DNA from: Octopus sinensis
Taxonomy: Eukaryota
Assembly: GCF_006345805.1 (NCBI RefSeq)
Contig: NC_042999.1
Location: forward strand, 6,386,001-6,450,000
Direction of reading: 5' to 3'
DNA: 64,000 bases
Numbering within the stretch: position 1 is the first letter of the stretch; each line of letters starts with the position of its first letter. Made by a program: the position numbers and the translations under genes. Below, one piece after another: positions 1 to 64,000 of the stretch. A model generated the notes under the pieces. The model was not told where the DNA came from, ran no database searches, and was given only the letters and a program-made list of their open reading frames with translations.

Positions 1-700
1 ACCTGTACCGGTGGCACGTAAAAAGCACCCACTACACTCATGGAGTGGTTGGCATTAGGAAGGGCATCCAGCTGTAGAAACATTGCCAGATCAAACTGGG
101 TCTGGTGCAGCCTTCTGGCTTCCCAGACCCCAGTTGAACCGTTCAACCCATGCCAGCATGGAAAGCTGATGTTAAACGATGATGATGATAATAATTGTAT
201 TAAAGGAGCAAGGGCAAAAAATACGACCCATCTCCAACATGCTTGGAAATGCATTCAGATGTCTGTTTTCCATGCTGGCATGGGTTGAGCAGTTTGACTG
301 AGGTCTGGAGAGCCAGGAGGCCACACCAGGCTCCAATCTGACTGGCAAAGTTTCTACAGCTGGATGCCCTTCCTTATGCTAACCACTCCAAGAGTGTAGT
401 GGGTGCTTTTTTTTATGTGCGAGAAATTTTCAGTAAAACTAAAAAAAAAAATCCAGCATCTAAATAAATACGGTGTATAAGGAAGGATAAAACCACAAGG
501 TATCTCTGGACTGTGTTTTTTTTTTTTTTTACTGGTACAAATTATCTCATTGTCAATGAATATTTGAGTTATTACAAGATATCTTGTGATCAGGGCTTCA
601 GTGATTAACAGCCATTTGGTCGTCTTTGTATTTTTTCTCATCTAACACACAAAAGGTCGTTGAGCAGCCAATTGCTTATGGTGTTTATTTCTATTTCCAG

Positions 701-855
701 GCATTCATGTGATTGCTCGATGTGGAGCCCGTCTCAGTTATATGGTTTACAATCTTAGTTCTGGTAAAGTAGAACAAAACAGCCCTTTTCCAACCGACAC
801 CCAGTCTTTCCTTGGCAATTTCGACCGACCAATTACTCTGCATAACAGTGGTGAG
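701..855 (+). CDS. UBR5: UBR5 exon (in-window 1): [38 protein letters not shown]...
   Basis: ttccag acceptor, gtaaat donor, phase 1 to 0. Confidence 0.9.
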
Positions 856-3678
856 GTAAATATACAAGCAGTATTAATGTTTTAAAGGATTTTGGGAAGA
901 GGAACATAACTTTCATGTTTAGAGAAGACAACAGAGATTGTGTGATATGCAATCATAAGTTTACGTCAAGGAAATGAAGTTTGTCTTGTTTCGCTCAATA
1001 AAATTACATTTAAAACTAAAAAGAGAGACACCAAGTCTAAAAATTTAACAATTCTGAAGAAATGTGAAAGAATAAATTGGGAACTGGTGCCCAGCAATCA
1101 TTTTGAGATCTCTGGCACTAAATAAACTAAAAGACTCAATAGAGACAAAAGACGTGTCCAAGTTTACTGGTGTTGATTGGATTGTTTCTGGACACAGTCT
1201 AAATTTGAGTGAGTTCAGGTGGTGAACTCCTGGTCAATCACTGGCACTATCGACTCCATCTGTGTCCCTTATCAAACATCATGTTCAGTTCTTCATGCTG
1301 TGAAAATCCTATTCTTTGCTGTGTGTTCTTGTATCACTACAACAATATTACTTCTTCACATCTTCAATAGAAACGCAGTTTTAGTCTACAGGCATAATCA
1401 TTTCTTTCTCAGTTATGAAAAAATGTCTCGTTGGATATATTAGGATTTTCCAGTCTTTTAACCCTTTCAATACCAACCTGGCTAAAACCACCTCTGGCTC
1501 TGTTGTACAAATGTCTTGTTTTGATAAGTTTTGAATTAAAATCTTCCACCATGCCTTAGTCACAGTTTATATTGTGTTATATATTTTAGAGAATTCTGTA
1601 CATTAGTTACATTGGACGGATATGTCTTCATCTTGTTTGTTGTTACCACAATGTTTTGGCACATCTACTCTCCAGCCTTCATCAGGTGTCCTGGTGGATT
1701 TGAACCCAACCCGGAGTTCTCATTCCTAAGGTTTTTTTATTCGGAGTTTAATTCCAGGCAGTGCCTTGAATAAATAGTAATAATATCAAAAAATACCTTA
1801 GGAATGAGAGGCCAGATCTTGGTTCAAAATTCCACCAGGACACCTGATGAAGGCTGGAGAGTACATCAGCTGAAATGTTGTGGTAACAACAAACAAGATG
1901 AGAACACATATCCACCCAATGTAAATAATGTACATTTTACGTTCCTAATAACTAAATTATTTTACTAAATTCTTTGTTATATTTAAAATTAATTGTAAGA
2001 AACAGAGCATCTCAAAAGAAATATGGTAGCAAAAGGGTTAATGTCACCATGATATTTTTAACCCTTTCATTACCAACCTGGCTGAAACCACCTCTAGTTC
2101 TGAGTACAAATGTCTTGTCTTCATAAGTTCTAAGTTAAAATCTTCCATCTTAGTCACAATTTATGTTCCTAACACTAACTGAATGATAACTGAGTTATTT
2201 TACTAAATTCTTTGTTATATTTAAAATTAATTGGAAGAAATACAGAGCATCTCAAAATATACTCGGTAATGAAAGGATTAAAGTATTTTGATTCAGGGAC
2301 ACATATATCTGGTTTATAAAACATAGTATTAAGACATTCTCATTTACTATAAGGGAACAATAGATTTCAACATCACATTATTAAGGTAAGAAAATGGTAC
2401 AGTCCTGTGTCCTATATGCAACTCTATTTTTCTACTTGTAAGTCAATATTTCTCCTCTACAGGTAACAGATTTTTCTTTCAATATGGAACTTTTTGTTTT
2501 ACAGCATTTTTACATTATTTTAATATTTTCTAGGAATCTCCAGTTTTGTTACGTGATGGTTGTGGAGCTATTTATCCTCTGGCCAAAGATTGCACTGACG
2601 GCATACGTGATCCATTGTGGCTTGACCTCCCACCTGTGCGTTGCCTCAGTGTCCGAGCCCAGTGTCTTTCCAATGTAGCCAGTAATATGAAGAACAAAGC
2701 TGTGATCATTGTCTTAGCTGTAGAGGTAACACCACACAGTTTTTTAGAGCTTTTAATTCTATTTATTGTATATTTCTTTTTATATGTATTATGCATTTTT
2801 TATATATATTTTATGCTGGTATGAGATGAGATTGGGTGCTGATGTATGGAAGCTGATAATTTGGCATGGCTGGATGGACATTTGACCTGTTTTGACACAG
2901 GAAGAAGACACACATGCTCATGCGTGCACACACACACACACACACACATACACATACACTGAGAAAGAGAGAAAGAGAATAAAAAAATTAGACCGTTTGA
3001 TGTGGCATAAGACAGTGTTGAATTAGAAATACCAAAGAGGCAGCACCAAGAGTGGCGATGCCAAAATCTCTGCTGCCCATTTTTATACTACTTGTATACT
3101 ATATATTTTATATCTATATTTTTAGTCATTAAATAGACATATGTATATATATGGTTGTGTGTTAAGAAGATTGCTTCTCAACCATAGAGTTCTGAGTTCA
3201 GTCCCACTGCATGGCACCTTGGCCAAGTGTCCTCTGCTGTAGCCTCAGGCTGACCAAAGCCTTGTGAGTGGAGATGGTAGATGGAAACTGAAAGAAGCCC
3301 ATTGTGTGTATATTTGTCTGTTTGTCCACCACCACCAGTTGACAACTGGTTTTGGTTTGCCCATGTCCCTGTAACTTAGCAGTTTAGCAAAATGAGACCA
3401 ATAGAATAAGTATCAGACATAAAAAAGAAAGTACTGGGGTCAATTCAATTAAAAAAAAAATTCAAGTGGTGCCCCAGCATGGCTGCAGTCTAATGACTGG
3501 AACAAATCAAATATATATAGGCGCAGGCATGGCTGTGTGGTAAGAAGCTTGCTTCCCAACCACATGGTTCCAGGCTCAGTCCCACTGCGTTGCACCTTGG
3601 GCAAGTGTCTTCTATAGCCTCAGGCCAACCAAAGCCTTGTGAGTGGATTTGGTAGACGGAAACTGAAAGAAGCCCGTC

Positions 3679-3726
<48 letters not shown>

Positions 3727-6700
3727 TTGTGTGTCTGTCCCACCAACATTGCTTAACAATTGATGTTGGTGTGTTTACATCCCTGTAACTTAGTGGTTCG
3801 GCAAAAAAGACAGATAGGATAAGTACTAGGCTTACAAAGAATGTCCCAGGGTCAGTTTGTTTGATTAAAGGCAGTGCTCCAGCATGGCCGCAGTCAAATG
3901 ACTAAAACTAGTAAAAGAATATATATGTATATAATTTCCCTGTCTGGAACTTTCATACATACCTTGTCTCTGATGGCAAAATACCCAGTGTATGGACATG
4001 CTAGCCTATCACTTGAGATATCCCAGAAACAGCTGTAAGACTTTAAATTCACCTCACCCTAAATTATTCTAAATGACTTGAGATACTTGTCCTGCCTAGC
4101 TCTAGCCTCAGCTGTGAACTTGGAACCTAACGGACGACCAGTTATAGCACTTAGTGTATCCATTTAGATCACCACTGAACTAAACCCTTCATATTCTACA
4201 CACACACACTATATATATATATATATATATATTTTACTTGGGATCATTTGTGAAGGTGGTCCATTATATTTGGAGGAGGTTTAGATTATTTGTGAAAATA
4301 TGAGTTGTTTGTGCAACAGGATGTATAACAAAAATATATGATTGAAGATAATGTTAAATTCTTGTATATAGTTATATATTATTACAGTTTCTTAAATATT
4401 CTCTTTTGTAGCATCAAATGCTAATTCCCCATATTCTTCGATGTGATTTGGAGAAGGTTAGAACTATTATGAGTTCCATGGAGCCAGAACATAATGGTAA
4501 GTTACAGTCTGAACAAATGTAAAACCTCTCTTCTTGAGTAATTTATTTTTCTGTAGTAGTTAAAAAAAAAACCTGACCATTTTCTTTTTTTTTTTATGTG
4601 TAAATTCTTTGGAAGATTGCATTCCAAGTGAAGAAATAATTGGGAGAAATTGTGATTTTGTTAAAAATAATCAGTACAAAAAAACAGTAGAAAACGATAA
4701 AATACCTTTCCTAACACCACGCCAATACAATAGACTGTACTGGGTTTGCGTTTTCATGGATTGGCAAAAACAAGATTGTCGAGTAACTTGAAAGATGAGA
4801 CCCCTCAGTTGAGTGTGTGTTGGGGTACTATTGAGAGAGATAGCTTTGTGGCAGATGTTGAGAGGCTGAAATAAGATAGAGGGGACAGGAACAAGTGTTG
4901 CTGTAGGGGAAAGGGGAAAAAAGAATGGTGGAGATGTGGTATCAGGGCATGCCCTTAACATAGAAGAAAATGGACAAAGAATAGGGGCAGAGAATCGAGG
5001 ATGATTGGCTGGGTAGGTTTGTGAGAGTGTGCAAATAAAAAAAGGTGCCAAATTAATGTTTCACGACATTTACTTGTGAGCTTAACCCCAAAAGTAAATA
5101 ACTCAGATTCCTTCTGTTGACAAAAGCATCAGGACAATTTTCTGGTATGGTTTTGGAATCTTAGTTACTACAACCATACCCTGTCAGGTCGTGCCTTCTA
5201 CTGTAGCTTTGAGGGGTGAAATTGGTTTTGCTTTTTGTTCCCTCTCGAGCCACGCCTGGCGTATAGGTTCCCCACCTGGACAGGACGCCAGTCCGTCGCA
5301 GGTGAGCTACAAGATGCAGGAGGAAAGAGTGAGAGAAAGATATGGCGAAAGAGTCAGCAGAAGTTTCGCCATTACCTTCTGCCGGAGCCACACAGAGCTT
5401 AGGTGTTTCGCTCATAAACGCACACATTGCCCGGTCTGAGATTCGAACACACGATCCATCGACTGCGAGTCTGCTGCTCTAACCACTAGGCCATGTGCCT
5501 CCAGGTGAAATTGGTAGATAGAGTGGAAGAAGCCCATTGTGTGTGTGTGTGTGTGTGTGTGCTTATGTGCGTGTGCACATGGACTTGTATGTAAATCAAT
5601 GGATAGAAATAGGCATGAGGAGACAATTTGTTGTATTCTCCTGGTCTGATCCCTGCAATAATGGGGAAAACATATTAGAATGATGATGATATGAAGGTTT
5701 TTCTTTATCAAAAGAGATTTCATTGCTTAACTATTGATGGTGCTTTTCTATTTTGCTTCTTTTCAGCTTCCACTTCATGTGGTAGTCAGCAGAGTCAAAG
5801 AACAGTTCAAGAAGTGTTGACAGAAAGATGTGATGGTAGCCGCAACATCCTCCATACTTGTGTTGCAGTTTGTGTCCCATCGTCAAATAAAGACTGTGAA
5901 TCAGGTAATCTTATTCTTTGGTTTTGGCAGAGGAAGAAATTCAGAATCAAGGATTTATTTATTGCAAAAATAACAACATATGTATTGGGAATTCTTGCTT
6001 AAACTTTTTTTTATAAATTAAATATCCTGTGGAATTCTTGAATTCAAAATCTCAGCAATTACTCTAGATCAGTGGTTCCCAACCTGGGGATCCGTAGACC
6101 CCTGGTAGTCTGCAAAGGTTGTGCTGGGGGTCCGTGAACTAAATTCAAAATTTCATAAGTATATCATCATCATCGTTTAACGTCCGCTTGCCATGCTGGC
6201 ATGAGATGGACGGTTTGACTAGGGTCTGGGATGCCAGGATGCTGCTCTAGGCTCCAGTCTGATTTGGCAATGTTTCCACAGCTGGATTCCCTTCCTAACG
6301 CCAACCACTAACGCAGTGGGTGCCTTTTACATGCCACCGGTACAGGGGACAGAGGAGGCTAGGAATGACCACGATTGCTTGGTGCTTTTTACATGCCACC
6401 GGCATGGAAGCCAGTCAAAGCGACGCTGGCATTGGCCACGTTTGGATGTTGCTTTTTATGTGCTACTGGCACGGGATCCAACTACAATTTCCATTTGATT
6501 TTGGTTTTGATACATATATAATAATAATAATGAAATTATTGTATACAGTGCTCAGTTGCACCACAACTTGTCAGAAAGTGCATATAAAGTACATGCAGTA
6601 ATGTAGAAATGTCTGGAAAGTGAACATGCTTGTGTGTGTATGGAGGGGAGAAAATCAAGTGTAGTGTTGGCGAATCTCAGGAAGCATGGAAGTCTTGAAG

Positions 6701-9700
6701 GATGCAGTGCTCCGACAACTAACAACCGATGCCGGCAGTTTGTTCCACGCTTCAGCAACTCTCAGCGTGAAAAAATGTTTCCTGAAGTCATGGGAGCTGT
6801 GCTGTTTTCTTACTTTGTAAATATGTCCACGGGTGTTAGATGGGTGGAGTTTGAAGAGGTGCTCAGTGTTATTGTTTGTGCGATGGTTGATAATTTTATG
6901 GGTGTCTGCCAGGTCAGCTGCCAGACGTCGGAGTTTCAAGGCGTTCAGGATATGGCAAATGCCTGATGGAGGGTATTCTTTTGGTTGCACGTCGCTGAAC
7001 AGCTTCCAGACGATTGATGTCCTTATATAAATATAAGGATAAGTATATTAAAAGGGGTCTGTGGGGGGGGGGGAACTCATTTAAATAAAAGGATTGGGAA
7101 CCACTGGCCTAGATAAATGAGGGAAACCCACAAGCCCCTTGTTAGAGAGGAAAAGCTTCATTTGAGGTGCTGGTCTAACTGGACACCAACATATGGTATT
7201 ACTATAAAGTGCTTGGCATTAGGAAGGGCTCTTGTCAAACCATCCAACCCATGCCAGCATAGAAAACGGATGTTAAATGATGTTGATGTTGTTATATATA
7301 CATGCTTAATGAAATGATGTTGTTATAAATGTAATGTCCACCTGTTAACATTGTTTTAAATATGATGTCTATAAAATGGTGCTGTTTTTGTTTTCTTTGC
7401 AGAGTCTTCAAGCACGGGAAATTACAACCCATGTTTGGATACATTCAATGCTGTCAGTAGCGCAGTTGAGACGCTGGCTTCTATTCAGGCTCGGGGGACA
7501 GACTCTACAAATCGTGGGTACGTAAGACATGCAAATTATTCTCTTGTTCTTTTTGGTGTCAACACTTTCCTTGGTGAACATTTTGGTGAAGCATTGCCAA
7601 ATATTTCAACTGAGATTCTTTTATTTATGATGATAACTGTGGCTGTTGTTGCTTGGCAAAACCGTTAGAATGCCAGACAAGCATTCTGTCTGCCATTACA
7701 TTCTGAGTTCAAATTCTGCTGTGGTTTGACTTTACCTTTCATCCTTTCGGGACTTATAAAAGAAGTACAAGTTAAACACTGGGGTCAGTGTAATTGACTT
7801 ACCTCCCCACAAATTATTGGTCTTTTGCCAGAATTTAAAACCATTATTGTTATTATTATTATTGTGGGTGAGCTGGCAGAATTGTTAGTGTGCTGGGCAA
7901 AATGTTTAGCGGCATTTCGTCCATATTTACATTCTGGGTTCAAATTCTGCCGTGGTTTGACTTTAGCTTTCATCCTTTGGGGTCTTATAAAATAAGTACC
8001 AGTTGATTACTGGGGTTGGTGTAAACAAGTTACTGCACCCCCCCTCCTGAAATTACTGGCCTTTTGCCAAAATTTACAGCCATTATTATTATTATTATTA
8101 TTGAGTGAGAGAGCAGTTCATGCCATCAAAGTGACACTGGGGTAAAATATACGAAGCCCAGTATACCCATCATGACTACCCGTCTGATAAGGGTACACCA
8201 GACACATGCATCACAACCATATGTGCGTGACATGGTGATCTCATATCAAAATAAACAGCACATGACCTTGCAGGTAGGGCCCAGTTAGAATTTTCTTTTG
8301 GTCGAATAGCCCATCCCGCTCAAAAGGTTCCTGAATAAGGGTTGTTTAAGGATGTTGAACGAACCACCCATGTTTCCAGAGGTGAATTATTCAAACCCTA
8401 AAGAATCCCTCTCAACACATGGCTATGATGCTCCCCCACTACTTCTGTTCGTGTTCAGAGATGCACATATCGTCAGCCACTAAGGGACATGCTCAACTGG
8501 TTAAGGTCAAACAACTGACAAGCAAATCTGTGGTATTGAGCAGAATATTTGCTGTAGCCCATCTTTTTATACCAAGACAAAACAATATACATGATAACAC
8601 TTCCAATCAGTTAAGATCAGAAGCCATGAGAGCCACTGCCTGGTACTGCATCAGCGCATTTATTATTATTATTATTATTACTATTATTACCTCCGTCATA
8701 GCGAAGGTGGAGGTATTGTTTTCAGCCATGTTTGTTTCATTGTCCGTGGACAATTTGTTGTTTTTGTTTTTAATGTTTAAAGACATATTCTCTGGTGATT
8801 TGTCTAATTTAAAGTTGTTTTCTTTTTATCTATTTTAAAGTGTCAGTCTCCGGGAGATGATGAGAAGAGCATCAACAACTGCTCGTGCTGTTAGTGGTCT
8901 TGATGTACGGGAATCGGATTCTATTGCAATTCCTACACTAAGCTGGCCGACAGATCCGCCAGGATTTGATGCTCTCAGAGCAGGTAAGATGTAAACGCAA
9001 TCCTTTCTAGGCTCTGACCAGTTTGCAGTAAAAAAACACCTGTAAAAATTGTACCCATGCTTGCGCCATGTTAAGGCACCCTGTACACTCTGCGAAGTGG
9101 TTGGCATTAGGAAGGGCATCCAGCTGTAGAAACCATGTCAAAACACAGTTGGAGCCCGGTGCAACTCTCTGGCTTTCCAGCTGTTGTCGTCCCATCCAAC
9201 CCATGCCAGCATGGAAAACGGATGTTAAATGATGATGTTTTATCTCACTTCGCACACGATAGTCAGTAGGTCTCTTGATGGAAACAATAATCCATTAAAA
9301 TCGATTAAATTAGAGGCTAATTGGCTGAGAGGATGAAGGTATTATACCACCAACTGATGTATTTTCTGTTCAAACTTATTCCGGATCATTCATTGTTTTC
9401 TCCATCTTTTTAATGCTGTAAATCTGGAGTTAACTACCAATCTAAAATTCCATGGAATTTGGCAAACATTTTATTGTTAACAATCAGGGTTTTTAGCTAT
9501 ATTTTCTAGAAAAATAAATCTGATATAACTTGTAGCTGGTATCTTTTTTTTTTTTTTTTTTTTAGTACTTAAACTATTATTATTGTCAAAATTTTAAAGT
9601 TTTACAGTAGAAATATTAATCAACAATATTTTAAAAGTTCTTTAGTTTTTGTAACAGTAATTACAGCTTTCGGCTAACTGGGTTTTAATTAAAAAAAAAA

Positions 9701-12700
9701 AATAATATAAAATTATATATGAGCTTCAGATTTAGTTAGTCTGAATTTAAATAATTTTCAAATGCTGCAGATAAAAAGGGAAGTGATGAAGCATAACATG
9801 TTACGTTTGATGTTTTGGGATGGGTTTTAGTATCTGAACAGCATCTGATTCTAATCATTTTCTGAAAGAGAAAACAAGGAACAGAAAATTAAAGATTTTC
9901 TTTTCACCTCAATCCTTTTTTTTTTTTTTTTTTAAATGATATGAACCTAATCAGTCACCCTTATCACTCAAAGTACCAATTTTTTTTTTCTTTCCCTATT
10001 TTCTGTCCTTCTAGTTGAATAAATAAAATATTAAATAAATGATAAAGAACAACAAACTGATTGAAATTGGCAGAACTGTTTGCATGCCGGTCAAAATGCT
10101 TAGATGCATTTTGTCTCTGTTGATGCTCTGAGTTCAAACTCTCCTGAGGTCTTAGTTTGCCTTTCATCCTTTTGGGGGTCAATGAAATAAGTACCAGTTG
10201 TGCCCTGGAGCCGATGTAGTCAACTAGTTTCCCTCACCCCCAAAGTTTCAGTCCTTGTGCTTATAGTAAAAAGGATTTTTGTTATTAACTCTTTTGATAC
10301 CAACCCGGCTGAAACCGCCTCTGGCTCTGAGGACAAATGTCTTGTCTTCATAAGTTCTAAGTTAAAATCTTCCATCTTAGTCACAATTTATGTTCCTAAC
10401 ACTAGCTTAATGACAACTAAGTTATTTTACTAAATTCTTTGTTATATTTAAAATTAATTGAAAGAAACACAGAGAATCTCAACAGAATAATGGCAACAAA
10501 AGGGTTAAGGTCACCATGATATTTTAAACCCTTTTGATACCGACCCAGCTGAAACCACCTTGGCTCTGTATTACAAATGTCTTGTTTTCATAAGTTTTGA
10601 CTTAAAATCTTCCACCAAACCTTAGTCACAATTTCTGTTCCTAACACTAGCTTAATGATAACTAAATTCTTTGTTTAAAATTAATTGAAAGAAACACAGA
10701 GCATCTCAAAAGAAATGTGGTGATGAAAGGGTTAAAGTAGTAAATTAATTGAAAGACATGGAGGTGTATTTTAGTTAGAAATATAACAAAACAGTTGTAG
10801 ATAAAAATTTGAATTTGTTGTGCTTTATTTGAAGATTTTATTTTGTTGCTGGTATTTCTGCAGATAATGAACGTTCAAGTTTATCTCGACAATCATCAAG
10901 TGGCTTTTCTACTGCTATTGGCAATGTTCAAGAACATAGCACAATATCAATGCCTCCTGTTAAGTTAGAAGAAAAAGATAGGAAATACAATGCACTTCAA
11001 ATCCTGAAGCTTCTGTGCGAAAGCCCTGCTTTACAACCTCATCTGTTGGAGCTTCTCTCTGCCAAGTAAGTCTCTCCTTTTCCTATTGGTGCTCTGCACT
11101 TTATAAGCATTTAATAATGTTTGTGTGTGTGTGTGTGTGTAGGTGCATGCACACACACAGTCATTAGAAGATGGAAATTAATCGTAGTAAATGGCATCTG
11201 TCTGTGGTTGGTCTTTATAAACTGTTCTCAAGTGATTCTCAACAGGGGTCCCTATAAGAGCAAAAAATAGGCTATACTTCTACAATGCACAAAATACTTT
11301 TGCAACTTTTTTAATACAATTCCTAATAATAATTAGGTCATTGCCAGTACCGCCTGACTGGGCCCCGTGCCGTGGCACGTAAAAGGGCACCATTTGAGCG
11401 CATTTGGCACCATTACCAATCTCGCCTTACTGGCACCTGTGTTGGTGGCATGTGTAAAAAGATTCGGGCGAGGTCATTGCCAGTACCGCCTGACTGGCCC
11501 CCGTGCCGGCGGCACGTAAAAAGCACTCACTACACTCTCGGAGTGGTTGGTGTTAGGAAGGGCATCCAGCTGTAGAAACTCTGCCAAATCAAGATTGGAG
11601 CATGGAAAGCGGACGTTAAACGATGATGATGTTATAATAGGATTTTTTAAAACATTGAATGGATATACAGGTCTAGTAGAGTAAAATTATTTATGCTAGC
11701 TGTGGTACTCTAAAACCACCTTGGTAATGTTTGCCCATGAGGGGCCCTGCTCTGTCAACCTTTTCCCTCCGCCCACATTTCATATAATGCATAAAAAGCA
11801 CTGGCGCTATGTAAATAGTACCCCAGTACCTTGTAAAGGGGTTGAAGTTAGGAAGGGCCTCCAACTGTAGAAACCATGGCAAAACAATGGAACCTGGTGC
11901 AGCCCAAGGTCTTGCCAGCACTTGTCAAGCCGTCCAACCCATACCAGCAGGGAAAACAGACGGCAAATGATGATGATGAATATTTGATAATTCCACTGTT
12001 GTATCATTAAGGTTGGGACCTTCTTGATTTCATTAACTCCACAAAAAACTTATATATATTGGCTGTGTGGTAAATAGCTTGCATACCGACCACATGGTTC
12101 TGGGTGCAGTCCCACTGTGTGGCACCTTGGGCTAGTGTTTTCTACTATAGCCTCGGGAATAGATTTGGTAAATGGAAACTGAAAGAAGCCCATTGTCTGT
12201 GTGTATCTGTATTTGTCTCCCACCCACCATTGCTTGACAGCTGATGTTGGTGTGTTTACGTCCCTGTAACTTAGCAGTTCGGCAAAAAAGACTAATAGAA
12301 TAAGTACTAGGCTGACAAAGATTAAGTCCTGAGATCGATTTGTTTGACTGAAAGGTGGTACTCCAGCATGGCCACAGTCAAATGACAAACAAATAAAAGA
12401 ATAAAACCACAGCAACTTTCCTTGTCTTTGTCTCTATTCACATTATTATTATTATGATCCATGATTAGGCTAAATTCCATGACTGATTTCTCTCTTGGTT
12501 CTATTTGAACTGCTTTTTCCTTCTGCTTTCTCTTTGACAACCTTTCATAATTGCCATTCTCTCGCTAGGTTCCCACACAATCACCGAGGACTTTTTATTT
12601 GCTGGTTTTGTTGCTTCTAAAAGATCTTCTTCCAATACAAACTGTTCCCAAATTTACTTAAGATGTCTTATTTAAATAATCTCTTTTTGTTTTGTTTTAG

Positions 12701-15700
12701 ATATACATAATCTTCATATCCAAAATTTTTTGCTTCTCTTTTAGAAATGCTGAAGGCTGTACACCATTCATGCAAGCCGTATGTGGTCGGGCCTATTCTG
12801 CTGCACTTTTACTTATGGATATTGCTAAAAAAGTGGCCTTGAAAGACAAAGAAGTTGACAAAAATGTGCTTATGACAATGTTATATCCTACTGGATCAAG
12901 CCTAGACAATTCTCCTCTCCATGTGTTATGTTGTAATGACACATGTAGTTTCACATGGACCGGTGCAGAACATATTAATCAAGTAAATATTTAAATCATT
13001 CTCTTATTTCTATTATAACTTTTCTGGGTCTGTTTCAGTGAACCGGGGGTTATGTAATAACTTTACATATTTTATAATATAATTTACATATTTTCTTCCT
13101 AACAAACCTAATCATTTACATAAATTTACTTCAGTAGTCATGATAATCGACCCTCCTGCCACTTTTATATACAGTGTCTCTGTAAAGTCATGGTGGGATT
13201 TCAAAACTATTTATTAGTGTAACATCTGACATTAGACATTTCATATCCATGAAATGGAAATTGTAGTTGTTACCTGTGCCGGTGGCATGTAAAAAGCACC
13301 ATCCGGACGTGACTGATGCCAATGCCGCCTTGACTGGTTTCCGTGCCAGTGGCACGTAAAAAGCACCAACCGATTGTGGCCACAGCCAGCCTCACCTGGC
13401 ACCTGTGATGGTGGCACGTAAAAAGCACCCACTACACTCATGGAGTGGTTGGCGTTAAGAAGGGCATCCAGCTGTAGAAAACAAGCACTGGAATCTGGTG
13501 CAGGCCCTGGCCGTACCAGCTCCTGTGAAGCTGTTCAGCCCATGCCAGCTGAGAAAATGAATGTTAACTGATGATGACCATGTGAAAGTGCATGGCCTAG
13601 TGGTTAGGTGTGTTGCATACACAATCATGAGATCATGATTTCAATTCCCAGACTGGCTGCACATTGTGCTCTTGAGCAAAACACTTCATGTCATGTTGCT
13701 CCAGTCCACTCAGCTGTGAATGGATAACCCTGTGATGGAATAGCCTTCTGATCAGGGTCAATGTTGGGTCATCATTTGAAAGTTAAAATGATGCAAAGCA
13801 TATGTAGAACATTCGATAGTTTGGTTGATCACATGATAATAATGAAATTATTGTATACAGTGCTTGGGTGCACCACAACTTGTCAAAAGTGCGTGTAAAG
13901 CATATGCAGTTATGTACAAATGTCTGGAAAGTGAACAGTGTATGAGTCAGATACATGCTTGCGTGTATATAATAATATTCATTTGACCTAGAAAATTTAA
14001 GAGTGGTGATGGTGACAATTCCCATTTGAATTTCTTTAATCCCTTCAATTTAATTAATCACTAATACTGGTCACCATTTGTGGCCGTAATCTTCTCATCC
14101 AGGCTTTCTGTTTACAAACGATATTTTTTGTTGTTTGTGTGATATTATAGTTACAAGTAAATAAGAAAAATTTTTATGTGAACAATGACCCATGTCAGCA
14201 TGGATGGTTAAATGATGATGGTGATGATCAAATGATTATCAACGAGGTGAAATGGGAGCATGGCTGTTGTAGTACCCAAAATACAACAATAATAGGAGGT
14301 TCCCTGATTGAGAGTGTAGCATTGAGGGGAAATGGCTTTGAAGCAGGTGTTGAGTGGCAAGAATGTGATAGAGGGATAGCAATAGATGTCTGTTGTAGAG
14401 GAGATATCTGGCCACCCCAGCCAGAGGAAATATGGTGGGGAAGAGATCATGTCAGGGTTTATCCTCAATGTACAAGAGGATGCATGCGAGGTGGGTGGGA
14501 ACAGAGGAGTAAGGGTGTAGGTGATACCCTGAATGACAAACGGGGGGAGTGGGGAATGATCAGTGGCAAATATTTTGTGTAAAGGGGGAGATGAGAAAGT
14601 TGAAAGCAGTAAATGGGTTTGCTTGAATATGTGAAAGGGGCTAGATGTTAGGTGTTTACAGGTTTACGTCAGCAATCCCCCAAATTCTCATTAATGATAA
14701 AAAATTCTGGACAGTTTCTAAGATTTTTTTTCCCCTCCCGCTTCCTTTTGACCATAATGAATCATGTTGTGACTACAATGTCCCTTCCAAATGTTTTCAG
14801 GATATATTTGAATGTCGAACCTGTGGTCTCGTTGGCTCCCTATGTTGTTGCACTGAGTGTGCTCGTGTATGTCACAAAGGACACGATTGCAAGTAAGTGA
14901 AATTGCGCAGATTCCATTTTCTACCTGACGAAATACTGTTTGAAAACTGTGCTTTTTGGGTTTTGTTTTTAATTTTTTAATGGTTGTTGCCAGCCTCGCC
15001 TGACTCCCGTGCCGGTGGCACATAAAAAGCACCATCCATCCGTGGCCGTTTGCCAACTCCGTCTGGCACCTGTGCGGGTGGCACGTAAAAAGCACCCACT
15101 ACACTCACGGAATGGTTGGCGTTAGGAAGGGCATCCAGCTGTAGAAACACTGCCAGATCAGACTGGGCCTGGTGCAGCCTTCTGGCTTCCCAGACCCCAG
15201 TTGAACCGTCCAACCCATGCTAGCATGGAAAGCAGACGCTAAATGATGATAATGAATTGCATTATCATGTCACCAAAGACTACAGCTTGGCGTTAGGAAG
15301 GGCATCCAGCTGTAGAAACTCTGCCAGATCAGATTGGAGTCTGGTTCGCCAGACCTCAGTCAAAATCGTCCAACCCATGCTAGCATGGAAAGTGGATGTT
15401 AAACGATGATGATGATGTTTTCTAGAAAGGTTACCTCTAACATATATATACTTTTATTGTTCATACATAGGATAAAAATTAACTTAAACTCTGAGATCAG
15501 TGCAAAAAATAGTTTAAGTCGCTTGAATAAATAATGAGTTTTCTACAAATACGTTTCTAGTGCGTCACCTAATGTGGCTCAGTCATCAGGCATCTTCAAT
15601 TTGTTTTGTGAGAGGCTGACAGACTCTGCTCTTAATTTAATATAAGTTGTGAAATCTGATTTTTTAATTAAAGAAATTTGGTTTGATTATCAGATTTGCT

Positions 15701-18700
15701 TATGCCAGAATAACCTTGTGTAGATTGTATAATCAATAATTTTTTTTTTCCACCCCCTTTTTTCTGTTATAATTTTGACCTTTAAGCACTGCCATGATTT
15801 TTCTATTTCAGACTGAAGCGAACTTCGCCAACTGCATACTGTGATTGTTGGGAAAAATGTAAATGTAAAGCTTTGATTGCTGGCAACCCAACTGCACGGC
15901 TTGAATTGTTAAACCGACTTCTATCAGAAACTGAATTAGTAACTCTACCAAACAGCAGGTAAATACAATTCAGTTCCTGGAATTTTATGAAATTTCCAAT
16001 AATTTTTATTAAATATTCTTTTTATTAGATTTTCAATAATTTTTATTAAATATTCCTTTTATTAAATTTTCAATAATTATCTTACATATAGAATATTTCT
16101 TTGTTCTTGTTAAATTCTTTATTTTTGATTTTTGGAGTTATGCTGAAGGACTTTATTTAATGTCACTCTTTATTTGCAGAGGAGAGAACATTCTGCTGTT
16201 TCTTGTCCAAACAGTTGGACGCCAACTGATTGAACAACGATCTTGCCGACCCCCAAGAGCTAGAATGGGAGGTCCTAGAAAAAATCCCGTCTCTGAGATT
16301 GGTTAGTGTCTTTTCTATCTTCTGGTTTTGCATTATCTGGAATTTTTTTTGATTTCTTTCTTGTTGCCGTTATTTGAACTTATTTGTAATTTCTATTTCA
16401 ATCATGTGAATGGTGTAGCTGATATTGAAATGCCAGAACATGATTTAGAGCCACCACGCTTCAGTAGACAAGCTTTGGAAAAAATTCTTGAAAATTGGAC
16501 TGCTGTAAAAGCCATGCTGCTCTGTGGTAGAAAGGAACACTTATCCAGGTAATTAGTTATCACCTGTATCTCTATCTCTTTTGTTTTTTATATTTTATTT
16601 TACTATAATAACTGGAAGTAGATTTTGGCTATTTGCGACCCCAGAACCTGAATAGATTCCGAGATTCTGTACATCATTGATAAGAGATCCGGCTGTTATT
16701 GCTCTGCTGGATGTCTGTTACTGATGAATCCATAGCAGGATGAAATCATGTGCTCTGGCTGTTTCAGCAATTGTAGCTGATGGTTCTCTCATCTGTTAAT
16801 TTTGAGTGCTTTTATACCCCGTGAGTTCTTATGAGAGCTTCTAACATGGTAAATAATGCAGTAATCTGTGCGCTAATCCAGCCACCACATAAAGTTGGAG
16901 ATTGAGATTACCTTTTCATATTAATACTGCTTCAGTCACTATTAATTATTTTGGAAGCAGATTAGTTTTAAAATACAAATGATGTCTGCTGTGAAAAGTA
17001 AGGCTTTTGATTCTCTGGTTGTTATTTATTTACTCCATCAACTGACATCAGAAAGCCTAAAACAGAATGGCTTCATCCAAATGCTTGCAGGGTGAAAGAA
17101 GCACCAAATAATGTCTTGTTATTCTTGTAATATATCTAAGGTGGCCAGGTTAGTCTGCTAGAAGCCATCTCAGAAATTTGAACTCTCTACTCCAGACTAA
17201 TGAAATGCTTGTCACTGCTGCATATTGGACTGATCCAGCCAAGTGATAAGTTTCTTGTAATGACTTGTGTCCTGCATCCAATAAGTTGGCACCATCTCAT
17301 CTTGCTCATCCGCAACCCTTAAAAATATAAACCTTATGTTTTCTGTTTGTTAGAACTATGCGGATTTGTCAAAACAATCATCAAATTAAATGTAAAAGAT
17401 TTCTAAATTCAGTAATTCCTCCTTATCTTCTCTATAGAAAGTGGAAATTGTGTTTAACCATTTTGTTACCATAATTCTGTTGAAACGTACCATCTTTGAT
17501 CAATAAATTTGAAGAATTTAGTAAAATAACCTTTTCGTTATTAAACTATCTAAAACAAAACAAAAAATAAAAAAGCATGAAATTTTGATGGTAGGTTCTA
17601 ATTCAGATCAATCTAGGAAGTTTGTATCCATAGAACCAGGGGCTGTTTTAGGTGGGTTAGTAGCAAAAGAGTTAAGCTAAATGAGAAAAACAAAATTAAG
17701 GATTATATTGTTACACACACACATTGCGACTTAAGAATTTCTATTTACCTGTTTAAAGTTAGAATATAGTTTTACAAGAAGCTGCTCTATGGAGTAACTT
17801 TTAACATCTTTTCTGACATAGGTTTTTTTTTCTTTTCACATTGGCACTGGTCACAAATTTGTAGACATGAGATGCAGCTAATTGAATCAATTGTAGCATA
17901 AGTTTTGGGGTAAACAGAAGACGGAATTGTCCTTGGTGGGAATTGTTCTTAGAATGTGTAAACGGACACAACGAATACTGTAAATTTATGTTTCTGAGTC
18001 TGTGTTTGTTTTTAGGAAATCTAAAATATTGATAGGAAATCATAGAAATATTGTTTGTCTTGACAATTTTCTTTTTCACTTCAATCTCACCTGTATTCTT
18101 TGCAGCCCCGATATCCTGTATGAAGAACAGGTGTATTTAGAGAGTCAAGGAGGAACTGCTAGACTTGATAAATTCACACACTGTTTATTACTCAAATGCA
18201 CAGGTGTTGATGTAAGTAAACATTTTCTTTTTTTTTTTGTTTTTTTGTTTTTTGTGAGCAGCTCACAAAGCAAACCCCAGTTTAAAAAAAAAAAAATAAT
18301 GATAATGAATATTTAATTAAACCAATGTTTAAATTTCTATTTTTACCTGTCAAGATTTTTCAGGTTTTTGTTTTAGTTTCCTCTGTCTCTCATTTTGTAC
18401 ACCCCCCCCACAAACAAGCAATATCACTGCTTTAATCCTTTAGCATTCAAATTATTCTGTCAAATGCAATGCTTATTTATTCTCATTATTTTGAGCTAAT
18501 CACGAATTATGTTGTAGCTTTGAGAATTCTATGATGTGATAGTTTACTTTTACAATGACATTGTAAGATAGGTGTGAGAAGTCAGCTCTGGTTGGTTTGA
18601 GCATAAAACAGAATATTTCAGTTGGATATGGCCAGTTTAAATGCTAAAGGGTTAAATAAAGGAAATATTCTTTCCTACTCTAGGCACAAGGCCTGAAAAT

Positions 18701-21700
18701 TTTGGGGGGAGGGGTCAGTTGATTAGATCGACGCCAGTATGCAACTGGTACTTAATTTATCAACCCCCGAAAGGATGAAAGGCAAAGTCAACCTCGGTTG
18801 GATTTGAACCCCAGAACATAAAGAGAAGTGAAATATCGCTAAGCATTTCGCCCGGTGTGCTAATGTTTCTGCCAGAAATATTGCACTGACTGTGGCCGGG
18901 AGAATGGTGAAAAGCCAGCAGTGTGACTGGAGGAGTGTTGAAAACTCAACAACTGCTGACAGAAATCTTGAAATTGCTATATGGAAATTAAAAAAAAAGA
19001 AAAAAAGGTGTTGGGTTACCTGAACACCCGACTAATCTAAGATAGGATTAAGTTTTACTGTTGTGTTCATCATCATCATCGTTTAATGTCTGCTCTCCAT
19101 GCTAGCATGGGCTGGACGATTTGACTGAGGACTGGCAAACCAGATGGCTGCACCAGGCTTCAATCTTGATCTGGCAGAGTTTCTGGATTGAAGCCTGGTG
19201 CAGTCATCCAGTTCACTAGCCCTCAGTTAAATCGTCCAACCCATGCTAGCATGGAGAGCGGACGTTAAACGATGATGATGATGATGAACACAACAGTAAA
19301 ACTTAATCCTATCTTAGACTAGTCAGGTGTTCAGGTAACCCAACACTTTTTTCTTTTCTTAATTTCCGTATAGCAATTTCAAGATTACTATATTGCATAT
19401 TTTAATATTGATGATTGTTTCTTTCATAAGTATTATTATTCTGCTATGATAATGATAGTTAATTAATACTTTAATAAACTTTAATATGATCTGCCTGTAA
19501 GTCGGTGAACTGGTACAATCAGTAATATGCTGGGTAAAATGCTTACTGGCATTTCGTCCAGCTCATTACTTTCTGAGATCAAATGCTACCAAGGCTAATT
19601 TTGCCTTTCATCCTTTCAGGGGTCAGTAAAATAAGTACCAGTCAAGCACTGGGGCTGATGTAGTTGACTTAACCCCCTCCCCCAAAATTGCTGGCCTTGT
19701 GCCAAAATGTGCATCCAATATTGATGATTCTTTTCCTTAAAAAAGACCTGGATTAAGATTAATCTTCTCTTGTACAGATGCTGGACACCTTATTGACAAC
19801 ATTGATCCGAGAAATTCAGAACAATAATGTTGAAGGTAGAAAAACTGAGGCTAAACTTGTTGCAAGACGATTCCTGCGATCAGTGGCTCGCATCTTTGTA
19901 GTTTTGAATGTGGAAATGGTACCATTATCTGGGAAAAGAAGAAGGTAACATGGTTTTTCTTTTTTTTTTTTATATATGTTTTTGAATTTATATGTCATTG
20001 ACTGGCTTCCGTGCTGGTGGCACGTAAAAAGCACCATCCAGTCGTGGTCGATGCCTGCCTCCTGTGCCGGTGGCACGTAAAAAAGCACCTACTACACTCA
20101 CGGAGTGTTGGAAGGGCATCCAGCTGTAGAAACACTGCCAGATCAGACTGGAGCCTGGTTCAGCCTCCCGGCTTCCCAGACCCCGGTCGAACCGTCCAAC
20201 CCATGCTAGCACGGAAAACGGACATTAAACAATGATGATGATGATATTGACTGGCTTCCATGCTGGTGGCACGTAAAAGGCGGCATCTGATCGTGGTTGA
20301 TGCCAGCCCCTCTGGCCCCTATGCTGGTGGCACATAAAAAAAGCACCCTCTACACTCTCGGAGTGGTTGGCATTAGGAAGGGCATCCAGCTGTAGAAACA
20401 CTGCCAGATCAAGATTGGAGCCTGGTGCAGCCTCCTGGCTTCCCAGACCCCAGTCAAACCGTCCAACCCATGCCAGCATGGAAAACGGACATTAAACAAT
20501 GATGTTGATGATGATATACTTGTGTACATGATTCTGATTGTTTCGGAAGGCCAACACATTGGTCAGTAAAGTTTGAACTCTCAATCATGTGGTTAATAGT
20601 TCACAACCTTAACTTCAGTGCCACTGTGCAACACATCGGGGCAATTATCTTCAACTTTATTTTTGACTGACCAAAGCCTTAAGAGTAGATTTAGTTGTTG
20701 GAAACTGTGGAAGCCTATCCTGTGTATATGGCTATATATATATATGCTAGCATGGAAAGCGGACGTTAAACGATGATGATGATATTTTGTTTTACATTTG
20801 TGCTTCTCTGAAAATCTTTGGGCTCCACACAGTGATGTTGTTGCCATTTCCCGTGTCAAGAAATCCATTGATTTGGGGCCTTCAAAGACATGTGGAATAA
20901 GATATCCCTTATGTAAAAAACCAGATAAGGGTTAGTGGCAAGAAAGGCATCTGGATGTAAATCAGGGCCTCAATAATCTATTCATCTGACCCATGCTAGC
21001 ATGGGAAAATGGACATAAACTCAAATAATGAATTAACTGGATAGGTCCCTTTGTTCTTTTATAAAAATTCTGTTAATAAAATCTGTGTTGTGTTGGGGTA
21101 GGAATTCCTTTCTTTGCCTTCCCTCTCTCTCTTTCGGAGAGGCACTGAGCAGCTATACGCACACGGCAGTAACTTCCACCTACCAAATTCAATCACAAAG
21201 CTTCGGTCGGCTCGGGGCTATAGTGGAAGACACCTACCCAAAGTGCCACGCAGTGGGACTGAACCCGAAACCATGTAACTAGGAAGCAAGCTCCCTAACC
21301 ACACAGCCATGCCCGCGCCTTCATTTACAAGAAATGTCTGTTGTACATAGTTTGAATTTAATGTTATTTGTATTTTAATGTTATTACAGTTCTATATTTA
21401 AGAGCTGAGGAATTATGTACATTATTTACATTTGATGGATATTTCTCCAACGTTTCGGCTGATATACCCTCCAGCCTTCATCTGGTGTCTTGGGGAAATT
21501 TTGAACCTGGGTTTTCATTCCTAAGGTATTTTTCAATGTTGTTATTATTCAGGTCACTGCCTGGAATCGAACTCGTAATCTTGGGGTTGGTAGCCCATGC
21601 TCTTAACCACTACATCATATGCACATGGGCATAGGAACGAGAACCCAGGTTCGAAGTTTCCCCAAGACACCTGATGAAGGCTGAAGGGTATATCAGCTGA

Positions 21701-24700
21701 ACTGCTTGTAATAACAAACATGAGGACAAATATCTGTCAAATGTAAATAATGTAAATAACGTTATTGTTTGTATTTTCTGTTGCTGTAGCACTGGTACCA
21801 TCCCTTGTCAAGCAATTTACAAATGTAAACGTGCATTTCAAGCTCTTATTACAATTGCCATTGAAGAACTATGTGAGATAGCTAACTCATTGATTGCACC
21901 TGTCCGTATGGGTGTGGCTCGCCCAACAGCTCCCTTTAATCAGCTAAGTGCTAGCATTGAAGCAATACAGGTGCGTATTTGTTTTCATAATATTTCTCTC
22001 TCCTCTCTCACTTTATAATTCAATTTCTATCACTTTTTTATTAAACCAGTGTGTTTAAATTTACACAAGGGTACATTCAACCTATTACTGTTCTAATATA
22101 ACAAACAATATTTGCTGTATTTTTTTTCTAATATGGAGGGTAAATACTTCCTATGCTAGTAGGGTGCCAAGAGCACCATCTGAGCGTGATTGTTGCCAGA
22201 GTGGCTAACTGGCTTCCATGCTGGTGGCACGTAAAAGGGCACCATTCGAGTGTGATCGTTATCAGCTTCGCCTTACTGGCGCCTGTGCTGGTGGCATGTG
22301 TAAAAAGATTTGAGCGAGGTCATTGCCAGTACCGCCTGACTGGCCCCCGTGCCTGTGGCACGTAAAAAGCACTCACTACACTCTTGTGGACATCCAGCTG
22401 TAGAAACTCTGCCAGATCAAGATTGGAACCTGGTGTGGCCATCTGGTTCACCAGCCCTCAGTCAAAATCGTCCAACCCATGCTAGCATGGAAAGCGGACG
22501 TTAAGCAACGATGATGATATATATATATATATATATAAATTTTATTTGTAAAGCACCCAGTACACTCTGTAAAGTATAGGGAGGGTATCAACCATAGAAA
22601 CCACACCAAAACAGATGACTGGGACCTACTGAAGCCTGGTGCAGCCCTCCAGCCTTGTCAGCTCCTGTCGAGCCATCCAACCCAGGCCAGCTTGGAAAAT
22701 GGTCGTTAACTGATGAAATATTAATTTAATTATTCTCAACACTGTTCATGTCCTTATAAGCTCATCATGTTAATGATAGGCAGATTAATTAAGGTGTTAC
22801 AATGCTTTTAGAATTTGGTTTGCATTTATCATACCTTGTTCAGTGAAATCCCTGAAACAACACCTAAAAATAATTGGAGGTTGAGCCAATGGAAACCAGA
22901 TGTAAAATACCGAAGTAAGGTCGGTGAGTTTATTCATGAAGGAAATAGCTATCATTAAAATCAATTGTTAATTAGATGGGAGTTTATTGAAGGAGCAATG
23001 TATAGTTTTTCAAGACATTTTGATTTTGTATATCTTTGACCCTGCATCCTTTCTATTCCATGTTTCTTTTTGTAGGGAAGTGAGGAAATCTTCAGTGTGG
23101 ACCCATTACCACCAAGGCCTTCATCTGCTGATCATGACTCTCAACCTATGGCATACATCCCTCGTAGTGGTTCCCCACAGCCTATGGAACAAGGAGAAAG
23201 AGCTAGAGAACGGGATGAGGATGAAATGATATCAGGAGATGTAGAAGAGGTAAAGACACGATCCCTTATTTTTTCAAAATGCATTTTCCCCCCTTATTTT
23301 TAAGACCTTAAACCTGAATTATGTTTCTCTCTCTGCTCTTGCTTGATGGGGTTGAGGTCATCCCATGTTAGCAGATACACAGGTGTCATCGTATGTAGAG
23401 CCAACCGGGGCCACTAGTGCCTCCAATCACTGGCAGTCCTGTGCTGGCCTTTGTGCATCTACCAATATGATATCAAGCCTCTGGAAATCTTACTTTGTTA
23501 CATCCAACCATCTGGTGATGGTGGCCTACCATGGAGCCACTTCTAACCTGCAGCTGCTGCGTTGAACTAGAGTAAGGCTCTGGTCGAATGATCTGAATTA
23601 TGTCCTAACTCCTTAAACCTATTAAAATGTTTTGTGCACTGACCCTGAGCTAACTGGGCTACAGACAATGGAAATTTCCTTTCATAAACTCTGACAGAGA
23701 GAATTGTTTAAATCTACTTTTCTCTGCAATATTCCTGATGTGTGAACATACTCCAGGTCAGGTAATAAGTGAAAGGGAACCAGTTTTTAAAACCAGACTA
23801 AATAACATGAGGTAGCCCTTACCAGATAATCTTTTATCTTTTACTTGTTCCAGCCATTTTGACTGTGGCCATGCTGGAGCACCGCCTTTAAAATCATGAG
23901 GTCTCACCGAGATGGACACAACATTGTTTTCTTCCATGCTACACAGCCAGTGTAGATATTTATGTCAAATATACTGTTTGCTATTAAAATGCTGGTTGTT
24001 TGTTGTATGTATTCAGATATTAAACTAGTTTTTTTTTTTATTTATTACATTAAAATGTGCTACTTAAGCGAATAAAATGAATTACTTCATCTAACTTCTT
24101 CAGGTTTACGATTCTAAATATCTATTTTTTTCCAATTGAGTGAAAAGAAATCTTCATAAATGTACATAATTATTTATTTATTAATTACTTTTTACATACA
24201 CAGAATTGAAGTTTGTTTAAAATGTTTGTTCGTTGTAGGTTGAAGTAGTTGAAGGCTTAGTAGGTGATGAAGATCAGTCGGACCGACATTCTGAACGAGA
24301 AGAGGAGCACCAATCTGATCACTCAGACCAAGAGCAACCACAGCAGGAACCCGATGAAGGTAGGCATTAGTTCCTCTTCATACTCTTTCTCTTGACCTAA
24401 TATACTGGGTGTTTGGACTAAATTTGACAGTTTACATAAAATGGAAAGAAAGCACAATATCCTATCCAAAAAGAAAAGTTTTTTTTAGAGAAACGAGTGT
24501 GATCGTTACCAACGTCACCTTACTGGCACCTGTGCCGGTGACATGTGTAAAAAGATTCGAGCGAAGTCATTGCCAGTACCACCTGATTGGCCCCTGTGCC
24601 GGTGGCACGTAAAAAGCACCCACTACACTCTCAGAGTGGTTGGTGTTAGGAAGGGCATCCAGCTGTAGAAACTCTGCCAGATCAAGATTGGAGCCTGGTT

Positions 24701-27700
24701 CAGCCATCTGGTTTGCCAGCCCTCAGTCAAAATCATCCAACCCATGCTAGCATAGAAAACATGTTAAACGATGATGATGATCAACTAGATTATGGCTGAG
24801 AGATGGTTTACTCAAAAGAGCCACCCTTGGCTTCCACCATGGCCTCAAGACAGTGCCAAAACCCAGTAAATGTGTTCCTCGTTGTGTCTCTGGGAACATC
24901 TTTGACTTGCCCCTTGATCTTGGCCACCAGCTTGGTCTTTCTGTTGGTGGTGTCTTTCTCAACCATGCCCTACACATATTAATCCGTGGGATTACAATCA
25001 GTGGGATTAAGAGGCCAGAAATTGGGGCTGCTAAAGTCATAGAAATTTTCTGACTCTTTCCAGAAGAATGGCAAGGAACCAGATCCTGCTGCCACACATA
25101 TTGCCTTTCAACAGCAACCCTCTCCAGCCAGGGTTTGACCAGAGTCTCCAGCAGCTTCACATAACCATCTGAATTGAGCCTAAGGCCCTGTTCAAAGTCA
25201 TAACCCCTGATGTGTCCATTCTTGCTGGCCATGGTTTTGTAGTCCCCATTGCCATGTCTTACAGCTTTTGCAGTGTTCACAGAGCATTGAGCAGCAGTCA
25301 CAGGAGGCGCAATGGCCCAGTGGTTAGGGAGGCAGACTCGCTGTCAGAGGATCGCGGTTTCGATTCCCAGACTGGACGTTGTGTGTGTTTATTGAGCGAA
25401 AATACCTAAAGCTCCACGAGGCTCTGGCAGGGGCTGGTGGCGACCCCTGTTGTACTCTTTAGCTCCAACTTTCTCTCACTCTTTCTTCCTGTTTCTTGTC
25501 TCCGACTTCCTACACAACCGCTGAGCGTGGATGCGCATTCATCCATCCGTCGATGCTCTCGGTGTTGGGGGTTGACGTGCTTTCTCTTCTGCGGGTCTTA
25601 CGAATAGCAAAGGACCACATTTCGGGCTTCTCGAAGACCGTTCGCTCAACAAACAAGCAAGCAAGCAGCAGTCACAAACTAGGTGTTTTGTTACCTGTAG
25701 AATAAAAAAAACAACAGAAAACCACTTTCAAATATTGATGTCTAAAGAACTAACATTGAACTGTGTATGTAAAACTCACCTGTAATTAATGTTTCCCTCA
25801 CTGTACCTATTAAGGTTCCTGTTTTTTTCTTTGGCAGCTGGTGGTGAAAGTGATATGGATTTAGACCTTCTGGCTGAATCTGAAAGTGATAGCGAGAGCA
25901 GTCACAGCAATCAAGACAACACGAGTATCCAACGTAGTGCTGTGACTGCAGCCACTGCCGGATCTGATGCAGGTTAGACTTTTCATCTCATATTTCTTAC
26001 ATTCCATCCTTCCTCATCCCCTGACATTTTTTTATCCACATTTCATCCCCTGACACCCAAAATGCACTGGTGCTGGTGCCATGTAAAAAAAGCACTCACT
26101 GCACTCTGCAAAGTGGTTGGCATTAGGAAGGGCATGGCTGATGCCAGTGCCACATGACTGGCACGTAGAAAGCACCATTTGAGCATAGCCGATACCACCA
26201 CTGCCTGAGTGGCATGTAAAAAGCATCATTCTAGTGTGGTTGATGTTGGTGGCACGTAAAAGCACCCACTACACTCTGAGTTGTTGGTGTTAGGAAGGGC
26301 ATTCAGATTGGAACCTGGTACAGCCTCCAGTCCTCAGTCAAACTGTTCAACTCATGCCAGCCTGGAAAATAGAAGTTAAACAACGATGATGATGATCCAG
26401 ATGTAGAAAGCATGCCAGAACAGATAATGGAGCCTGGTGCTGCTCCTGTCCTTGCCAGCTCTGGTCAAACTGTCCAACCCATACCAGCATGGAAAGCAGA
26501 TGTTAAACAATGATGGTTTCTTTCTTGCATTACATTATTAGTGCTGCTGTTGTTGCTCTGTCTTTACTGCTTCCTTACATTTTTAGTTAATTTGATATGA
26601 ATCCAGTTAAATGCAAAGGACAATATAACTTGGTTTATTGGTTTATATTTTCATCACGAAACTTGATATTAAAGGTTATAAACTCCTCCCCTCTTTTTTT
26701 TTTTAATGTCCAATAATGTAAGTGGTTGATTAAATGAAAATCATCATCATCATCGTTTAACGTCCATTTTCTGTGCTAGCATGGGTTGGACGGAAAAAAG
26801 TGTTGGTGGCCGGTTATGAGACTCAAACTCACACCTCTGTGATTAAGCGTCGCCGTGCTCTGAACCATTGAGCTAAACTACCCAAAAGTCAATTAGTTAA
26901 TAATGTGCTTTTCATTTGCGTTTCAGGTCTTGGAAGTTTGGCTTATTTTTCTGAGGACTCAGGTGAATCATCTACCCAAGATGATGATGATGATGAAAGT
27001 GAAGCTGCTGAAAGTGAAGAGCCAGATGCTGATGAGTTACCTTATCCTGATGAACAATTAGAACGTCGTAGCAATGCTGGTTCCCATGGGCAGAGGACTT
27101 TACAAGCCCCTCAAACCATGCAATGGGCCATTCGTCAACGAGAACCTCCAGCGAACCGAACTCAAACAAGTACTGGCAATACATCCACAACAGGTATAGA
27201 GTGAAAGCTAACTTGATTTTCTATTCATTAAATTTCTCCACAATTCTTTCTTGAGTCACTGTAAAAACTGTTGGATTTCACTGTTTTAATCCTTTAATAT
27301 GTTGCCGTAGCCACAGGGTGGGGTCAGTGTCTTCCATTACAATGTCTAGCTGTGTTACCTTGCACGTCAGCACCAACTACTGACTCTAGGCATGAGGTGA
27401 TTAACAAGATATGTTTTAATAAGCCAGCATAATAATATTTCTGTTATCTTTTCATCTCTGCAATAATAAAGTTGGCATTATATAAAACCATGCAGATGAC
27501 TAGAAATGTTTCTAATCTTGACTAAAAATGGTAATTCTACATACAGAATGATATTGAGGTAACGTGACCATTATAAGCTCCACCTTGAGGGGTTTGGCTT
27601 TTATCAAAAATCTTTATTCAAGACATAGTGTGCTGTCTACAATATGAGTGAATCTTTTTGCAGTCAGATAAATAAAACACTGTAATACTTTAACAATATG

Positions 27701-28511
27701 ATTTCTTCATTATAACTTAAATTATATGTAAAATTTGATTACTTCTTTCAGTAATTGAAGCAGAATATTTTAGATTAAATTTAAGGTTAAGTTCTAGCGT
27801 TATTAGAATGGGGTTATGAGTTCATATTATGCGTTGGTGCCACCTGTTTGTGTAGAAAATTTGTAAACTTTATAAAAGCAAGAATCTTAGAACCTTGGGG
27901 TTCCTAAGGACTGTGTCCAATAATGGTGAAATAAATCTGCATTTTTTTTGGATAGGGTATCGGTTTCTAGCAGTTGACAATCTCAGAAAATGTAACCGAT
28001 TTTTAACTAAGATTTGTAGGATTTAGAGATCTACTGGAAGCTGGGTGGGATGGTGAGGGATAAGATACAAACCCTTAAAACTTCAACCAAAAGTCTGTTT
28101 CTTAGGCCACCAACCATTTTGCTCCTATAATGGTTTCATTAATTCACATAAAATGTAAAAAAAATTATGTTGAAGGCACATGACTCAGTGGTTAAAGTGT
28201 CATGCTCATTATCATGAAATAGTGAGTTCAATTCCTGGACCAGGTTATGTGTTGTGTTCTTGAGCAAGATACTTTATTTCATGTTGCCTCAGTTCACTCA
28301 TCTGTAGAAATGAGTTGTGATGCAACTGGTGCCAAACAGGTATCGGCCTTTGCCTCTCCTTTGGATAACATCAGTGGCTGGTATGCATGTTCTTCCATAA
28401 ACAACCTTGCCTGGAGTTGTGCCTAGGAGAATGACTTTCTAGGTTTAATCCCCTGGTCATTTATGACCAAAGGGTTTCTTTATGTTGAATGGATTTGTTG
28501 AAGCTGTATAT

Positions 28512-28574
<63 letters not shown>

Positions 28575-29332
28575 ACACTCACACAGTGTCACAAAAAGTC
28601 ACTGATGGGTTTCAGTTTTTAATAACTTCCATAACTTTACAAATAAATGGATGAAATTTTGATACAAGATAAAGGACATAATGGAAATTAATGTGCACAA
28701 GTCAAAATTTTGCAACAACACTACATCACAAATGAAAAATGACATTGCTTAAATGGTTGCCATTTTTGTCTTTGTACTCCTGTGCTCTTTCCAAAACTTG
28801 CAACATAGCACCCTCAAGAGTTTCAGACCCCACTTCTTTGATTTCTCTATTGATGTCCTTCTTCAGTTGCACCAGGGCCTCCTGTTTGTTGATGCCAACC
28901 CTCTCTTTCAGGTATCCTTACAAGAAAAGATCCAGGCTAGTCAAGTCTGGAAAACGTGAAAGCCATTCAAAGTAGACCTCACACAGGGTTCCAGCAAGAT
29001 GGGGCAAATGCTCATACCACAAGAGAAACAATGCAGTGCTTTGGATAGAGAATAATACCCTGCCATGGCAATGTCAACTGGCCTTCATGTTCCCCAGACT
29101 TGACTAGCTCAGACTTTTTCTTGTGGGGATACCTGAAAGAGAGGGTTTATGTCAAATGGTTGCCATTTAAGCAATGCCATTTTTCACATGTGATGTAGTG
29201 GCATTGCAAAATTTTGACTTGTGAACATTGATTTCCATTAAGTCCTTTATATTGTATCAAAATTTCATGCATTTATCTGTGAAGTTAAGGAAGTTATTAA
29301 AAATTAGAACCCATCAGTGACTTTTGGGACAC

Positions 29333-29420
<88 letters not shown>

Positions 29421-29425
29421 ATATT

Positions 29426-29456
<31 letters not shown>

Positions 29457-32400
29457 ATTTCAAAAGGCACGTGGTTTAGTGGTTAGTGTTGGGCTTTTAA
29501 TCATGAGGTTGTGAGTTTGATTCCCGATCAGGGCTGTATGTTGTGTTCTTGAGCAAGGCACTTCATTTCACATTGCTCCAGCTTAGTTGGCTGTAGCAAG
29601 GAGTTGGGTTGTCACTGGTGCCAAGCTGCATCAACCTTTGCTTTTCTCTTGGACAACATTGGTGGTGTGGAATGGTGGGGAGGTTGGTATGCATAGGTGA
29701 CAGCTGGTCTTCCACAAACTGGACTTTTGCCTTGGAGAGGAACTTTCTAGGTGTAACTCCATGGTTTTGACCAGAGGGAGTCATATATATCTTAGAAACA
29801 TTAGCACATTAGTTGTGTGAAAATATTGGCCATTTTTTGGAAATGGGAATTCATGGCAGTTTTATAAGCATGAGAGAATCACGTTGTGGCACGGAGATGT
29901 CTAAAAAGCAAATAAATTGTCCTGTTTCTCTGATCTTGATGTTTCTTAGGAACTTTACTTAATGCAGGTGGTAGTGGGTTGATATACATCGACCCATCTA
30001 CATTCCGCCGTACTTCCACTGTTACGACAAGCACCAGTGCCAGTCAAGAGAGTGTAGTTACCATGGCTACGACAGCAAGTCAGCTGGCACGAGCATTTGG
30101 CATTGTAGTACGTCAGATTGCTGATTTGATGGCTATGTTGCAAGACTACCACACTTTGGCTCCGAATCTCCGAAGAATATTGGAAATCACTGAGCAAGAT
30201 GCTCTTGAACAACAGGTAATTAACCTTCATTCCTTTCTTTCAACATTTTTCTCTGAGCATTTGCCAGCTTTTAACCCTTTCGTTACCAACCCGGCTGAAA
30301 CTGCCTCTGGCTCTGTAGTACAAATATCTTGTTTTCATAAATTTTGAATTAAAATCTTCCACCAAACCTTAGTCACAATTAATGTACCTAATACTAGCTG
30401 AATGATAACGAAGTTATTTTACTAAATTTTTTGTTTAAAATTAATTGAAAGAAACACAGCATCTCAACAGAAATAGGGTAACAAAAGGGTTAAAGTCTCC
30501 ATGATATTTTTAACCCTTTTGATACCAACCCAGCTGAGATTGCCTCTGACTCTGAGTACAAATGTCTTGTTTTCATAAGTTTTGAATTAAAAATCTTCCA
30601 CCAAACCGTAGCCACAATTTATGTTCCTAACACTAGCTTAATGATAACTAAGTTATTTTACTAAATTCTTTGTTATATTTAAAATTAATTGAAAGAAATA
30701 CATAGCATCTCAAAATAAATACAGTAACGAAAGGGTTAATCAACTTGATTTCTTTTTCATTTCCATTATAACAAAAGATCTCAGTGATTTTATAAGTTTG
30801 ATGTTCTTTTCTAACCATACTTCTATTCTAATTCTGTCTATGTGAAGTTGAGATTAATCAAGAATTGGAATTAATTTAGCAAACTAATTAACTTCATTAA
30901 GCTGATGCGGCAAACATGTCTGAATAAACAGGGTATGAAGTTATTTGGGAAGATTTGAAAATTAAATTTTTATAAGTATTTTAGTTTTAATTTTGATTGA
31001 AGATTGAATTTCAATTTGAGTTTTAGAAATATTTCTTTAGTTTATTCCTTTCCGTTTCTATTTTATAGCAGTTTCTTAATTTCATCAATTTGAAATATCA
31101 AAACTAATTTTCACTGTTCTAATGTCTTTACAAAATTGCTTTCATTTAGTAAATGTTGATAATTGTTTTATATTTTTGTTAGAATTATTTAAATCGTCAT
31201 CTGAAACCAACATGGGATTGGCTGATTACAGTTATGGATTCTACAGAAGCCCAGCTTCGGTTTGGTTCTGCTCTTAGCAACAGTACAGACCCTGCTAGTC
31301 CAAGTCACCCACTACATTCAAATTATGTCCGAAACTTGAGAGAGAGATCTAATCGAGAGGAGCAGAGAGTTTCCCAAGTTTTGGATAACCGACGAAGAAC
31401 ACGTTTTGGAACATTAGGTATAGCATTCTGTTTATTGACCCAATTCCTGTAAAGTTGGTAAAATAACTGTCTTGAAATTTCATGTCCACTGTCAGTCAAT
31501 TGGTCTGTCAGTGTTTTAAATCCGGGTTTTGTCCTTATTAATGGGGGTGACCAAATCTACCTCAATGCCATAGCAACCACCCTCACACCATCTCACCGTT
31601 TTGGGTGTCTTCTCTTCTTAAGGCAACCCTCCCTTATCTCCTCCTCCACCTGTCTCCTACATGGTTTCCTTGGTCTACCTCGCTTTCACTGTCCATTTAC
31701 CTCCAATTCAAGCACCCTCCTCAGAACATGCTCCTCATCCCCCCCTCAAAACATGCCCCTATACCACTGCACTCCATTCGCCCTTGCCAGTCATTCCACT
31801 GATTCCTCAAACCCCAGCATCCCCATCAAGTCCCCAGTTCTCCTCTTATTAAACAGCCTCACTCCACACATTTCTCTCACCCTTCCTCTCTCTCTGTCCT
31901 TCTCAAAATTGCCATCTCTCTGTAATTTTAGCAAATAGTCATATGGAAAAAAATTGTTAATTGTTGGGAAAATACAAAGTCTTTAGCTTATAAAGTGTGT
32001 AGGACATCACTATTTGAATAAATTTATCAGTGAAAAAACTATAAACTGTTGTAGTTTGCTTCTCTTTAATAAGACAGCGTAATTAACGTTTTTGCTTTGT
32101 TAGGAATTTCCCTGTCCCTCCTCCTCCTCCAATAAAGTTGATGTTTTCATTTAATGTAATGCAACGTTTAACATAGCCTAGATTCCTGATCATATTGTAC
32201 TGATAACACCCAGTTATATTGAAATAGCAACTGTATATGAAAGTGAAGGGCTCTATGATCAAAAGAAAGATTAAAAGAAAAGGTGATCAAATAAATGCAT
32301 AAAGATCATATACTTCTTTCATTTCACTGATGGGGGGAAAATAAAATAAGATATGGTTTACTTGTAAGATGGTTCTCTTGCTTACCATAGAGATGATGGA

Positions 32401-35400
32401 CCAATCACCTGTTTGGTATAAGTTTGTATATTCATTTATGTCACCGTGGTACAGCTTTGTGCTTCCACATCTTTGACATGGTTTAAATTAGAAATGTTTC
32501 ATTTCATGTGTTATTTTTTCTAAATCAAAATGGTTTATTTAAAATAACGGGAAGGAAATGAACTCATTTTTGATTTAATGTATTGATGGAAAAATATATT
32601 TTACTTAAAAAAACCCTTTGCCTGTCCAAAGTATTTTCATAAATGTGTCCTAAATGTCCAGGCTGGTTTTCAGACTTCTAGTTAGCCTTTGTTCCATATG
32701 TTCCGTAATGCTTTTCTTCCACTATTCCCAAGTTACTCTGGTCATTAAAATATCTCTCATACATGATGCATGGACACAAGATAAAAATGTCCAGTGCTTA
32801 ACCTGTAATACACTAAAAAGAGCAAAGGGTTGATACTTTTCCGTTCTTTCTTTTGAAACGAGTCCATTATAAAATTTCACAATTTATAAATTTAAATTTT
32901 TTCCAATGAATTTTTCAGCTGCATCTGATGGTAATTCTGCACGCCGGGATTTTCTCAATTACGCATTATCTCTAATGAGGGCTCACAATGACGAACATTC
33001 GGACAGCCTACCAATTATTGATATTTCTGCCCTGAGACACGTAGCCTATGTTTTTGATGCTTTGATTTACTTCCTTCGAAGCGGGACAGACACCGACACC
33101 GAAGTCTTGAGAGATGGTATCTCAGTCCATTCCTGGCAAGATCATGACCTAAATGACAACGAGGAACATGACGACGATCCGATGAGTAGTGTTGCCTTAG
33201 ATGCTGAAAGTGTTGATGGTGACAGTGATGCTGGTGGGCGTACGGGACGGAAGCATCCATTCTTTCAACGTTCCGATTCCACAATTTTCCTCGGGTGTCC
33301 GCCACCCGATCCGTTCAGTATTCCTCTCATCGAAGCTCTCCCCCTTGCTGATCTTCCTCACTTGCTTCAACCCAATTCACGCCGAGAAGATTTATTCGGA
33401 ATTGCCCGCCAAGCCATCCACCCGACGGACGCGGGCGAGTCAAGCGCAGATGTTAGTGGTGGAACGTCTGCTGGTTACAGTGCCAACGTCTCAGGGAGTA
33501 TATCGACCAATTCCTTTGAAAAAAAAATGCCTGTTCACCTGTCCTTGTCCCTACGTTTACAAGACACACAGAACGCAGCTTCATCGACCGTGGAAGCTTC
33601 AACATCGACATCTGATAGGCAGGAAATAGTAAGCACCAGCGTCATTGTAAAGCCAACAGCTCAAACAGGGGCAACATCAAACCCACCTGTCACAACTGCT
33701 ACTTTCTCTACAATATCATCCACTTTAAGCACTTCAACACCCTCTTCTGGGCTAGAGACGACTGTTGTTTCTAGCACCAGAGCTGCTGCCACGTTGATGA
33801 CTGCTCCTGGACCCACAGCTATGGAGACATCAGAGATCGATTCTCACTCTCAGCACACTCTGCTCCAGTCCCTGGCCAACAGTGCCACCTCGTTGTGTGT
33901 GTCTTCATCCCAGGCTGCTGTGCAACTGCCACCACCTCCCCCGCCGCCGCCGCCGCCCCCTCAGCAGCAGCAGCAGCCCCCCAACTCCGTTTCTCTGTCT
34001 ACCCAACAAGCCAGCGTGATAGTACATGCCAGCTCTGCGCAGAGCAGCTGCAACACGCCCACCGTGATGTCGACAGGACCCGTCTTTGCCGTCAGCAGCA
34101 GTGTCGTTACTAACAACAGCAGCAGCAGCAGCAGCAACAACAGCCGTGCTATAGTGGTGATGCCGTCAGACTCTAATTCTAACGAAATGGTAACTGCCCT
34201 AGCTGCAGCACCACAAACCACAACTCTTCAACCTGGAAGTACCTCTCCTTTGGCTGTTTCTACATCGACTCCTGGCAACCAAAACAATCCTACTTCTTCA
34301 GCCGTTAATGCCCTAGCTCCAGTTTCTGATGTTTCCACCCAACAACCGAGACCAGGGCTTTCTGTGACCACCCCATCTGATTCATCAGTCGCTATTGCTG
34401 ACAGGTTAGGACACCTTTCTTTCTTTCTTCAGTTTATTTCAAATTTATTCAAAATTGTTGATTCATTTTAGAAAAAATAATCAAACAAATTAAAATATTC
34501 GATTTTGAACTTGATATGAAATATATTGTGAAGGCACTTGGCCTTGGGGGTTAGGCTGTTTCATTCGTGACTGCTAGATCAGGAGTTCAATTCCCAGACC
34601 TTGTGGTGTATTGTGTTCTCGAGCAGATCACTTCGTTTCACGTTATTCCATCTGAAGGCTAAGACAGTGCAAAGTGCATTGTGATGAGTGATGTGTAACA
34701 ACATTTGATAGTCTGGTTGGTCATTTGATGAAATATATTGATTTTCCTGGTTTCATATTTTATTACAGTTATTGCATTTATGTATCTGAAAGAGGTTTCA
34801 AATCTGTCTAACCTAACGAATTTAGAATTAATACTAATTACAAATCTTTTTATTAATGTTTGTGTATGCATGAACATGCGTCCAACCCATGTTAAATGAT
34901 CATCATCATGTTCATTGAATGTCTGTTTTCCATGCTGGCATGGGTTGGACAATTCGACCGGATTCAATGAACCGGACAGCTGCATTCAGTTCTGTCTGTT
35001 TCATCTTGGTTTCTCTGGCCGGATGCCCTTCCTAACACCAACCACTTTACAGGGTATATGCTGGGTGCTTTTTATGTGGTACCAGCATTAGTCAGGGTAC
35101 CAAGTAACTGAAATGAGCTAGGTTGCAATAGAGAGGGAGGTGGTTTTATGAGGGGCTAAAGTATGATAGAGGGACAGGAATGAGGGTATTCTCTGGGCTA
35201 ATATATATCGTCATCCTTTTAACATCCACTTTTCCGTGCTTGCATGGGTCAGGCAGAGTTTATTGGCTGGATACCTTTCCTGTCACAAACCCTTACCTGT
35301 TTGCAAGCAAGGTAAGGCTGGACCTTTTTACACATATTAGAAATGAATGATGGTTACTTTTGTCAAGACAAAATGACACTAACATACAAACACACACACA

Positions 35401-35955
35401 TGGCCTGAAAGCCCCTACAAATGAAGTTGACTATATCGAGACCTATGGGTCAAAAGAAAGTTGGGGGAACTTAGAAATTAGAACAGCCACTAAGTTAAAA
35501 CACAACTGGCCAGATATTTTTGTGTGGGACCACAAGGAAAAGATACGTTCTGCTGTGGAAATCAGCTGCCCTCTGGGCCCCAATGTGGTTTAAAAAATAC
35601 AAGAGAAAGAGGTCATCTATGAACCATTGATAAAAAGGTTGCATGTCCAGGATGCACTTTCAGCTTCATGCTCGTTATTTCTTTGCTACAAACTAGCTGA
35701 CCGGTCAAAATTTACTCTTAATGACATTCATTCATTCATACTCTTTACTCTTTTACTTGTTTCAGTCATTAGACTGCGGCCATGCTTGAGCACTGCCTTT
35801 AGTCGAGCAAATCAACCCCAGGACTTATTCTTGTATGCCTAGTACTTATTCTATTGGCCTCTTTTGCCAAACGACTAAGTTACGGGGACATTAACACACC
35901 AGCATCAGTTGTCAAGCGATGTTGGGGGGACAGACCAAGCATATACATACACTAC

Positions 35956-35986
<31 letters not shown>

Positions 35987-36972
35987 ATATATATATACAC
36001 GACGGCTTCTTTCAGTTTCCATCTACCAAATCCACTCACAAGACTTTGGTCAGCCCGAGACTATAGTAGAAGACACTTGCCCAGGTTCCACGCAGTGGGA
36101 CTGAACCCGGAACCATGTGGTTNNNNNNNNNNNNNNNNNNNNNNNNNNNNNNNNNNNNNNNNNNNNNNNNNNNNNNNNNNNNNNNNNNNNNNNNNNNNNN
36201 NNNNNNNNNNNNNNNNNNNNNNGCCACATCTGGCACCTGTGTCGGTGGCACATAAAGACACCATCCGAAGACCCGGCGACGTAGACAGTCCACCTGTGCA
36301 TACCTTCCTTCTTGTGACACTTGTGAAGACCTGTTGAGGCAAGTGACACTTGTGAAGACCTGTTGAGGCAAGTGAAAATCAAATCAAATCAAAACAAATC
36401 AAAATAGATGAGCATAAATGGAATTTGTATCTTTGTGGTACCAGTGGCCGGTGGCACACAAGAAAGTCATCCGAACGTGGCCGTAGCCAGTACCGCATAG
36501 ACTGGCCTCCGTGCTTTGGGGACGTAACAAACACCATCCGATCGTGGCCGTCCGCCAGCCTCATCTGGCACCTGTGTCGGTGGCACATAAAACACACCAT
36601 CCGAGCGTGGCCGTCTGCCAGCCTCGTCTGGCACCTGCCAGCCTCATCTGGCACCTGTGTCGGTGGCACATAAAAACACCATCCGAGCGTGGCCGTCTGC
36701 CAGCCTCGTCTGGCACCTGTGTCGGTGGCACATAAAAAAACCATCCGAGCGTGGCCGTTCGCCAGCCTCGTCTGGCACCTGTGTCGGTGGCACATAAAAT
36801 CACCCACTACACTCTCGGAGTGGTTGGCGTTAGGAAGGGCATCCAGCTGTAGAAACACTGCCAGATCTGACTGGCCTGGTGCAGCCTTCGGGCTCCCCAG
36901 ACCCCAGTTGAACCGTCCAACCCATGCTAGCATGGAAAACGGACGCTAAATGATGTGATGATGATGATGATG

Positions 36973-37007
<35 letters not shown>

Positions 37008-39173
37008 TGGCCTGCTCGCTTAGCCAGCGGGGTGGTATCATTGAAGGCTAAAACTATGCGAAGCGCATTGTGACCAGCGATGTGTAGCAACATCTGATAG
37101 CCTGGTCGGTCACATGATATATATATATATATTATCATCATTGTTTAACGTCTGTTTTCCGTGCTAGCATGGGTTGGATGGTTTGACTGAGGTCTGGAGA
37201 GCCAGTGGCTGCACCAGCCTCCGATCTGCAGTTTCTACAGCTGGATGCCCTTCCTAATGCCAACCACTCCGAGAGCGTAGTGGGTGCTTTTTACGTTCCA
37301 CTGGCACGAGAGTCAGTCAGGCGGGATTGGCATTGTTCATGTTCGAATAGTACTTTTATGTGCCACTGGTACAGGAGCCAGTCAAGGGGTACTGGCATCA
37401 GCCACATTCGCATGTGTGTGTGTGTGTGTGTATATATATTATATATCATCATCATCATCATTTAGCGTCCGCTTTCCATGCTAGCATGGGTTGGACGGTT
37501 CAACTGGGGTCTGGGAAGCCTGAAGGCTGCACCAGGCTCCAGTCTGATCTGGCAGTGTTTCTACGGCTGGATGCCCTTCCTAACGCCAACCACTCCGTGA
37601 GTGTAGTGGGTGCTTTTTATATGCCCACTAGATCATGGGTTCAATTCCTTCCTTTCAAAGAGGCAATGACTGAGACCTTTGGCATTATGTCTTGCTTGAG
37701 AAGAAAACCCATCAAGCCAAGCAAAAATCAATGAGTTTGATGTTAGTTCAATATTTAATGGCTTAATGGGAGGATGAAGCCTGAGCGATTAGTGAAGAGG
37801 TGTGTGTGAAAGAAACCATTACTTCTGGCTTTTCTGCAGATTGGAAAACTGATTCCATTGCTGGGAGATGATTAAAAGATTAAACCTAAATCTAAGAACT
37901 GATCCAATCCATCAGATGGTTCTGTCTGTTGAATTTCCCTTTGGTCTTTGGTCAACTTTAATTTCTGCTAGAAGATATCTGCTAAACTGCTGCGAGACTG
38001 ACCCCCCCCCCCTCTTGTTTTAAGATGTTTTTATTTCTTTTTTTTTTTAGATAGTTTTTGCAGCTGGAAATGTGCAGTGAAATTAATTTTTCCTCTATTT
38101 TTGTCTCTTTTTAGACCACAGAATGCCATTGGTCAACAAGTATCACATGACATCTTATTAGGGAGATGGCGATTATGCTTGGACCTCTTTGGTAGAGTAT
38201 TTTGTGACGATGTTGGTGCGGAACCTGGATCTGTGATACATGAATTGGGGGGCTTTCCTGTTAAAGAAAGCCGGTTCAGAAGAGAAATGGAGAAAATCAG
38301 AAATTCACAACAGAGAGACTTATCATTAGAGGTAAAAATCAGGTTTTAATTACTCTGAATTGTTTGATTATTATCACCCCCAAATTTTCCTTTGTTAACG
38401 AAGTTTATTAGAATTTTATTATTTGTAACTGATTAAATACATTTGGTGATGTTAACAGGAAAGACAGAACTCAAAATAAAAGTGTGTGCATGTGTGTTAA
38501 AAGCAATAGTGACCCTAGGGCCAAGAATTTCATGTGTTGTCAAAAGTGCTAAGTTGAATTAGTGCTAATGCCTGAAGCTCAGAGCTCTTTGAGTCACTTT
38601 GTTGATTCTGCTAAATATTAATAAAAAAAAAATAAAATTAATAAAAAAATGATTAAATATGTCATCATCATCCATCATTTTGAATTCGTGTTTTATCCCT
38701 GTTAGAGGGGGTGGCCAGATCTACCTCAATGCCATAGCAACCACCCACACACCATCTTGCCATCTTTTAGGCGTCCTCTCTTTTCAAGCCAACCCTCTCA
38801 ATCTCCTCCTCCACCTATCTCCTCTACATTGTCCTCGGTCTACCTCGCTTTCAATGTCCATTCACCTCAAACTCTAGCAACTTCTTCAGAACATGCTCCT
38901 CACCCCACCCCCCAACACATGCCTATACCACCATACTCCATTCACCCTTGCCAGCTGTTCAACTGATTTCTCCAGCCTCAGCATCCCCATCAAGCCCTCA
39001 GCCCTCCTCTTATCAAACAGCCTCATGCCACACATTTCCCTCATCATTGCTCTCTCAGCCCTTCTCAAAATTGCCATCTTTCTCTCTCTCTCTCTCCCTC
39101 AAACGCCATGTCTCACTCCCAGACAGCATTGCAGCTCTTACACAACTCCTATAGACCTTTCCTTTCGTGTCGT

Positions 39174-39229
<56 letters not shown>

Positions 39230-42200
39230 TTGGTTTCTAATGATAGATTTATTTTTCACTTGCAGGTTGAACGTGATCGCACCTCTTTAATTACTCAGAC
39301 ATTTAAACAATTAAATACCCAATTCAATCGAAGAACCAATGCCTCTGGGCCACCGCTTGCTGTCCACAAAGTGAAAGTGACCTTCAAAGATGAGCCTGGA
39401 GAAGGAAGTGGTGTTGCTAGAAGTTTCTACACAGCTATGGCAAACGTGAGCAGTTTCTGCTAATTAACCTTTCATTGGAAATACAAGACTCTTAACATTC
39501 AGCTTCTAATTTCTACTTTTTCTTTATTATTGGAACAATCCGGAAGAAGTTGCTGTAATCGTGGCCTTCTCGGACTCTTTCACAACACACACACACAGTA
39601 CTGCATTGACCATTACTCTTTTACTTGTTTCAGTCATTTGACTGCGACCATGCTGGAGCACCGCCTTTAGTCGAGCAAATCGACCCCGGGACTTATTCTT
39701 TTGTAAGCCCAGTACTTATTCCATTGGTCTCTTTTGCCGAACCGCTATGTGACGGGGACGTAAACACACCAGCATCGGTTGTCAAGCAATGCTAGGGGGA
39801 CAATCACACACACACACATATATATATATATACACATATATACGATAGGCTTCTTTTCCGTTTCCGTCTACCAAATCCACTCACAAGGCTTTGTGCGGCC
39901 CGAGGCTATAGCAGAAGACACTTGCCCAAGATGCCACGCAGTGGGACTGAACCCAGAACCATGTGGTTGGTTAGCAAGCTACTTACCACATAGCCACTCC
40001 TGCGTATATTTTTTGTAAACATCATAAGCTGTTTTTCTTACTTGAAAATATTGACTGACGGACGGACGCACACACGTACACAATCATTAATGTAGAATTA
40101 AGTTATTTAAATGAATTTTACATGCATCTGATTTATTCTACAAAATTAGTGTGTATGTGTGTGTGTGTGTGTAATAAAGACTATGGATTATTTGAAAGGG
40201 AACAGCATTATCTTCTGTTTCATTTCAACTCCTGTTTAGTTTCATTGTAATTTCATATAGGTATATTTTGTCACTTACACATTAGGTACGCACACACACA
40301 TATATTGATGTGTGTGTGTATATATCTATATATATATATATATCTATATATATATATATATATATATCATCGTCGTTTAACATCCGCTTTCCATGCTGGC
40401 ATGGGTTGGACGATTTGACTGAGGTCTGGCGAACCAGATGGCTGCACCAGGCTCCATTCTGATCTGGCATTGTTCCTACAGCTTGATGCCCTTCCTAATG
40501 CCAACCACTCCGAGAGTAGTGGGTGCTTTTACATGCCACCGGCATGAGGGCCAGTCAATAAATATATATAAAAATTTGTAGTGTAGTATATGGATTCATA
40601 GAATCGTTTGACTGTCACAGAAAACTCCTTGTAGAGTTAAAGCACTGATGTAACTATGATGTTCTGCTGACCTGATGAGCCAGCTTTGTTTATCTGCCTT
40701 GATTCGTAAATATATAATTCTATTGTATAAAGCATAGCATGCATATTATATAAACCTAATTTATTAAACACCAAAATTATCATTCAATGATGAAGGCTGC
40801 GAAACAGCTGTAATCCTAAGGAGGACAAGTGGTTGAATAGAATATAAATTCACCTCTCATACCTCCTGACTTTTTATGATGTATGTGTAGTTTACAGTTC
40901 CAATGTAGGTAGGATCAACAACAAAAAGATGTATTCCATCCAGTGTGAGATAAATACCATTTAATATACACAATTACAAAAGGGCTACAAATAGTTTCAT
41001 GCTTTAAGATACGTGTTTTCTCATGCGTCCTGGCTTTTTTAAATAAATCTAACATTATATAACGAGCCTGAAGGATTGCTTGGACATGTTATATAAATCT
41101 GCCAATTTAGTGTACCATACAAGTATGAAACTATTCGTAGCTCTTTTGTAATCGTGTATATTAAATGACACACACACACAGTTTATCCTTCTTTGTGTTT
41201 TTTTTTCTTCTTGCTTTTCTCATGTTTACTCATAGTCCAGTTTCCCAGTTCTTAAATAGATCTAATGCATGGAACTGAGACTGAAAGACTTCATGGAGAT
41301 ACATTGCAAGTCATTTTAAATCTGCCAATTTGATGTATCCTAAAAGCATGAAACTATTTCTGGCTCTTTTGTAATCATGTATAATGAATGATGTATGTGT
41401 GTATATTAGGTATATATATTAGTTATTTTCTCTTTCTTAGGCTGTATTAACATCTGAAAAATTACCATCGCTTGAAGGTGTTTTAGTTGGTGGAAGTAAA
41501 AGCTTGCAGTATAGTAAGTACATTATTTCCTCTTGTGCCATATTTACTATTTACCATTAATATTTTGTCTCTCCATCATTAAATAATTGCTACGTATAAT
41601 AATCTAGTGCAATTGTGATGTATTTTAATTGTTATATTCTGTTGTGTCTGGGGAGAGTCATTTTCTTTTTGTGTCTTATAATTTAACACACTCACCAGTA
41701 AAATTTCCACTTTTTTCTTATTTTTATTTTCCTAAAATTTTCTTTTGTGTATTGCAACCTTTTCAATAGTTTTGACTATTGAAAAGGTTGCAAGACATAA
41801 AGAAAATTTTAGAAAAATGAAAAAAAAGAAATAAGTGGAAATTTTACCGGTGTTACATTATAAGGCACAAAGAGAAAATGACTCTCCCCAGACACAACAG
41901 AATATGCTTCAACACACGAATTCACATAAAGAATCTTGCAAACCAAATCCCAAAACGAAATATTGTTATAATTTACTGAAAATGGTCCAAACATTGTTTG
42001 TTTTCCAGATTTGATTCAAAGACTTCGGTCCAGAGAGAGAGAACGGGAACGGATGAGGTCGGCCCTTCAAAGACGCAGCAGAGAAGCCAGGCGAACCCTT
42101 TCTTATGATGCTCCACCGTTCTATATGCCTTCAGATAGCGCAGCTGTTGGGGCTGGTGGTGGTGGAGGAGGAGGAGGTGGTGGCAGTGGTGGTGGCGGTG

Positions 42201-45200
42201 GCAGCAGCGGCAGTGGAAGCAGTAGTGCTGCTGCAGCTGCTGCTGCCGGAGGTGCGGTAACAGGAGGTGGAGCAGGTGGCAGTACAGCTGGAGGTGGAGG
42301 TAGTGGTGGTGGTGGAAGCAGTAGCAGCGGCAGTGGTGGAGGTGGTGGTGGAGGTGGCGGCGGAAGTAACAGCAACAATAATAACGAACAGCAGTCTTCT
42401 GAGAATGATAGTTCCTCCAACTACCGGCGCCAGCTAGGAGAAAGACTCTATCCAAAAGTTAGAGACTTACAACCAGTAAGGAAAAAAACTAAAATTTCTT
42501 TTTTTTTTTCTCTCCTGTTCAAAATCTTAATAGAATTTAATGAAATAAAAGCTTAATTGTAGCCGTTAACCCTTTAGCATTATTTAAATGGGTCATATCC
42601 AGCTCAAATATTCTACTTATGTTGAAACCAGTCAGATTTCTAAATGGATTAACCCTTTGGTGTTTAAGCCAGCCATATCCGGCCCAAATATCCTACATGT
42701 TTTTACATTCAAACTGGCCATACCTGGCCCCTCACACCTAACCTACATTGACATTCTAAGAATAAACTATCACACCATTGAAACTTCAAAGCTGTAAGAT
42801 AATGTATGATTAATTCAAAACAATTTGAGTGAAAAATGTATTACATTTAACAGATTAATCAGAAGACTAAAGGGTTAATAGAACAGCTGTAGAAACTCTG
42901 CCAGATCGGATTGGAGCCTGGTGCTGCCATCTGGTTCACCAGCCCTCAATCAAATCGTCCAACCCATGCTAGCATGGAAAGCGGACGTTAAACGATGATG
43001 ATGATGAGAACTGTGAAGTAAAATCTGTCTTCTGGTGGCCCTCTGGCATATTCAGGACCACAAAACTTTCCTGACACATTACGAAATAATTAAAACTAAA
43101 ATATAGTTATAAAAGTTTCAATTTTGGAGAATTTGTTTGCTTAATCTCTTTTGGAATTGGCCTCCTTTTACACCAATTTCTTTGTCCTTTAAAATAATTT
43201 ACTACTTGAAGGTTTTGTCTCAAATCCAATGTTTTGAACTCCTCAGATGGTTTTTCTATTTTCTTTTTTTTTTTATTTCCAGTCAATGGCAGCAAAAATA
43301 ACAGGAATGTTATTGGAACTGTCACCAGCGCAGCTCCTCCTTCTGTTAGCCTCTGAAGAATCTCTAAGACAGCGTGTTGATGAAGCAATGGAAATTATTC
43401 TTTCACACAGCAAGTAAGTTCTGTATAAACGTCAAAACCTCCTCTCGTCTCTCTTTTTCAGTTTCACTTTTAAAAAAATGATTTCAGTCAATAGTTTTCC
43501 TTTGGCAAGCCAAGTAAAACCGTAGTTGTGGCCTGTAAGTGTCACATAACCGGCCCATTTAAGAGTACCTTTCAATCATTGGGCAACATGATGTGCTCGA
43601 GAAGACCTGTTGAATCAAGTGACATCATTGTCGTGGCCAATGCCAGTACTGCCTGACTGGCTCCCGTGCCAGTAGCACGTAAAAAGCACCATTCGAGCGT
43701 GGTCATTGCCAGTGCTCCCATTACGGTGGTATGTAAAAAAAAACCATCATTCTGGCTACCATGCCAGTGGCACGTAAAAAGCACCATTCGAGTGTAATCA
43801 TTGCCAGTGCCACCTGACTGGCTCCCGTGCCAGTGACGTGTAAAAAGCACCATTTGAGCATGGTCAGTGCCACCTGACTGGCTCCCGTGCCAGTGACGTG
43901 TAAATAGCACCATTTGAGTGTGGTAATAACTAGTGCAGCCTGACTGGCTCCTGTGCCGGTGACATGTAAAAAGCACCATTTGAGCATGGTCAATGCCAGT
44001 GCCACCGGACTGGCTCTCGTGCCGGTGGCATGTAAAAAGCACCATTTGAGTGTGATCATTGCCAGTGCTGCCTGACCAGCTCCTGTGCCAGTGGCATGTA
44101 AAAAGTACCCACTACGCTCTCGGAGTGGTTGGCATTAGGAAGGGCATCCAGCTGTAGAAACCTTGCCAGATCAGATTGGAGCTGCCGTCGTCGTCCATAA
44201 AGATATTTATATTTCTATATTTTGCTGATATTGTTGTTGAGCTGCAAACCTTAAAATGAACATGTATTATTTTCTTAAAATGTTTTGTCTTCACTAAAAT
44301 ATTTCTTGTGTTTTGTTTCCTCAGCAGAGACATGAATCCAGAAAACTTATTAGATTTAGATATTTTCAATTTGACCGCTGATAAAAGTAAAAAATGTACC
44401 AATTCCGAACGTAGTCGTAACGAAGTCGATGATGAAGATGACTTAGAAGATAACGCTCCTTTATTTTGGCAACCAGGCAAAAGAGGATTTTATTCACCTC
44501 ATCCTGGAAAAAATTCTGCCGAAAGACTAAATGCGTTCAGAAATGTTGGCAGGTATGTCATTTGTAGATAATCTTTCTTGTTCACCTGTCATTAAAATTC
44601 CTTTGCTAACACCTTATTTCCTGTCCTCTTTCCATTGACGTTGTTCTATTATTTATATATATTTTCTTTTTTTGTCTTTTCAGAGTTATTGGTTTATGTT
44701 TGTTGCAAAATGAAATGTGTCCACTCTTTCTCAATCGTCATGTAATCAAATACATTCTAGGAAGAAAAATAGGTTGGCACGACCTGGCCTTCTTCGATCC
44801 TGTTATGTATGAGAGTTTACGCCAGTTAGTTGTAGATTCTGAGACTAAAGATGCATCGCTCCTCTTTGCTGCACTGGATATGAATTTTTGTATGGAACTC
44901 TGTGCAGAAGAGGTAAAATCCCCAGTTTCTATTTTTGGCATTGCAATATTTATTTATTTATTTGTGAAGATGGTGTCTGAGCAGAATTGTGACCATGCCG
45001 AGCCATATTTTTTCTATGTTCCACCAAGGTCAACTTTGCCTTTCATCCTCTTTGGTGGTGGTGGTGGTGGGGGTTGATAAAATAGGTACCAGTCATATAC
45101 TGGGATTGATGTAATCCAGTGGTTCCCAACTCTTTCAGGCTGCCACCCCCTTGGTTCTAAGGCCACATTCCTAGCCCCCACCCCTCAACTCACCATCACA

Positions 45201-48200
45201 GACCATTTTCTGCAGCAAATTCAAAACAGTATTTCAAAAATAAAACTTAACCTGATTAACCCTTTATTTTTTTTTAACTTTAAAAAAAAAAATTTTTTTT
45301 TACATACATAGCCCTGCTTTAATCTCTCCATTATCACCCCATTTTTCTTCAACATCCCTTGGATCATTCCACCACCCCCGTTGGGGTGGACAGTACTGCC
45401 CACTTTGGGAACCACTGATGTAATCGACTTACTCCCACCCACCCCCACTGAAATTGCCGGCCTTGTGTCAAATATGGAAAGCATTTGTTTATTTATTGTT
45501 TGAGTTAATGTCTTGTGTTGTTTTGACCCTTTTTTGCTATTTTCAGGGTGGTGAGACTGTTGAGTTGGTTGCTGGAGGTGCTGATATAGAAGTCAACGCT
45601 CAGAATGTTCACGATTATGTTAGAAGATATGCTGAATATCGTATGGTTAAAGTTGCTGAGAAAGCATTAAAGGTATGGCATTTCATTTGACCGTTTCGTG
45701 TTCGGATTTCTCCGTCGGACGTAATGCTTATTTATTCTCATTGTTTTGGAATTAATCATTGGCAAAACTGACCGATACGGAAGGAAGCCTGTTGTATATG
45801 TGTGTGTGTGTGTGTGTTTGTGTGTCTGTGTTTGTCCCCCTAGCATTGCTTGGCAACCGATGCTGGTGTGTTTACGTCCCCGTTACTTAGCGGTTCGGCA
45901 AAAGAGACCGATAGAATAAGTACTGGGCTTACAATAGAATAAGTCCCGGGTTCGATTTGCTCGACTAAAAGGCGGTGCTCCAGCATGGCCGCAGTCAAAT
46001 GACTGAAACAAGTAAAAGAGTAAAGAGAGAGAGATAGAATAAGTACTAGGCTTCCAAAGGTTAAGTCCTGGGTTTGATTTCTTCGACTAGCACCCTATTA
46101 GGTGGTGCTCCAGCATGGCCGCAGTCAAATAACTGAAACAAGTAAAAGAAAACAAACAAATATTATCCCTGTATGACTGTTGTTAACAATTGATACCATA
46201 GTTTACCTGGTGGCTCATACAACCGTAATTAGCTTATTTCGTTTACTGTTTTAATGATTTTCTCGTCCAAATTACTTGGAGCTGCTGGAATCGTTAGCAT
46301 ATCAGACAAAATGTTTGGTAGCATTTCTTTTGGTTCTTTACATTCTGAGTTCAGATTCCACCAAGGTCAACTTTGCCTTTCATCCCTTTTGGGGGTCAGT
46401 AAAATTGGAACCCTTTGAGCTCTTTGGGGCTCAGCTGGTTCCAATTCAACTCACCTGCAATTGCTGGCCTTGTGCCAAAATTTGAAACCATATAAACTGG
46501 CAGGTAGTGTTTTTACCCTTGGGGAAAATACTACAGGGAAATGTATGGATGAGGAATTTCCAATATTTTAAAATCCAGGTTTGTCCCCTTTCATGGGGGT
46601 AGTCGGATCTACCTCACTCTTACAGCAACTGCTCTCCCACCATCTCACCCAGTTTTGGGTGTCCCCCTCCTCAAGCCAACCCTCTCAATCTTCCCCTCCA
46701 CGTTTTCTTTGGTCAACCTTGCTTTTGCAGTTCATTCACTTCTAACTCAAGCACCCTCCTCAGAACCTGATCCTCGTCCCTCCTCAACACATGTCCATAA
46801 TTTTTGTACGGGGTTGGGTGGGTTCCTTGAACTTCATATTTTCAGGTTATCATCTCTAGATCACAAGAAATATCTCCCAAGTTTCTTTTCTTTTCAATTT
46901 ATTTTCACTCCTACTGATATCAAACATTAAGGTGTATCATCTAGAATATTTTATTTTTGTGTTTCTAAAATTTGTACAAGAAAACCCATCAAAACTGTCA
47001 GCGGATTAACATAGGCGCAGGAGTGGCTGTGTGGTAAGTAGCTTGCTAACCAACCACATGGTTCCGGGTTCAGTCTCACTGCGTGGCATCTTGGGCAAGT
47101 GCCTTCTGCTATTACCCCGGGCCGACCAATGCCTTGTGAGTGGATTTGATAGACGGAAACTGAAAGAAGCCTGTCGTATATATGTATATATGTGTGTTTG
47201 TCTCCCTAGCATTGCTGGTGTGTTTACGTCCCCGTCACTTAGTGGTTCGGCAAAAGAGACCAATAGAATAAGTACTGGGCTTACAAAGAATAAGTCCCGG
47301 GGTTGATTTGCTCGACTAAAGGCGGTGCTCCAGCATGGCCGCTGTCAAATGACTGAAACAAGTAAAAGAATATGTGTCTCATTTAAGAAGAAAGACAAAT
47401 TAAAATTGCCTTGTTTTATAAAATTGTGTCAAAAGTTAGCAATAATTGTAAATAACTTTGGTCATTCAATGTAAGAAATGGTCATCTGATAACTGAAATA
47501 AAACAAAGTTTAATAAAGATACAAATCATTAATTAATCCAAAAAGATGTTATGTGTGCAACAACATTATTTGAAGATGATGCAAGAGTCTGAGCTTAAGT
47601 TGGAATAAATCTTGGCTTATTTGAATAATTTTATTACTGTTACAGAATATAATTCCATATGTAATTATAAATGAAAACTGGAGTCTAATTTTGTTTGTTC
47701 TTTTGCAGCATTTAAAATTGGGTGTATTTGATGTAATTCCTGCCAACTCATTGGATGGCTTAACTGCTGAAGACTTCAGGTTGTTATTAAATGGAGTAGG
47801 AGATATCAATGTACAAACTCTGATTAGCTACACCTCCTTTAATGATGAAAGTGGTAAGGTTCACTTCCTTCAAATATTTCCTTTGCCTCTTACCATTTTT
47901 GCCTGTCTTTATTGGTATTTACCATCCTGGTCTGTTAGCCTTGAGCTCACGAGTCGTGTTTAAATAAACAGGGAACCAATGTTTTCTATGATTCCATACC
48001 AAAGACACCTCTTTAGATGTCTTTTAGTACAATGTTAAGTCACTTGCAGGTGAAACCTTTTTGTTTTAATATCTGACATCATCATCATTTAACGTCCGTT
48101 GTCCGTGCTGGCATGGTTGGGCGGTTTGACTAGAGCTGGTAAGCCAAGGGGCTGCACCAAACTCCAGTCTGATTTTACATGGTTTCTACGGCTGGATGCT

Positions 48201-50542
48201 CTTCTTAATGCCAACCACTCCAAGAGTGTAATGGGTGCTCTTACATGCCACTGGCACAGGTGCCAATTATGTGTTACTGGCATCGGTCATGTTGCCTCCA
48301 TCACTACATTGAAGATAGATGTACAACACGTGGGTAGTGTAGGGAATGACTGACCAGTGTGAATAAACATCTTAAATGTGCCATTTGTAATGATGTGTAA
48401 TTTAATTGGCAATGAAAAACAATACCGTTTTTGACTATGTGACAAACATATTTCAATTAACCTAAGTTGTGGTAATACGTAAACACTGCTTAGCTCATTT
48501 ACACCGATAAAGTTATTAAAGTTTAAATATCAAGTTTATTCTTAAGTCATTATTTTATAATTAGGAATATTCTAATTCTCACTAGAATCCCTTCATTGGA
48601 GGAAAATAATATTTAGATTCAGTACAATGTTAGAGAATGAAGAGACAGAGGGAGAAAAATAGTTTGTGAATATTGTGCAGTGGGAAGTAACAGTTTACCT
48701 GATGGGGGAACCTGATGTTGTTACTGAAATGGTTACAGGATTTAAGTTGATATTCAGACACTTTTGATAACAGTTCATGATGGTAGGGATCGTTCACAAG
48801 AACTTTTCCAAAAATTGTCTTCATCCCTTTCATTACCTTAACCACATACCTTAGCGTTTGTAAATGTCTTTTTTCTTTTTATGATAAGCATTTAAGTATT
48901 TTCTCAATCGTTTCATGTCTTTATTTTTCTACGCAGGTGAAAGTAGTGAAAAAGTGCAACGTTTTAAACGATGGTTTTGGTCTGTTGTTGAAAAAATGAA
49001 TAACCATGAGAGACAAGATTTAGTAAGTCCTATTTCTCATCCTTGCAATTTCCAAACAAAACACGTTTATATTTTCAGGATTTCTGTTGTATTATTGGCT
49101 GACAAACTTGATTTAGTTAGAAGGGTTTTTTTGTCATTTTGCAATTTTATCAATTTCCCCTCAGGACATTTTAAACACTTTTGTTACCATATTTATTTAT
49201 TTTGAAATACTCTGTTTCAATTTTTAAAACCTTGAAGAATTTAGTTAAAATATCTTTCTCATTAACCCTTTCGTTACTGTATTTCTGTTGATATTCTCTG
49301 TGTTTCTTTCAATTAATTTTAAATATAACAAATAATTTAGTAAAATAACTTAGTTATCATTAAGCTAGTGTTAGGAATATAAATTGGGACTAAGGTTTGG
49401 TGGAAAATTTTCATTCAAAACTTATAAAAACAAGACATTTGTACTCAGAGCCAGAGCTGGTTTCAGCCAGGTTGGTAACGAAAGGGTTAAGCTTGTTTGG
49501 AATCTAAATTAACCTGAAATTTTGATGGAAGATTTTTTAGACCATTTTAAAACAGGAAATTTGTATCATAGAACCAAGAATGGTGTTGGTATTAAAAAGG
49601 GCCAATTTTTGACAACTATTTTGTTGGTCAAAATATTTAGTTATATTTTAGAGTTTAGTTTTCATTGTCTGTGTCTTTTCACTTAAATGGATGACAGGAA
49701 ATAACTATTAATAATAATAGTTCATCAATACATATGCAGAGATAACTGTTCATTGAAAATTCTTTTTCTTGCAAAACAAAACAGGCTGGGCAAGAGTGCA
49801 AGAGCATTTGGCTGTAGAAATATTGCCATAAATACTTGTCCAAGCCATGCCAGCATGGGTTGGACGATTTTGATTGAGGGCTGGCGAACCAGATGGCTGC
49901 ACCAGGCTCCAGTCTTGATCTGGTAGAGTTTCTACAGCTGGATGCCCTTCCTAACGCCAACCACTCCGAGAGTGTAATGGGTGCTTTTACCTGCCACCAG
50001 CAAGATAGATGAACAAAACCGTTCTGTTGTTAAATTAAATTTCATGTTTCACTTTGTTTTCCAAAAAACTTTAAATTACAGAAATTCTTAGTTTGCTTCA
50101 CTAAATGAAATTCCGTTGCCAAAATCTTAACCAGTTTTGTTCCATGTGCTTTACTCAGTTATTGGTTCCTGCAAAACCTTTAATGAAGAGGGTCATTGCT
50201 GCTCAATAATTGTTGTCTGTCGGTTGAAAGATTCAGATAAATGATGCTTTGTTTTTGGTGTTTTTGTAGTTGTAAATTTTATTTTCGACCTGACTAAAAG
50301 AGGATTTTCTTGTGAAATCTTGTCTTCAGGTGTATTTTTGGACCTCAAGCCCAGCTTTGCCAGCAAGTGAAGAAGGTTTCCAACCAATGCCCAGTATTAC
50401 TATCCGACCAGCAGATGATGACCATTTACCTACAGCCAACACCTGTATTTCACGGCTTTACATCCCATTGTATTCTACAAAAGCCATTCTTCGCAGCAAA
50501 GTGTTATTGGCCATTAAAACAAAAGCTTTCGGTTTTGTTTGA
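701..50542 (+). CDS. UBR5: E3 ubiquitin-protein ligase UBR5 (EDD/hyd), 5'-partial gene model, 33 coding exons in window
   Basis: Spliced translation follows the UBR5 sequence as I recall it ([15 protein letters not shown], UBR box, [16 protein letters not shown] ending [11 protein letters not shown]...KTKAFGFV*); all introns GT-AG with consistent phases. Confidence 0.97.
1458..2281. mobile_element. Tandem pair of piggyBac-like MITEs (TTAA-CCCTTT...AAAGGG-TTAA)
   Basis: TTAA at 1458/2038 and 2058/2278; spacer tgtcaccatgatattt. Confidence 0.7.
1598..1933. mobile_element. Penelope-like inverted terminal element with hammerhead-like core, nested in a piggyBac-like MITE
   Basis: Inverted arms; CTGATGA-a-GGCTG..CAGCT-GAAATGTT at 1844-1879; interrupts the TTAA element 1458..2041. 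Confidence 0.6.
2534..2725 (+). CDS. UBR5: UBR5 exon 2: [34 protein letters not shown]...
   Basis: ttctag/gtaacc, phase 0 to 0. Confidence 0.95.
4412..4496 (+). CDS. UBR5: UBR5 exon 3: [28 protein letters not shown]
   Basis: ttgtag/gtaagt, phase 0 to 1. Confidence 0.9.
5767..5904 (+). CDS. UBR5: UBR5 exon 4: ...[27 protein letters not shown]
   Basis: tttcag/gtaatc; conserved RCDGxRNILH motif. Confidence 0.93.
6070..7106. mobile_element. Non-autonomous hAT (Charlie-like) element carrying nested retroposon and CR1 fragment
   Basis: TIR cagtggttcccaa / ttgggaaccactg; 8-bp flanks ctctagat / gcctagat (6 of 8 match). Confidence 0.7.
6510..7025 (-). mobile_element. CR1-clade LINE 3' fragment (second 3' UTR piece at ~13815-13950)
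   Basis: ORF 6655..6990 has TRGH...[21 protein letters not shown], a CR1 ORF2 C-terminal motif. Confidence 0.85.
7403..7517 (+). CDS. UBR5: UBR5 exon 5: ...[27 protein letters not shown]
   Basis: ttgcag/gtacgt, phase 1 to 2. Confidence 0.85.
7660..8090 (+). mobile_element. Tandem copies of a third SINE family (others ~10060-10270, 18690-18880 -, 19510-19720, 46290-46490, 58410-58620, 59080-59300 -)
   Basis: ggcagaat..gttcaaattctgcc..gactttgcctttcatcc..ataagtaccag, (ATT)n tail. Confidence 0.7.
8102..8660. repeat. Unclassified ~560-bp insertion flanked by (ATT)n on both sides
   Basis: Higher GC than the flanks and bounded by ATT runs; family not recognised. Confidence 0.35.
8841..8983 (+). 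CDS. UBR5: UBR5 exon 6: [11 protein letters not shown]...[10 protein letters not shown]
   Basis: ttaaag/gtaaga; LREMMRR motif. Confidence 0.92.
10285..10735. mobile_element. Tandem pair of piggyBac-like MITEs
   Basis: Same internal sequence and spacer ggtcaccatgatatt. Confidence 0.7.
10864..11065 (+). CDS. UBR5: UBR5 exon 7: ...[30 protein letters not shown]
   Basis: ctgcag/gtaagt, phase 1 to 2. Confidence 0.93.
12745..12982 (+). CDS. UBR5: UBR5 exon 8: [17 protein letters not shown]...[19 protein letters not shown] (UBR box start)
   Basis: ttttag/gtaaat; invariant [13 protein letters not shown]. Confidence 0.96.
14801..14892 (+). CDS. UBR5: UBR5 exon 9: [30 protein letters not shown] (UBR-box zinc finger)
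   Basis: tttcag/gtaagt; Cys/His pattern of UBR box. Confidence 0.97.
15812..15958 (+). CDS. UBR5: UBR5 exon 10: [24 protein letters not shown]...
   Basis: tttcag/gtaaat; AYCDCW motif. Confidence 0.96.
16180..16301 (+). CDS. UBR5: UBR5 exon 11: [28 protein letters not shown]...
   Basis: ttgcag/gttagt, phase 2 to 1. Confidence 0.93.
16419..16548 (+). CDS. UBR5: UBR5 exon 12: [26 protein letters not shown]...
   Basis: ggtgtag (weak) / gtaatt; HDLEPPRF motif. Confidence 0.9.
18106..18211 (+). CDS. UBR5: UBR5 exon 13: [31 protein letters not shown]
   Basis: ttgcag/gtaagt, phase 2 to 0. Confidence 0.94.
18964..19386. repeat. ~420-bp fold-back (about 200-nt arms, 20-nt loop) in UBR5 intron 13
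   Basis: Arms include retroposon tail plus ~100 nt of non-repeat flank on both sides. Confidence 0.9.
19778..19944 (+). CDS. UBR5: UBR5 exon 14: [12 protein letters not shown]...[18 protein letters not shown]
   Basis: gtacag/gtaaca; RFLRSVAR motif. Confidence 0.94.
21418..21754. mobile_element. Second copy of the same inverted element, with a tRNA-like segment between the arms
   Basis: Arms gacacctgatgaaggctg / ccagccttcatctggtgtc; minus-strand gtagtggttaagagc...gttcgattcc (A/B-box-like). Confidence 0.6.
21790..21970 (+). CDS. UBR5: UBR5 exon 15: ...[10 protein letters not shown]...[13 protein letters not shown]
   Basis: ctgtag/gtgcgt, phase 2 to 0. Confidence 0.95.
23076..23249 (+). CDS. 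UBR5: UBR5 exon 16: [17 protein letters not shown]...ISGDVEE
   Basis: ttgtag/gtaaag, phase 0 to 0. Confidence 0.93.
24239..24359 (+). CDS. UBR5: UBR5 exon 17: [19 protein letters not shown]...
   Basis: ttgtag/gtaggc; acidic linker. Confidence 0.88.
24782..25300 (-). pseudogene. Tc1/mariner-superfamily transposase remnant (frameshifted)
   Basis: [12 protein letters not shown]...[13 protein letters not shown], then a shifted frame with ...MVEKDTN...EAMVEAKGG. Confidence 0.8.
25302..25640 (+). mobile_element. Young tRNA-derived SINE of a second family (related copies ~5165-5500 -, 13588-13790, 28170-28490, 29465-29780)
   Basis: ggaggcgcaatggcccagtggttag...ggtttcgattccc head. Confidence 0.75.
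25838..25972 (+). CDS. UBR5: UBR5 exon 18: [27 protein letters not shown]...[10 protein letters not shown]
   Basis: tggcag/gttaga. Confidence 0.94.
26927..27193 (+). CDS. UBR5: UBR5 exon 19: [12 protein letters not shown]...[12 protein letters not shown]...
   Basis: tttcag/gtatag; MQWA motif. Confidence 0.93.
28512..28571. repeat. (TG)n(TA)n compound microsatellite (others 2930, 3685, 4200, 29335-29457, 35955, 39178, 40310, 62745)
   Basis: Direct reading. Confidence 0.95.
28584..29336. mobile_element. Tc1/mariner-derived fold-back element made of two transposon 3' ends
   Basis: ~170-bp inverted ends cagtgtcacaaaaagtcactgatggg / cccatcagtgacttttgggacaccctg; [24 protein letters not shown] on + (~29075-29150) and degenerate equivalent on - (~28900-28960). 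Confidence 0.8.
29968..30215 (+). CDS. UBR5: UBR5 exon 20: [14 protein letters not shown]...[15 protein letters not shown]...
   Basis: atgcag/gtaatt, phase 1 to 0. Confidence 0.94.
30271..30739. mobile_element. Tandem pair of piggyBac-like MITEs
   Basis: Same internal sequence and spacer agtctccatgatattt. Confidence 0.7.
31183..31417 (+). CDS. UBR5: UBR5 exon 21: [31 protein letters not shown]...
   Basis: tgttag/gtatag; MDSTEAQLR motif. Confidence 0.95.
32919..34404 (+). CDS. UBR5: UBR5 exon 22 (1486 nt): [21 protein letters not shown]...HPFFQRSDS...REDLFG followed by long S/T/P/Q-rich low-complexity region
   Basis: tttcag/gttagg; contained in ORF 32906..34471; phase 1 to 2 matches next exon. 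Confidence 0.94.
35455..35620 (+). pseudogene. Restriction-like endonuclease remnant of an R2/NeSL/CRE-type non-LTR retrotransposon
   Basis: [34 protein letters not shown] resembles the H-N-x-PD...E(I/V)xCP REL motif. Confidence 0.65.
36123..36222. other. Assembly gap (100 N, probably unsized)
   Basis: Run of N between two different repeats; UBR5 exons 22 and 23 join in frame across it. Confidence 0.99.
36420..36970 (+). mobile_element. Abundant (GAT)n-tailed retroposon with ~60-bp internal tandem array (>30 copies in window on both strands, e.g. 1-190, 11330-11630, 14985-15250, 19995-20515, 22150-22520, 43540-44180, 56085-56460)
   Basis: Shared core gagtggttggcgttaggaagggcatccagctgtagaaa and tail catggaaagcggacgttaaacgatgatgat. 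Confidence 0.85.
38115..38331 (+). CDS. UBR5: UBR5 exon 23: [29 protein letters not shown]...RDLSLE
   Basis: ttttag/gtaaaa; LLGRWRL motif. Confidence 0.96.
38690..39120 (-). pseudogene. Degraded RTE 3' remnant (similar pieces ~31545-31930, ~46590-46790 on -, ~4790-5030 and ~14230-14640 on +)
   Basis: [14 protein letters not shown]...WWYRHVL motif; shared ends among copies. Confidence 0.6.
39266..39445 (+). CDS. UBR5: UBR5 exon 24: [12 protein letters not shown]...[22 protein letters not shown]
   Basis: ttgcag/gtgagc; HECT N-terminal motif [15 protein letters not shown]. Confidence 0.96.
41441..41513 (+). CDS. UBR5: UBR5 exon 25: [24 protein letters not shown]
   Basis: tcttag/gtaagt; EKLPxLE motif; phase 0 to 1. 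Confidence 0.9.
41634..41905. repeat. Long inverted repeat (MITE-like) filling over half of UBR5 intron 25
   Basis: atattctgttgtgtctgggagagtcatttt...aaaatgactctccccagacacaacagaatat; apex caatagt-tttg-actattg. Confidence 0.85.
42009..42475 (+). CDS. UBR5: UBR5 exon 26: [13 protein letters not shown]... poly-Gly/Ser tract ...[16 protein letters not shown] (MLLE start)
   Basis: ttccag/gtaagg, phase 1 to 0. Confidence 0.94.
42566..42879. mobile_element. Second TTAA/CCCTTTAG MITE family (related copies ~18432-18654, ~55964)
   Basis: ttaaccctttagcatt...ctaaagggttaa termini. Confidence 0.6.
43283..43413 (+). CDS. UBR5: UBR5 exon 27: [39 protein letters not shown] (MLLE/PABC)
   Basis: ttccag/gtaagt; KITGMLLE signature. 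Confidence 0.97.
44325..44552 (+). CDS. UBR5: UBR5 exon 28: [11 protein letters not shown]...[17 protein letters not shown]...RLNAFRNVG
   Basis: tcagcag tandem acceptor / gtatgt. Confidence 0.94.
44684..44912 (+). CDS. UBR5: UBR5 exon 29: [22 protein letters not shown]...[13 protein letters not shown]
   Basis: tttcag/gtaaaa; HECT N-lobe. Confidence 0.96.
45117..45417. mobile_element. hAT MITE inserted in a SINE
   Basis: TIR cagtggttcccaa / ttgggaaccactg with perfect 8-bp TSD atgtaatc. Confidence 0.85.
45547..45672 (+). CDS. UBR5: UBR5 exon 30: [33 protein letters not shown]
   Basis: tttcag/gtatgg. Confidence 0.95.
47012..47370 (+). mobile_element. tRNA-derived SINE family (copies ~3150-3500, 3520-3920, 12060-12410, 35700-36122 -, 39615-40000 -, 45780-46140)
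   Basis: A-box tggctgtgtggtaag, B-box ggttcagtc(c/t)c; CORE-like ggca(c/t)cttgggcaagtg; internal (TA)n. Confidence 0.8.
47709..47853 (+). CDS. UBR5: UBR5 exon 31: [29 protein letters not shown]...TSFNDES
   Basis: ttgcag/gtaagg. Confidence 0.96.
48937..49022 (+). CDS. UBR5: UBR5 exon 32: [28 protein letters not shown]
   Basis: acgcag/gtaagt. Confidence 0.96.
49262..49490. mobile_element. piggyBac-like MITE monomer, reverse orientation (another copy at ~59707-59997)
   Basis: ttaaccctttcgttac...gtaacgaaagggttaa. Confidence 0.7.
50330..50542 (+). CDS. UBR5: UBR5 last coding exon: [21 protein letters not shown]...[12 protein letters not shown]...KTKAFGFV* (catalytic Cys codon 50444-50446)
   Basis: cttcag acceptor; HECT C-lobe; TGA at 50540-50542. 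Confidence 0.97.
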
Positions 50543-52650
50543 GCTGATGGCATTTTTTCATTGAACAATTTTCTGTTGTTTTATTTTTTTTTTTTTAAAT
50601 TCCAAACTTGGCAACTGATTACCAGAACCAGCTGGCTGTGACTAACCATGGAACTTAAAACCAAAAAAAAGGACAAATGTATTGGTGATCATCGTGTTTA
50701 ATTACTGGCTACATTGGATGCCTTGGACTTCAATAAAAGCTTTGTTTTAGCTAAAAAAAAAAAAAGGTGGGGTACACAAACACAAACCTATCAGCCTTTC
50801 TAAATATATATTAAAAAAAAAAACCAAAACAATTAAAAAAAAAATGGTACATTACATTAGTGGAAGCCATTTGTAAATGTCCCATCTCCCATTTTCTAAG
50901 ATGGATTTCATCTGATATTGATGACCAAAATAAATAAAAAATAAGAAACTATTTGCTGTCTCAACTGTCATCTCGGTGGATTTAGGGAATAAAAAAGTGA
51001 AGAAAAACTTTTGAAGGAAGTTAAAAAAAAAATAAAAAGTTCAGCCTTTTTGTTTCTTTTTCAGTTAGAAGAAAAAAAAATGAATTCCTTCATATTGACA
51101 GCCTTGATTTCCTCTAGAATCTATTCTTAAATATTTCATTCTATCAAGAATGATGTATTTATGTTTTCGGGGTCCAAAGAAGAAAAAAAAAATTTATTTT
51201 AGTATTTTAATAATCATCACTTGCAAATAACTTGCTTGAGGTGTTGCCTGTTTGGCCTTTAGCTTATTAATGGATTGGTTGTGCTTTGTTAATTTTCCCC
51301 AGTGTTAAATTGTAATTTGTATATAAAAAAATCTCCTTCCTACAAGAGAAAACGGATGGCTTTACCAAAATTCCAACAAGTGTGAATTGGAAGTGAATAT
51401 CTTCCTTTAAAACATACTTTCTTGGTATCTGATAACTTCTCCCAATTTTTCTATATTCTAATTATTACTGCTTTATTTTAATGTGTGTGTAATATATACA
51501 CACACATATGTTATGTGTAAGGACATGTATGATAATTAATGGGACAAAAAAAAAAAACCAGACATGGGTTTGCCTATTTCATCAAATTTTTTATCATTCA
51601 GTTATGATTTTGGTGCTGGAAAATGTTGGTATCATTTGCCAGGGTCTCCAAACAACAAAACCCAGTCTTAGGACAGGGACTAAAGATGGTGGGGAGTTGG
51701 TTTGAGACAAACAAAGAGGCTAGCATAAAGGGGGAATTAAATTTTTGAAGAAATACAAGCTGAACATAGAGAAATATTTGTATGTGGTCTGTGGAGGAGT
51801 GGATGGCATGAAAGGAAGAAGATATAAGATAGAGCAAGTGAAACAAATACATGACAATAAAAATAGAAGTATGTAAGGGTAAGAACCAACTCCTTAAATG
51901 ACTGACAATGTAAAGGAGAAAAATTGGACCTGGATACAAACCCCAGTTTCTTAGCTAAATTTTTAACTTGGGTTATTCAATGGTTTTTGACACGGCAAAA
52001 ATTTGGTATTGCCCATCTGGAAAGTGCCAGGGTGTATATATGGATATACACACAGACATTTGAAAGACTAGTTTAAATCTTGGCAAAAAAAAAAATTTTG
52101 TAAACTGTGAAGCATTATTTCTTTACATTTGATTAATAATGTACCACAAAGTTTGCCTCTCTTTTATAAATACTTCAACTAATGAATATCTTGTAATTTC
52201 TTTTATGATCCAAAGTTAGTTTTTACTGGAAATCCAAAATCCTCTCAGATTCCTCCTATAGCTTTGTTCCCTCCCACTCTTAAACCTGCCAAGGGAGTTG
52301 GTAGAAATGGACAGGACCCATGTATAAAACCAAAAAGTATTTACACTGATGATAAATCTGAAAAAAAGGGCTTAAAACGATGACAAAGTTTCATAAATTA
52401 ATTTTAATTTTCAGGCCAGTGCTGCACTGAATGCAGTTTTGACTTTGACACATAATTTATATTTGAGAAAAATTTGAAAAGTATTTTTTGTAGGAGAGTA
52501 TTGTAGTTCGCTTGAAGCATTGTGTATTGTTTGTAAAAAATAAAAAGTTTTGAATGGTACAAAACAATGGCCTATATATCTGTTGTAATTTAGTCATCCA
52601 TTTAGTCTGATAATATTTCGGAATAAAATTCCTTCTTCAGATATTCTTAG
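50543..52650 (+). other. Putative UBR5 3' UTR (~2.1 kb maximum)
   Basis: A/U-rich, free of the SINEs found in the introns; AATAAA at 50732, 50933, 50988, 52539, 52622; true end not determinable from DNA. Confidence 0.55.
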
Positions 52651-52788
52651 ATGGAGTCACTGCTATGATCGGTTTTCCAAGCAGTGATTCTAAGAATATC
52701 TGAAGGAATTTTATTCCGAAATATTATCAGACTATATGGATGACTAAATTACAACAGGTATACAGCCAATTGTTTTGTACCATTCAAA
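52549..52788. terminator. Intergenic palindrome (~110-nt arms, 15-nt loop) with AATAAA on + (52622-52627) and on - (52710-52715): candidate bidirectional poly(A) element
   Basis: Arms aligned by eye, roughly 90% complementary; lies between the convergent UBR5 and PDCD2L 3' ends. Confidence 0.6.
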
Positions 52789-52815
52789 GCTTCTTAGTAT
52801 TTTTTTTTTTTGGTG

Positions 52816-52934
52816 TTACATAGATTGTTCGTCTTGTACAAAACATTCTTCTTCTCTCCATTTGTCCTTCTGGTCGTCCCAACAACTCAGTGAACAACTG
52901 TAGCAAATGACGGTTCCAAACTCTACAGCACAAT
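52816..52934 (-). CDS. PDCD2L: PDCD2L last exon: CAVEFGTVICYSCSLSCWDDQKDKWREEECFVQDEQSM*
   Basis: tttcag acceptor; TAA at 52818-52816. Confidence 0.93.
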
Positions 52935-55900
52935 CTGAAAGATACGAAATGCATTCAGTTCTATGCTCCATGGTGAAACAAGTGGCTAAGTAATGCCAGG
53001 TTTTAAGATTGTGGCAACTCTAACTTACCATTGCTACCAAGAAGATTGAGGTCTTTGACAAGAGCTGGCATCAACTGGAATTCAAACTGTCGGTCGGCTC
53101 CACAATAACTACAGCAGCCTGGATCAGGAGCGTTCTTTGTTAATGTGACTGGTTTCCCACCAAGCTCATACCTGTTCAACATTACGAAAGATGGAATACA
53201 TATGTAAACTCCTCTATATATATATATAAATTAGAGAAAAACCACTATTATGTAATTCAAACAATGATAGACAAATCAAAGAAAAAACATTTATCTAGAT
53301 CACAAAAAGTACAAAAATGAATAAACAATATATAAATAAGTAAAAAGACTACGTATGTTTCATGGCTATAATTTCAATTCGAATTACAATTAAATTTAAT
53401 TGAAAAACAATTCAATTTAAAAGTATAGTCCTCAGGTCAACAATAATTGTTAAATAAATAATCAAATAGAATTAAACAATATTTATTAAAGAAATAAAAT
53501 CATTAATTATTATATATATACACACACACATACAGTGTAAAACTATTATGTCATATGATGCAATTAAGATATAGGTTTACCTTACACACTGTTCTGGCCA
53601 TTTTGATAGAATTTTATAAAATTTGTAGACAGATTTATCTCCATGTTGCACGTTGGTCTTTTCATAGGTTTCTGTACATCCACCGGAAGTTTTCCCCACC
53701 CTGTGGAAACAAAGACTTGAATTACTGCTTTGTTAAGCTGATAGATGAAATCATGTGTGTATGCACACAGACAGAGACACACGTTTACACAGGTGCAAAA
53801 TCTGGTGGAGAAAATAGTTCTCAAATTCCAAAGGTAGACTTAAAATATGGTATTTCTGTTGAAGCTGAGGGAACTTCAAGAATGGTTACTCAGAATTTCC
53901 TCTAACCATTTGTCAAATGGTTGTGAGTATTCAGAACACAAGTCTGAGCAGTTACGTGAAACTGAGTAAGTTTCTGAATTTTTTTTCCAGCTTGAGTAAA
54001 ATTATGTCTTTATATATATAAAGCTGAAGTTGTCTGTGTGTGGCAGGTTTGGTAGCCTTCAACTAACACTATCTCCTCCGAAACCCTGTGGCGCAAGTTG
54101 ACCAAAATTGAGAGTATGATAGAAGAAGGCTTGCTCTTCCTTCCGTAGAAGAAAAAATTCAAATCGGACCATGTTAACACCAAAAATTATTTACATCAAA
54201 GAGGTGCTTTTTTTTCTATGAAAATCCCTATTTTTTACGATTTTTTTACTGCTGGGTCGCCATTTTTCTGTGTATTTCAACCAAAAAAAGGTTCACTTAA
54301 AGAGAATAACAAGCTACATAATGCAAAATTTTTGCTTTTCAAAAATTCCAATTCTAAAGGGTTGAAAAGAATACAAACCCGAGCAATGCCGGGCTATACT
54401 GCTAGTTTATAGATAAGACCCAGCAACTAAAATGAGATTGCAGCCATGCATGTCCGGCCCTGTTAAGAATACCCCTGATGCACTGGGTGATACGATATGC
54501 TTGCGAAGACCTTTTGAGTCTAGTAAAACCAATATCGTAGCTGTGGCCAGTGCCCCCTGACTGGCTCCCATTCCGGTGGCATGCAAATAGCACCATCCGA
54601 ACATGGCTGATGCCAGTAACCCCCGACTGGCCCCTGTGCCGGTGGCATGTAAAAGCACTATCTAAATGTGATCAATACTAGGCCCAACTGACTGGCTCCT
54701 GTGCCAGGGGCTCGTAAAAAGCACCCACTACACTCTAAAGAGTGGTTAGCATTAGGAAGGGCATCCAGCTGTAGAAACATTGCCAGATCAGATTGGAGCC
54801 TGGAGCAGTCGCTGGCTCTCCAGACCTCAGTCAAACCATCCAACCCATGCCAGCATGGAAAATGGATGTTAAACAATCATGATATAAAAAAAAAAAAAAA
54901 GGTCACAGAACCATCACAAGGTGTTCTAAACTCACTGAGCAGCACTGATCATTTCTTCGTAAGCTTTTCCTTCTTTTTCTTTATAGTTTTCCAGAAGCTG
55001 TTGGATGTGCTCAGAGTGACTGGCTTCTTCTGATTCTTCGTATACATTTAAATAATAAGGCTTGAGGCACGGTTCATCTTTGTAATTTAGTTGATGGTTT
55101 TGGTGGGAAGTTGAGCTCGTTTGTGGGAAGCAACTTTATTAAGAAAAAGAAAAAATATATATACATATATAAATAAATAGTATGATCTTAATTTCAGAAG
55201 AGGGAGAAATTTATTTTATCAACTAAGAAAAACATTTTTCTGTAACAAAAACAATTCAATTCACATGCCAGTACCATGTACTCACTAAAGTGGTGGGCAT
55301 TAGGAAGGGCATGCAGGTGAAGAAACCATTCCAAAATTGACAATGGAACCAGGTGCTGCTCTTGGGGATTGGCAGCTCCTTTCAAACTGTCCAACCCATG
55401 CCAGCATGGAAAGTAGATGTTAAAGACAATCAAGATTTATAATTTCTTTTTTTTAATTGATATTAAAGCTAATGAAATCGTGTGAGAATAAAGAGTTTCA
55501 TGTTTTCAAAAATTCCAATTCTAAAGGGTTGAAAAGAATACAAACCCGAGCAATGCCGGGCTATACTGCTAGTTTATAGATAAGACCCAGCAACTAAAAT
55601 GAGATTGCAGCCACGCATGTCCGGCCCTGTTAAGAATACCCCAGATGCATTGGGCAATACGATATGCTTTCTTGGCTTCATTTAAGCACACAGTTGGGAA
55701 ATGGAGGCTACACAAGTTAGAAATGTCAGTTATGGCTAAATATCTCAAGTCACTGGATTACAGCCATGTTGGGTTTTAACTTTAATCTGGTTCTTATCTT
55801 ATCAAATCTTGAAAGAACAAAAAGTCACATTTAGTGTAAAGGAAGACAACTTAACTCCAGCTGAATGACAAAAAAATGTGTTAATCTCTCTCTTACACAC

Positions 55901-58900
55901 ACAAAACATAATCTCCACCTGTTTCTGTCAGACTGTGACACAGCTTCTATGTTCTAAACTTCGTTAACCCTTTAGCATTTAAACTGGCCACATCCGGTCC
56001 AAATTTTCTCCTTCTTTTATGTTCAAACCATCCAGATCAGGCCTCTCACTCATATCCTACAATGACATCCTCAAAATAAACCATCATCATTTAGTGTCCG
56101 CTTTCCATGCTAGCATGGGTTGGACGGTTCAACTGGGGTCTGTGAAGCCAGAAGGCTGCATCAGGCCCAGTCTGATCCGGCAGTGTTTCTACAGCTGGAC
56201 ATCCTTCATAACACCAACCACTCCGCGAGTGTGGTGGGTGCTTTTTACGTGCCACCGACACAGGTGCCAGACGGAGCTGGCAAACGGCCACGAACGGATG
56301 GAGCTTTTACGTGCCACCGGCACGGGGGCCAGGCGAAGCTGGCAACGGACACGAGCGGATGGTGCTTTTTACATGCCACCGGCACGAGGCCAGTCGGGGC
56401 GGCGCTGGCAACGGTCACGAACAGATGGTTCTCTTACGTGCCACCGGCACTGGTAACTCAGCTGCAATTTCCATTGATCGATTTCGATTCTGATCCTCAC
56501 ATCATCAAATTCTCAGAATTACAAGATAATGCAGGATTAATTCAAAACAATGTGAATAAACAAGCATTATATTTGACAGAGTAATCTGAACACTGTGACT
56601 TTCATGACCTGCTCCAACAATTTGATGCCTCTGGGGTTGCTTCTATCTAAGGCATCTCCTCCCTGTCATTGGTTATGACCTCTTCCTGCACAACCTGGGC
56701 CATATCATACTCTGCCACATATTTTAAGCATCTTAGCAGTAATTCCCAATGGATCAGGGAATTTCCTTGTCTTCAGTTGATGGGGTTTCACAGAGTTTTC
56801 GTCAACTTAATTTCATTGACAAGGCTTGCGGCTGGCACGGCAGAATTGTGAAGTGAACTTCTGAATCATTTGGCCATTCTGTTCACTAGAATACCTGTCC
56901 CGGTGACACGTAAAAAGCACCAACCGATCGTGGCCGCTGCCAGCCTCCCCTGGCACCTGTGCTGGTGGCACGTAAAAAGCACCCACTACACTCACAGAGT
57001 GGTTGGTGTTAGGAAGGACATCCAGCTGTAGAAACTCTGCCAGATCAGACTGGAGCCTGGTGTAGCCTCCTGGCTTCCCAGACCTCGGTTGAACCGTCCA
57101 ACCCATGCCAGCATGGAAAGCGGACGATGATGGTGATGATGAAACTCAACATGGCCAATGCCATATTCTTTTATGAACTCTGTGTTGAGACAAAAGAAAA
57201 ATAAACTTTACAGGAAATAAAGGTACTGCTGGCACATACAAAACCCAGGTGAGGGTGTCATGTAAAAGAGCATCCAGTACACACCGTAAAGTGGTTGGCA
57301 TTAGGATAAAGAAAATTAAAGGAAGTCTAAGATATATTGGTCTCAATTTTGGCACAATTTCAGGGAGTGGGCAAGTAGAATTACATCAACCCCAGTGCAC
57401 AGCTGGTATTTATTTCATTGACCCTGAAAGGATGGAAAGTAAAGTTGACTTTGGTGGAGTTTGAACTCAGAATGTAAAGACAGATGAAGTGCTAATGATC
57501 CTGCTAACAGGCTAAAGTATATTAACAAAGATCAATAATTACTTCCTTCCACATACCAATCTATACATATAAAGCTGAAGTTGCCTGCGTATGGCAGGTT
57601 TGGTAGCCTTCAACTAACACTATCTCCTCTGAGACCCTGCGGCGCAAGTTGACCAAATTTGAGAGTATGATAGAAGAAGGCTTGCTCTTCCTTCCGTAGA
57701 AGAAAAAATTCAAATCGGACCATGTTAACACCAAAAATTATTTACATCAAAAAGGTGCTTTTTTTCTATGAAAATTCCTATTTTTTACTGCTGTGTCGCC
57801 ATTTTCAGTGTATTTCAACCAGAAAAATGTTCACTTAAAAAGAATAACAAGCTACATAATGCAAAATACTTTTACTTTTCAAAAATTCCAATTCTAAAGG
57901 GTCAAAACAAACTAGTGTATGATGAACAGAATTTCTTGATCTGCCATGAGAAGAGAAGACATTCCTCAATGATATAAAATCTGTTCAAATTTTGGTGAGG
58001 AAATGAAAGAACTACAATCAGGAATGAAACTTCAGTTGTTGACTCAGCCTCCATAGAAGCTTGCTTGACACTTCAGCCATGCCACTCACCACTAACTAGA
58101 CTACAAGAAAGTGAGAAAGTGTTTTTTATATATGTGTGTGTGTGTATAATGGAAGGATTTGAAAAACTTTGATCCATTAAGTTTAACTAAATAATTAATT
58201 AATTAAACAGTTCCCTCTGGAGGTGAGGGAGAGAATAACTTTTAAAACTGTAAGCAAGGGAGATAACTACAATACCATCTGTTTCCATTAAGACAATTTC
58301 GAGACACTGGAAGGAGAAGATTTGGTCCTTAAAGGATTCTAATCTATAGTCCATTATATTATTATTATTATTTTATTGTTGTTACATTATCTGTTATATA
58401 AATCTGGATTGAAGGCAGCAAGCTAGCAGAATCATCGTTAGCATGATGGCTTAGTAGCATTTCGTCCGTCTTTTACATTCTGAGCTCAAATTCCTCCAAC
58501 GTTGACTTTGCCCTTCATCTTTTTGGAGTTGATAAAATAAGAACCAGTTGAGCACTGGGATGGAGAGGGGGGGGGGGGTAATCGACAAAGCCCCTCCCTC
58601 GAAATTGCTGGCCTTGTGCTAAAACTTGAGGCACCTGTGCCGGTGGCATATGTAAAAAGATTTGAGCGAGGTCATTGCCAGTACTGCCGGACTGGCCCCC
58701 GTGCCAGTGGCACGTAAAAAGCACCCACTACACTCTCAGAGTGGTTGGCGTTAGGAAGGGCATCCAGCTGTAGAAACTCTGCCAGATCAAGATTGGTTCA
58801 CCAGTCCTTAGTCAAAAGCGTCCAACCCATGCTAGCATGAAAAGCGGACGTTAAACAATGATGATGATGAAATTAGCTGGATTAAAGTCCTGTTTTATCA

Positions 58901-61731
58901 ACAATACATGTGAAATGAATAATTGCAGAAACTGCCAGGGTTGTTTTATTGGGCAGAGTGCTTTTCTTGAGTTCCAAGACTGAAAGTGGATGAGAAATAA
59001 ACCATTGCCCTTAGATAGGAGACAAAGGCGATAGGAACTCAGGTTATAAGCATTTCGCCCAGTGTGCTAATGCTTCTTATTTCTTTACTACCCACAAGGG
59101 GCTAAACACAGAGGGGACAAACAAGGACAGACAAAGGGATTAAGTCGATTACATCAACTTCAGTGTGTAACTGGTACTTAATTTATCAACCCAGAAAGGA
59201 TGAAAGGCAAAGTCTACCTTGGCGGAATTTGAACTCAGAACGTAATGACAGACGAAATACCACTAAGCATTTCACCAATCGTGCTAACGTTTCTGCCAGC
59301 TCTCAGCTTTAAGAACTGGAAATGATATCATACCTGTCACTCAAGAAAGACAAATGTAAACTCAAAGATCATCATCATTATTCAATGTCCGTTGCCCATG
59401 CTAGTGTGGGTTGGACGGTTTGACCGGGGCTAGTAAGCTGGAAGGTTGCACCAGACTCCAGTCTGTTTTGGCATGGCTTCTACAGCTGAACATAAATTGT
59501 GACTAAGGTTTGGTGGACAATTTTAATTCAGAACTTATGAAAACAAGACACTTGTACTACAGAGCCAACCACACTGTGAGTGTAACGGGTGCTTTTATGT
59601 GCCACTGGCACGGGTGCCATCTGCTATAACTGCGATTTTACTTGGCTTGATGGCTCTTCCTTCTCAAGCACGATGTGTATAAAAGTAGTTTAAACATGTT
59701 AACTACCATTGCCTGTTACTAGAACTTATCAGTGACACCACATCGTTTTGACCACGCTGCATGCTGTTTAACCCTTTGATTACTGTATTTCTTTTGGGAT
59801 GTTCTGTGTTTCTTTCAATTATTTTAAATATAACAAAGAATTTAGTAAAATAACTTCATTATCATTCAGCTAGTGTTAGGAACATAAATTGTGACTAAGG
59901 TTTGGTGGAAGATTTTAATTCAGAACTTTTGAAAACAAGACATTTGTACTACAGATCCAGAGGCGGTTTCATCTGGGTTGGTATCGAAAGGGTTAATTAC
60001 AAGGAGGCATAATTTTTTTTGCATTTTTACAATATTTCATAATAAAACTTTAATATTTAGCACCCATGTTATTTAAATATCTTTGAAACCATAGACTAAA
60101 ATATTTTCTCAAATTATGGAAACGTACCATTTGGTGGTGCATCTGGCACTTGTGCAAAGTTTGTAATGAACCGCCAGTGGGATATGTGGTAATTAATTTG
60201 TTAATTAGCTATTTACTTACTTGCTCATTTCCTCACACGCTCTGTTTTTAGTCTCTGCATCCTGTTCACCGAGTTTACATTTGTTATCCATCATCTTGCT
60301 GAGATCACTTTCGGCCAAACCATTGCTCGGCTGCTCACACCATTCATCTACCTCTATGTCATCGTCCCAAGTATTATCGTCACAGCCCCAGGAATCAACG
60401 AGTTTAACCTTTTTTTCAGTTACTGAATTGTTGTTGAAGGCATTAGTAGCAGGAGTTGCTTCAGAATTTTGTTCACGAAAAATTTTCCAGCTAAAAATAA
60501 AAAAAAAAACAAAAACAATTACTCATAATTAGAGAATTTCATCAATTGATTTCAAGGCTTGGGTGATGGAAATTGTGATGTTGATGTCTCTCAAAGAGAT
60601 TACAGGAATAACTAAATCATCATCATCATCGTTTAACGTCCACTTTCCCATGCTGGCATGGGTTGGATGGTTTGACTGAGGACCGGCAAGCCAGGAGGCA
60701 GCACCAGGCTCCAATCTGATCTGGCAAGGTTTCTATAACTGGATGCCCTTCCTAATGCCAACCACTCCCATCTACCAAATCCACAACCAAGGTTTTGTTC
60801 AGCTCAAGGTTATAGTAGAAAACACTTGCCCAAGGTATCCAGAGGGGAACTGAACCCAGAACCATGTGGTGGAGAAGCAAGCCTCTTACCACACAGCCAA
60901 GCCTTAGTGTTCATAATCTATTAATATAACAGGATTCATATAACTTTACTTATTTTCTCACAATAAAATCTGTCCAGACCTACCATCATCATAGTTTAAC
61001 GTCCACTTTCCATGCTGGCATGGGTTGGATGGTTTGACCGAGGACTGGCAGGCCAGGAGGCTGCACCAGGTTCCAATCTGATCAGGCAAGGTTTACACAG
61101 CTGGACGCCCTTCCTAACGCCAACTACTCCGGGAGTGTCTTTTACGTGCCACCAGCATGGGAACCAGTCAGGTGGCACTGGCATCGACAATACTCAAATA
61201 GTGCTTTTTATGTGCCACCGGCATGGAAATCAGTCAGGGGGCACTGGCATTGACCACGCTCAAATAGTGCTTTTTACATGCCACTGGCATGGGAACCAGT
61301 CAGGTGGCACTGGCATTGACCATGCTTGAATGGTGCTCTTGGCCATGGCCATGGGAAAGTATTGCCTTGCTTGGAAACAGGCTAAGGTTGGCAACAGCAA
61401 GAATATCTGTCTGGCCATAAAAAATCTACTTCAACAAATTTGGACTGACCCATGCAAACATGAAAAAGTGAACGTTAAATGATGATGATGATGAAAAGGA
61501 GAAGGAGGAAGAGAAGATGGTCTTCAAATGACTAAAAGAACCAAAAAAATGTAGAATTTCAGTGACTTACCATTCACTCTTACCCCAACAAGTTGTGTTG
61601 ATGCAGGAGAACAGATGTAAAGTTCGGTGATAAGACGACTGCATGAGGGGACAATACAACTGGACAATCTGACACATCGACTGCTGACACTGACAACATT
61701 TCGGTACTGCAAGGGGCTCCGTAAACTGATC
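52816..61731 (-). CDS. PDCD2L: Programmed cell death protein 2-like (PDCD2_C domain protein), 5'-partial, 6 exons in window
   Basis: Spliced translation has QLYCPL...YHRTLHLFSC, WKIFR, PYYLNV, YEKT, RYELGG...CSYCGADRQFEFQLMPAL, VEFGTVICYSCSLSCW; no MYND finger, so PDCD2L rather than PDCD2; phases consistent. Confidence 0.9.
53029..53171 (-). CDS. PDCD2L: PDCD2L exon: YELGGKPV...CSYCGADRQFEFQLMPALVKDL
   Basis: gaacag/gtaagt; FEFQLMP signature of PDCD2_C. Confidence 0.93.
53581..53700 (-). CDS. PDCD2L: PDCD2L exon: VGKTSGGCTETYEKTNVQHGDKSVYKFYKILSKWPEQCV
   Basis: ccacag/gtaaac, phase 2 to 2. Confidence 0.9.
54007..54405 (+). mobile_element. Non-autonomous Helitron
   Basis: 5' TC..(TA)n aaagctgaag; 3' hairpin cccgagcaatgccggg then CTAG|T. 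Confidence 0.75.
54936..55133 (-). CDS. PDCD2L: PDCD2L exon: CFPQTSS...DEPCLKPYYLNVYEE...HIQQLLENYKEKEG
   Basis: ataaag/gtgagt, phase 2 to 2; the acceptor was chosen to keep frame. Confidence 0.82.
56600..56770 (-). pseudogene. RTE-type RT fragment
   Basis: GDALDRSNPRGIKLLEQVMKV on minus strand. Confidence 0.6.
57560..57915 (+). mobile_element. Helitron copy lacking the 3' hairpin
   Basis: A|TC start, same body, ends CTAG|T. Confidence 0.7.
60221..60490 (-). CDS. PDCD2L: PDCD2L exon: WKIFREQNS...DSWGCDDNTWDDD...
   Basis: ttttag/gtaagt, phase 2 to 2. Confidence 0.88.
61571..61731 (-). CDS. PDCD2L: PDCD2L exon: DQFTEPLAVPKCCQCQQSMCQIVQLYCPLMQSSYHRTLHLFSCINTTCW
   Basis: ctctag/gtaagt on minus strand, phase 0 to 2. 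Confidence 0.9.
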
Positions 61732-61825
61732 CTAGAGATGAAAGTAAGAAATTGGTGTCATTGTTATCATTTGTAGTATTAGTATTAGGCAGGAAATGTG
61801 CTTAAGACAAAAACTGCTCTTATAA

Positions 61826-62179
61826 TCTCTCTATATATAAAGCTGGAATTGTCTGTGTATGACAGGTTTGGTAGCCTTCAACTAACACTATCTCCTCCGA
61901 GACCCTGCGGCACAAGTTGACCAAAATTGAAAGTATGATAGAATCAGACCATGTTAACACCAAAAATTATTTACATCAAAAAGGTGCTTTTTTTTCTATG
62001 AAAATCCCTATTTTTTACAATTTTTTGACTGCTGTGTCACCATTTTTCGGTGTATTTCAACCAGAAAAATGTTCACTTAAAGAGAATAACAAGCTACATA
62101 ATGCAAAATTTTTACTTTTCAAAAATTCCAATTCTAAAGGGTCGAAACAAACCTGAGCAACGCCGGGCGATACTGCTAG
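61826..62179 (+). mobile_element. Helitron copy with an internal deletion
   Basis: A|TC start; cctgagcaacgccgggcgatactgCTAG|T end. Confidence 0.75.
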
Positions 62180-62744
62180 TTTATACATATTCACCAAACC
62201 TTCATCAAACACACACAAAACATCGTCATTATGAAATTTCTCTCACTCTCTCTCTCTTGCCCGAAATGGTCATGACTGCTGGAACTTGACTGAGGAAAGA
62301 GAGCCACAAATGACCTGTCTGTTTTTGCCTGTCCTAATTGTTGTTTCTCTTGTCCACCTTTGTATCGTCTATCTGTCCGAACATTTTAATGTCCTCTATT
62401 GCGTTTTTGTTCCATTTTTATTTAAAATCACAGAATGTAAAAAAATATATATTTCCTAATAAAATACAAATAGAGCCATTCTATTTGTATTTTATTAGAA
62501 TATATACATTTTTACATTCTGTGATTTTATGTATTATTTTTTTTATGTGTTTGTAGACCATGGCGTTTTTTATATATGATTAAATGTTTGAGTGGTGGTG
62601 TTGTATGTAAAGTCGTTGACCTGAATTTAATGTTTGTTCTATAACCAATGCTTCTTCATTTTCATCTCATATTTGAGTACTTCTTTTGCAGTCCTTTTAT
62701 TTCTATATTACGAGATAAATATTATTTCTTGTTATGTGTGTGTA

Positions 62745-62806
<62 letters not shown>

Positions 62807-63595
62807 GGGAAGATAGTTTTTGTATGTGGCAGATGCTCAGGAGCAATAAACACTGAAAATGCGCAGAGACCAACTTCTGCCACATTCCAGGGAGAAAAAC
62901 TAGAAGTAGTTGATAGTTTCCATTACCTAGGTGATCAAGTCAGTAGCAGGGGTGGATGCTCTGAAAGTGCAGCTGCTAGAATAAGAATAGCTTGGGCAAA
63001 GTTCAGAGAGCTCCTGCCTCTGCTTGTGACAAAGGGCCTCTTGCTCAGAGTAAAAGGTAGACTGTATGACGCATGTGTACGAACAGCTATGCTACATGGC
63101 AGTGAAACATGGGCCGTGACTGCTGAGGACATGCATAAGCTTGCAAGGAATGAAGCCAGTATGCTCCGATGGATGTGTAATGTCAGTGTGCATGCTCAAC
63201 AGAGTGTAAGTCCCTTCAGAGAAAAGTTGGACCTAAGAAGCATTAGATGTGGTGTGCAAGAGAGACGACTGCGCTGGTATGGTCATGTGGCAAGAATGGA
63301 TGAGGATAGCTGTGTGAAAAAGTGCCACACCCTAGCAGTTGAGGGAACCTGTGGAAGACGTAGAACCAGGAAGAAGCATCGGATGTGGCGTGCAAGAGAG
63401 ACGTTTGTGCTGGTATGATCATGTACTACGGATGGATGAAGAGATATGTGTGAAGAAGTGCCACTCCCAAACAGTTGAAGGAATCCGGGGTAGAGGTAGA
63501 CCCAGGAAGACATGGGATGAGGTGGTCAAGCATGACCTTCGAACAATGGGCCTCACAGAGACCAAGACATCTGGAGATATGCTGTGACTGCAAAA
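62807..63595 (+). mobile_element. RTE-clade LINE ORF2 3' fragment with internal duplication
   Basis: FHYLGD...ARIRIAWAKFREL...VRTAMLHGSETW...RRLRWYGHVARM...GRGRPRKTW. Confidence 0.85.
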
Positions 63596-63865
63596 GATGA
63601 GGATATTTGTTCTCATCTTGTTTGTTGTTAACACGTTTCGGCTGATGTACCCTCCAGCCTTTTTCAGGTGTCTTGGGGAAATTTCGAACCAGGGTTCTCA
63701 TTCTTAAGGTAGTTTTCGATGTTATTATTATTATTATTCAGGTCACTGCCTGGGATCAAACTCGAAATCTTGGGGTTAGTAGCCTGCACTCTTAACCACT
63801 ATGCCAGATGAGGACAAAAATCTGTCAAATGTAAATAATTCCTCATCTCTTGAATATAGAACTGT
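63596..63865. mobile_element. Third, truncated copy of the same element
   Basis: acgtttcggctgatgtaccctccagcc arm plus tRNA-like segment, similar to 21418..21754. Confidence 0.55.
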
Positions 63866-64000
63866 AGGGTTAATTTGTTTGACTAATATTCTTCAAGGTG
63901 GAACTCCAGCACAGCCACAGTCTAATGACCAAAACAAGTAAAAGAATTCCAGTTACAGAGACTCTGTCTGGGATTTTGAAATCAGTTATTTTATCTAAAT

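What the first reader, a model, noticed from the sequence alone, without database searches (positions are those of the whole stretch)
52549..52788. Palindrome with poly(A) signals on both strands at the junction of convergent UBR5 and PDCD2L
Seen: a ~240-bp inverted repeat (arms 52549-52664 and 52680-52788, ~90% complementary by eye, 15-nt loop) begins only ~27 nt after the PDCD2L stop. It has AATAAA at 52622 on + and at 52715-52710 on -, in mirror positions. Inference: one element may terminate both genes. If each is cleaved shortly after its own hexamer, both mRNAs would end in nearly the same arm sequence, allowing co-regulation. Any read-through instead puts a ~110-bp dsRNA hairpin in the 3' UTR (ADAR/Staufen/Dicer substrate). 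It could be a domesticated MITE acting as a bidirectional terminator and editing switch; no other copy is visible in this window.
Basis: partly seen in the sequence, partly recalled or inferred. Interest (0 to 1): 0.8.

Follow-up and report, generated by a model that had tools for sequence, protein, structure and literature searches.

The report
Hairpin palindrome after the PDCD2L stop
A real DNA palindrome of about 250 bp lies between two tail-to-tail mollusc genes and has a poly(A) signal on each strand only because it is a palindrome; it is most likely a transposon-type insertion in the PDCD2L 3' UTR, and nothing available shows it ends both genes.

Summary
The arms are 52543-52664 and 52680-52794, with a 15-nt loop. 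Of 115 aligned positions, 108 are complementary. Predicted RNA hairpins are about -160 kcal/mol on either strand (z = -24).

AATAAA is present at 52622 (+) and 52715-52710 (-). The mirror placement follows automatically from the palindrome and is not an extra coincidence.

- **PDCD2L side:** the stop is at 52818-52816, and no canonical signal precedes the one in the arm. Every PDCD2L mRNA must therefore enter the palindrome. It either ends after one arm or carries the whole hairpin to the next signal, ATTAAA at 52408.
- **UBR5 side:** the stop is 2 kb upstream, with nine canonical hexamers before the palindrome. One of them (51031) has a strong T-rich downstream element.

Large palindromes are common here: six of at least 250 bp in 64 kb, three of them belonging to one multi-copy family. 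Arm mismatches show no strand bias.

No transcripts, genome copies or orthologues could be reached, so MITE membership, shared termination, editing and small RNAs remain untested.

Best reading: an ordinary MITE- or foldback-like insertion in a 3' UTR that may supply PDCD2L's proximal poly(A) signal. Interest is low to moderate.

The parts
52543..52664 (.). Left arm of the palindrome (122 nt)
   Evidence: Gapped alignment to the reverse complement of the right arm: 108/115 aligned positions identical; the repeat finder I1 and I3
52665..52679 (.). 15-nt loop (ATGATCGGTTTTCCA on +). It is U-rich on the + RNA and A-rich on the - RNA.
52680..52794 (.). Right arm of the palindrome (115 nt). It is the first arm transcribed by PDCD2L.
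52622..52627 (+). AATAAA in the left arm, 2080 nt after the UBR5 stop. It has 3 UGUA within 100 nt upstream and a moderate U-rich stretch downstream.
52710..52715 (-). AATAAA in the right arm. It is the first canonical poly(A) hexamer after the PDCD2L stop (101 nt), with 2 UGUA upstream and CA at +13 and +29.
52541..52542 (.). TA next to the left end; a possible 2-bp target-site duplication (weak evidence)
   Evidence: Read; the systematic search found no longer duplication with good terminal repeats
52795..52796 (.). TA next to the right end; a possible 2-bp target-site duplication (weak evidence)
52816..52934 (-). Last coding exon of the PDCD2_C-domain gene (PDCD2L-like), with stop TAA at 52818-52816
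   Evidence: ORF and splice acceptor read; Pfam PDCD2_C E = 3.8e-19, covering the profile to its end
53029..53171 (-). Penultimate coding exon of the PDCD2L-like gene
50330..50542 (+). Last coding exon of UBR5 (ends ...KTKAFGFV, stop 50540-50542)
   Evidence: over 143 aa, 94% identity to the Dreissena HECT protein and matches to JGI 'EDD1' proteins
51031..51036 (+). AATAAA 489 nt after the UBR5 stop, with CA at +11 and a 75% T downstream stretch. It is the best-looking UBR5 poly(A) site, upstream of the palindrome.
52403..52408 (-). ATTAAA 408 nt after the PDCD2L stop, with a U-rich downstream stretch. It is the likely site used if the signal in the arm is skipped, and possibly the site used before the insertion.
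52800..52811 (-). A12 run on the PDCD2L strand, 4 nt after the stop. It is not a poly(A) site but could cause oligo-dT internal priming.

Best explanation
The element is a non-coding, AT-rich (31% GC) palindromic insertion of about 252 bp, of the MITE or foldback type. It lies 21 nt downstream of the stop codon of a PDCD2L-like gene, in the 2.3-kb spacer between that gene and the convergent UBR5.

**Shown**
- The palindrome and its strong predicted hairpin.
- The gene ends.
- The arm hexamer is the first canonical poly(A) signal available to PDCD2L.

**Inferred**
- The element inserted at a TA in an A/T-rich site between the PDCD2L stop and an older poly(A) site. That site is ATTAAA at 52408, which would lie about 155 nt after the stop without the insert.
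- Because each arm carries UGUA...AAUAAA...CA, the first arm transcribed now offers PDCD2L a proximal site, giving a 3' UTR of about 120-135 nt with one arm and no hairpin.
- Transcripts that pass it fold the whole hairpin of about 110 bp. This hides the hexamer, and they end at 52408 or beyond.
- Those isoforms would be ordinary substrates for dsRNA-binding proteins (ADAR, Staufen, Dicer).
- UBR5 most likely ends upstream, for example at 51031. At most a minor long isoform reaches the palindrome.
- The two-strand symmetry of the signals is a by-product of the palindrome, not an adaptation.
For: - **Structure:** palindrome and fold statistics.
- **PDCD2L signals:** first canonical minus-strand hexamer at 52715, next at 52408.
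- **Gene ends:**
- **Palindromes are common here:** six of at least 250 bp in 64 kb. One palindromic family has three copies in the window, at 1597-1934, 21413-21759 and 63601-63839. Elements of this form therefore do multiply in this genome, and about a 20% chance exists of finding one in a 2.3-kb spacer.
- **No sign of selection on an RNA stem:** of the 7 arm substitutions, 2 give G:U on the + RNA, 2 give G:U on the - RNA and 3 pair on neither. The two indels lie next to the loop.
- **Insertion site:** TA dinucleotides flank both ends, in an A-run/T-run target. Tc1-mariner is the largest TIR class and MITE families are annotated in Octopus vulgaris (PMC13282606).
- **UBR5 alternatives:** 9 canonical hexamers lie upstream, including one with a 75% T downstream element.
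- **Hairpin effect:** occlusion of AAUAAA inhibits polyadenylation (PMC2645353).
Against: - No second copy was found in the window, in JGI metagenome contigs (only chance 19-23 nt matches) or in viral contigs. The host genome itself could not be searched, so the defining multi-copy property of a MITE is untested.
- The TA duplication is only 2 bp in AT-rich DNA. Complementarity runs on into the A/T runs, so the ends are ambiguous.
- No transcript data exist for either gene.
- The junction 50009-54006 is the longest stretch in the window free of interspersed repeats. This suggests constraint and leaves room for a long UBR5 3' UTR that reaches the element.
Confidence: 0.55

Rival explanations
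1. Shared bidirectional poly(A)/termination module. UBR5 is cleaved after the left-arm AATAAA and PDCD2L after the right-arm AATAAA. Both mRNAs then end in the same sequence of about 100 nt, and the arrangement is maintained by selection. Read-through gives an edited or diced hairpin that acts as a switch.
For: - Facing AATAAA hexamers lie 88 nt apart, each with UGUA upstream and CA downstream.
- PDCD2L has no earlier canonical signal.
- The spacer is unusually free of interspersed repeats, as expected if it is mostly 3' UTR.
- Palindromic bidirectional poly(A) elements at convergent genes are documented in C. elegans and zebrafish (PMC3460199).
Against: - The mirror signals follow automatically from the palindrome, with about a 1 in 4 chance per arm at this composition.
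- UBR5 has 9 earlier canonical hexamers, one with a much better downstream element.
- The hairpin would sequester both hexamers once the second arm is transcribed, and such occlusion inhibits polyadenylation (PMC2645353).
- Arm mismatches show no compensatory or strand-biased pattern.
- Palindromes of this size are common in the window.
- No conservation or expression data are available.
Confidence: 0.1
2. Local inverted duplication rather than a mobile element. A segment of about 120 bp of the original PDCD2L 3' UTR was copied in inverted orientation, by template switching or hairpin-mediated repair. This made a single-locus palindrome that later gained changes near its centre.
For: - No other copy was found anywhere that could be searched.
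- No target-site duplication longer than TA.
- Complementarity fades gradually into the flanking A/T runs.
- Both indels lie near the loop. Central changes are known to stabilise palindromes (my own knowledge, not checked here).
Against: - The host genome was not searchable, so absence of copies is uninformative.
- The window shows that palindromic elements of similar size are multi-copy in this genome.
- The TA...TA flanks fit a Tc1/mariner-type insertion.
Confidence: 0.2
3. An independent hairpin-RNA gene: a precursor of microRNA or endogenous siRNA that happens to lie between the genes.
For: - A very stable, nearly perfect hairpin on both strands.
- Weak Rfam matches to long-hairpin plant MIR families, the best being MIR2606 at 57 bits, E = 1e-7.
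Against: - All Rfam matches are far below the gathering scores (57 against 140, 46 against 140, 44 against 211, 41 against 71). They are to unrelated plant families, so they reflect generic hairpin shape only.
- A stem of 110 bp is far longer than animal pre-miRNAs (my own knowledge).
- The element lies 21 nt after a stop codon and is therefore part of an mRNA.
- No small-RNA data are available.
Confidence: 0.05
4. Assembly or amplification artefact: a chimeric inverted read collapsed into the assembly.
For: The window comes from a scaffolded draft with a 100-N gap at 36123-36222.
Against: - The arms differ by 7 substitutions and two indels.
- The element is small, internal, and flanked by different unique gene sequence on each side.
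- Five other large palindromes, some in multi-copy families, show that this is a property of the genome.
Confidence: 0.03

Closest known systems
MITEs, especially Tc1/mariner-derived (Stowaway-like) and foldback-type elements that lie in 3' UTRs and donate poly(A) signals
   Same: Short (about 250 bp), non-coding and AT-rich, with inverted ends that let the whole element fold back. It lies next to a gene, TA is present at both ends, and it carries a usable AATAAA. MITE and Tc1-mariner families are annotated in Octopus vulgaris (PMC13282606).
   Different: No second copy has been seen and the target-site duplication is not convincing, so family membership is unproven. The ends do not resemble the classic Stowaway or mariner terminal motifs that I know of (own knowledge, not tested).
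Palindromic bidirectional poly(A) elements of convergent genes (C. elegans, Jan et al. 2011, as cited in PMC3460199; zebrafish, PMC3460199)
   Same: Convergent genes with facing AAUAAA signals in a palindromic arrangement and little intergenic space.
   Different: - The known cases are short sites where cleavage positions on the two strands fall within 10-50 nt and no long stem is involved.
- Here the hexamers lie inside a hairpin of about 110 bp that would mask them.
- One gene's stop is 2 kb away, with many earlier signals.
- No cleavage sites have been mapped.
Inverted-repeat Alu pairs and other repeat-derived dsRNA in 3' UTRs (ADAR hyper-editing, Staufen binding, nuclear retention)
   Same: If PDCD2L reads through, its 3' UTR holds a long, nearly perfect intramolecular duplex. 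This is the main kind of A-to-I editing target across Metazoa (PMC5625713).
   Different: It is a single self-complementary element with a 15-nt loop, not two separate repeat copies. Long near-perfect dsRNA in UTRs is selected against in mammals (PMC7006430). Editing has not been observed here.
HIV-1 poly(A) hairpin
   Same: AAUAAA lies inside a stem, and stem stability lowers use of the site (PMC2645353). This gives a mechanism for a choice between proximal cleavage and read-through.
   Different: The viral stem is short and tuned. This stem is about 110 bp and about -160 kcal/mol, so once it forms it should block the site rather than modulate it.
Hairpin-RNA (hpRNA) loci producing endogenous siRNAs, and MITE-derived plant microRNA genes
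   Same: A long, near-perfect inverted repeat transcribed as one RNA. Rfam's only matches are to such plant MIR families.
   Different: All scores are well below the family thresholds. The element lies inside an mRNA 3' end, and there are no small-RNA data.

Membership tests
MITE | Terminal inverted repeats | tested here: met
   The whole element is self-complementary; the outer 26 nt match at 24 of 26 positions
MITE | Short (under about 800 bp) and without coding capacity | tested here: met
   252 bp; no ORF of 35 aa or more lies within it, and the only such ORFs touching it run in from the flanks
MITE | Target-site duplication of a length typical of a superfamily | tested here: inconclusive
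   Only TA...TA (52541-42 and 52795-96). No direct repeat of 3 bp or more pairs with good terminal repeats. TA is weak evidence in 31% GC DNA.
MITE | Many dispersed copies in the host genome | not testable with these tools
   No copy in the window. Metagenome and viral scans gave only chance matches or none. No collection reachable here holds this organism or a close relative.
Palindromic bidirectional poly(A) element (Jan et al. 2011; PMC3460199) | Convergent genes with poly(A) signals facing each other on opposite strands | tested here: met
   UBR5 on +, PDCD2L-like on -; AATAAA at 52622 (+) and 52715 (-)
Palindromic bidirectional poly(A) element (Jan et al. 2011; PMC3460199) | Mapped cleavage sites of the two transcripts within about 50 nt of each other | not testable with these tools
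   No transcript or 3'-end data could be reached
microRNA / hairpin-RNA gene | Match to a curated family at its gathering score | tested here: not met
   Best Rfam match is MIR2606 at 57.2 bits against a gathering score of 139.7; all five matches are below threshold
microRNA / hairpin-RNA gene | Discrete small RNAs from the arms | not testable with these tools
   No small-RNA data
Repeat-derived dsRNA editing substrate in a 3' UTR | Long intramolecular duplex within a transcribed UTR | tested here: inconclusive
   The duplex is predicted with z = -24. Whether both arms occur in one mature mRNA depends on which poly(A) site is used, and that is unknown.
Repeat-derived dsRNA editing substrate in a 3' UTR | Clustered A-to-G mismatches in RNA reads | not testable with these tools
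   No RNA reads
PDCD2L (as opposed to PDCD2) | PDCD2_C domain present and no MYND zinc finger | tested here: inconclusive
   PDCD2_C is met. A regular-expression scan of the minus strand 52816-64000 found no MYND-like cysteine pattern, but Pfam did not score the candidate upstream exons, and the exons were not fully assembled.

The most novel reading that the evidence does not exclude
The palindrome is a selected, transposon-derived two-way 3'-end module. It gives PDCD2L its main poly(A) site and gives a long UBR5 isoform its distal site, so both mRNAs share a 3'-terminal sequence of about 100 nt. Kinetic competition between CPSF binding and hairpin closure decides between clean cleavage and read-through RNAs that carry an editable or diceable 110-bp duplex.
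Probability: 0.06. Interest if true: 0.6.

Novelty: new member of a known kind. Interest (0 to 1): 0.22.

Why it matters
If the ordinary reading is right, this is one more case of a palindromic repeat landing in a 3' UTR and offering a ready-made poly(A) signal. That is useful for annotating the PDCD2L 3' end, and it warns that the A12 run and the hairpin can mislead 3'-end mapping, but it is not surprising.

It would matter more if both genes really used the element. A long hairpin holding facing poly(A) signals would then be a structured variant of the short bidirectional poly(A) palindromes known from worms and fish. It would also be a tractable case of RNA folding competing with 3'-end processing in an animal lineage with heavy RNA editing. 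That requires transcript data, which could not be reached here.

Tried and rejected
- **Same-species transcripts or orthologous loci through the protein collections:**
  - The PDCD2L C-terminus (86 aa) found nothing.
  - The UBR5 C-terminus (143 aa) and the last-exon ORF (76 aa) found only distant animals.
  - The best contigs from Logan and ENA share 75-78% nucleotide identity in the exon and nothing outside it. They show no PDCD2L in the 0.7-1.5 kb downstream.
  - Members of the 90% clusters were listed, and the 14 whose sequences I fetched include none identical to the window ORF.
  - The Dreissena protein could not be located on a contig.
- **Copy number:**
  - Two metagenome scans gave nothing for a 23-mer and 20 loci for a 19-mer. 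All 20 were chance matches of 19-23 nt with no extension.
  - One viral scan gave nothing.
  - Sensitive BLAST in the window found only the two arms.
- **Rfam:** only sub-threshold matches of generic hairpin shape. There are no tRNA genes in the window.
- **Target-site duplication:** nothing longer than TA.
- **Strand bias of G:U-compatible mismatches:** none, 2 against 2, so there is no hint of which RNA strand, if either, is under structural selection.
- **Pfam on other window ORFs:** candidate upstream PDCD2L exons, the large UBR5 exon and two transposon-like ORFs gave no hits.
- **Assembly artefact:** considered and rejected, because the arms differ and the flanks are unique.
- **Bacterial-style intrinsic terminator:** rejected, because the genes are spliced animal genes transcribed by Pol II.

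Full report
**Observation**

The repeat finder gives arms 52535-52635 and 52702-52802 (101 nt, 91% complementary) and an inner perfect 17-nt pair.

A gapped alignment resolves this into one palindrome:
- left arm 52543-52664, loop 52665-52679 (15 nt), right arm 52680-52794;
- 108 of 115 aligned positions complementary;
- 7 substitutions and two indels next to the loop, of 3 nt and 4 nt in all.

As RNA it folds into a single long hairpin on either strand. The energies are -161.2 and -157.5 kcal/mol, against -49 and -44 for shuffles, z about -24.

AATAAA is at 52622-52627 on + and at 52715-52710 on -. A motif in one arm of a palindrome must reappear on the other strand of the other arm, so the 'mirror positions' are not an independent observation. 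Canonical hexamers occur 2.2-2.3 times per kb per strand in this window. An arm of about 120 nt therefore has roughly a 1 in 4 chance of holding one.

**Genes**

- **UBR5 (+ strand).** The last coding exon, 50330-50542, ends ...KTKAFGFV*. Together with the two preceding exons it is 94% identical over 143 aa to a Dreissena HECT protein, and it matches JGI 'EDD1' proteins.
- **PDCD2L-like gene (- strand).** Two exons, 53171-53029 and 52934-52816, give a peptide that matches Pfam PDCD2_C to the end of the profile (E = 3.8e-19). The stop is TAA at 52818-52816.
- **PDCD2L or PDCD2?** No MYND-like cysteine pattern was found upstream on that strand. This fits PDCD2L rather than PDCD2, but the upstream exons were not confirmed.
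- **Organism.** It is a mollusc by the UBR5 similarity. I could not verify that it is a coleoid.

**Which poly(A) signals each gene can use**

PDCD2L strand:
- The stop is followed by CACC, an A12 run, and then the right arm.
- There is no canonical hexamer before the one in the arm, 101 nt after the stop. The next is ATTAAA at 52408, beyond the palindrome.
- So every PDCD2L mRNA must enter the element. This is the firmest functional inference.
- It either ends some 10-30 nt after 52710, with one arm and no hairpin, or it carries the complete hairpin and ends near 52385 or further on.
- Without the 252-bp element, ATTAAA at 52408 would lie about 155 nt after the stop, followed by a U-rich stretch. 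That is what one would expect of the original site before an insertion.

UBR5 strand:
- Nine canonical hexamers lie between the stop and the palindrome.
- The one at 51031 has CA at +11 and a 75% T downstream stretch, the best context of all.
- The sites at 52539 and 52622 have several UGUA upstream but only moderate downstream elements.
- Nothing in the sequence singles out the palindrome as the UBR5 terminator.

**The hairpin and the hexamers**

In the fold, each AAUAAA is paired with the UUUAUU of the other arm. The partner is transcribed only about 88 nt later.

Stabilising a stem that contains AAUAAA inhibits polyadenylation (PMC2645353). A stem of -160 kcal/mol should therefore compete with use of the site rather than help it.

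This gives a plausible switch for PDCD2L between cleavage and read-through. It argues against an efficient two-way terminator. This step is inference.

**How special is the element?**

Not very special for this genome. A reverse-strand self-comparison finds six whole palindromes of at least 250 bp in the 64 kb:
- 20-411
- 1597-1934
- 18961-19389
- 21413-21759
- 41634-41905
- 52535-52802

That is about one per 11 kb, so a 2.3-kb spacer has about a 20% chance of holding one.

- Two of them (20-411 and 18961-19389) are head-to-head copies of an abundant SINE-like repeat.
- 1597-1934, 21413-21759 and a third copy at 63601-63839 belong to one palindromic family. Palindromic elements therefore do multiply here.
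- The element at 41634-41905 (272 bp, 6-nt loop) resembles ours in size and form and is likewise single in the window.

The seven arm substitutions give G:U on the + RNA twice, G:U on the - RNA twice, and pair on neither strand three times. There is no sign that either RNA's stem is being preserved.

**Mobile element or not?**

- The form fits a MITE or foldback element: short, non-coding, 31% GC, fully self-complementary.
- TA flanks both ends inside an A-run/T-run target. Tc1-mariner and MITE families are reported for Octopus vulgaris (PMC13282606).
- The defining property, many copies, could not be tested. There is no copy in the window. JGI metagenome contigs gave only chance matches of 19-23 nt, and viral contigs gave none.
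- No duplication longer than TA exists.
- A local inverted duplication therefore remains a serious rival.

**Relatives and transcripts**

- PDCD2L found nothing.
- UBR5 found only distant animals. The closest last-exon ORFs are 93-96% identical in protein but 75-78% in DNA, with no similarity outside the exon.
- Conservation, empty sites, mRNA ends, editing and small RNAs could therefore not be examined.

The stretch 50009-54006 (3998 bp) is the longest run in the window without any window-internal repeat. It covers the last UBR5 exon, the whole spacer and the last two PDCD2L exons. Overall, 36% of the window is repeat-covered and the mean repeat-free run is under 500 bp.

This suggests the junction is constrained, as long 3' UTRs would be. 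A long UBR5 isoform that reaches the palindrome is therefore not excluded.

**Comparison with known systems**

- The idea of palindromic, bidirectional poly(A) elements at convergent genes is already documented in C. elegans and zebrafish (PMC3460199). Those are short sites with no long stem.
- Repeat-derived duplexes in UTRs are the usual A-to-I targets across animals (PMC5625713).
- Long near-perfect duplexes are selected against in mammals (PMC7006430).
- Rfam gave only sub-threshold matches to plant long-hairpin MIR families.

**Verdict**

- Shared termination, domestication and an editing switch are untested, and on the sequence evidence less likely than a neutral insertion.
- I rate it a new member of a known kind, with low to moderate interest.

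Noticed in passing
window 50009-54006: This is the longest stretch in the window free of window-internal interspersed repeats (3998 bp; overall repeat cover is 36% and the mean repeat-free run is under 500 bp). It spans the last UBR5 exon, the whole convergent spacer and the last two PDCD2L exons, which suggests constraint such as long 3' UTRs.
   Followed up: partly
window 41634-41905: A second palindrome of about 272 bp with a 6-nt loop, about 88% complementary, inside UBR5. It is single-copy in the window and similar in size and form to the one studied, but unrelated in sequence.
   Followed up: partly
window 1597-1934, 21413-21759, 63601-63839: Three copies of one palindromic repeat family. 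The two complete copies are about 340 bp and 72-85% alike; the third, at 63601-63839, is shorter. This shows that palindromic elements multiply in this genome. The centre looks tRNA-like by eye.
   Followed up: partly
window 20-411 and 18961-19389: Large palindromes formed by head-to-head copies of an abundant SINE-like repeat. That repeat has about 35 copies in the window and covers much of the introns.
   Followed up: partly
window 51031-51080: AATAAA followed by CA and a 75% T stretch, 489 nt after the UBR5 stop. It is the best-looking UBR5 poly(A) site by simple context features.
   Followed up: partly
window 52800-52811: An A12 run on the PDCD2L strand, 4 nt after the stop codon. It is likely to cause internal priming in oligo-dT libraries and so false 3' ends.
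   Followed up: no
window 36123-36222: A run of 100 N (scaffold gap), so the window comes from a gapped draft assembly.
   Followed up: yes
window 32906-34471: A very large open exon of UBR5 (521 aa) with long Ser/Thr/Pro/Gln low-complexity tracts and no Pfam match. It appears lineage-specific.
   Followed up: no
window 24747-25301 (-) and 63026-63418 (+): ORFs that look by eye like remnants of a DDE transposase and a reverse transcriptase. Pfam gave no match at E <= 0.01.
   Followed up: partly
L021-L038 (Logan and ENA contigs): The closest public contigs with the UBR5 last exon are only 75-78% identical in DNA, and their introns are far more compact (three exons within 2.4 kb, against 5.8 kb here). 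No close relative of this organism is in the reachable collections.
   Followed up: yes
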